Shown here: piece after piece, positions 1-52,869 of the stretch | How positions within the stretch are numbered: the first letter of the stretch is position 1 | Layout of the letters: every line of letters begins with the position of its first letter | Assembly (NCBI GenBank): GCA_000934665.2 | Contig: JYFJ02002671.1 | Location: forward strand, 1-52,869 | Reading direction: 5' to 3' | Source: Catajapyx aquilonaris | Lineage: Eukaryota | Length of the DNA stretch: 52,869 bases | The notes under the pieces: model-generated | Seen by the model: the letters and a program-made list of their open reading frames with translations, nothing else | The model's database searches: none | Told to the model about the DNA's origin: nothing | Translations under genes and position numbers: made by a program

Positions 1-17
1 CAGTTGAGAGGGCCCTC

Positions 18-2501
18 TTGTGGACAATGCCTTACATTTCAAGGAAAGGCCTTAGATTCCTTATCCTTTCCTTGACTTATGCACTTGCCACCTTACACTA
101 TGAACGGGCCAGGTTCAATAGCCGCGCTCAAGGACTGGGTGAGAGCGTCGACGAATTCGTCACCTCACTCCACACACTCGCAGAGAGGTGCGAATTTGGT
201 GATCTACATGATGAACTGCTATGTGACAGAATCGTAGTAGGACTACTTGATAAGGCCCTATCTGAGCGCCTTCAACTAGACCCGAATCTAACCCTGGAGT
301 CCGCAGTGATGAGAGCCCGTCAGTCTGAGCAAGTCAAGCGGGAGCAGAAACTCCTACGCGGAGAAGACCAGGGGAACATTGACAGAGTCAAGTCAGCAAA
401 GCCGCATCGGGGGAAGACTACAAGACCGCAGAAACGAGGTGAGAGGAAGCCCCAGTCTGCGGAGGACTCGCTACAGTGCGGGTGGTGCGGTAAACAAAAT
501 CACCAGCGAGACAGGTGTCCAGCGAGAAATGTCACCTGCAATGGATGTGGTAAGACAGGCCACTACAAAGCAGTTTGCCGATCTGGAGAGGTAGCAGAGG
601 TCACGGAGGCAGCCCGATCCGGCAACATCGCAGAGCTGAAAGAAGCAACCTTCCTAGGCGAGATGGTGTCATCCAATGGGTCGACATGGACCATTGATGC
701 AGAGTTGAGGGACCAAGTCATCAACTTCAAGGTCGACACCGGAGCTGACGTGAGTGCAATACCCATGAAGCTGTATCAAAAACTTTTCGGCGAAAAGCGG
801 CTCCTCACGCCCAAGAAAATCCTTTTTGGGCCAGACCGAAAGAGACTCTGTATGCACGGTATGCTGAGGGACAACCTTAAAGTTCAGGGGAAAGTCACAT
901 GTGAAGACATTTACATAATCAAGGATTTGGAAAAGCCACTCCTGGGGAAACCAGCCATAGAAGCCCTTTCCCTTATCCAGATCCTTGGCCCTGTCACTGC
1001 GTCCACGGTTGATCCCAAAGTGAGTTCATCCCAAAGTGAGTTCCCTACGCTTTTCCAAGGGCTAGGAACACTCCAATCCCATGTTCCTGGGAAAGAGATG
1101 GCTACTTCTGACACACTCTCCAGAGCACCTTTGGCGGAGACGTGTGGTGGTGACCTCGATCAAGAGGTGGAAGCCTATGTCGGACAGATTGTCCAGGAGT
1201 TGCCAGCAACGGATGAGTGCCTTCAAAGGATTCATCGCTCTCAAGAAGCTGACGAGGAGTGTCAGCTGCTGGTGAGCTTCAGCAGAAAGGGATGGCCAGC
1301 GAAGCAACATGTTCCTGTAGTCATCAAGCGATATTGGGCAGAGCGAGGTTCCTTCACCATCACGCAAGACTTACTCCTGAAGGATGGACGGATTGTCATC
1401 CCAACTTCGCTGAGGGCCGAGATGTTAGATCGCCTGCATGAGGGACATCAAGGCATCTCTCGGTGCAGGGAACGCGCCAAGCAGTCGGTGTGGTGGCCAG
1501 GTTTGAGCGTGGACATCCAGAGGAAGGTGGAATCATGTTTGCCCTGTATCCAGAATCGAGTGCCTCGGAAGGAGCCGATGCTTTCCATGCCGACACCAAC
1601 CAGCCCATGGGAGCGTGTGGCAGTGGATATCCTCCAGGAGATGGGACAAAATTATTTGCTGGTAGTCGATTATTATTCCCGCTACATTGAACTACTGGCG
1701 TTACTGTCAGATTTGACTTCTGCAACCGTCATCAGGCATATGAAGTCAATCTTCGCACGACACGGTGTACCCAAAAGTGTAATAGGGGATAATGGAGGAC
1801 AATTCTCAGGACAGGAGTTCCAGCAATTTGCAAAAATGTGGGGGTTCGCCCACACTACCAGTAGTCCACGTTATGCGCAGAGTAACGGGGAAGTGGAAAG
1901 ATGTGTCGCTACGGCTGAGAGGCTACTACGGAAGAATGGTACAGAAGACCAATATCTAGCACTCTTGGCGTACCGGACCACACCGGGAGTCACCGGATTC
2001 AGCCCAGCCGAGCTCCTTATGGGGAGACGCCTACGGTCGAGAGTTCCTACGCTCCAGGACAAGCCATCGCCAGAGATTCATGAGAAGCATCTGGAGCGGG
2101 AGGCGGTGTACAAGGAGCAGATGAAGACCAACTACGATAGACGACATGCTGTGGCCACTCGTCAACCCTTTCAGTCAGGCGAGGCGGTGTGGGTACGCGA
2201 CGTGGGACGTCCAGGGCGCATCGTAGGGGAAGCAGAGACACCACGCTCTTATAAGGTAGATACGCCTCAGGGGAAGCTCCAGAGGACTTCATACCACCTA
2301 GTCTGAGACCCCAATGCGGCAGGGTGGCAGGCAGCTGGCGCTGAGCAGTTCGAAGAAGACGAAGACCACCCAGATGAACAAGAGGTTCAGGAGGCCGAAC
2401 GAGGACCTCCGTCCCCAGGTCGAGGGTCCATGATGCCGAGCCAGCCGAGGGTGACCCGCAGTGGGCGGGTGGTAAAACCGCCAGTTATTTTGGACTTGTA
2501 A
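18..2501 (+). pseudogene. Gag-protease-integrase polyprotein pseudogene lacking RT and RNase H
   Basis: In ORF 18..2306 the pre-RT motif EFPTLFQGLGTL is joined directly (~1074-1079) to the RNase H end motif HVPGKEMATSDTLSRAP. TGA at 2304-2306 is premature: the same frame continues to the typical TRSGRVVKPPVILDL* end at 2501. Confidence 0.85.
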
Positions 2502-2608
2502 GGGTGGGTCAAGCCAAAGAAGAAGGGGAGATATGGTAATAGCTATTTGTATGCCAATAAAGCAGCTATGTGAGTTGGGCTGGCATGGCCGACGCCGAGT
2601 GACCACGA
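98..2608 (+). mobile_element. 5'-truncated, internally deleted Ty3/Gypsy LTR retrotransposon relic (K02A2.6-like polyprotein type)
   Basis: Gag homology starts near YERARFNSRAQ. Two CCHC knuckles (CGWCGKQNHQRDRC, CNGCGKTGHYKAVC), aspartic protease FKVDTGADVS, integrase HHCC (LHEGHQG...CLPC) and DDE core (VAVD...DNGGQF...E). Polypurine tract AAAGAAGAAGGGGAGA at ~2516-2531 is followed by a probable LTR remnant starting TATGGT with AATAAA. The right boundary is uncertain. Confidence 0.85.
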
Positions 2609-2798
2609 GAAACTTGTCTTGTTATTTCGGGGCCTGGGGGGGGTGCTTTCTCAGGGATTCACAGCATCGGCAAGGACGAATCCGACACATTGCACGTCCC
2701 ATATCCACAATGGACTGTCGCCCTCGGCCATGTCGCATGCACATTTTATACCCGCAATCATGGTTATAGAAGACAGGTTAGGTCACTCCCACCCTCCC

Positions 2799-3088
2799 CC
2801 TGCCGGGGCGTTTTTCAGCGAGTTCTCACCTGAGACCGCCATGAGACATTTCGGAGCCACGACAAGTGGCGACCCTACCGGACCTAGGCTGAACTTTATA
2901 GGTACGAAAGGGGGGGCTACATGATGACCCAACATGGCCGCCGGCGGCCATGTTGGGCCCCCCAATGTAGCCCCCCCTTTCGTGCCTATAAAGTTCAGCC
3001 TAGGTCCGGTAGGGTCGCCACTTGTCGTGGCTCCGAAATGTCTCATGGCGGTCTCAGGTGAGAAATCGCTGCAAAATGCCTCGGCAGG
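2799..3088. mobile_element. ~290-bp near-perfect palindrome (foldback/MITE-like)
   Basis: Left arm CCTGCCGGGGCGTTTTTCAGCGAGTTCTCACCTGAGACCGCC... is the reverse complement of right arm ...GGCGGTCTCAGGTGAGAAATCGCTGCAAAATGCCTCGGCAGG. Centre CCCAACATGGCCGCCGGCGGCCATGTTGGG. No clear TSD. Confidence 0.75.
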
Positions 3089-3832
3089 TGATAACGCCAG
3101 AACGTAGTATAACTGTCCGTGGGCTGCCCGCAATCATTCGTCATTTTTTTGGCGGAAATAAGCTCCTCAATGCTTGTAGGGTTGCTCTGAAATAAATTTC
3201 GTTTTCCGCCTATGCCCATCCTAAAATTTGCCTTTGCCTGTGTCTTTGTTACTCTGGTTTCCACCACGTCTAAAATAATCTATAATTGCAATTCGCGAAT
3301 ATAATTTTCGGAGAACCCACCCTCGTACCTCTTGTCAGTAAATATTATTTTTCTGGAGGGTTGTCATTTTCATGGTCATGTGTTGCTGCTCTCGAGCCCT
3401 TGAGTGCAAATTTTATGACGCTGACCACTGTCTTTTCACCCAACCCTTCACTCTTTGGAGCACGACTACAACTGTAATTGAGACATGTCTCCGTGAAGTT
3501 ACTCCTCAATTAATGTCAGATTTGAAGCTAAAATTATTGTATAATACCCCCTCTCACCTTATTCAGTGCAGTCTGTAAAAATGTGCACAAAAAATAATAA
3601 TCAATATAGTGCCCTACGTTGAGGTAGAACTGGCCATTGTGGACAACAGGTAAAGAAAGTTTTTCTTTTTTTCTTGTATTAACTATTACCTCCAAGAACC
3701 AACTTATTAATGCCTCTAGAAGTATACGACCACAAAATCACTGTGATGTGTATACTCAATTTTAGTTCCTGCAGAAGTATCCCAGATGAGCTCGTGTAAT
3801 CAGGACACACAATCATAACTACATGATAATAT

Positions 3833-5324
3833 TCAATTGCCCTCTGCACCTCGAAACTGAGCAACAATGACGAGATATGTGGTTGTTGCAGCAGCCATCT
3901 GAAATATGAGGCATGCATCATGGTGTCAGATTCGAGAGCAAAAATAATGTACATTAATATGTGCGTGAAGAGGGGCTAGTATGTTAATCTAATATACTGA
4001 TAAATTTATAGAATATGTCATTGTTACTTTTAACGTGATTTGATGCACGTAAACTTGGTATTCCTAAAACCAATATTACAGATAAAAATAACTATTAAAT
4101 TCGTTATTATCAGGACTGTCTACGGTCGTGCTGTGTATAATGGGACAACTTTATGTAAACTGGGTACAAACTACACTTTGGTAATAACTCACGTTGGTCA
4201 GTATTTCCTTCCTTATTCTGAAAAAGTAGGCAGATATTTCCACTGCAGGGTGAGAAACTTTGGCAATCAGATCGCGGATCAATCTCTGATGATGACAGTC
4301 GGCGATGCACATGTCGACCATACGAAGGTCTTGCAATAGCGACGAAGCCTGTGAGGGAATCAAATTGTTTGTTTAGAAAATAATGCATTATTATAGTAAA
4401 TTTCATTGGTTTTACCTCACGCGGCAGCCTGTCAAGGATGCATGTGGTGCATATGATTATGCTGGTTTTGGCGAGCGTGACCAACATCGGATGGAAGCTT
4501 ATTCGTGTCGTGTCACCCAGAAGAAGGTAGAAGCTTTCATACACAACAGCCACAAGAAGATTCAGATAAGTGGCTGCCAGTGCCAGGCCATATGTCTGAT
4601 TGACATGGCCGACTGTGGCGCAAAGGTGTGTGAATGCACCGCTCAGATGCGTCAAAGGCTGAAGATGAGTCTTTTTAAACACCATTTTCGGTTTGTCGGC
4701 TATTGGAAAAGCGCTGGGCATCTCCAGGAGAATGTCGCGAATTCCTTGCGAAACGGATGCGAAACGAAGCCGGATTGACTCTGAGAAAAACGCTGCTTGG
4801 ATCAGCGACAAGGACGGAATGAACGCGCATATTTCTAACAGTATGGCTACAGAATAAGCCCCTACACGAACTTCCTTGGTGAAACAGCACGAAATTATAT
4901 GGACCAAGAGGACCATGTGCCAAGTGAAGACGTACACTCGCGATGCTATCCTCATCTTCCTATTGACCTCCTCGCTTCCTGTCATTACACTGTCAAAGTC
5001 GTGCAGCCTCGTTAAAAGATCACGGATTGACTGGAAGTTGACCTGAAGGATGACGTACACGGTCAGCGCACCCCAGTTCAAGTTGATGTACTCCAGAGTG
5101 TGTATTAAATCCTCCACGGTTTTTGAGTGAAAATAGATCCAGTTATTTCTGAGGCTATACGCTTCCATGTTTACTGCTAGGTTGAAGCTGGCAATTATAG
5201 CCGGGCCCAGGAGGGCAAACATCCATTTCCTTTGGTACGGGTGTTCGCGCGTGTAGACAACTGGAAAGAGTCCGAATATCCGGGAAGTGAGGGCCACTGG
5301 ACGAAAAGAATCGTACACGTCCAT
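3833..5324 (-). CDS. Gustatory receptor (7tm_7 family), GR-A, 376 aa
   Basis: Exons 5324-4416, 4348-4193, 3898-3833 with phase-0 GT-AG introns. Multi-TM hydrophobic protein with N-terminal SRIFGLFP; last exon MAAATTTYLVIVAQFRGAEGN* carries the GR TM7 TYxxIxxQF signature. Confidence 0.92.
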
Positions 5325-5860
5325 GGTCTGGTCAGAACGGGTCAGAACTAAATGTGCTCTTTCTTTTGATAAATAATTCGCACATCCGTCAAATTATTGA
5401 CAGCTTAAGTAAGGTGTGGCAAGTTGCTTTTATTACTCCACGTCGCAGATGACAATGTATTAGCATTGTGACATTGAAAAATATATGATGAATTGATTGA
5501 CCAAGAGAGTCGATATTCTTATATGCAAGGACACGCACACAGAATGAACTTGGGTGTTTCCCCACACTGTCAAGTAATTAATATCGTTGCCGTTATTGAG
5601 TATTTATTACGTAAGGAATTGGAGACAGAAAGAATATTGAATTTATATAATTATGAATCATTCACATCGGGCAGGCGGATATGAACGTTGCTCAGATTAC
5701 CTGGAACATAATGTAGCTGTACACCTAAAAGCGAAATAAAGGTATCGTGCCAGATGCCCATCAATTGGCGGTGCACTAACCCCAATTATTATTTTTATTA
5801 TTTTTTAAATAAAAGGAAGCGGAATGCTCGATACTGAAGGCCATATGGTGACTCTGGTTC

Positions 5861-7140
5861 TTATTTCTTTTCCGCATCTGTAAACTGTGCCAGGATGACG
5901 AGATAGGTTGTCACTGAAGCTGCCATCTGTTAAGTGGGGTGGAATGAAAAATGTCAGATTAAAAGCGAACACCACTACTGCTCCGCAACTTACCGCCACG
6001 ATGATTCCATTTCTTACTCGAAAGCAGCAGGCCGAGACTTCCACTTCAGGGCTGGTCACTCTCGCAGTCAGGTCACGGATCAGCATTTGGTTGTGCCAGT
6101 TGACTGAGGTCAGGTCTATCTTGCGAAGGTTGTGCAGCAGAGCCGAAGCCTGGTAAATTTTTGCAATAATATATGTTATAGGTTTATTTTGTTGACACAT
6201 ATTGGCATGTTACCTGATGGGGTAATCTGTCTATCATGCATGTGACGCATACGAGTGTGACACTGCACGTTGACATGAGGAGTACTTGATGCATCATACG
6301 ATCATTGTCTCCTCCCATCAGAAGGAAAAACACTTCGATAACCACTGTGGCCAGAAGAAACATGTATGAGGCTGCCAAGGCTACTCCGTAAGACGTGTTC
6401 AGAATAGCGACCACCTCGCACAGATGGTCGAATGCGCCACTCAGACGGGTCAGAGGTCGAAGGGTTGACCTGCTGACCATCAGTGCCTTGGGTTCTTCGT
6501 CTGGCGATGGGAACGAGTCAGGCAGCGATGCTACCACTTGACGGACGTCATCTGAGAGTGACTTGAAACGAAGCCTGAGCGACTCGGAGAAAAACACGAC
6601 TTGTACAAGGGGTAAGAATGGAATGAATGCAAAGCTGCGGTAGTATATAATGCTGATTATCAGTACTGGAGTCAGCTCTTTAGTGATTAAAGTGCGGGTT
6701 GTTATAGTCGCCCCCAATAATGCGCCAACTATCAGCAAGTAAGCCCATGACGCTCTTTTCATCTTGCGATTATTAATTTCTGCATTGTTTCCATTCATTG
6801 CTCTGTCATAGTTGTACAGCTTTTCAATCAGATTGCTCACTGATTTGAACTTAGCATGAAGTACCAAGTACAGCGCAACAACAACACAATTAATATCGAA
6901 TGAATTCAGGAATTTCATGGCGTCTTTCACGGTGTGTAGGTTCAAGTCTGTCGATCTGTTGCTGATTCTGGAAGCCACCGTGTACCATATGACGTTGACA
7001 GCAATGAAGTGAATAGGAGCCAGAAGTGAGTACAGCCAGTTCCTCTTGTAGGGCTTGTCTCGCGTGTTGGCCACTGGAAACAGTCCGAATAACCTGGAAA
7101 TGATGGCCACTGGACGAAACGAATCGTAGACGCTGGACAT
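5861..7140 (-). CDS. Gustatory receptor, GR-B
   Basis: Exons 7140 (alternative upstream ATG 7191)-6214, 6149-5994, 5926-5861. Last exon MAASVTTYLVILAQFTDAEKK*. Same 156/66-nt exon 2/3 architecture as GR-A. Confidence 0.92.
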
Positions 7141-7470
7141 GGCCGCCTCAGGACTCGAAACACTTTCATCAACACTCTTGACAAAGTTCATTGTCGAAAT
7201 GCCGCGCTTTTATGGGTGAGGTATGGGTGAGGTTTGAAACTTGCATCGACAAACTCGGACAACAACTTGATAAATTATATTGATATTGATTGAGAGAATA
7301 AAGGGTGGAAATTTTTCACGGAAATGACCACACAAACAATGGGGACAGCCTTTTGTGTACATGGCTCTAATAAATGCAATATCGCAAGTGAGAAATACTT
7401 CTATAATGCATAATACTTGTAGCAATGAATCCACAGTGAATAGTAATGACAGCAGCATAACAATAATATG

Positions 7471-7765
7471 TGTAACCGGATCGGGTTACGAGAATCAAAT
7501 CGGGACTTGGCTGATGAACGACTTTAATGTCTTACGGAGGGTTGATGATACATGTCACTCGTAAAGGAACAACTAGGTGAGGGGAAATCTAGGGGAAGGA
7601 TCCGGTCCGGGAGACGGCTCAGTCTCAACTGGCCTCGAGCCCAATGGAGCGCCTCCCGATCTGCGCAATGCGAGATGGGAACAACGCAAGGTCACATGAC
7701 AGGGGTATAGTATGGATCAGATGGTGGTGCAAGACGGGGAAATGAAATTGCGCAATACCGTTACA
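7471..7765 (-). repeat. 3' LTR
   Basis: TGTAAC...GTTACA termini; reads identical to 13109-13403. A short purine-rich GGGAGGTG precedes it on the minus strand. Confidence 0.97.
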
Positions 7766-7906
7766 CACCTCCCAACGGAGCAGGGACCGAAGGGAGCAAG
7801 CGGAACACTTACAGACACATAAGAAATACCCTCAATGTGGTTGGCCAACCCTAAGCTAAACATGTTACACTACGTCAGTGTCATAAACACTAGTCAAATC
7901 ACAATC

Positions 7907-10900
7907 TCAATCATGTCCCATGGCGTCATGCCATTCTAATTCTTCGTCCGATGAGAGGAACACTTCACTCCGTAGAACTTGGAAACTCTTGTCCGGCGGG
8001 GTGGAGTCCTCACTCGTGACGGTGTATTTCTTTGTCTTGGTAGGGATTGCAGCACGGCTCCCAGTCCGCAGGTCCTTCTTGGCTGGAGGCGGCTTTGATG
8101 ACGGATGATACGGCCATCGTGGTTTAGCGTAGAATCGTCTCGTGGGCACCGTTTTAGGCATCCTCTGTGACGTGCTCGGCTGTCCCTCCGGGAGGGCCTT
8201 AGGCGGTAGCGGTCCTCCAGAGGAGGCAGGTGCAGCCGGTGTTACAGTGGAGCTGGTCGTCTTGGCGCCTTCGGTACCAGTGGTCTCAGGGCTGAGGAAC
8301 GCCGAGTCATCCGAGGTGATGACTTCCGTTGTGGGTGCCTCTGTCTGGTCTGCTTCGTACTCCGAGATGGGTTCCAGGGTACTGCCCATAGAGGATGGAG
8401 ACAGCGTTGAGTCACTCTCTTCGATGGTCTCATCTGACGTGGTGGTCTGCTGCTGGGTAGGAGAGGCCGGGCCAGGGGTATGGGATGGAGGTGACTGCAT
8501 AGCTGGAGGGAAGCAGGTAGAAGGTGTTGCAGGTGTATCTTGTCTGCGGGATTGTGGTGAGGGTGAAGTAGGATCTGGTACTCCAAACGCGGGTTTTAAG
8601 CGATTGAAGTGTACATTAGTGGTATTGGCTTCAGAATCACTGATCTGGTAGGTCGTATCTCCGATCCGTTTCAGAATACGGAAAGGACCCGCCCAGGGTT
8701 TCTGTAGCTTTTTCCTTGCCCCTCTCTTTAACCATACCCACTGACCTTCAGGATAAGGGTTACCATGTACGAACTTGTCGTATTGGGCCTTCTGCTTCTC
8801 TCGAGCCCTATCTAACTTGATACGGGCCTTACTGAACATCTGATGGATGTCTTGAGTTAGTCTTTTTGTGTGGTCCGAAGATGTTTCAGGTACACCCGAC
8901 GGTCCAAAGATTAACAGGTCTTCAGGCATTCGGGCTTCCCGCCCAAATGTCATTTTGTGAGGAGAGACATTCGTTGAGGCATGGACATTGTTACGATACG
9001 CCATCAAAGAGTACGGGAGAAGGTCGTCCCATGAATCCGGGTTAGTTGCTGCCAAACTCCTTAGGATTTGGACAAGAGTCCCGTTCACGCGTTCAACCAT
9101 TCCGTTCCCTTCTGGGTGGTAGGCGGTCGTTCGAGACTTCTGGAACGAGAGCAACCTACAAACCTCATTGAATATCTTGCCGTCAAACTGTGTTCCTTGG
9201 TCCGACAGAAGGCGAGTGGGAACCCCGTAACGACAAACGAACTCTTTCACGAACGCTTTCGCCACAGTCACAGCGTGTCAATCCCTGCAAGAGGATATGC
9301 CTCGGCCCACTTCGTAAATAAATCTATGACCACCAAGGCATACCTATTACCACTCAAAGTGACAGGCAATGGACCGATGATATCGATCCCTAAGGTGTCC
9401 ATTGGAACACCAACTTCTATTGGTTGAAGCGGGGCTCGATACTTTTGCCGTGGGGATTTGGTTTGCTGACAGGTGATACATTCCCGGCACCACTTCTTCA
9501 TATCCATGCTAATGTTCGGCCAATAACACCTGTTTTTGACTCTAGCGTAGGTTTTTTCAAACCCATAGTGTCCTCCGCTAAGTGAGCCATGATAGAAGTC
9601 AAACAGAGTTTTCCGATGATCAGGGGGAATTAGGACTTCATTGTCTGTAACGCCTCGTCGTCGATACACCAAACCTTTGTCCACCACTGTAGGGGAGATC
9701 CTTTGTCCATTCCGACTGAGAAGGTAGAGGAACACCACTCACTAAGTGACGACGGATATGGCCAAGATCGGCATCTGCCTTCTGCCATTGGGACGCTAAT
9801 GGGGTGGTCTCAATGGGCGACACTACTACCTGAGGGTGACGAGACAACGCATCGACATGGTCCATCGACTTCCCTGGTCTGTAGGAAATGTGGGGGTCAT
9901 AATCCTCCAAAAACAAATTCCACCTCGCAAACTTCCCAGTGGGGTTTTTCATTGACCGTAACCACCTCAGAGGATTGTGGTCAGTTATCACCTCACAGGA
10001 TTGTCCATGAATGTATGGGTGGAAAGTCTTGATGGCCTGGACTACCCCAAGTGCTTCACGCTCAATAACCGAATAATTTTTCTCCGCAGGAGATAACAAA
10101 CGGCTCGAGTAAATGAGGACTCTTTCCACACCTTCCTGCACCTGCGCTAGAATGTTGCCTATTCCGACAGAGCTAGCATCTGTATATATTCGAAATGGCT
10201 TATCAAACTGCGGGTATGCAAGGATCGGTGCTGTCGTCAGTTTGTGCTTTAAAGTGTCAAATGCCTCTTGTTCCTCCGGTCCCCACCGGAATACTGCTTT
10301 CTCGCCAGTTAGATTATGAAGTGGCTTGGCGATTTCAGAGAAACTAGGAATGAATCTCCGATAGTAAGAGGTCAATCCCACGAAAGATCTTACTTCTTTC
10401 GCGGTCTTTGGCACTGGGTAAGCGACCACGCTTACCACCTTTCCAGGATCCGGATGGATACCTGCACTACTAACGACATGTCCTAGATACTTGATTTCTG
10501 GGAGCATGAACTGACACTTTGCCGGTTTCACTTTTAAGTTGGCGGCCCTGAGTCTTTGGAATACTGACTCTAGCCGGTTGAAGTGTGTCGATATAGATGG
10601 AGAGAAAACCAACACATCGTCGAGATAGAGGAGACATGTCTCCCAGGTCAGCCCTGCCAACACTTGTTCCATGAGGCGTTGGAAAGTGCTTTGGGCATTT
10701 ACCAAGCCAAACGGTAACACATTAAACTCAAAAAGCCCGCCTCCAGGCACTGAAAAGGCAGTTTTTGGTTTGTCTTCAGGACTGATCTCTACCTGCCAAT
10801 AACCGGCAGTCAGGTCCAAAGTTGAAAAACACTTAGCCCCTGATAAGGCTTCAAGTGCGTCATCCACGCGTGGGAGTGGATACGCGTCCAGCTTAGTAAC

Positions 10901-12079
10901 AGCATTGACCCTCCGGTAGTCCACGCAGAACCGTGGGCTACCATCGGGTTTAGTGACCAGGCAGATTGGACTGCTCCACGGGCTGTGGCTGGGGCTTATC
11001 ACTCCGTGGGTGGTCATGGACTGTACTTGATCAACGATCGTTGATTTCTGTAGAGGAGATACTCTCCGAAAAGGTTGTTTAATGGGGATAGTATCCCCAG
11101 TATTAATGACATGAGGGACGCGGGTCGTCCGTCCAAGATCGAACGGTCCGCTACTGAACACGTCCTGATACTGTACCAGCAAATCCTGTAACTGATGTAG
11201 TTCAGGTTCTGGTAACTCGACATGTTGCAGGGTCTCTGTCAACCAGTCCGGAGCAGTGTCAGGAAGGGTTGTTGAAGGGGGAGAGTTCTCATGTAGAACG
11301 TACTCAAAGGCGTTCACACTAGACTCGTACGCACAGGATATGGGTACAAGAAAACCCACTACAGTACCTTTAGGAATCGCGGTGCTGTGTGGTAACAAGT
11401 TTGCGCAACGCATTGGGACAATGGGGTTGTCAGTCGGTGAAACACTCACCACACACCGTGCAGGGAGGACATTATATCTGTCCATGTTTTCCCAGCAGGG
11501 TTCAACTAACCCAACATCCATCATGGGAGTTGCCTTTGGGGTAGACACGACGCAGTTTATCACCGCCTCGCTTCTTGAGGGTAGGATAACATCTTGGTAG
11601 AGTAGGAGTCGCAACTTCTGGAGGGGGGAATTAGGATTTCTCGGGATTGGGTGGCACGCAATGGTATCATCTTCGAGATCTAGTTGACCTCCGCATAACT
11701 TCAGAAAGTCCAAACCCAATATCACTTCCTCAATTGGGTTTTGTACTACTACCAATTTATGGTGGTAGGTATTATTACCAACGACTATGCTGAAGGTGGC
11801 GATTCCGAGAGGCGTCACACGCCTGCCATCACCTACACGCAGAGTACCTGAGTAGGGTTGGATAGAGGGTCCTGTTTCCGTAGGGAGGCAGTTCCATAAC
11901 CTGTGGCTAATAATGGAACACCCAGCACCAGAGTCAATGAGAGCACGAGCCGATACTCCATCCACGAGTATTCCCAAGGATGTCGCAGAAACGACAGGTC
12001 CAGGGATTGATTGGGTGTCAGGGCATTGCGACGGGATGCCTGAGGTCGGGGTCAGCCCTTCGATCGCGACCTTTCCTAG
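7907..12079 (-). pseudogene. pol: pol polyprotein (protease, RT, RNase H, integrase) with two frameshifts
   Basis: Protease LIDSGA; RT RFCVDYRRVN and LYLDDVLV; RNase H YTDAS...TDH; integrase HHCC (FYHGSLSGGHYG...CITC), DDE core and GPY/F-like WAGPFRI. Split into ORFs 9638..11977, 9268..9738 and 7907..9271 by frameshifts at ~9690 and ~9275. The pol frame is open up to the gag stop. Confidence 0.92.
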
Positions 12080-12085
12080 TTTCCC
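12040..12085 (-). promoter_or_regulatory. -1 ribosomal frameshift signal (G GGA AAC plus downstream stem)
   Basis: Slippery heptamer GGGAAAC (12085-12079) abuts the gag TAG. A 6-nt spacer is followed by the AGGTCG...CGACCT stem. Pol lies in the -1 frame. Confidence 0.8.
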
Positions 12086-12861
12086 TGACCACCTGGTTTA
12101 GCTTTTTCCCAGGCGGCTATATCCCTCTGAAGTTTCCAACACTCGGCCTTCACATGGTTGTGTTTTTTACAGTAATCACACACAATTTGGCCAGCGTCAG
12201 TTTTTGGGACAGCAGGGTGGGACCGACCTCTTCCTCTGTAGAAACCTCGGCCCCTCCTACGGCCGCGATTCGATTGCTCAGGACCAGGCTGTGGTTTGGG
12301 AGAAGTCCCAGTAGCAGCAGCAACAAAGTCAGCTCCTTCTGAGTGGCGGAAGTTCGCCTGCCATTTTTGAATACCTTCCGATAGTTTTGCGACACGCAAA
12401 ACCTCGTCTAGAGATGAAACATCGAGAGTCATGACTTGACGCTGGGTTTCGTATGGGAGGACCTCAAACAATCTACCGCATACCAACTGAGAAACCATGT
12501 CATTAGAAGCCGAAGGGTAGGATTTCGTTATGGCTTCTCGAAGGCGGTATACATAAGAATCCCATCCTTCGCCTGGTTTAACCTTTATCATAGCAGCTTC
12601 CCCTTGCTTCAATACCTTAGGGGTTACTGGTTCAAGGTAAGCGGCGAGGGAAGTGCAAGCCGTACCATAATCGACCTTCTGGCCAGGCGTCAACAAGCGA
12701 TAAGCTTGGTAGGGGCTTCCCTCCAGAAACAAGGGAAGGCGAGCCAGCTTTTTTTCATCGTCCCACTCAAATACGGTGCTGTACAAATCAAACCGCTCCT
12801 TCCACTCCACGAAGGAAGTGGAGCCATCGTACTTTGAAATGGGTGGGAGACCCGTAGCCAT
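12076..12861 (-). CDS. gag: Gag protein, 261 aa
   Basis: MATGLPPISKYDG...WKERFD...LPLFLEGSP capsid-like N-terminus, RG-rich tract and CCHC knuckle CDYCKKHNHVKAEC. Confidence 0.9.
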   Translation of the reverse strand: MATGLPPISKYDGSTSFVEWKERFDLYSTVFEWDDEKKLARLPLFLEGSPYQAYRLLTPGQKVDYGTACTSLAAYLEPVTPKVLKQGEAAMIKVKPGEGWDSYVYRLREAITKSYPSASNDMVSQLVCGRLFEVLPYETQRQVMTLDVSSLDEVLRVAKLSEGIQKWQANFRHSEGADFVAAATGTSPKPQPGPEQSNRGRRRGRGFYRGRGRSHPAVPKTDAGQIVCDYCKKHNHVKAECWKLQRDIAAWEKAKPGGQGN

Positions 12862-12921
12862 AATGCAACACAATACCCTCGTAACCGGGCTCGCAACCAG
12901 TCCGACTACGAATACACTTCA

Positions 12922-13026
12922 CTCGTGAGAGTGCACGTAACCATAAACCAAAAGGACTCGTAAGAGTGCACGTAACCATAAACCAAAAGGTCTCGTAAGA
13001 GTGCACGTAACCATAAACCAAAAGGA
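12922..13026. repeat. 3 x 35-bp tandem repeat in the retrotransposon leader
   Basis: Unit CTCGTAAGAGTGCACGTAACCATAAACCAAAAGG(A/T) at 12922, 12957 and 12992. Confidence 0.9.
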
Positions 13027-13087
13027 TCCCTAAGGATCCGTACCAAAAAAAGAAAGGTTCCGTCAAGAACTATCGTCGCAGCTCAGT

Positions 13088-13105
13088 ATCCCACCGCTGC
13101 CACCA
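13088..13105 (-). promoter_or_regulatory. Primer binding site, tRNA-Leu type
   Basis: TGGTGGCAGCGGTGGGAT lies 3 nt from the 5' LTR and is complementary to the ATCCCACCGCTGCCA-CCA 3' end known from metazoan tRNA-Leu(AAG/TAG) (recalled, not searched). Confidence 0.85.
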
Positions 13106-13108
13106 TTT

Positions 13109-13403
13109 TGTAACCGGATCGGGTTACGAGAATCAAATCGGGACTTGGCTGATGAACGACTTTAATGTCTTACGGAGGGTTGATGATACATGTCACTCGT
13201 AAAGGAACAACTAGGTGAGGGGAAATCTAGGGGAAGGATCCGGTCCGGGAGACGGCTCAGTCTCAACTGGCCTCGAGCCCAATGGAGCGCCTCCCGATCT
13301 GCGCAATGCGAGATGGGAACAACGCAAGGTCACATGACAGGGGTATAGTATGGATCAGATGGTGGTGCAAGACGGGGAAATGAAATTGCGCAATACCGTT
13401 ACA
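13109..13403 (-). repeat. 5' LTR
   Basis: 295 bp, TGTAAC...GTTACA, matches 7471-7765, adjacent to the PBS. Confidence 0.97.
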
Positions 13404-13817
13404 TATGCGTGGGACGTAATAATTATTCGAATACTGAGGAGAATGCTTTCAACAGGATGTTCCGTAATGATTTCAAAAAACTGGGTTTCCAAGAGTTCAA
13501 AGTAAATCTGTGTCAGAATCATTTCCTGTATGGTGTAGCTTTAGAGCCATTTCAATAAAATGATGTAGTCACATAAAAATAATAATCAATATAGTGCCCT
13601 ACGTTGAGGTAGAACTTGCCATTGTGGACCACAAGTAAGGAACGTTTTTCTTATTTTCGTGTATTAATTATTACCTCCAAGAACCAACTTATTAATGCCT
13701 CTAGAAGTACACGACCACAAAACCACTGTGATGTTTATACTAAATTTTAGTTCCTGCAGAAGTATCCCAAATGTGCTCGTGTAATCAGGACACACAATCA
13801 TAACTACATGATAATAT

Positions 13818-15303
13818 TCAATTGCCCTCTGCACCTCGAAACTGAGCAACAATGACGAGATATGTGGTTGTTGCAGCAGCCATCTGAAACATGAGGGATG
13901 CATCATGGTGTCAGTTTCGAGAGCGAAAATAATGTACATTAATATGTGCGTGTAGAGGGGCTAGTATGTTAAGCTAATACTGATAAATTTGTCATTGTTA
14001 CTTTTAACGTGATTTGATGAAGGTACAATTGGTACTCCTAAAACCAATATTACAGATTGATATAACTATTATTTAATTGATTACTATCAGGACCGGTTTT
14101 TCTGTATACATAATGGGACAAAACAATACTTCACGTGCCTTTATGTAAACTGGGTACAGTTTGGTAATAACTTACCGTGGTCAGTATTTCCCTCCTTATT
14201 CTGAAAAAGCAGGCAGATATTTCCACTGCAGGATGAGAAACTTTGGCAATCAGATCGCGGATCAATCTCTGATGATGACAGTCGGCGATGCACGTGTCGA
14301 CCATACGAAGGTCTTGCAATAGCGACGAAGCCTGTGAGGGAATCAAATTGTTTGGTTAAAAATACAACATACAGTAATATTGCATTGGTTTTACCTCACG
14401 CGGCAGCCTGTCAAGTATGCAGGTTGTGAATATGATTATGCTGATTTTGGCGAGCGTGACCAGCATCGGATGGAAGCTGATTCGTGTCGTGTCACTCAGA
14501 AGAAGGTAGAAGCTTTCATAGACAACAGCCACAAGAAGATTCAGATAAGTGGCTGCCAGTGCCAGGCCATATGTCTGATTGACATGTCCGGCTGTGACGC
14601 AAAGGTGCGTGAATGCACCGCTCAGATGAGTCAAAGGCTGAAGATGCGTTTTTTGAAACACCGTTTTCGGGTTGTCGGATATTGGAAAAGCGCTGGGCAT
14701 CTCCAAGAGAATGTCGCGAATTCCTTGCGAAACCGATGCGAAACGAAGCCGGATTGACTCGGAGAAAAACGCGGCTTGGATCAGCGACAAGGACGGAATG
14801 AACGCGCATATTTCTAACAGTATGGCTACAAAATAAGCCCATACACCAACTTCCTTGGTGAAACAGCACGAAATTATATGGACCAAGAGGACCATGTGCC
14901 AAGTGAAGACGTACACTCGCGATGCTATCCTCATCTTCCTATTGACCTCATCGCTTCCTGTCATTACTCTGTCGAAGTCGTGCAGCCTCGTTAAAAGGTC
15001 ACAGATTGACTGGAAGTTGACCTGAAGGATGACATACACGGTCAGCACACCCCAGTTCAAGTCGATGTACTCCAGAGTGTGTATTACATCCTCCACGGTT
15101 TTTGAGCTCAAATAGATCAAGTTATTTCTGAGGCTATGCATTTCCATGTTAAATACTACGTTGAAGCTGGCAATTATAGCCGGGCCCAGGAGGACAAACA
15201 TCAATTTCCTTTGGTACGGGTTTTCGCGCGTGTTGGCAACTGGAAAGAGTCCGAATATCCGGGAAGTGAGGGCCACTGGACGAAAAGAATCGTACACGTC
15301 CAT
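13818..15303 (-). CDS. Gustatory receptor, GR-A2 (recent paralogue of GR-A), 376 aa
   Basis: Exons 15303-14395, 14331-14176, 13883-13818. Last exon MAAATTTYLVIVAQF... is identical in protein to GR-A. Confidence 0.92.
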
Positions 15304-15779
15304 GGTCCGGTCAGAACGGGTCAGAACTAAATGTCCTCTCTCTTTGACAAATAATTGTCACATCCGTCAAATTATTGTGACAGTCTACGTAAGGTGTGGC
15401 AATCTGCTTTCACCCGATTATGGGTGGGGACAACTCCACGTCGCAGATGACAATTGGCTCTGTGACATTGAAAAATATATGATGACATTATGGCATTTCA
15501 ATTGATGGACCAAGAGAGTCGATATTCTTATATGCAAGTACACGCACACAGAATGAACGTGGGTGTTTCCCCACACCGTCGAGCAATTAATATCTTTGGT
15601 CTTTTGCCGTTATTGAGCATGTATTACGTAAGGAATTGGAGACAGGAAGAATATTGGATTTATATGAATCATTCACATTGTGCATATGAAAGTTGATCAA
15701 ATTACCCGGAACATGATAGATCGACCTGAACACGTGTGTCTTGGAATCTATACCTTCTGATAATTCATGCAATTCCATA

Positions 15780-15996
15780 CAGGGTGGCCCTTCCCTCTCA
15801 GGAAGTTTCTCCAGCAATGGTATAGGCACCACATGTGGCTGCAATCTATACGATACATCCAGTGGCTTTGATATTTTGATCGCTTTACATGTGCAATGTG
15901 CATATAGTCTCATTCCTAGTACGATAAACACACTCTTCCCATAAGTAGTAAGGTTACAAGAAATCGTACCTGTGGCATAATTTACTGATCACCCTG
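15780..15996. mobile_element. Possible Tc1/mariner-type remnant
   Basis: TA|CAGGGTG ... CACCCTG|TA termini; only 7 bp of inverted match. Lies where the GR-B duplicate lost its body. Confidence 0.35.
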
Positions 15997-16205
15997 TATA
16001 TCGTAAGTTATGACATTGGTGAATGGTTTATGGTGATGGATTTCTCAAATTAATAAATGGGTCCTAGTGTCCTCGAGTTTTGCTGAACTTCCTTATGAGA
16101 CTTGAAGCAGGAGCTGTAGATAACAAGGTGCAATCTTGATAAATAAATAATACCCAGCACTCTTCTAAAATAAGAGTGGATTCCACGTAAAGGTTCTGGT
16201 TGTGC

Positions 16206-16410
16206 TGTACCATATGGCGTTGACAACAATGAAGTGAATAGGAGCCAGAAGTGAGTACAGCCAGTTCCTCTTGTCTCTCGTGTTGGCCACTGGAAACAGT
16301 CCGAATAACCTGGAATTGATGGCCACTGGACGAAACGAATCATCGTAGACGCTGGACATGGTCGCCTCAGGACTCGAAACACTTTCATCAACACTCTTGA
16401 CAAAGTTCAT
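16206..16410 (-). pseudogene. Truncated GR-B duplicate (5' ~70 codons only)
   Basis: MNFVKSVDESVSSPEATMSSVYDDSFRPVAINSRLFGLFPVANTRDKRNWLYSLLAPIHF matches the GR-B start with small indels. Homology ends near 16206; no exons 2 or 3 found. Confidence 0.88.
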
Positions 16411-17073
16411 TGTCGAATTGGAGCACTTTGTTGGGTGAGGTATGGGTGGGGTTTGAAACTTGCATCGACAAACTCTCGGACAACAACTTGATAAATTATA
16501 TTGATATTATATTGATTGAGAGAATAAAAGGTGGAAATTTGTCACGGAAAGGACCACACAAACAGTGGGGGCAGCTTTTTGTGTACATATCTCTAATCAA
16601 TGCAATGTCGCAAGTGAGAAATACTTCTATAATGCATAATACTTGGAGCAATGAATGCACAGTGAGTCATACTGACAGCAGCATAACAATAATATGCGTG
16701 GGACGTAATAATTATTGGAATACTGAGGAGAATGTTTTCAACAGGATGTTCCGTAATGATTTCGAAAACTCGGTTTCCCAAGATTTCAAAGTAAATCTGT
16801 GTCAGAATCATTTCCTGTATGCTACTGTAGCATTAGAGCCTTTTCAATAAAATGATGTAGTAGTAAATGGTTCTCAGATATAAATAAAATATCATTGCTC
16901 TTTTAATATAGTATGATGGCATAAGGCATATAATTATGTTATAGTATATGCTATCATATTAGAGTAGGGTAGTACGTATACAGGGAGTTGGTTATTTTTT
17001 ATGTAATATTCTATCTTGGCTCAGATCATGCTGTTATCACTGTGCATGTTAACATTATTTTATTGACACTTAA

Positions 17074-18664
17074 TTAGTGACCTTCTGCTCCGTGAAACTG
17101 GGCAAGAATGACGAGATATGTTGACATAGCAGCACCCAACTGAAAAATAACACATGACTTGTAATTAAATGTTTCATCTCATGATTTCATAAAATTTGGC
17201 ATCAAAATAATATCTTACGGCTGAAGCAATGAGATATGTTAGGGACTGGGACTGCCTTTAATTAGGAATAATATTTTCAATGAATGCTGAAGAAAAAGTA
17301 TTTACACAATCATAAGCCCAGTTGCGTCAATGCATTTTAAGAAAAGCTCAAATTATGATATTACCCATAATGGGATATTATTTTCTCAATGTTGATACAA
17401 CTCGTCCTTACGAGATGCCCACGTTAATATGCCACTTATAAAACCAAATTACCGTAGTCAGAATTTCCTTTCTGATTCGAAAAAATCCAGTCATGAGCTC
17501 CACTTCAGGGTGTGTCACTTTGGTGACCAGATCGCGGATCACTATTTTGTGGTGAGCGTCGACCGATGTCAAGTCGACCATGCGAAGGTCCTGAAGGAGC
17601 GATGAGGCCTGTGCGGGAGATATAAAATTATAATCATTTAAAAAATTGGATGATACACTCTAACAGCGTCATTTTTCAATGAAAATTAATATTAAAGGGA
17701 ATATTTTCTTGGTATTAAATATAAATCGTGGTGAGCAACAGAATCTTTCAATGCTTACCTCACGTGGCAGCCTGTCGAATATGCATGTGGTCCAGATGAT
17801 CACGCTAATTTTGGAGATCGTGACCAGCAACGGATGCAGGCTGACTCGTGTATTGCTTCCTAGCAGTAGATAAAAGGCTTCGTAAAGAACTGCTACAAAA
17901 AGGTTCAAGTACGTGGCGGTAAGTGCCATTCCATATGCCTGGTTGACGCTTCCGACGGTGACGCAAAGGTCTGTGAAGGCGCCGCTCAGATGAGTCAAAG
18001 GCTGCAAAAACGACTTTTGAAACACCTTCTTCGGTTTGTCAGGCGTTGGAAAGGCGCTTGGCATCTCCAGGAGAATGTCGCGAATTCCTTGCGAAACGGA
18101 TGCGAATCGAATCCGGATAGACTCGGAGAAAAACGCGGCTTGGATCAGCGACAAGAACGGAATAAACGCGCACACCTCGAGTAACGTGACTGACACGTAC
18201 GTTACGACATGAACCCGTTTGGATACGCTGCATGATATAATGTGAACCAATAGAGCAGCATACCAGGTGATGAGATATCCCAGAGATGTTCTCCTCATCT
18301 TCCTGTTGATCTCATCGTTTCCAGCCATTTGTTGATCAAACTCGTGCAGCTTCCCGACAATATCGCAGATTGACTTGAACTTCACCTGAAGGATTATGTA
18401 CACGGCCAGTGCAGCCAAGTTCAGGTTCAAGTGCTCCAATGTGTAAATGACATCCGTGACGGACTTCATGTAGAAACGATGCCAGTCTAAGAAAAGATAG
18501 ATGTACACCTGCATGAATATGTTGTAAGTGGCGATAATAAAGAGACCCAGTAGAGAGAACAGCCAGAATCTTCGATACGGTTTGTCTCGCGTGTTGGCAA
18601 CGGGAAACACTCCGAATATCCGGGAAGTGATGGCCACTGGACGGAATGAGCCGTACACGTCCAT
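17074..18664 (-). CDS. Gustatory receptor, GR-C, 375 aa
   Basis: Exons 18664-17759, 17608-17453, 17139-17074. Last exon LGAAMSTYLVILAQFHGAEGH*. Confidence 0.92.
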
Positions 18665-20575
18665 GGTTGAGTTCCAACTGTGCAGGCGTGACCAAAATTA
18701 TTGGAGTCTTACACACTCATTAAGCATTCTCAATGTCGTAAATAGGTGTAGCAAGTAACATCACGCGATATTATACCACCACGCAACAGGTGAAAAATAA
18801 TAATTGCGACGCGTGAATTAGACCGATGCGATTTTGACAGAAGCAACAATTATTTGATGCGGAAAGGCACACACGCACATCACAATGTGTCGCTTTGCAC
18901 AGTCAAACCATTTATATTCCTGCATCTTCGTCTCTTGACACTCTCGCACATCAAGAGCTATCGTGTCGAATAAGCTGAAGAATCCTTCACGCCACACAAA
19001 TATCTGTTGCGGACATAAATGTTCTTTTGACAGGATGAGTGGTTGCCTGACACATGCGACCATGTATCATAAGCCATGCTCAGACTAACTGACAGGCATG
19101 TAATAGAGTGCGTCATAGAAATTCTGGAGCACTCTCAATGTATAGTGAAGAGTGCGTGAAAAATTGTGTCACTTTGCAAAAACCCTTCTCAGCAAGTAAT
19201 GAATATTTAATATACGAGATTACGAGGAATTATTTTTCTTGCTGTACACGTAACCGAATTATATAAAATATAATTCATTATTTTGACTACAAATTTAATT
19301 TGTATTGTACAACACGTACGTAATATCCGTCATTCTGCCATAGATAGTTTTTGTAGGCATAAAGTCAATATCCCAACAATGAGTGTCTGTAGGTACTGCA
19401 CATTATACATTTTTGTACGGTATAGTAGGTCATCCTTGATCCCATTATATCCAAACTACTGAGCTAGTTTTTCGTCGAAATAGTTCTCTTATCAATATGC
19501 TCACTTTAATATCATCTGTCTATAGTACCGCTTATGCAACACTGATTATTTGCTAATGAAATAATCTATTTTTCATGCCAGTGATAATAATCAATCCCTC
19601 GACAGCAGCTCGACAGTTTCCGCAAGAATTTCCTTATTATATGTTACCTAAACAATACTGTTTATATTGAGTTGATGAGGACATTTATTTATTGCCCATG
19701 CGTGCAGACCAATAATGACGGAAATGGGCTGTAATGTTTGTAGGTAATGGATCATTACAAACAGCTTTACGCATTTCCTGATGGGTGTGCGCCTGATTAC
19801 GTCGATGTTCGCATGAAACATGTACTGTATGAAGCAGGTTAGCTGAGTACTAGTATTACACACGGCTATACTGTGTTCATAAATCAGTAAAAAATTTAAG
19901 GTAACATCGCAACAACTTAGATGTACATTTGTAGACTTCCGTTCTAAATAAAGTAACTTAAATGTGATTATATGCTAATTTTGACACGAAAGTGGGAAGA
20001 GCATCGGTATAGGCTGACTATAGTATACGATAGTGTATTGCTTCCCTGAAGATGACAGATGAGTTATGTAAGTGGAGGTGTGGCAAATATTTCCGCGTGA
20101 CTTCCGCGTGAAAGAAAAATTCAATATTTGGATAGTACGACTTGGCCATTGAAGTTCAGTTGACACAGCGGCTCGTGTAATGTGATGAAAGGACAGACAC
20201 ATCAGTCAAAGGGACAAAACATATTATTATAATAGCTACAGCCTGAATTTTTGCCGAAGCCTGTCACATCAAATGGCCCAGGTGTCTATTCTGAATTCTC
20301 TATTGTGTCTTTACTCAGAAAAGTTTTGTAATTAGTTATATTCTACTAGTTGTACTGTAGTATACAGTATTACAACCTTGATTCCAACGTAATTGCGAAT
20401 TGCCTTCGTTTTGTCTACTTGACGTCTTATTTATTGGCTGGTATGATGCCGACGCGGCGTATAGAATGACCACTAACGTTGAAAATCCACGTACGAGTTA
20501 GCGACATGGACTTGTGCAATGTAAGCGATACTGGCAATCTTTATCTGGCAAACTCATCAGTCATCAGTCTCGTCA

Positions 20576-22047
20576 CTATTTCTCTTCGGAATCGTGGAAC
20601 TGAGCGACGATGACGAAGTAAGTTGCAATTGATGTTGTCATCTGCGAAGAAAATAATTATTTCCGTGAGATCAGGAAGAGAAGATGCTGCAACAGTTAAT
20701 CAAACTAATTAAGCACGAGTGTGAATCGTCTAATTTACGCCGTCCACGTGACTACTATTTATTCACCCAGAGAGGCACAACCCCATCAATTAACGTCAAA
20801 CTCACTGCTGTCAAGATTCCTTTTCTTATCCGAAAAAATCCAGCCGATATTTCGACCTCAGGATGGGTCACCCTCGCCATCAGGTCACGGATCTGCAGCT
20901 GATCCTTCCAGCTGATGGAGGTCAGATCTGTCTTTCGAAGGCGAATCAGAAGCGACGAGGCCTGCGAAAAATCTCCACAATGAATATTGTTTGCACATAA
21001 CAGTGCTCAAAATTTTGCGCAACTTACGTATAGTACATGTCGAAAAAAGTTTTGGACAAACACATACTCTACATATACACAATCATTAGCGGCTGTATTA
21101 TTTGTCAATAACATTTTGTTTGGCATAACATGTAGCAGTACCTCATGTGGGAGGCGATCCATCACACATGTGGCGAATATCAGGATGGTGTTTCTGGTGA
21201 ATGTGTCTGTCAGGAAGAGGATGGGCTGCTCGTCTCCCAAAACCATCAGGTAGGAACCCTCGCCGACCACCTCCAAGAGCAAGTGCAAGTAGGTAATGGC
21301 CAGGGCCAAACCGTAGGCTTCATTCAAACAGGCAACAGAGTCGCAAAGCTCGTCGTAAGCCCCGATCAGACGGGTCAAAGGTCGAAGGCTGGGCCTGAGA
21401 CAAAGAAGCTTCGTTTCGTCCAATGAAGGAAATGATATCGGAAATGAGGCAATCGCATGATTGATTTCGTGAGCGACGTATTTGAACCGCATCCGGATCG
21501 ACTCCGAGAAAAACATAGCCTGAATCATCGGAACGTACGGCATGAAGGTCAGGCATTCGTACAACACTCGTCTGGTCAGCACCAAAACATCAGGTGCTTT
21601 GAATGTCACAACGTTGGTCAGCACCTGCATCAGAAAAAGACCGACAAAGGCTAGTGCGTATGCCCAAGATCCGATTTTGATTTTCCTGTTGATCCCACCG
21701 TTACAAGCCATGGTCGCGTCAAAGTGACGCAGTTTCGCAATCAGGCCGATAATTTGGCTGAAATTGACTTGAAAAATGACGTACAGGGCGGCCACTGTGA
21801 TGTTTATATTGAAGACGTCTATGATTGCCAGAATCCTAATGATTTTTCCAGGATAATATGTCATGATATGTGGAGACATGAACCAGAGGATGTCAGTGAC
21901 TGTGAGGAGAGTGGGAGCCAGTAAGTAATACAGCCAACCCTTCCGGTATGGCTTTTCGGAGGTGTTTGCCACAGGAAACAGTCCAAATATCCGGCAAATG
22001 ATGGCCACTGGACGGAAACAATCGTAGATGTCCACTGCTGCTTCCAT
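20576..22047 (-). CDS. Gustatory receptor, GR-D, 375 aa
   Basis: Exons 22047-21142, 20961-20806, 20641-20576. Last exon MTTSIATYFVIVAQFHDSEEK*. Confidence 0.92.
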
Positions 22048-22641
22048 AGCTGCCTAATGTTCGGCCAGGACAGTCCAGGACTGATGCAAATATAAGTCTT
22101 CAAGCTATACTGTCAATACGTGTATTGTATGCGACTGGACGTTTGTCTTACTTGGGAGTGTCCCACATATAGTGGTATTGGATGTGGGATATTGAATTTT
22201 GTTGCGCAATCGTAATGAAAAGTCCGTCAACTCCTATTATATGTGGGAGAGTCAGCATAGGGCCTCATATATCCAGGTTTGCCACCATAATTTTGAAGCA
22301 AAGTTCAAAATAGTTATTAAGCCAATTTGCACGACGATTGCGGAACGATTGTTGTCACTAAAACGATAATTAGTAACACTCCCAAGTGTCAACTCAGTTG
22401 GTATAAATCTATTCATTCCGCCCATCGCAGCAGACCACTCAAATATTAATTTTTCTCTGATGTCAATGAGAAACATCCATGACCGTGTTGCAGTGCGTGA
22501 AATTACTGGGGACAGACCATCATATCAATAATTTTATTATGAACGTCACTACTTCAAATCGTCAAGGCTGTGCCAGTGAGCGTTTAAGGCATTGCAGTCG
22601 AACTCCATTTCACTTGGGGCTGTTCATTCGAAGTGTTAACA

Positions 22642-24732
22642 ATGTTCGGATTTAAAATTCGTCTGGTTTTTGTGCTCGCCACTTTATTCACTCTTAATTT
22701 AAATGTTAATTATTGTTACGTGACTGTGACTCACGGGAACTCTGCTGATGATTACGTATCGGAAGCTGTTTGGCATCTGCTCAAGGACGGTAGCCAAGTG
22801 GAAGCTGAGTGTCCCCTGGCCCTGACCCATGACCTCGGGTGGAGTTGGCCGGGTCACCTCCAGGTCATGGTGTCCAATATGTCCAGGGCAGGGAGGCCCG
22901 TGTTGCTGGCCAGATCCACTGGTTCTCCTCTGGAGAGATGGGACTGCTCATCGGGGGGTGATCCCGAGGGTGATCCTGCTGTAATGTTCCAACCATCTCG
23001 ACAGTACAAGTGTCTGGTAAACCTGGTGACCACTTGCAGCCAGAACTACGAGGAGGCCATGGAGGAGCTGCTGGATCCAGAGGAAGGAGTAGTGACTTTG
23101 AAGAAGAACAAGGACTTGTTCATTATCTGGATAAGAGACGAGCCAGAGAAGCGGGAAAATATTTTGCAAAAACCGGCGTCCAATCTGAAGTATAAAGTTG
23201 GCATCACGGTCATAAACAATCGTACGGTAACATTGTCGTCTGTTTGTTTTTTCTGCGACGGAGGTGATCCTGTCATCGAATATGTCCAGGTTAACTCAAC
23301 CTCACTGTTGCAAAACACTCTCGGAACAGTGCTTCTCAAGGACAGTGCCGATGATTTTCATGGGAAAGTCTTGCACACACTGTACCACAGAAACGTGACT
23401 CACATGTCATGCGATCCATTAAATGCGGACCTTATCTTCATCTTAGGTTGCTATGTTGGAGAGGCGCTCCATTTTGAATGGACTGTAGGTTATTTTGATC
23501 AAGAGGAAGTGACCAGAGACATGAGTAAGGCTGTAGGAATTCTAGAGGATATCAGAGAGGGAAGCATAGCTTTTATGCTAACGGTTCCAGTTATTGACAT
23601 CTTGAACAGAGTATTTGACATGATAACGCCTCATTACTCAGATCGTATGACGTTCCTTGCTCGCAAACCAAAAGTGATCGACTCCCCGTTAGTGATAGTT
23701 TATCCCTATGAACTCATCCCGTGGTGCTGTTTCTTAATTTCTTTGATAGTTTACGGCTGGTTCCTTTTCCAATTGTCCAAGCAGCAGGGTCAGAGCAATT
23801 CATTTTTGTCCAAATTCAATTCTGTTTTGGGAAGTATTCAGTATATGTCACAGGCGGTACTTGACCAGTGCTTTGAGGCCAACTCTGGAATAATATTAAG
23901 GTCCTCATTTCAGATCGCTCTCCTCTTCTGGTATTACTTTAGTATAGTCGTAGAAACAGGTTATGAAGCTAAACTTTTTCAAATTCTTACCCATCCTCGT
24001 AAAGAGGAGATACCTCATTCAATCGAGGAATTATTAAAATCTGAATACATCATAAATATGTTAAATTCGATGTTTCAGTTGATGAATGCAGGGGACGGAG
24101 ACCTAACCGAAACATTGCCTAGATTCTTCGAAAAACTACGACTTGTAGAACCAGCCGAATGTGTGCGTACAATATTGAAAGAAGACAGAGTCTGCGTGGC
24201 AGACTCTGTCTGGCTGAGAAACACTATGCTGAATGAATTGCTTTTGAGCGACGGATCACTACCGGCGTTTATATCCGACGATTCCCTGGTGACATTCCAC
24301 TTCTCAATGGCATTCGGCAAGGACAACCTCTATTCGGCCAATTTCGACTATTGGGTGCAGGTCTTCAACAGCTTTGGTATTGGCTTGAAGAGTTATCGGT
24401 TTGAGGAACTCACTAAAATGCGGAGGATGGCCAGAATGGCAGGTGGAAGAAATAAAGCAAAAGGCAACGAGGACGAGGAAGAAAAAGTGGTATTTGGCAT
24501 CAAGAAATTTCAAGGGGCCTTTTGCATTCTGCTGGGAGGTGTTACATTGTCACTTGTCGCGTTCTTAAAGGAGATATTGTTTCCCAAACTACGTAATATT
24601 TTCACTCATCGCAATAGCACTGTGAATGTGCCTAAACGCATCAAGTATACCCCACCACAGGGATGCCAAATGCAAGTGCACTCGGAATCTTCAGAAAATT
24701 GTGAAGGAGAAACCTATTGTTATTTACCATAG
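22642..24732 (+). CDS. Divergent ionotropic receptor (variant iGluR), intronless, IR-1
   Basis: Signal peptide; PYELIPW + M1; pore loop QAVLDQ; M3 FWYYFSIVVETGYEAKLFQILT (SYTANL equivalent); S2 region; M4 FQGAFCILLGG...FLKE. Confidence 0.85.
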   Translation: MFGFKIRLVFVLATLFTLNLNVNYCYVTVTHGNSADDYVSEAVWHLLKDGSQVEAECPLALTHDLGWSWPGHLQVMVSNMSRAGRPVLLARSTGSPLERWDCSSGGDPEGDPAVMFQPSRQYKCLVNLVTTCSQNYEEAMEELLDPEEGVVTLKKNKDLFIIWIRDEPEKRENILQKPASNLKYKVGITVINNRTVTLSSVCFFCDGGDPVIEYVQVNSTSLLQNTLGTVLLKDSADDFHGKVLHTLYHRNVTHMSCDPLNADLIFILGCYVGEALHFEWTVGYFDQEEVTRDMSKAVGILEDIREGSIAFMLTVPVIDILNRVFDMITPHYSDRMTFLARKPKVIDSPLVIVYPYELIPWCCFLISLIVYGWFLFQLSKQQGQSNSFLSKFNSVLGSIQYMSQAVLDQCFEANSGIILRSSFQIALLFWYYFSIVVETGYEAKLFQILTHPRKEEIPHSIEELLKSEYIINMLNSMFQLMNAGDGDLTETLPRFFEKLRLVEPAECVRTILKEDRVCVADSVWLRNTMLNELLLSDGSLPAFISDDSLVTFHFSMAFGKDNLYSANFDYWVQVFNSFGIGLKSYRFEELTKMRRMARMAGGRNKAKGNEDEEEKVVFGIKKFQGAFCILLGGVTLSLVAFLKEILFPKLRNIFTHRNSTVNVPKRIKYTPPQGCQMQVHSESSENCEGETYCYLP

Positions 24733-25311
24733 TGTTTGGAATCTAACTTATTTAGGAAAATCAACTTACGCACGCATTGTTTACTACACACAGTCACTAA
24801 AAGTATTGTAAAAAAGATAATAAGTAGCCATTTAATAAAATTATAAGTCAGCCCTCAGTTCATTTCATTTATCTGAGCTCTTTCTTGTATGTCGAAAACG
24901 TGTCAATACAAAATGAGTTATCACTCCCACTGAGCCATTATTACGAATTATTACGTCATATTCGTATACCCGGTACCTGCAAAAGGTGTAGTTATTCGAG
25001 ACTTCCAGTGTCCATCATTACTCAGTCAATGTCGTGACCACGAGGCCTGGCTTATACCTGGCAGGTGGTCAGCCAGCTCTGAAGTACAGTATGTTGGTCC
25101 TCATTTTGCAATCTCTCGTCGTTTCGCATCGCATTTCACACTAATGTTTCCCACCCACCATATGGCGTAGATCTATCGCATCGATTGGAAGTTGCAACCA
25201 AGTGTTCATTGCATACCGAAATCACTTAAAGAGATGGTTTCCTTAGGTGGGAAACGTCGTAACAGAATATTTTATTGCCGCCTTACGACACAGGCTGAGT
25301 CTTGCCTCTTC

Positions 25312-25375
25312 ACTTATTAATGGGATAATGATTGATATTAATAATTAATATCGAATCATTATCCCATTAATAAGT
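25312..25375. repeat. 64-bp AT-rich near-perfect palindrome
   Basis: ACTTATTAATGGGATAATGATTGATATTAAT-A-ATTAATATCGAATCATTATCCCATTAATAAGT. Confidence 0.85.
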
Positions 25376-25604
25376 AATAAGTGATAATTATTTTTGCTGC
25401 GTTTTACAGTTGTGATGCGGAACACATCAGCGTAGAAATTATTCATTTAGTCGCATTTAGTAATGAGGAAGCCAGAATATGTGTGTGCTAAGTGCGTAAA
25501 ATTGTATATTGAGCCAAGTAGGTCAGAATTATTGTGATATTGAATTCCTTAGTGTCAGGAAAATACTCACAGGAGAGTAACGTTATTTTCAAGTGAGTCG
25601 CAAA

Positions 25605-27566
25605 ATGAATCTGATGTCATTATTCACAGTGTTGACAGTTTATCTTCATTTGACCCAATGTGACCTGTCGATTACTGAAAACCACTCGCTGGAAGAACTA
25701 GTAACACAGCTGATGTGGAACTTCCTCAAAGACGGCGAATTGTTGGGCACGGAATGTCCCCTGGCCGTGACCCATGACCTCGGGTGGGGTTGGCCTAGAA
25801 ACCTGGAGATCTTAGTGTCCAACATGTCTCTGGCAGGGAGGCCCGTGTTGCTGGCCAAATCGACTAGTTCTCAACATAGCAGATGGGACTGCTCAGAGTC
25901 GAGTTATCCCAAGAGTGATCCCACACTGTACCAACCTACTCACAATTTCAAGTGCTTGGTCAATCTGTTGACCACTTGCAGCCAGAACTACGAGGATGCC
26001 ATGGAAGAGCTGCTGGATCCGGAGGAAGGAGTGGTCAAGGCCAAGAAGAACAAGGATAAATTTGTGATTTGGATCAGGGACAAACCTGAAGATTTTCTGC
26101 TGGAGAAACCGGCGTCCGATCTGAAGTATAAAGTTGGCGTCACTGCCATCGACAGACGCACGGCAGAGTTATCCTCTGTGTGCTTCTTTTGCGACGAAGG
26201 AGAACCTGTCACTGAACTGTTCGTCACTAATTCAACTACATTGCCAATCAGTCTTGGAACCATGCTCCTGAAGGACAGAACCGATGATTTTCATGGAAAA
26301 CATTTGCACACAAACTCTTACATTAACTTCACTTCCACGCAATGCAATCCGCATGAGTCGATAATTTTCATTTCAGTTTGCTTCGTAGGCGAGGCTCTCA
26401 ATTTTAAATGGACGGCCGCTCATATCAATCTAGACGAACTCTTCAGTGATGTGGGTAAAGGTCTTGGATATCTAGACGATATCAGAAAGGGAAAGATATC
26501 GTTTATAATGACTGTTCCTCTCATTGAAATTGTTACTGCCTTGTTTGATGTAATAACACCTCATAATCAAGGCCGACTAACCTTCGCAGCACGCAAGCCT
26601 AACACAATCAACACCCCTCTAATGATCATCTATCCTTATGAATTCATCCCGTGGTGTTGCTTCTTCATTTCTCTGCTTCTTTATGGCTGGTTCATTTTTC
26701 ATTTGTCCAAACGTCAGCTGCGAAGGAACATACTTTTGTCCAAATTTCATTCAGTATTTGGAAGTTTGCAATATTTGGCGCGGGCTGTACTTGACCAAAG
26801 TTTTGAAGCCAATACTGGAGGTCAGCTAATGTCGTCGTTTCAGATAGCCCTCGTCTTCTGGTATTACTTTGTTATAGTCGTGGAAACAGGGTACGAAGCG
26901 AAACTGTTCGAAATTATGACCCATCCTCCTACGGAGAAAATACCTGAAACTTTTTCGGAACTATACAATTCCAATTACAAAATCAATGTCGATTATGGGC
27001 TTCATCAGATCCTGATAGCAGCAGAGGCAACTGAACTAAACGAGAACATTCCTTCTTTCTTTGAAAAATTACGAATTGTGGAAACGGCCGAGTGTGTGAG
27101 CACAATGATTGCCGAAGACAGGGTGTGCTTGGGAGAAGCAAATTGGCTGAAGGATGCCACAATGGACTACTTGCTCTCTGCTGGTGGTGGCACATCCACC
27201 ACGTTCGTATCGGAGGATTCTCTGGTCACCTTTTACAATTCAATGGGGTTCGCCAAAGAGAGAATTTACACTGACAACTTTGATTATTGGATCCAAATCT
27301 TCAACAGCATTGGTCTCAGCGTAAAGAGCGATCGTTTCATTGAATTCACTAAACTGTGGAGACTTGCAAGAATGGCGGATGGTAACGGCCGAGAAGACGA
27401 GGAAGACCAAGTGGTTTTTACGCTGGAGAAACTTCAAGGAGCGTTTTGCGTATTGCTCGGCGGAATTGCATTGTCACTTCTAGTCTTCTTGAAAGAAACT
27501 CTGCTCAGGGGTTGTTTCCCCCGGCATAATTGTTGTTCTGGACAAAATGCAAATAGTCTAGGTTAA
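25605..27566 (+). CDS. Divergent ionotropic receptor, intronless, IR-2 (tandem paralogue of IR-1)
   Basis: Colinear with IR-1: ECPLAVTHDLGW, VCFFCD, PYEFIPWCC, ETGYEAKL, LQGAFCVLLGG. Confidence 0.85.
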   Translation: MNLMSLFTVLTVYLHLTQCDLSITENHSLEELVTQLMWNFLKDGELLGTECPLAVTHDLGWGWPRNLEILVSNMSLAGRPVLLAKSTSSQHSRWDCSESSYPKSDPTLYQPTHNFKCLVNLLTTCSQNYEDAMEELLDPEEGVVKAKKNKDKFVIWIRDKPEDFLLEKPASDLKYKVGVTAIDRRTAELSSVCFFCDEGEPVTELFVTNSTTLPISLGTMLLKDRTDDFHGKHLHTNSYINFTSTQCNPHESIIFISVCFVGEALNFKWTAAHINLDELFSDVGKGLGYLDDIRKGKISFIMTVPLIEIVTALFDVITPHNQGRLTFAARKPNTINTPLMIIYPYEFIPWCCFFISLLLYGWFIFHLSKRQLRRNILLSKFHSVFGSLQYLARAVLDQSFEANTGGQLMSSFQIALVFWYYFVIVVETGYEAKLFEIMTHPPTEKIPETFSELYNSNYKINVDYGLHQILIAAEATELNENIPSFFEKLRIVETAECVSTMIAEDRVCLGEANWLKDATMDYLLSAGGGTSTTFVSEDSLVTFYNSMGFAKERIYTDNFDYWIQIFNSIGLSVKSDRFIEFTKLWRLARMADGNGREDEEDQVVFTLEKLQGAFCVLLGGIALSLLVFLKETLLRGCFPRHNCCSGQNANSLG

Positions 27567-28246
27567 TTATTTAACCGCCAATTAAGGTGCTTGGATTATC
27601 GCACAATTATTCCGATAAGTCCACTTGCGCGGTTGGCCATCTTGGATTTCTATTTTGTGCCGGGCACAATTTGTGAAAAGTTCGGTACTTTGGAATAATT
27701 CTAAAGGTTATTTTGATTTTGTGCTCCATAATCGTGCTTTTCATGTGTTTTTTTGTGCTCGAAAATTATCCCAGTGGAAACAGGCCTTTTGCGACTGTCG
27801 CTGACTTTTACCATGACGACGTACTTGTCGATTTAATTCTTTGTGTTTTGTTGTCAAGGTATAGTAGCCCAGATATTGTTCATGAATCAGTCTGATGAAT
27901 CGTTAGTGTTCAGATTGGTTCCAGCAGTGGATGAATTCCGGACTTATGTATTGCTTAATCACTTAGTAGTACTATGAGGAAAAGTCGCGTCTGAAACATA
28001 CTGCTGCTTTTGCGACGACGTCTTTTTTGCGGCTAAAGAGGGAATGAGAATTTATTACTGGTGACTTGGCACTCCAGGTGAGATTTTTGGCTATATTTCG
28101 ATGGTTGAACAACAGATAAATAATTAATGTGCCAGAAATTAGGAAATTGGCGCATCTTATTCATGACTGTTTCACTTTGAAGATCACACTTGGTGGTGAA
28201 GAATTTCTGGTGACATTGTGACTCTTTACGCGTCATAATATCAACC

Positions 28247-29126
28247 ATGTCGTTGGAGGTGACTGTCAAGAAGGAGGTGGACGAAGAAGGGCAAGGGGAC
28301 TGCAGCATTACCACCGAGGAGACGTGGAAGTTGGCTCTGAAGCAGGAGAATCCATCGTTATTTGATGAGGATTCAACAGCTGCTTTTTTTGAGGGGATCA
28401 CTGGTGAAGGTACGATAAAGGAGGAGACAGTTGAAGAAGAGATCACTGCACCAGATGCTTCTGATGATGAAGATGACCCGTTGGCACACACTTCAGAAAT
28501 GACCAATGAGGTAGGACAGCAATGGACACAAATGGGTGAAATTATTATACAAAATTATTGGCTTTCAGTTGACCCAAACGACACTCGATGTTGGACGCTC
28601 AAATGATGGAAGCAATGGTCGTATTCAGTCATTTGCTTGCCAACTGTGCGAGAGAAGGTACTTCGTGGCATCCGATTTGAAGTCCCACATCATGACTCAT
28701 GTGGGCCATGGGTTATTGGTTTGTCCGGTGTGCGAAAAGAAGTTTAAAACGCGTCCTCATTTGAAGAAGCACGTTGTCGTTCACACGGAAGAGAAGCAGT
28801 TTGTTTGTCAAGTGTGCCAGAGGCAGTTTTGGCACTTATCTGCAATGAAAACTCACGTCGCTACTCACTTGGAAGAATTCTTTTGCCCAGTGTGCCAGGC
28901 AATGTTTAGGTCTGCGAATAAGTTGAATGAGCACAAAAATATCCATTCAAAAGCAAGGCCGTTTGCATGCCAAGTGTGCCATAAAACGTTTAGTCGTTCA
29001 AGTTACCGCAATGTTCACATGGTGATTCACTCTTGTCAAATGTGCCAGTGGAAATTCAGGCGATCACGTGAACTGAAGGTGCACTGGCGGTACACGAGGA
29101 ACGGAAATCATGCCACATTTGCCTGA
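28247..29126 (+). CDS. C2H2 zinc-finger protein ZF-1 (3' end degenerate)
   Basis: Exons 28247-28510 (acidic) and 28569-29126 (CxxC...HxxxH fingers). Relative to its paralogues it has a 1-nt deletion at ~29085 and a downstream TAA. Confidence 0.8.
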
Positions 29127-29733
29127 AACCCGTTATTGCTTCAAAATTTGAAATGCACATTCAGGCTCACAAGGAAGAGGAGATACATTTTTGCAGACAT
29201 TGTCAATAAAAGTTTTCTTGCACAAGGACCTTGAGAATGCACACATCAATTTGTGCGCCAGTCTTTGAGATAAGAAGTTTCGAAGTTATAGTACAACTGA
29301 AAAGACACACCAGTAATGGTCGCCAAAAACCTTCTGTATTGATGTGTGTCTCTCTCTTTTTTTTTACTTTTAAGGAGTTGTCATATTGAATGCATCCACT
29401 ATTTGGAGGTGTATAATTTATTGTGGTGATCCTTTGTGAATCTATTATTCATGTTATATCAATCACTTTACAATAAAGCATGTGTTGAATACTATGAAAC
29501 CCTGCAGCAATCCAAATTTGTTACAACAGAGACGATGGAAACTGGGCAGTTCGAATTTGGTTAATTATTTTACCATGCAACGGGCCTGTTGATTCAGGCT
29601 TTGTTGTCTAGGTAGTGGCTTTGGGCATTGTTTAAGTCTGGCCGTGAGTCTGACGAAATGTCAGTGGTCAAATAACATTGGTGCAAATCGGTGTGGTGGA
29701 GGAATTATCTGGTGACATTCTGACTCTTGAACG

Positions 29734-30528
29734 ATGGAGGTGGCTGTCAAACAGGAGGTGGACGAAGAAGAAAAAGGAGACTGCAGCAGTACCACCGAGG
29801 AGACATGGGAGTTGGCTCTGAAGCAGGAGGATCCATCGCTATTTGATGAGGATCCAGCAGCTGCTTTTGAGTGGCTCGTTGGTATGAAGAAGGGCATTGC
29901 CCCTGATGCTTCAGAAAGGAACAATGAGGTAAGCCAGCAATACACACCAAATTATCTGAAAAGGCACATTCAACACCGAGTAATTTATTCTTATTAGGTG
30001 ACCCAAAATGCACCTGATGTTGGAAGCGAAACGGATGGAAACAATGGTCACATTGAGGAACCTGGTGGACTGAAGTCATTTTCTTGTCCGGTGTGCCAGA
30101 CAAGTTTTGAGTCGGAAAATCATTTGAACGAGCACAAAGTTATCCACATCACAGAAGAGAGGACCATTGCCTGCCAAGTGTGCCAGAAAACGTTTCGTCG
30201 TAAAAATTACCTCAGTACCCACATGGCAATTCACTCAGACATAAAGCCGTATCCTTGTCAAAAGTGTGAGAGGAAATTCAGGAGATCAAGTCAACTGAAA
30301 GTGCACATGGCTGTACACGACGTACGGATACCTTGCTACATTTGCATGAAGCCGGTTTTTGCATCGAAATTTGAAAGACACGTTCAGTCTCACTCGAAAG
30401 AGGAGATACATTTCTGCAGACTCTGTCAAAAAAGGTTCCCTTGCGCAAGGAGTTTGACCGAGCACATGATGACCCACGCAGCAGTTTGTGTGTCAATCAC
30501 GATGCCATTTTATTACAAGTTCCGATAA
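29734..30528 (+). CDS. C2H2 zinc-finger protein ZF-2
   Basis: Exons 29734-29928 and 29998-30528 with a phase-0 intron; five C2H2-type fingers. Confidence 0.88.
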
Positions 30529-31012
30529 GAAAGTTTCCAAGTTGGTGCAACTGAAAAGACACTATTTTTACTCGTAACTACATAACCATCAGTGGTGGTC
30601 TTCTGAAATTGGTGTTTACTCTGATTAGTGTCCCACTATTATTTTTGTTACATGTTTCTCTGTAAGAAGACATTTTACCTTAATTGATGTGAATCTATTT
30701 TACTTTTGAATAGTTGTCATTGACTGCATCCAGGAGATTTGTAATTATTGTGATCCTCTGTGAATAATCTACAGTACTATTCATATGTTATGACACTCAC
30801 TTTACAATAAACTGTTCAATACCAAAAACACAACAAGTTTGTTGCCTCTATACGATGGAATTGGTGTTTTGTTGTCTAGGTAGTGGCTTTGGGCATTGTT
30901 TAAGTCTGACGAAACGTCAGTGTTCAAATAATTGGTTCAAATCGGTGTGGTGGAGGAATTATCTGGTGACATTCTGACTCTTGACGCGTCATAATCTCAA
31001 CCATCCAGGACC

Positions 31013-32086
31013 ATGTCGTTGGAGGTGACTGTCAAGCAGGAGGTGGGCGAAGAAGGACAAGGGGACTGCAGCATTACCACCGAGGAGACATGGAAGTTGG
31101 CTCTGAAGCAGGAGGATCCATCGCTATTTGATGAGGATGCAACAGCTGCTTTTTTTGAGGGGCTCATTGGTGAAGGTACGATAAAGAAGGAGGCAGTTGA
31201 AGAAGAGATCACTGCACCAGATGATGAAGATGGCCCATTGCCAGTCACTTCAGAAGTGACCAATCAGGTAGGACAGCAATGGACACAAAAATGATGACAT
31301 GATAACAAATGTATTGCATTTCAGGTGGCCCAAACGACACTCGATGTTGGAAGCGCAAATGGTCGCAATCGTCGCATTAGGATATTTCAGGGACGGAAGT
31401 TACTTCCTTGCCAATTGTGCGAGAAATGGTACATCGCGGCATCTGATTTGAAGGACCACATCGTCATGAACCATGTGAGCGGTGGGTCATTGGTTTGTCC
31501 GGTGTGCGCAAAAGAGTATAGTAACCACGCAAATATGAAGAGGCACATTGTGGTTCACACGGGAGAAAAGCAGTTTGCTTGTCAAGTTTGCCAGAAACGG
31601 TTTTGGATCCCATCTGCAGTGAGAGATCACATGGCCACTCACAGCAACGACTTTTCTTGCCCCGTATGCAAGAGAAGGTTTAGGTCGGCCATTCGTTTGA
31701 ATCAGCACAGCAACATCCACACAGAAGTGAGGCCGTTTGCTTGTCAAGTGTGTCTGAGGAAATTCAGGCGACCATGTGACCTGACTGTCCACATGCTGAA
31801 GGTACACGTAGAACGGAAATCTTGCCGGATTTGCCTGAAGACGTTCAGTGCATCGAAATTTGAAAGGCACATGCAGGCTCATGCGGAAGAGGAGATACAA
31901 TTTTGCAGACTTTGTCAAAGAAAGTTTTCTTGCGCAAGGAGTTTGAGAGAGCACATGATGACCCACACAGCAATGTGTGATCCGATTTATTGTGAGATAA
32001 CAAGTTTCGAAGTTCGAACCAACATTGAAAAGAGAGATGCTGGTACTCCTACTTCCATAACCAGTGATGGTCTTCCAAGTCCATGA
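31013..32086 (+). CDS. C2H2 zinc-finger protein ZF-3
   Basis: Exons 31013-31267 and 31325-32086; seven fingers, including an HTGEK linker. Confidence 0.88.
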
Positions 32087-32798
32087 TGAAATTAGTTTAT
32101 CTCGTGTCACTTCTATTATTTTGCTACATGTTCTCTGTGAGAAGACATTGTACCCCTTAACTGATGTGTATCTTTCTTTTTTTTATACTTTTGCGAAGTC
32201 GTCATTGAACCCATCCACTATTTGGAGGTGTCTAATTATTTTGATCCTATCTATTGTTCATGTTATGTCACTCACTTTACAATAAAAACAAGTGTTCAAT
32301 CCCATAAACACGAAGCAATCCAACGATGAAAATGGACCAGTTGGCATCATTGTGTTGATTTATACTTCATTATTGCAGATGGAATTATTTTTAAGCAGCC
32401 GAAATAATCGGTGAGTACCTGAATGTGTGGAATTAGTGGTGGGAATTGAGTGCCTGCCACCTTTTGTGATTGATATGCATGTGTTCTTATCACTTGTGCC
32501 GTTCTATATAGCCTCCGCTTCATGAGCACATCCTCGTTGTCAACTCTGGAACATCTGGTTGTGTCCCAGTTGCAGGTAATCTTTCTCCTAAAAGGCTTCT
32601 TCTCTCCGTCGGATGTTTGTCCGACCTGATAGTACCTCTCTCTCGCACAACCTGAAGGTGGCAGGAGTGTACAGAAGGAATCTGCGCCATCTATGATTGA
32701 AGAATAGTACTATGTGGTAAATCCGCGGTCAATCGTATTAAAGTTTGTCAATGATTACAGATTTTGCCAAATTTTGCCAACTGGTTCAGTAGTATGAG

Positions 32799-35700
32799 AT
32801 GGCTCCCAAGAAAACAGACAGGGGACCGAACGGGGAGTCCCCTTGGGAGATGGCCCTGGAGGACGCGCCATTGAACCTGTCTGGCCCTCCATGGAGATGC
32901 GTGGTCATCGCAATGTCCACCCCTCCACTTCAGCCGATAGAAGACGTAGACGACACCGACAACATGACAAATTCCTCCAGCACGTTCCCGGACTTCCCTG
33001 GAGACGAACCTGGACAGACAACCCGGTTCGTGGACTGGACAGTCCTGGAGCAGGACATGACCCTGAAGGGAAAGTGCGTCTCTGCCCTACCATTCCCCCA
33101 GCCCTTCAAGAAGGTGCAGAAGATCAACCAGGACAGGCTGGCCGACCCAACCTTGCCCGAACCGACCTCGAGGCTGGTGGCACAGACCATCAAGAGCCAT
33201 CTCCTCAGGGTCAGGGCCGAGTTAGTTGCAGTAAAGAATAAGGGTGAGAAGGGCTCCAAAGGGAAAGGCTCCACGGCCACATTGGAACCCGGAAAAGGAG
33301 ATGAAGAGCCTGAGCATCCGGAGTGCGTCGCTGTCATCCTGGGCGTCCAAAAGGCGGAGGTCTTGCAGGAACTACTCAGAATGGGTTGGTTATTGCACTT
33401 GGCAATGTCCGGACACTAATAATTACCACCGGATGTTTCATTCCAAAAGGTGTTATGGTGCTGGCAGTTGCCCGGATAGATGGTCAGCCAGTGGCCAGCG
33501 GTGACCTCCAGGATGATGTGGAGTATTGTCTCCAAGCAAGCCCGCAGAGTAGCCCTTTCCAGAAGGTGGCGGTTCAGACATTGGTCCTTACAACAGCTCC
33601 AGTCGTACCGGTACCGGCATCCGAATCCTCCACGGATGTCAGCGTGGCCAGCGTGCAGGACTGTGGAGGAAAGTCCAGCAGCAAAATGCTCGAGACGGAT
33701 GAGGGTTTGTCCTTGAGTGTGACTGCCCTTCTCCAACAAATGGGACACGAGTTGTACCGGCATCTCCTGTCGCACAAGGAATACATGGACACACTGCAGG
33801 TCCTGCCAGTTCCGTCCTGTCCTCCTCCGCCAGACGAGCATCTAGCGCTGTACCACAACAGGCTGGACACCGTGGAGCTACTGTCTCCAGGAAGCGTCTC
33901 TCCATCACTAGTGTTGGACGTGCTGACTGACCAGGTCAGCGCTCTCAAGGAAGGGGTCAGGGAGGACGTCAGGTACATGTCGGTTCCGTACGAGTCGGAC
34001 ATGCCAAGTTCCCCCGCGGAGCTGAGAATCCCTCGCTTAGTGTCCGCAACCGACTTGTCCAGCAATCAGTGGACAAAAGAGCCTCCGAGAGTGCTCCGGA
34101 CAGTTCCGTCGCTTCAGACAGCGCTTAAAATGGGCAATACCAAGCTGGTCAGGTACCCGGATTGGTCAACCGGACACTGCATGGTGTCCCGGATGCTCCG
34201 CTTCCTCAACCGGGACAGAGATTGCGAGTACATAACTGCTCCAGAGCTGTTCCACTCGATGCACTTGGCGTTGGCCAACTTCCTGGAGCGAGGTTCGGGA
34301 CAGGAAGGGTACCCCATACTGGACGTGTTGTCCCGGATTGAAACGTCGGATTGGGACGAGGAGCCGTACCACGCGGAGCAGGTGTCCTTCTCGGAGATGC
34401 TGAATCTGCTGATGAAGTCGCACCAGGAGTTTCAGTCGTGGGATGAGGTGGTGGTACCGGCGCTCAGGACGGTACTGCTCCGGTTTTACCATCCCGGACA
34501 TGGTGTACCCGGAGGGGGATGGCAGCACAAATGTACGTCGTCGCATGTCTTACCCACAGCGATGGGGTTTCGGGACTACGTGATGCATCCGGTGGATACC
34601 AAGGATGAGTCGATGATGGTGTACGACCTGCTGAGCAACTGCTACATGGAGAAGTTCGTCGACACCTCGTCCCTGCACCTTCCGAACGGTACGCAGGTGT
34701 GCTACACCCAGACCTGGTGGGGATGCGATCAGAAAAAGACGAACACGCTCGAGGTCACCAGCAGGAACTGTCACTACCTCAGGTGCAACCCGAGTAGTAA
34801 GACCTCGGAGGGTACGCTGGTACCGAGCATTCGGATCGTGACACCGACCGGACACACTGTGGTGGTCAGGGACATGCAGCGTAAGATCCGGTTCCCCAAG
34901 AGTCAGCCTTTACGGATGGCCAAGTCTGAGATGGCCATGAAGGCGCCGGTACCTTGTGCGCCGTACGCGTCTCTTCCGGATCTGACCAGAGGGCACAGCC
35001 CGAAGAGGACCACAAGCCAGGATGAGTGGTGGCGGCATCACGAGATCAGCATGTCTTCGCCGGTATCCGGGTTGGTGGTGGACGTAACGTACGACCACGA
35101 AGGTAACGTCGTGGTCGGACAGATCAATACGAAGCAACAGAACGAGCTGTGGAAGTACGTGACGGTCAACGGAGAGGTTGTCCGTATCCTGTCCTGCGAC
35201 GTCGTGGAGGTGCTGTGTCCTGATGGACGCGTCGTGGTACGGCATGGCGACTTGGAACATGAGTGGGGTTGGTCGCAAGGGTTCAGAACGACGTTGAGGA
35301 TGGAAGAGGAGGAGGTAGTGGCCGAAGAGCATCGGCGTCTGGATGGCGTCAGATCCGTGCTGTACACTGAGGACTCGCGATTGGAAGTGTTCTTTCCGGA
35401 TAGGACCAAGGTGACTACCAGGGCGTACATGATGGATGGCATACCGGGCATGGAGGACACGGACGAGTGGGTGACTGTCCTGGTGGAAAGGCGTGTGCAG
35501 CAGCGGGACTACGCGACGGTGGACATCGCGTCGGACCTGGTCGTGACGGTGACGATGCCGGACGGGTCCCTACACGTCCGATGCGACAACTCATTGCGCT
35601 TAACCTTTCCAGACGCGTGTACGTCCTTGCACGTGTACGAGCTGGAAGCACTCTGGAGGACACTGGGCAACATGTGCGTCATCCAGCTTCAGAACAGGTA

Positions 35701-36541
35701 TCCGCTGACGTCGCGACGGACCATGGCCGAAGTGGTGGATTCAACCCACAGCTGCATGGTACGGGTGACCCAATCCGGATTGTTGGAGTTTGTTTCGAGA
35801 CATGACTCGCTTAAGAAGCAGATGTCTCGTTTCATCGCGGTCAAATGCGGCGAAACTGGAGGTTTCGAGTACAAGGACTCAATATCGTCGTCCACCTGGA
35901 GACAGAAGGTCTTGTGTCAGAAGGGGGTCGTCATGGAGGAGCCGGACGGCATGTGCATGGTGGGACTAACCATTCCCATGGCCGAGCATCATCCGGGACA
36001 CCTCTTCCATCTGGCCACTGTCCTGGACAAGAGGTTCGCCAGCGACGAGTCCGAGCTGACCTTGTTCGTCCCGTCCGACTCCTCGTCTGATGCGACCTTG
36101 TACAGCGTGTCGACCGTGACAAGCGAAGAGTCCTGGGACGGACAGTGGTACGGTTCGCAGCTGGGTCGTCGCACCAACACCCACACGGTCCTGGAGCGAC
36201 ACCTTGAGAAGCTGAGGGTCATACCCGGTGGCACCCTGTCCGAAATGGCACGGTTCCTGGTTGGACGTCTCCGTGAAGAGAAGGCCTGGCGTATGACCAG
36301 GGTTGAAGGGAAGGACGTTATTTGGGACGCGCCCATGCAGTGGCGTTGTGCATGGGAGAAGGACCTGAAGGAGGCCAGGGAGGTGGTCCAGAGGAGGGCG
36401 CAAGAGAAGATCAAGAAGAAGGAGCCCGTCAAGAGGAAGAGGGGTCCGGACGTTGAGCACTACTACATGCGGTGGGAGTACCTCGGAGGACTCAGGGAGA
36501 AGGATCCTTACCAGATCGACCACGACAGACGATCCTCATGA
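32799..36541 (+). CDS. SPAG17: SPAG17/PF6-like axonemal central-pair protein, ~1225 aa
   Basis: Exons 32799-33384 and 33450-36541; a 65-bp phase-1 GT-AG intron joins the two ORFs in frame. The N-terminus MAPKK...WEMAL...W...LVAQTIKSHLL...GDEEP...VILG...ELLRMGVMVLAVARI parallels vertebrate SPAG17 as I recall it; later beta-rich PDG repeats are typical of PF6. Not verified by search. Confidence 0.72.
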
Positions 36542-36707
36542 ATACAAGCATGCACCGTGCAAGGGCTGCCACTATATGTGTAAAAACATTGAGGCGATTA
36601 AAATGGCTGCGATCAAAACATTGTGTGCTAACATTGGCTACAGACTGTACAGATGGCGCCACCAGCCGCTGGCGGCGAAAGAGCGCATCCATTGGCTAGT
36701 GGCTACA

Positions 36708-36815
36708 CCAGTAGCGGCGACTTGTGAGGTCGGAATAGCGCTTAATGACATCCTTCTCTGCGGTGGCGATAGGAATGCACCCCACAAAAATCACGGTCGA
36801 TCAAAGATGGCCGAC
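36708..36815 (+). promoter_or_regulatory. Conserved ZF-family promoter/5' block with YY1/Pho-type motif
   Basis: CCAGTAGCGGCGACT...GAATAGCGCTTAAT...TCCTTCTCTG...GGAATGCACCCC...AAGATGGCCGAC recurs at ~45140-45256 and ~51480-51600, each upstream of a paralogous exon 1. Confidence 0.65.
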
Positions 36816-36992
36816 CAAGGATCGTGAAAAAGGAACATTGGAAGAATAATTGAAGGTATTTGCACTTGGTAATGAGGGATTTCAATGTGATTTTTTGATC
36901 AAAATGAGTGGAATGTACCTACTCGTATGTTGCTGGTATGTATTCATGCGATTATTAGTGTGTGACCTGCAGCTTTTGTGGTGTAGGACCAT

Positions 36993-39900
36993 ATGTCACA
37001 GGAAGTGTGGATAAAGAAGGAAGAGGCGGAGGAAGATGAGGAGGAGGACATCACAGTGGATGAGGAGAGTTGGAGGCTGCGGGTGAAGGAGGAGACCCCT
37101 TCTTGCATCGATGATGGCTCCACACTCATGGAAGACACTCTCCGTGAGATCAAGAAGGAGGAAGAAGGGGAGGAAGAAATGGTGGTGGACAAGCCTAGGG
37201 TGGTTGAAGAGGAAGACGACCCTTTGGGTGTTAGTTCAGGAAGGATTAGTGGGGTATGTTATTCCGACATCTGCAAACCCTGCGCACTCTGCATTGACTT
37301 ACTATGTACCGGTAATTCACTTTTCAGCCAATGCAAGAGGAAAGTGACCAAGACAGAAACCAGAAGAATGAGATCACCAGACTTCCTGATAGAAGCAAGC
37401 GATTTGATTGCCAAGTGTGCCAGAAATCACTTGGTGCCAAAGGTGCTTTGAAACTTCACATGAGAATTCACTCTGAAGAGAAACCATACAGTAAGGAGAC
37501 ACTTATCTTATTCATATTAATGTGTGTAGTGAAAGTAGTGATGATTTTGGTGGCTGCAATGCATTGTTGGACGAACGTTGTTTACAATTTTGTCCCGGTT
37601 GGTCTTTCATCAAGGTTGCCAGAGCCTCATGTCGCTGAGTCACTTTCAGCAGGGTCACTTCGCGAAGTAGTCGGTAAAGAGTAGCACTGCAGCTAGTGAT
37701 AAGTTACAAGGGTTTTCGTCACTCCAGGTTGCCAAAGTCAATTTGCATGGGTAGGGTAGACTCCATAGTTTCACATTTTGTAGATAATGATGAGTCTGTA
37801 TAGATAGCACGAGTAGAAGGGGGTGGCCCACAACTGTGTGGATCAAAACCATCACTTTACAGTAATGGGCATACCCTGCCCATACCTGTATTTCGATGTC
37901 AATTTTAAAAATAGCTTTTTGAAATGCTTCTTGGAATGGAATTGTTGTAAGCGTAATGCAGGTATGCAACTATGCAACTTTTGATGGTACTCGACAGTTA
38001 TGGGCCACTGTGCCCATGGCTATAAATACCAGGGTGCTCATATAACTGTATTATTTATTCATTGTTCTGTTCAGAGATGCCGAAACGCAAGCCAAAATGT
38101 GTCGCCTCTAAGACCGCATTGCATGATGCCCTGGAAGAATTTGCAAATTCTGAGAAACCATCGTCACTACGAGCTCTGGCTAGAAAATATGGTGTCCCCC
38201 GTGCCACATTGCAGAGGAAGATAAAGGATCCAGATGTCCGAGACAGCTGCTCTGGTCCTCCACCAATTTTGACAGCAGAGGAAGAAAACCAGTTAAAAAG
38301 GTTAGCTGCTGTGTAGTAGTAAATTTCAAATGCAGGACCTTCTTTTTCTATTGCACAGGATTCTTTATGGAACCTGCTCATGACCTCATCTTTTAAAAGA
38401 ACTGTTGGCCTAACCCTGTCCTGCATGGGTTTACAATTTTGGGAAGAAAAAAAAATGAAGGACTTTTGCTCATGATGTAAGGATGTCATTTTTCACAATT
38501 TTGTTGTCAGTGACCCAATGACCTTGGAGGTATTAACTAATTAATTATTTAATTAATTAAATAAATAAAATAATTCTGACATCATAATTATGATTTTACA
38601 CATAGTTAGAAGAACACATGACACACCTGGACATGATATTTTGCCTTTACACATACATAATATGAAAACCATTGGAAGAGAGAGTGAAAGATTGGTGCAA
38701 ATGACTCGTTGACTTTTTCCGCCATTGTTTTTTAATTCACTTTAACATTCCCATTAAAGAAATTGCTTATATCCACTTTATATCGGAAAATCATCGGTAT
38801 TTCAAAGGAGACAGATATTCGCACCCCGGCAATAACAGGGGCACAAGTCCAAAAATGACGCTTTGGACTTATTACTAGAGCAGGGTCCATGACCGTGTGC
38901 ACATTCAGCAAGAAAAGGGGGTACACCTCGAAATGCAAAATTCCACCACTAAATGGGGCATATGTCTCTATTGCATTTCGAATCTGTTCCAGCATCAATA
39001 GGGGCACTTTTAGACTTATGCCCCTTTGAGCTGTGTTGTGTTCCATTCTTTCGACTTGTGCCCCCGGGCCGCTCAGTGCCCTAACAAGCTTGCATCCATG
39101 CGCGACCTGTACAGAAGGGAAGGACCGGAGAGAGGGGAAGTCCCCCAGTTAGCAGGAAGGAGGAATTAGGCACTGCATGCTGTATCTACAGGGTGATTCA
39201 TATAAAACTGACACATTTCTTTCTTTCTTTATTCGGATGGACATGCACATAATGGCCCCTTTTTAGTTTCGAATTAAGCGGGATCCTTGGGGGTTCCTTG
39301 TCAGTAGATTGCGCGGGTGTTCATAAGCGGTGTGATTGCCAGCTGTTTTGTGCCATTTTGTGGCAGTTGCTGTCAAGATGCAGGTTTGGTGCGCAATCTC
39401 CGCACAGAGAATAGTGGGACCAATTTTATTCCACAGGACTGTTAACACCGAAGAGTACCGACGCCTTTTCATGGAGTTTGTTGAGAAACTGGATGACGTC
39501 GAGCTGGGAAAAGGGTCAATGACTTCCATGGATTTGTTCGATTTATGGCATGTGGCACCGTCTTGTTGAAAATATCCTTTACCCAGCTCCCTGTCATCCA
39601 GTTGCTCAACAAACTCTATGAAAATGCATCGGCACTCTTCAGTGTTAACAGTCCTGTGGAATAAAATTGGTCCCACTATTCCCTGTGCGAAGATTGCGCA
39701 CCAAACCTGCATCTTGACAGCAACTGTCACAAAATGGCGAAAAACAGCTGGCAACACCGCAGTTATGAACACCCGCGCAATCTACTGACAAGGAACCATA
39801 TCTCCCAAGGATCCCGCTTAATTCGAAACTAAAAAGGGGCCATTATGTGCATGTCCATCCGAATAAAGAAGGAAAGAAAATAATGTGTCAGTTTTATATG

Positions 39901-42900
39901 AATCACCCTGTAGTAGAAGGCACTGCACAATAATGGTGGACCGTAACAGTAGATCCTTCAAGATCATGAAGCTAGCCCTGATGAATAGACCTAGGACTAC
40001 AACTGAAGGTGGAAGTGTAGGGGAAAGAGAGACAGAAGCTAGCAACAAGTGAGAACAATCATTGTCATAGCGCTTTCATACTCATTAATTTATGGATAAT
40101 GAATGATGATTATTAACAGGGACAACCCGATTTTGGGCACCTCAGCAACTTGTAGTGCGAATGCTATTCCCACAACGTCAGGCAGCATTGCATGTCACGA
40201 CGATGAGGTAAGTTGGTGCATTTTAGTGTAGTGAACCTTCTCGGATCATGTTTCATGATCATTAGCATGATTATGTTGCATTTACGGCAGGACGTCACAG
40301 ATTCCCTAAGTGACATAAGCAACAGTGGCAGTGACAAATCATGGGAGCCACCAAGAAATCAGGAACCCTCAGATGATGAGATGACCTATGCTGAAGTTCC
40401 AGACGTTTCGCATGAAGAGGTGCTGTGTGTGACTTCGGAGGATTCTCCAGGTGAATATTGTCACTGAATATTAGTGAGGGTTATGGGAACATTAATATTC
40501 CTGGATCATAATTACTGAATGCAAATAATCCTACCTGTAGCTCTTACAAGAAAGCGCAAGAGCCACCCACATAAATGGAAGATTGCTGCTGCAAAGAAAA
40601 AGAGGAACCAAGGACATGAATATACTAACATTCACGGAAATATTGTGCAAGGTAGAAACGTCAAGCCAGGCTGTGGTGAAAAGTGCCGTTTGAAATGCAG
40701 TATGCAAGTTACTCCTGGGCAACGTGAAGAGATCCATCGTAAATTTTGGAACCTAGGGGAAATCACAAGGCAACGGGAGTTTGTAAGTAGGAGTATCACA
40801 AAAGCTCAACCCCGCTATCGTTACGCCAAGATTGGCAGTACACGTGCCTTCAATGCACAGTTTCACTTAGAATGCGGGGATGGGAAGGTACGAGTATGCA
40901 AATTATTTTTCAAAACCACTCTGGACATCACCGACAAAATGATCAGAACCACCATGAAAAAGACTGAAGATGGGTTCGTGGCACGCGACATGAGAGGAAA
41001 ACATGGGAACCAGAAGACAGTGCCTCCAATCATTACTGAAGGTATTAGAAAGCACATAGAATCTTTCCCCCGCATCGAGTCCCATTATCTCCGTGAACAA
41101 ACAAGCCGTGAGTACCTCGATGGTTCTCTAAGCATTGCAGAGATGCACAGACTGTATGTGGAGGAATGCAAGAAGAAGGGGGCTCCATACGGCAACATAA
41201 CCAAGTATGAACGAATTTTCAGTGGGGAATACAATATCGGCTTTTTCGAACCAAAAAGGGACCAATGTTCGAATTGTGTATTGTTTCAAAACATGGGAGA
41301 CTCTGCTACAGAAGAACAAAAATTACAACATGAAAAGCATCTGAAAGAGAAAGACGCTTGTAGGAGGGAGAAAGATGAAGACAAAGCAGCTGCAGAAGAG
41401 GGCCGCTGTAAAGTGGCCGTAATGGACCTGCAGGCAGTCCTGCCAACACCTACTGGAAATGCATCCATTCTCTACTACAAGAGAAAATTATCGACCTACA
41501 ATTTCACCATATATGACATGGGAGAATCAAGAGGCTACTGTTACGTCTGGAACGAGACTATCGCCAAAAGCGGGGCAAATGAGATAGGCAGCTGCCTACT
41601 GCATTTCCTAGAGACTTACTGCCAAACAAAGGATGTCATCCTGTATGCGGACAATTGCGCAGGACAGAATAAAAACAAGTTCATCTTGTCCCTCCTCATT
41701 TATGCAGTGAGCAAGCTGGACATTCCGTCCATAACAATTAAATATCTCATTGTTGGACACACACAGAATGAGGGCGACATGATGCACTCTGCAGTTGAGA
41801 AGCAAAAGAGGAGGAGCCTCAAGTCAGGACCTATCTACATCCCTGCCCAATGGATTCCTATCATCCAGTGTGCTAAAAAGACTGGATCCCCCTTCATCGT
41901 CCATGAGCTGGAGACAAGGAATGTCCTTGACCTAAAGGCCTTGTCACAAGCCGTGGGGTCGAACTTCATACGCGATGAAGACGGTGGATCCGTGAGGTGG
42001 ACGGACATAAAAAGCCTGCGGGTAGAAAAGGGCCAGCCTTTCTTGATAAAGTTCAGAACAAGCTATGAGCAGCAGTCTGATAACATTTTGCCCGTGCGGA
42101 AGCGCAGTCGCGGACGCCCTTCACATTTGCCTGATCCTGGTCCAGCCCTTACTTGTCCACCAGCAATTCCAAAGGCAAAGCTTGATGACCTACTGTCTCT
42201 GTGTCATTGCAATGCTATTCCAAGCCAGTACCACTCTTTTTATGAGTTGCTGCGTGTAGATGAAAGTATGGTAAAGGATGATGATGATTATTATTATGTT
42301 TAGCATTTTCGTTTTTGTTAGCATTGTTCACAGTGTGGTTACGTATGTAGAATTCAAGTCTTGAAAATAATAACCTGGAAAACAATGATGCTTATGGTGA
42401 TTTTATTTGCATTATAATTGGCATAATTATGCCTCCTTTCCTATGCTCTCATCGTGTCATTTCCTCACAGGTTATCAGCAGCAAAAGGGGCACATTCCAA
42501 AGTGTTATACAACAATGCCAATAAATCCTCTAAACAATCAAGTTACACAAGAGAGTCGAAATGAATATGAATAACAATGACAGGCGTCCCCAGTGCCGAA
42601 GGTTATTCGAATGCTGCATCAATACCTGATTTATGATAACACAATACAACTTTCAAAGTGCTCTCCTGTGAAATTGACTTTTTGGACTTGTGCCCCTGTT
42701 ATTGCCGGGGTGCGATGTATAGGCCTACTTCAAAAATGTAAATTCATGAGGAACCCCATGTAATCTTTTACTACTTCAACGCAAGCTGTACATGTGCTTA
42801 CGTAATTATAATTTACAGCTGGATAAATACTCTCGCTCGAAAAGGATTTCCCAGAAAAAAGGAAGACATACAGTGCAGCGCCCAGGAATTTCTGAACCGA

Positions 42901-44264
42901 AACCCCAGGAAAAATCCATTCAAAGACAACAAACCTGGAGAGGGATGGTACAGGGTTAGTGTGTTTTAATCTGAAATGACATTGCAAATGTAATACTTCA
43001 TGAGCGTACAGTTATTTAATCGTTTCAGGCTTTTATGAGGCGACACCCAGATCTGTCTGTAAGAGTTCCTGAAGCAGTTACATCAGAAAGTGCTGGAGTC
43101 ATCGAAGCCGATATTAGGAAATGGTTTGCTGAAATTCATGCATACCTTGTGAGCGGGGAAGTTGAGGATACGAAGATACTGGAGGATCCAACAAGAGTTT
43201 TCAATGGAGATGAAACCACCTTCCAGCTGTGCCCTGTCACCAGCAAGGTGGTTGTTCCTCGTGGTTTGCAGAATGTATGTGACGTTCAGAAGGGCTTAAC
43301 CAAAGATACAGTCACAGTCATGTTCGCGTTTTCAGCCAGTGGATTAAGGTGTCCTCCTATGGTGGTCTACCCTTACAAGAGAATTCCTCACAAGATTGCA
43401 TGCCAAGTCCCAGGCAGTTGGGGGGTTGGACGTAGTGACAATGGATGGATGACCGCAGAAGTCTTCCGGGAATATATTGCTAATGTTTTCCACCCTTTTC
43501 TCATTCAAAACGGTATTAGGTTACCAGTTATATTGTTTGTTGATGGTCATAAGAGTCACCTGACTTATCAGCTTAGCCAATTGTGCAATGAGTTGCAAAT
43601 AGTGTTGATATCGCTTTATCCCAATGCAACAGGCATTCTGCAACCAGCAGATGTGGCAGCATTTAAACCTGTTAAGGTAGGATGGGAAAAGATTTCAAGG
43701 GATTGGAAAGAGCAACATCAGCACGAGATTCTCGACAAGGGGAATATGATACAAGTTCTTAAAAGGGTCTTTGATGAATATGTGAATGAAAATACACTCA
43801 CCCATGGGTTCAGAGCTTGTGGCTTACACCCGTGGAATCCTGATGCTATCGATTACTCAGAGTGTTTGGGAAAATGCAATGAGCCTGCCAACACTAGACA
43901 TGACGAAGAGGGTGAAAAGATCATGAAGTATCGTGAATTCTGTGCCATTGTTGGAGAAGAAAAAATTAAGGAATTTGAAGGCATTCAAAATATTCTTGCC
44001 GAAAAAGCAGGACAGGATTTCTGTGCTCTTTTCCGCCTGTGGGAAGCATACCAGACGCACAATCCACAAAACCAGCCAGATAGGCCTACAACAACAGTCA
44101 CTACTTCACTGACGTCTGCTGACCATACTGCAGGCGGTCCATCTCGTAAAGTAAATGCTCAGAGTGAGTGTGAAACCAGATCTGCGCATGAACATGCATT
44201 CGAAACTATGTGCATTGATACAGTGACACCAAAAGAGAATGAGTCTCATGGGGGTAGGTCATGA
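36993..44264 (+). CDS. Chimeric zinc-finger / pogo-family transposase (psq-HTH, CENP-B-type HTH, DDE_1), predicted 673 aa
   Basis: Exons 36993-37253, 37328-37490, 38075-38300, 42819-42954, 43029-44264. All introns are GT-AG with matching phases 0/1/2/0 and there are no internal stops (2022 nt). Domains: acidic exon, one C2H2 finger (CQVCQK...HMRIH), SLRALARKYGVPRATLQRK, WINTLARKGFP...PGEGWYRAFMRRHP, FNGDET / FVDGH / QPAD (DD35D). Confidence 0.72.
39189..39910. mobile_element. Tc1/mariner-derived foldback element, TA TSD
   Basis: TA|CAGGGTGATTCATATAAAACTGACACATT ... AATGTGTCAGTTTTATATGAATCACCCTG|TA. The ~325-bp inverted arms carry transposase fragments VWCAIS...IVGP.LF; YFQQDGATCH lies in the loop. 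Confidence 0.9.
39933..42303 (+). CDS. Sola-like DDD transposase, predicted 708 aa
   Basis: Exons 39933-40048, 40120-40207, 40291-40450, 40541-42303 (phases 2/0/1, all consistent). Motifs DLQAVLPTP, YYKRKL, GANEIGSCL, YADNCAGQNKN, GHTQNEGDMMHS. Confidence 0.82.
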
Positions 44265-44356
44265 TCCGAAGTAGCCTAGTAATGTACAAGGAGAAGGAAC
44301 AGAAGAAATGTCAAGAAAGGGAAGAGAAAGAGGTCCGGAAAAGAAAGAGGTTGGCC

Positions 44357-45960
44357 ATAGGAAATATTTTCTTAACATACACACAGAATTTATTGTTTCC
44401 TTGTTTGTAATGATCTCCACTGATGAGTACATGGGAGACAGATTAGAAATATGCAATGCAGATGTTATGTTGCCCATAGTGTATGTAGCTCTGTTCTTCC
44501 CATTTGGAATAGCAAATATCCATATAAGAATATCCCAATATATTCTGCTATTTTTTCAATGGTAACTAACCACAAGATGCGAAAGTAATATATATCTTAC
44601 CCATGGGCTTCTCTCAGTGCTGCAACTAAGCCTAAGAGACTGTGAGAGTCACAATTAATTGTAATGACATATTGAGGTAATTACTCGATTCAGAATTCAC
44701 TTGTAGTTTGATAAAGTTATTTGTTTTATTATACAGTGAAAATGTTCGAAGAGCTGGTTACACTTGTTAAGGGAAAATCAAATTTAATGGCCCATTAACT
44801 ATTGGCACCCCACACAGAAGACTAATATTGCAAGTTGATAATGAAAACATGTGGCAAACATTTTGTACTTTCATATATTTTGAAATTGTCACTTTTATTT
44901 CTTTGAAACATCCAAAACCCTAAGAGGTTGATGCATTTTTGTAAAAAAAAAAAAAAAAAAAGAGTACCGTATGTGCTAATTTGGTCCATGTATTTGTCCG
45001 ATAAAATACCTCGATGTCAAAATGTTCCTCTGCTGTCTCATTTACTGTCATTCCAGGCAAATAGAATCATTCACATCAGCTTTATTTTGCGCGATGAACT
45101 GAATGATGGATAGAGAGCTATTAGCGAATAGCAGCATCGCCAGTAGCGGCGACTGGTTAAGCAAGAATAGCGCTTAATCTCGTCCTTCTCTGTGGATGGC
45201 GGTGGGAATGCACCCCAACAAAAAAAATGGAAAGGGGAAATTCCAAGATGGCCGACGACAATAGTCTCTCGTGAAGACTGGAGAGCTTTCCAGGGAATGG
45301 CACCGATCTCATTCCCTGGATTTGGGTCAGTCGCCTGGAGAATCACCCTTCAACCAGGTACAATACGTACATTTGAGACGAATTTCCCCCCTCGCTGCAA
45401 TTGTCCTTCTTTGCCCATTTTGTCTTCTCTTTGTTTCCTTATTTTTATTCCCTTTTTTACGACCTTCCCCACAACCCCTTCAAAGCAGGGGTTGCGAACA
45501 AGGTAAACATTTTGTCCATAGACGAGTCATACTGTACCATTCGTTATGAGTGGTACCCTTATTAGCTCTTGGTGGTAGGCCTACTGTTCATCTGCAGCTG
45601 GCATGGTTGGGTTGCTGGTTCACGTGATGATTACCTGACCTGCAGTTTTATTTGCAGGATAATGTCACTGGCAGTGAGGATAAAGAAGGAGGAAGTGAAG
45701 GAGGAAGAAGATGAGGACATCACAGTGGACGAGGAGACTTGGAGGCTGCGGTTGAAGGAGGAGACCCCTTCTTGCTTTGATGATGGCTCTGCGCTCATAG
45801 AAGACACTCTCCTTGAGATCAAGAAGGAGGAAATGGAGGAGGAGGAGGAAGAGATGGTGGTGGACACATCTGAGGTGGTCGATGATGAAGATGACCCTTT
45901 GGAAGTTGGTTCTGGAACAATCAGTGGGGTATGTGATATGCTGCAAATACAAAGTAATTT
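44357..45960. repeat. Duplicated ZF-gene unit (3' flank, promoter, exon 1)
   Basis: Aligns with ~50467-52290, apart from a replaced block at ~50598-51030; similarity continues past the MITE (46311-46375 vs ~52290-52355). Confidence 0.85.
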
Positions 45961-48900
45961 ATAGTACAGTGCTGGACAAATTAGCCGTCACTGAATGTTT
46001 TATTTCCGTCGGCGACGGCGCTGCGTTACCTGGCAACCCTGTCCGACGGGCCAATTCAAACATCAGCCCATGGAGAGCACTTCCATTGTTGCCACTGTTT
46101 ACAAATTGAGTGAGTGAGTGAGCAGGCAGAAGAGACCCGTCGCTGGGTCGTCCGCGTCACTCACTCGATTTGTAAACAGGGGCAACAATGGAAGCTCTCT
46201 CCATGGGCTGATGTTTGAATTGGCCCTCCGGACAGGGTTGCCAGGTAACGCCGCCGCTGCAGCCGCCGGAAAAAAAACATTCAGGGACGGCTAATATGTC
46301 CAGCACTGTATGGTCATGATCAGATTATATTTCATAAACCGTGTACTCTACTTTCGTGAATGTGGATGTCTGAATAGGTTTTCTCTGCAGATTTTTTTTT
46401 GGTGTCATTGGGTATGCTCTTGGGATGTGATGGACATAATATATTGTATTGAAGGTATTTTCCATACTTTTCTTTAGGGTGGAAGGGTTGCCCAGGTGTG
46501 TTGGCCCTGTCCTAATAATGCATGAAATCCTGTCCTTATATCCATGTTCTACTTGCCCTGGGCCTGACCCCCTTGAACTTATACATACTCCAACAAGCTG
46601 CCCTTCAGATGATAATACAGGGTGTTGCTTACTACAGGATGGACAGAAAGTTTCAGACCCCATCAGGTTTATGAACTCTACATTTCACAGCCTATATTCA
46701 GTTATTCACATCTTTAAAATGTCCACAATAATAATGGGGAACTGGCCTTGGTCTGGGATTTGGGATTTTTGTTAATAACTAGCTAGCCCATGCCTGTAAA
46801 CATACATTCCATCACTCTGTTGCATCAAAATGACATTACTGGATAAATGACGGCATATTTAAAAGTGCCTTCAAAATTGGCGGGAAAAACGGGGCAGCCG
46901 GGTGGTGCCAATCGAAAGGGTACACTGAAATGCCTGGTTGACTGCGAGATATGAGGAATTTGACTTTGAATTAACCGCGGACACGACGGAAAGCATTCGC
47001 AAGGCGGCTGTAGGCCATCGAGGTGGAGAAAGGGGGCCTTTATGTGCCTAATTCGGGAGACAGATAATTCCGAGCTGCTGGCATCACTGCCACGCACGAA
47101 GCGGTTTGAGCGGCTTAGAGTAAAAACTCGCCCGTTACCTGGCAACTAAGTAAACACTTGGACTGCTAAAATGTCCAGCCGTGTCCAGCTCAGTACAACC
47201 CAAAGAGTTCTGCTATTAATATAATAATATAATATAGCAGAACTTTTTAGTACAACCACGGTACAACGAACAAATTTACGACCCTGCCGGGCGCGTTCTA
47301 TAACATCATTTTTGCGTTCATTTCACTTCGCGTGACGTCAACATTTTTGAGGGAAACAGTGACGTCACCATTTCCCTTCGAAGAAACCCGAATTACTCCG
47401 GGACTGAAACTGATATCTTAAAACGGAATATGCCAAAAAAATCCAAAAAAATATGGGCGAATTTATTATGTAGTTTCCAAAATGAAGGCTAGTTCCCAAT
47501 TCTGATGTACGTACACTGTCTTTTTAAGCATAATCTTGACAACATACGACTCGTATTAACACCTTCACTCCACAATATATTCCATTTATAACTTCCACCT
47601 ATGTGAGTCATCATGCATCCTATCTGTTGTGCGTTTATTTTGCTTGTTGCCTTGGAGGACCCTTGTCATATTCTCTTGCAGATAAGGTTTTTATGACCCT
47701 TTTTCATGGGTTCCCCTCCATTCAAATGTTGTGAATTCACTCCAGACGTTATTTTTCGCATTGGCCTATAACCTAGTCCAATAAAAATAGATAAAGGAAT
47801 GCATTAAAGGGACACTCCACTCGAAATACAAGTTGGCCCCCAAAAATCGGGGAAAAAATCCTGTTCCAACAACACCAATTACTGAATTTTTCCGATGAAC
47901 GATGACCCCAGGGGAACCGGCTCATTGCGCGGATTATGGCGATACGGTTGCAACCGTATGCTACTGTTCACGACACCCTCGCCGCCTGTCGGCAGGAATG
48001 GGAAATGGAGCAGGCTCTACAGCAACAAAGTTTGTCACAGACACATCTTTTAGTATTTCCTAATGCACATTTCTTGTGAATCCCAGGACATTCGTTGCAT
48101 TGACGAAAATCACACTCTAAATATGAGGAAAAAAATACAACTTATCAGAGGAGCGCCTAGCTTCAGCAGCGGCATCCGCCATTTTTTCTGCGATTTAAAT
48201 TTCGCGACCCAAGTCAGATATTCGCCAATAGGTGGGTTAGTGGGTACACCTATTGAGGCCAGATTGTAACCATGGGATACCAACAGATTACAGTTCTGTT
48301 GGCTTCACTAGTTGGCGCCAAAAAAAACTTTTCCTGATGTCCAATATATTGGACGCCAGGTCTCAGGAGGGTATGCTAATCAGTTTTCCCTCCTCCCAGC
48401 GGGAGCTAAACATACCCCCTCCCACCTGAAAGTTTTTGACAACATGCGACGTCTGGACTCATAGTAATTTCTCAAAGTACATTGTCTTAGTAGTATTATG
48501 TAACCATTGTAACAATTTTATAGTGACTTTAAAAATTTAAATGAATTCAATTACATGTAAAGTTAATTGCACTTAACATTTTTTCTGGATCACCCTGTAG
48601 ATGAATCTTTTGGCATTTTACATTCAAAAGGACCACCACGAGTTGAAATGATAAATATTGGAGCATATTGTTTTTCATTAATATTACTGCTCCTAGAATT
48701 TTTTTTCATAAAGAGACTAAAACGGCCAAAAAAACTAAGGCATCAAAGGGGTAAGAACGGACTTGGAAAATTGGAAACTAGAGAAATTGTGTGGAAGGAA
48801 ACATGCTTCATAGCTTCAGGTTGTGCAGCATGTGAGCTATGTCGATAGTCCTACACATTCATTGCACCTGTCACTTTAGCTTTCGGAACCCATGAATTGA

Positions 48901-50254
48901 GATTTCTGCAATATTGATCTCGATGTAATATATTTTTGCAATCACACATTCATCCCTTTGAATCAGATGTTGTTGTTCTTTTTTTTTTCGAACTTTCAAA
49001 CCCTGCCGTCATCCACACTACATAATGGAAATTGATGTACTATTTTTCCCTTTTCAGGCAGTGCAAGAGAAAGGCGATGAAGTCTGTGTGGGGAAAGGAG
49101 TCCAGAAGAACAAGATCACTACACCTAATGATGGAAGCAAGCAATTTGATAGTCAAGTGTGCCAGAAGCCGCTCAGTACCAAAAAAACTTCGAAAATCCA
49201 CATGAGAATTCACTCAGAAAAGAACCCATTTACATGCAAGATGTGCCAGAAAAACTTTACCGATTCCTACTATTTGAAAATTCACATGCGGATTCATTCG
49301 GGAGAAAAACCATTTACATGTGAAGTGTGCCAGAAAAAGTTTATTAAGTCAGGAGATTTGACAACTCACATGCGAACTCATACAGGAGAAAAACCATTTA
49401 CTTGTGGGGTGTGCCAGAAAGATTTTTGTCAATCAAGTAATATGAAAAGACACATGTTTACTCATGCAGTAGATAAATCATCATTTACTTGTGAAGTGTG
49501 CCAGAAACAGTATACTGCAGCAGGTAGCTTGAAAGTTCACATGCGAATTCATACGGGAGATAAACCATTTACTTGTGAGGTGTGTCAGAAACCGTGTAGT
49601 ACATCTTATTCCTTGAAAGTTCACATGCAAATTCATTCAGGAGAAACACGATTTACATGTGAAGTGTGCCAGAAAATTTTTATTAATATATGCGATTTGA
49701 AAACTCACATGCGAACTCATACAGGAGAAAAACCATTTACTTGTGAGGTGTGCCAGAAAGATTTTTCACAATCAAGTAATTTGAAAAGACATATGTTTAC
49801 TCATGCAGTAGATAAGCCATCATTTACTTGTGAAGTGTGCCAGAAACAGTTTACTCAAGCAGGTAGCTTGAAAGTTCACATGCGAATTCATACCGGAGAT
49901 ACACCTTTTACTTGTGAGGTGTGTCAGAAACCGTGTATTACATCTTATTCCTTGAAAGTTCACATGCAAATTCATTCAGAAGATACACCATTTACATGTG
50001 AAGTGTGCCAGAAAATTTTTATTAATTCAGGCGATTTGAAAACTCACATGCGAACACATACAGGAGAAAAACCATTTACTTGTGAGGTGTGCCAGAAAGA
50101 TTTTTCACAATCAAGTAATTTGAAAAGACATATGTTTACTCATGCAGTAGATAAACCATCATTTACTTGTGAAGTGTGCCAGAAACAGTATACTGCATTA
50201 GGTAGCTTGAAAGTTCACATGCGAATTCATACAGGAGATAAACCATATATTTGA
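45662..50254 (+). CDS. C2H2 zinc-finger array protein ZF-5, ~487 aa
   Basis: Exons 45662-45928 and 49058-50254 (phase 0). Twelve complete fingers with TGEKP-type linkers plus one degenerate finger; a further frameshifted finger follows the stop. Confidence 0.85.
45967..46308. mobile_element. Palindromic MITE with TA TSD (Tc1/mariner/pogo-type CAGT termini)
   Basis: TA|CAGTGCTGGACA...TGTCCAGCACTG|TA with ~150-bp imperfect arms. The empty site CAGTA|TGGTCATG is present in the paralogous intron at ~52285-52297. Confidence 0.92.
47201..47248. mobile_element. 48-bp mini-MITE with 9-bp TSD (MULE-like)
   Basis: AGTACAACC direct repeats (47192-47200, 47249-47257) flank CAAAGAGTTCTGCTAT...ATAGCAGAACTTTTT. 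Confidence 0.7.
49313..50245 (+). repeat. 339-bp (4-finger) higher-order tandem repeat, ~2.75 copies
   Basis: TTTACATGTGAAGTGTGCCAGAAAA recurs at 49313, 49652 and 49991. Confidence 0.92.
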
Positions 50255-51987
50255 GGTGTGCCAGAAAAAGTTTTCTAAATCTTCTAACCTGAATGTTCAC
50301 ATGGGAATTCATAGCTAGGATAAAAACCATACCAATCATATGTGAATTCACAGCCAGGAGACCACTTAGCTGCAAATATTCCCAGAAGCCGAAAAATGTC
50401 AAAGTACAATAACAAAATGTTACCATCACAGTAGGTTTTCTTGAAAAAAGTATGGAGTACTAGGTGATAGGAAATAGTATTTCCTTAGCATACACACTGA
50501 ATTTATTATCTGCTTGCTTGTAATGATCTCCTTTGATGAGTACAAGGGAGACAGATTAGAAATATGCAATGCAGATGTTATGTTGCCCATAGTGTATACT
50601 AGCAGGTTACCTGGCATTGCCCGTGTATGTTTGGGTGCTAGTAAAGGTAGGGGTACATAATCATATCTTAGGAAGTTTGTTTGTAAAGTTTGTGTTCCAT
50701 CCATTCAAAACTCGATATGCCTTAAAACAGGCCTTATAAGTTACAATTAGCCAATGTTTGTCACTCTCTGCGATAGATTACCTCCTTCAGTTATAGCATA
50801 GTCGAAGCAGATATGCTGATTGGATGTGTAAAAAGACGGATGCGGATAGAGTTGGCCCAGGAAAATTCTGTGCAGCCATGTGTTATTTCCCTCCCAGAAT
50901 TTTTGACCCCTTGACCCCCCAAGCCCCTTTCACACCCCCACCTTTTTCCATATGTTTGCCCTGAAGAACTTTAGAAATGCACGCACAGATGTCTGGTGGG
51001 AAAGTTTGTTTTCAGCACTGTGAGTAGGAATTAATTACTCAATTTATAATTAACATGTAATTATTTGTGAAGATATTATTACAGTGAAAATGTTCAAATA
51101 GCTGGCTCCATTCATTGTTAAGGGAAAATCAAATTAAGGGGTCCATTAACCAATTGGCACCCCACACAGAAGACCAATAAATTGTAAGTTCTTATCAAAA
51201 CATGTGATTTTTTTTTTTGTTCTTTCCAATATATTTTGAAATTGTCACTATTATTTATTCTTTGAAACATGGACAACCCTAAAATGTTCATGCCTAATTT
51301 GAGTAAAGGGTCATGTGCTACTTTGGTCCATGTATTTGTCTGATAAAATACCTCGATGTCAAAATGTTCCTCTGCTGTCTCATTTACTGTCAGTCAAGGA
51401 AAGTAGGATCATGCGCGTCAGCTCTATTTTGCGCCATGAACTGAATGGTGGATAGAGCTATTAGCGAATAGCAGCATCGCCGGTAGCGGCGACTGGTTAA
51501 GCAAGAATAGCGCTTAATCTCGTCCTTCTCTGTGGGTGGCGATGGGAATGCACCCCAAGTAAAAAAAAAAATTGAAAGAGGAAATTCCAAGATGGCCGAC
51601 GGCTATTCTCAATTCGATTGTCTCTCGTGAAGACTGGAGGACTCTCCAGCGAATTGAACGGATCTCATTCACTGGATTTGGTTCAGTCGCCTGGAGAATC
51701 ACCCTTCAACCAGGTACAATACGTACATTTGACATGAATATCCCCCCCTCGCTACAATTTTCCTTCTTTGCCCATTTTGTCTTCTCTTTGTTTCCTTATT
51801 TTTATTCCATTTTCCCGGCCTTCCCCACAACCCTTGAAAACATACTGGCGACACAGGGGTTGCGAACAAGGTGAACATTTTGTCCTTCGAGTCGTACCAT
51901 TTGTTATTGTTCATCTGCAGCTGGCATGATTGGGCTGCTGCTGCTTCACGTGATGATTACCTGACCTGCAGTTTTATTTGCAGGATA

Positions 51988-52251
51988 ATGTCACTGGGAG
52001 TGAGGCTAAAGAAGGAGGAAGTGAAGGTGGAAGAAGATGAGGACATCACAGTGGACGAGGAGAGTTGGAGGCTGCGGTTGAAGGAGGAGATCCCTTCTTG
52101 CTTTGATGATGGTGCTGCGCTCATAGAAGACACTCTCCTTGAGATCAAGAAGGAGGAAGCGGAGGAGGAAGAAGAGATGGTGGTGGACATTTCAGGGGAG
52201 GTTGGAGAGGAAGATGACCCTTTGGAAGTTGGTTCTGGAACAATCAGTGGA
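51988..52251 (+). CDS. Exon 1 of a further ZF-family paralogue ZF-6 (partial)
   Basis: MSLGVRLKKEEVKVEEDEDITVDEESWRLRLKEE...DDPLEVGSGTISG followed by a GTATGT donor. The downstream exon is not in the window. Confidence 0.8.
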
Positions 52252-52356
52252 GTATGTAATATGCTGAAAATGCGATGTTATTCACAGTATGGTCATGGTC
52301 AGATTATATTTCATAAACAGTGTACTCTACTTTCATGAATGTCCATGTCTGAATTG

Positions 52357-52549
52357 GTCAACCAGGACATTGTTGAATTCCTGAACAATCACCTGACGCA
52401 AATGTTGTTCACTGTCAATGGGGTTAGCGTACACCTTATCCTTCAGGTAACCCCAAAGGATAAGGTGTATGCTAACCCCATTGACAGACGACAGTGAACA
52501 ACATTTGCGTCAGGTGATTGTTCAGTAATTCAACAATGTCCCGGTTGAC
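52357..52549. mobile_element. ~190-bp palindromic MITE-like hairpin
   Basis: GTCAACCAGGACATTGTTGAATT...GGGGTTAGCGTACACCTTATCCTT / AAGGATAAGGTGTATGCTAACCCC...AATTCAACAATGTCCCGGTTGAC. Begins where similarity to the paralogous intron (~46375) stops. Confidence 0.75.
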
Positions 52550-52869
52550 ATGTGCAGGAAGGCGTGTGAAAATGTTGCTTCGCGTCTGCAAGCCTGTGTT
52601 GACTCAGAAGGTGCCCAGGTCGACCACTACCTTGAAAATCAATGACTTTTGTGTGGGCTATTCGCTTTTTGTACCCTTTTCAATTTTATTAACATTCATC
52701 AATAAAAATAACATGTAATCAAAAACTGCCTAATTGAGTCTGGCCATGTTTTCTCTCCTGCGCATGCGCATAGCATTGAGCTCCTTCATGGCATATGACA
52801 GAGTCAGCTATCGACAACAAAGGGCACTTCGCCCTGTACCTTTGGATGAATTGGTTATTGATTAATTAA

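Follow-up and report, generated by a model that had tools for sequence, protein, structure and literature searches.

A pogo transposase in open frame with a truncated zinc-finger gene of Catajapyx aquilonaris: a structurally good but unproven candidate for a host–transposase fusion

In a tandem family of C2H2 zinc-finger genes in Catajapyx aquilonaris, one unit has lost all but its first finger to a pogo transposon copy, and its remaining exons stand in one open frame with the transposase. The anatomy of the locus, this frame and the immobilisation of the pogo copy can be read directly in the DNA; any splicing, expression or function of the chimera is a prediction. On balance, we regard the locus as a zinc-finger paralogue that has been disrupted and now carries a stranded transposase gene that still codes. 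Chimeric transcripts may arise from it as a by-product, a possibility that we hold only tentatively, and we doubt that the locus is an established, selected, functional host–transposase fusion gene. The chimera is, nevertheless, a structurally good candidate for such a fusion, and an unproven one.

The window, by which we mean the whole stretch of DNA analysed, comprised 52,869 nt of contig JYFJ02002671.1 (assembly GCA_000934665.2, positions 1 to 52,869, forward strand). An earlier note on this DNA had proposed that two host exons and three transposase exons form one gene. Joined, the five exons (Table 1) make an uninterrupted frame of 2022 nt, comprising 673 codons and a final stop. All four introns have GT...AG borders and the exon-end phases are 0, 1, 2 and 0, as the note had claimed. 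At the level of DNA, host and transposase domains are therefore contained within a single ORF across canonical splice sites. For one donor and one acceptor, an in-frame match is expected by chance in about 1 of 3 cases. Poly(A) signals (AATAAA or ATTAAA) were absent from 44200-45000 and likewise from the corresponding 50200-51000 of the paralogue.

Table 1 Features of the zinc-finger and pogo locus, in window coordinates
Feature	Position	Strand	Evidence
Conserved zinc-finger-family block upstream of exon 1, possibly a promoter or 5' non-coding exon	36708..36790	+	83% identity to 45140-45224 and 51480-51557; function putative
Host exon 1, 87-aa acidic N-terminal module	36993..37253	+	amino acid identity 72% and 66% to the paralogues at 45662 and 51988
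Host exon 2, linker and one C2H2 finger	37328..37490	+	matches 49046-49229 (73%); last 10 nt overlap the pogo terminal repeat
Clipped left terminal repeat, positions 5-26 of the relatives' 26-nt repeat	37481..37502	+	18/26 positions match, 12 consecutive
Pogo 5' non-coding region (the proposed intron 2)	37489..38074	+	aligned to relatives
Pogo exon 1, HTH_psq DNA-binding domain	38075..38300	+	Pfam 22.5 bits (cut-off 20.4); native ATG 38077
Native pogo intron 1, with nested 3.9-kb transposon 38819-42715	38301..42818	+	position common to 15/23 spanning related loci
Pogo exon 2, part of HTH_Tnp_Tc5	42819..42954	+	Pfam 21.3 bits (cut-off 22.2); collinear with homologues
Native pogo intron 2, 74 nt	42955..43028	+	position common to 24/35 spanning related loci; GT...AG in relatives too
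Pogo exon 3, DDE_1 catalytic domain and prematurely ending C-terminal region	43029..44264	+	Pfam 51.6 bits; triad
Remnant, out of frame and after the stop, of the ancestral K/E-rich C-terminal tail	44258..44356	+	three-frame translation against homologue tails; alignment to the paralogue flank
Zinc-finger unit 3' flank	44357..44484	+	90% identity to 50467-50597

The host part belongs to the neighbouring zinc-finger family. Nucleotide and amino acid matches both bear out the paralogy that had been claimed for exons 1 and 2. Exon 1 matched 45636-45937 and 51962-52260 (81% in each case), with a pairwise dN/dS of 0.30 against each of its two paralogues. Exon 2 does encode the first finger, a single canonical C-x2-C-x12-H-x3-H that scored 19.8 bits against zf-C2H2, under the cut-off for a lone finger. 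The paralogue has 12-13 fingers; here the array is absent, and the family's combination of an acidic exon 1 with a multi-finger exon 2 is reduced to exon 1 and the first finger. The family's upstream block, with its putative promoter role, is retained as the note had stated, and the zinc-finger 3' flank resumes at the predicted place, about 44357. The acidic module of exon 1 matched no Pfam family, had no relatives among longer proteins and 1.84 billion representatives, and gave nothing usable in the protein atlas (best score 0.89). The source species itself seems absent from the protein databases, since the best match to exon 5 was only 46-59% identical. Further upstream lies a 1075-aa ORF, which matched no Pfam family and nothing among longer proteins but gave a weak SPAG17-like lead in the protein atlas.

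The two ends of the pogo copy differ from those of its relatives. In relatives, the element ends with TA and a 26-nt repeat on both sides; these outer ends were seen in 8 of 10 left and 10 of 13 right copies inspected. Here host sequence stands in place of the first 4 nt of the left repeat, with no TA in front. Homology breaks at 37487/37488 and at about 44351-44357, and positions 5-26 of the left repeat sit exactly at the left breakpoint. The host/pogo junction on this side falls within a 7-nt microhomology, AAACCAT (37481-37487), shared with the zinc-finger linker, and is not a TA insertion. A canonical TA plus CAGT terminus at 37489 was rejected as the left end; the relatives' repeat begins 12 nt further out. 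Inside the left end are two subterminal copies of the repeat motif, at 37823-37836 (minus strand) and 37995-38008 (plus strand), spaced 172 nt apart compared with 161-169 nt in relatives, followed by a TATA-like box near 38022-38029. On the other side, the relatives' right repeats lie about 1150-1190 nt past residue 462; this copy has only about 300 nt of pogo DNA there, so that by comparison its right end, about 870 nt, is missing, and the window contains no right terminal repeat. The note's statement that there is no TIR pair holds in that no inverted-repeat pair flanks the element, but a partial left repeat and the two subterminal copies are present. Terminal repeats at both ends and a TA duplication, the marks of a mobile pogo, are lacking. 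Because its right end is missing and its left repeat damaged, the copy is immobile, as had been claimed. It was not captured from an intron: the element replaced about 1.2 kb of coding exon, from finger 2 through finger 13 and the stop into the beginning of the 3' UTR.

The transposase has both hallmarks of the pogo superfamily, N-terminal HTH domains and a DDE_1 domain with DD35D. In a Pfam scan run on the exons separately, the psq HTH and DDE_1 domains that the earlier note had named were recovered, and the Tc5-type HTH, divided between exons, for that reason scored just below its cut-off. The catalytic triad (D181, D292 and D328 of the 531-aa pogo part) falls in invariant alignment columns, with the claimed 35 residues between the second and third aspartates. 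Homologues begin with M-P-K at the position aligned to the native ATG and are collinear with the window protein across both internal transposase junctions. To call this ORF intact is right for the DNA-binding and catalytic core, of which 510 codons are open (rank 91 of 111 for deviations at conserved columns), but is an overstatement for the whole, given the decay of the C-terminus. Of 121 homologues, 46 carry a C-terminal motif that recurs across nearly all clades of the tree; in this copy the motif is degenerate and frameshifted, and its K/E-rich continuation lies in another frame. Pogo DNA ends by 44356, where it is joined to the zinc-finger 3' flank. In the tree, the window protein sits alone on a long branch (0.92; median, 0.43), and the tree therefore gives no information on age or rate.

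Exons 3-5 and their introns do not reflect host splicing. They are the transposon's own three-exon gene, with intron positions shared with relatives. At the position of intron 1, 15 related loci were interrupted, 8 continuous and 37 did not span it; at that of intron 2, the counts were 24, 11 and 25, respectively. The introns of the related loci at these positions have GT...AG borders. Transposase introns as a sign of domestication were accordingly rejected, the introns being native to the pogo lineage. The transposon nested in intron 1 carries perfect 37-nt inverted repeats.

The host and transposase frames could meet through the proposed intron 2: the in-frame splice from exon 2 to 38075 has a good candidate donor and the best-ranked acceptor of the interval. 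The donor, ACA/GTAAGG (GT at 37491-37492), lies within pogo's own clipped terminal repeat. The outer repeat shows four differences, of which two change GTTATG to GTAAGG, and both of these move it towards the donor consensus. The candidate acceptor, a pyrimidine tract and a CAG ending at 38074, would be supplied by the transposon just upstream of its ORF, 2 nt before the native ATG. Among 60 AG sites its pyrimidine score was the highest, a rank shared with the AG 2 nt downstream and with one further site. In relatives, an AG preceded by a run of pyrimidines lies about 17 nt ahead of the ATG, and a perfect CAG/GTAAGT lies about 300 nt into the 5' region; the counterpart of the latter in the window is weak (TGG/GTAGGG at 37751). 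This pair suggests a native 5'-UTR intron, whose acceptor would also be kept in the window.

Together these observations are consistent with the following history. Unit A of the tandem C2H2 family retains the upstream block, the acidic first exon and one finger, the first. About 6.87 kb now stands in place of the remaining fingers (2-13), the stop codon and roughly 210 nt of 3' UTR, a segment of about 1.24 kb in the paralogue. This insert is one intron-bearing DD35D pogo copy, whose first intron was later enlarged by the nested 3.9-kb transposon. Through AAACCAT, the left repeat would have been joined to the finger-1 linker by a microhomology-mediated deletion or rearrangement, not by TA insertion. 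The right side is cut off within the ancestral C-terminal tail, so that the copy has lost its 3' UTR and its right repeats. A transcript begun at the host promoter would continue into the pogo element, and the GT of the clipped repeat and the pogo acceptor before the ATG could link the frames into the 673-aa chimera.

Would such a chimera be under selection? If so, the zinc-finger promoter would drive a genuine 673-aa protein with the acidic module, one C2H2 finger, the psq and Tc5 HTH domains and the DDE core, which would bind the pogo repeat motif (CAGTTATKGGCCAC-type sites) and act as a regulator or transposon repressor; taken as a whole, we consider this improbable. The candidate donor and acceptor are of good quality and in frame, but chance alone would give the frame once in three. 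The acceptor stands directly before the transposase ATG, as in 8 of the 9 vertebrate fusions traced in the portion of the literature available to us. Although the element cannot move, its core ORF and the splice sites of its native introns are intact, while the transposon-specific parts, its repeats and C-terminal motif, have decayed; an intact catalytic triad, on the other hand, is what a young active copy would also show. Of 77 strongly conserved columns, the core departs at only 5, in contrast to the damage at both ends and in the C-terminal motif. Between the repeat-motif copies of the window, 8 of about 40 compared positions differ, against 0-3 in four relatives, although these counts are small and the relatives represent other pogo families (46-64% amino acid identity). 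Such repeat divergence hints at an age by which an unconstrained ORF should have broken, as it has in the relative with three differences, but the differences may be native to this copy's pogo family. Two of the repeat substitutions, as described above, run towards a donor. Finally, the host promoter block and open host exons are kept, with the dN/dS of 0.30, but this value spans the whole time since duplication and not the time since fusion, and no protein in the databases joined the acidic N-terminal module to a transposase.

A specific course of events can be imagined for a young invertebrate, probably arthropod, fusion near its birth: a microhomology deletion that joined the first finger of a lineage-specific zinc-finger gene to the clipped repeat, then two repeat substitutions that made a strong donor, with reuse of the native 5'-UTR acceptor setting an acidic effector module and one finger ahead of the complete DNA-binding and catalytic core, which selection has since held open as the transposon ends and C-terminal motif decayed. 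We think it unlikely to be the true one. The role as a new transcription factor or TE repressor that the earlier note envisaged is a prediction.

The transposase might instead be expressed alone from the pogo 5' region, as a trans source for mobile relatives or MITEs or as a stand-alone domesticated gene, with the zinc-finger exons a dead or truncated remnant. The native ATG and the TATA-like box about 50 nt upstream are at positions conserved with relatives, the suggested 5'-UTR intron of relatives has its acceptor in the window, and the transposase retains an intact DD35D triad and both of its DNA-binding domains. Since the native donor has a weak counterpart in the window and the conserved C-terminal motif is lost, we are sceptical of this combined reading too. 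Very improbable is an assembly chimera with repeat mis-joins at 37488 and about 44355, for although both junctions adjoin repeated sequence (the zinc-finger linker and the transposon end), both flanks come from one zinc-finger unit and are correctly ordered and oriented, the spacing from one unit to the next stays normal and the window contains no N.

POGZ and POGK, vertebrate chimeric genes of pogo origin that the earlier note did not name, are closer precedents than SETMAR. In the parts of the sources available to us, both proteins carry a complete pogo transposase (HTH domains and DDE) C-terminal to a host module, which consists of zinc fingers in POGZ and KRAB in POGK, and POGZ retains the DDE triad (PMC7386202). 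As far as those parts go, they are ancient, conserved at Ka/Ks below 1 and Passer-derived. In contrast, ours is a single unverified locus with one finger only and an unrelated acidic module, its nearest pogo relatives are insect elements, and no orthology is implied. In KRABINER, according to the portion of its description at hand, a mariner inserted into an intron and the parental transcript is still made; at the present locus it was the finger array of a coding exon that was replaced, so that the parental zinc-finger product is impossible. Unlike in KRABINER, SETMAR and CSB-PGBD3, fusions born by alternative splicing, the donor here lies inside the transposon's own clipped repeat.

In tetrapods, host–transposase fusion is a documented way in which new transcription factors arise, but few such fusions have been described outside vertebrates. 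Within the accessible parts of the literature on pogo and host–transposase fusion, a keyword search revealed no arthropod zinc-finger–pogo fusion, which is not proof of absence. If the present fusion is true, its path of birth would be unusual, with a coding exon replaced rather than an intron invaded, a donor built from a terminal repeat, a native acceptor reused and all intermediate scars still readable. If it is not real, the locus is a useful warning about open multi-exon frames through transposases, which can arise because a transposon brings introns and an acceptor and one frame in three fits.

The copy itself most resembles insect autonomous DD35D pogo elements, with which it shares domain order, two intron positions, the M-P-K start, the repeat motif and the 5' subterminal layout; it differs from them in being without the first 4 nt of the left repeat, the TA duplication, the right end and the C-terminal motif. 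Identity to pogo relatives reached at most 59% for proteins, in a word-indexed search, and at most 64% for loci, the relatives ranging from 46 to 64% at the amino acid level.

Joined in order, the five exons of the pogo-bearing unit give 2022 nt of window DNA, a frame of 673 codons that stays open as far as its terminal stop; the exon ends are in phases 0, 1, 2, 0 and all four introns of the model run GT...AG. Pfam profiles were applied to the exons one by one. They placed HTH_psq in exon 3 (22.5 bits), DDE_1 in exon 5 (51.6 bits) and HTH_Tnp_Tc5 in exon 4, the last at 21.3 bits, slightly under its cut-off of 22.2, an effect of the domain being divided between exons. The catalytic triad of the 531-residue pogo part is D181, D292 and D328, with a spacing of 35 residues between the last two. 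The earlier note had described an open frame with these phases and canonical splice sites, a pogo domain series that included a CENP-B/Tc5-type helix-turn-helix, and three acidic residues at this spacing. That description is correct, and the anatomy of the locus is solid.

The host part, exons 1 and 2, was likewise rightly assigned to the neighbouring zinc-finger family: both exons have paralogous counterparts, the upstream block is kept and the zinc-finger 3' flank resumes beyond the transposon, with nucleotide matches of 73–90% and agreement in protein-level matches. The second exon of the paralogue encodes 12–13 C2H2 fingers, as against one canonical finger in the pogo-bearing unit. In finger 1 of the intact paralogue (49100–49230), Ser replaces the first zinc-binding Cys (F-D-S-Q-V-C); the pogo-bearing unit (37400–37487) has the canonical Cys at that position. 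The 3' flank is more alike (90%) than coding exon 1 (81%), which may reflect gene conversion or conservation of a 3' UTR element. Neither AATAAA nor ATTAAA occurs within 800 nt downstream of the stop-codon regions of the pogo-bearing unit or its paralogue. No relatives of the N-terminal acidic module were detectable among longer proteins, 1.84 billion representatives or the protein atlas. A more distant family member lies at 28214–32086; its acidic N-terminal module has 41% amino acid identity with exon 1, and behind it come three separate ORFs with C2H2 fingers (28515–29126, 29998–30528 and 31298–32086).

Features of the pogo-bearing unit and their counterparts
Feature	Position	Counterpart	Remark
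Upstream block	36708–36790	45140–45224 and 51480–51557	83%
Exon 1	36993–37253	45636–45937 and 51962–52260	81% nt
Exon 2	37328–37490	49046–49229	73%
Clipped left repeat	37481–37502	relatives' repeat positions 5–26
14-nt core, minus copy	37823–37836		1 mismatch
14-nt core, plus copy	37995–38008
Exon 3	38075–38300
First pogo intron			4518 nt: 621 nt intron proper plus nested 3897-nt transposon
Nested DNA transposon	38819–42715		inverted repeats of 37 nt, perfect, at 38819–38855 and 42679–42715
Exon 4	42819–42954
Exon 5	43029–44264
3' flank	44357–44484	50467–50597	90%

For comparison we used 60 related loci from metagenome contigs. At their outer ends, on both sides, these relatives carry TA and then a 26-nt repeat, GGGTAAACCATACAGTTATTGGCCAC, outside which the flanks are unrelated; among the copies inspected, 8 of 10 left ones and 10 of 13 right ones are such outer ends, and the remainder are inner copies. 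Their 5' region contains further copies of the repeat's 14-nt core: a minus-strand copy some 365 nt in and a plus-strand copy some 535 nt in, roughly 90 nt upstream of the ATG. Both core copies are present in the window, spaced 172 nt apart compared with 161–169 nt in relatives. Exactly at the breakpoint of zinc-finger homology sits a clipped left repeat that shares 18 of 26 positions with that of the relatives, including an unbroken run of 12. Because its first four bases are swapped for host sequence, no TA precedes it, and the heptamer AAACCAT (37481–37487) is shared by the codons of the zinc-finger linker and the pogo repeat, the junction is not a canonical insertion. We infer that it arose by microhomology-mediated deletion or rearrangement between the finger linker and the transposon end. 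The earlier note had found no convincing pair of terminal repeats; an inverted-repeat pair joining the two pogo ends is indeed absent from the window, but a clipped left repeat is there. At the right end of the relatives the core occurs twice, 190 nt apart, and their 5' plus copy has its own hairpin; the overall repeat layout is IR/DR-like, with a probable 5'-UTR intron (for example loci L005, 1060–1703, and L053, 2797–6177).

The right end is truncated as well. Relatives have their outer right repeat some 1150–1190 nt past the codon aligned to residue 462; in the window, pogo DNA extends no more than about 300 nt past this codon, giving way to the zinc-finger flank at about 44351–44357, and the rest of the tail, the 3' UTR and the right repeats are missing. 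A C-terminal motif, W-P-x-T-P-x-R-K-G-K-R ... P-F-V-x-T-S-x-x-W followed by a K/E-rich tail, occurs in 46 of 121 homologous transposases (P0002, P0006 and P0036, for example), across nearly all clades of their tree. Some motif-bearing homologues add a Cys-rich C1-like end (PF00130). In the window the C-terminus instead reads T-P-K-E-N-E-S-H-G-G-R-S-stop, and the K/E-rich tail lies beyond the stop, in a different frame, and extends to about 44350; the ORF is therefore C-terminally decayed. Repeats at both ends, our test for a mobile pogo element, are not found, and the copy is incapable of transposition. The idea of an immobilised transposon thus stands, but its ORF is not intact.

Over both internal junctions, the alignment of the spliced pogo part with 14 continuous homologues is gap-free, and these homologues begin M-P-K in line with the ATG at 38077. 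Among the 60 relatives, homology breaks after residue 74 in 15 loci (8 continuous, 37 not spanning) and after residue 120 in 24 (11 continuous, 25 not spanning), and GT...AG is also seen at both positions. Since relatives are interrupted at the same places, both introns are native to this pogo lineage and uninformative on domestication; exons 3–5 are the transposon's own gene structure, which corrects the earlier reading. The nearest named relatives of the transposase are all insect proteins. Nested in the first intron is a 3.9-kb transposon with an open 594-residue ORF (40519–42303; DUF7869, 50.9 bits), which looks young and possibly active. It contains a foldback-like insert (39186–39913) whose arms of 179, 76, 48 and 35 nt are 92–100% complementary and hold mirrored pieces of a mariner-like transposase ORF.

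How host and transposon might be joined in a transcript depends on two candidate sites. The donor, ACA/GTAAGG, has its GT at 37491–37492, repeat positions 15–16, where relatives read GTTATT and the window's own inner copies GTTATG or GTTGTG. The acceptor consists of a pyrimidine-rich stretch of 20 nt and a CAG that ends at 38074; its pyrimidine score is the highest of 60 AG sites (37520–38320), tied with an AG 2 nt downstream and one other. In relatives a perfect CAG/GTAAGT stands about 300 nt into the 5' region, and a pyrimidine run leads to an AG some 17 nt upstream of the ATG, so the window acceptor is probably that of a native 5'-UTR intron of pogo. The host and pogo frames fit, for which the chance expectation is about 1 in 3, and read-through without splicing would meet a stop at 37685. 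At the level of DNA, the locus has the makings of a fusion: its frame is single, its acceptor comes from the transposon and the element is immobile. Functionally, such a fusion is defined by a transcript and by cross-species constraint.

Is the pogo ORF, then, kept by selection? In favour, exon 1 has a dN/dS of 0.30 against both paralogues, but this value covers the entire time since duplication. Also in favour, the window's repeat-motif copies differ from one another at 8 of about 40 compared positions, against 0–3 in four relatives, of which the one with three differences has a fragmented ORF; these counts are tiny, however, and the relatives belong to other pogo families (46–64% amino acid identity), which means that these differences could be native. 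Decay of the transposon-specific parts is a third point for selection, but each of the two end truncations is a single event for which little time is needed. The core counts in favour too, deviating at 5 of the 77 columns with at least 90% conservation (6.5%, compared with a median of 2.7%; rank 91 of 111); against selection, the triad is intact, as in a young copy.

On balance we lean towards a disrupted zinc-finger paralogue in which a transposase gene lies stranded and no fusion function is established. The earlier note envisaged splice capture of the transposon onto host domains; instead, a coding exon was replaced by the element, by way of a microhomology junction. A real, selected host-transposase fusion seems unlikely. 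We consider it equally improbable that the transposase gene, with its homologue-aligned ATG, is used on its own. If real, the fusion would join a known class. Its closest precedents are POGZ, zinc fingers with a complete pogo transposase, and POGK, KRAB with pogo, both described in PMC7386202 as chimeric genes with Ka/Ks below 1; KRABINER and similar splicing-capture fusions are also near.

Elsewhere in the window, the stretches 4110–22053 (minus strand) and 22588–27566 (plus strand) hold five tandem single-ORF chemoreceptor-like genes, of which the two tested both matched 7tm_7, and two Lig_chan (ionotropic-receptor-like) ORFs. An upstream 1075-residue ORF has a weak SPAG17-like match in the protein atlas. 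Taken with these receptor genes and the insect affinities of the transposase, it points to a host that is probably an arthropod or some other invertebrate. LTR-retrotransposon coding sequence with long open ORFs lies at 3–2306 and 7907–12918 (minus strand); the one ORF tested encodes protease, RVT_1 and RNase H, and integrase- and gag-like ORFs adjoin.
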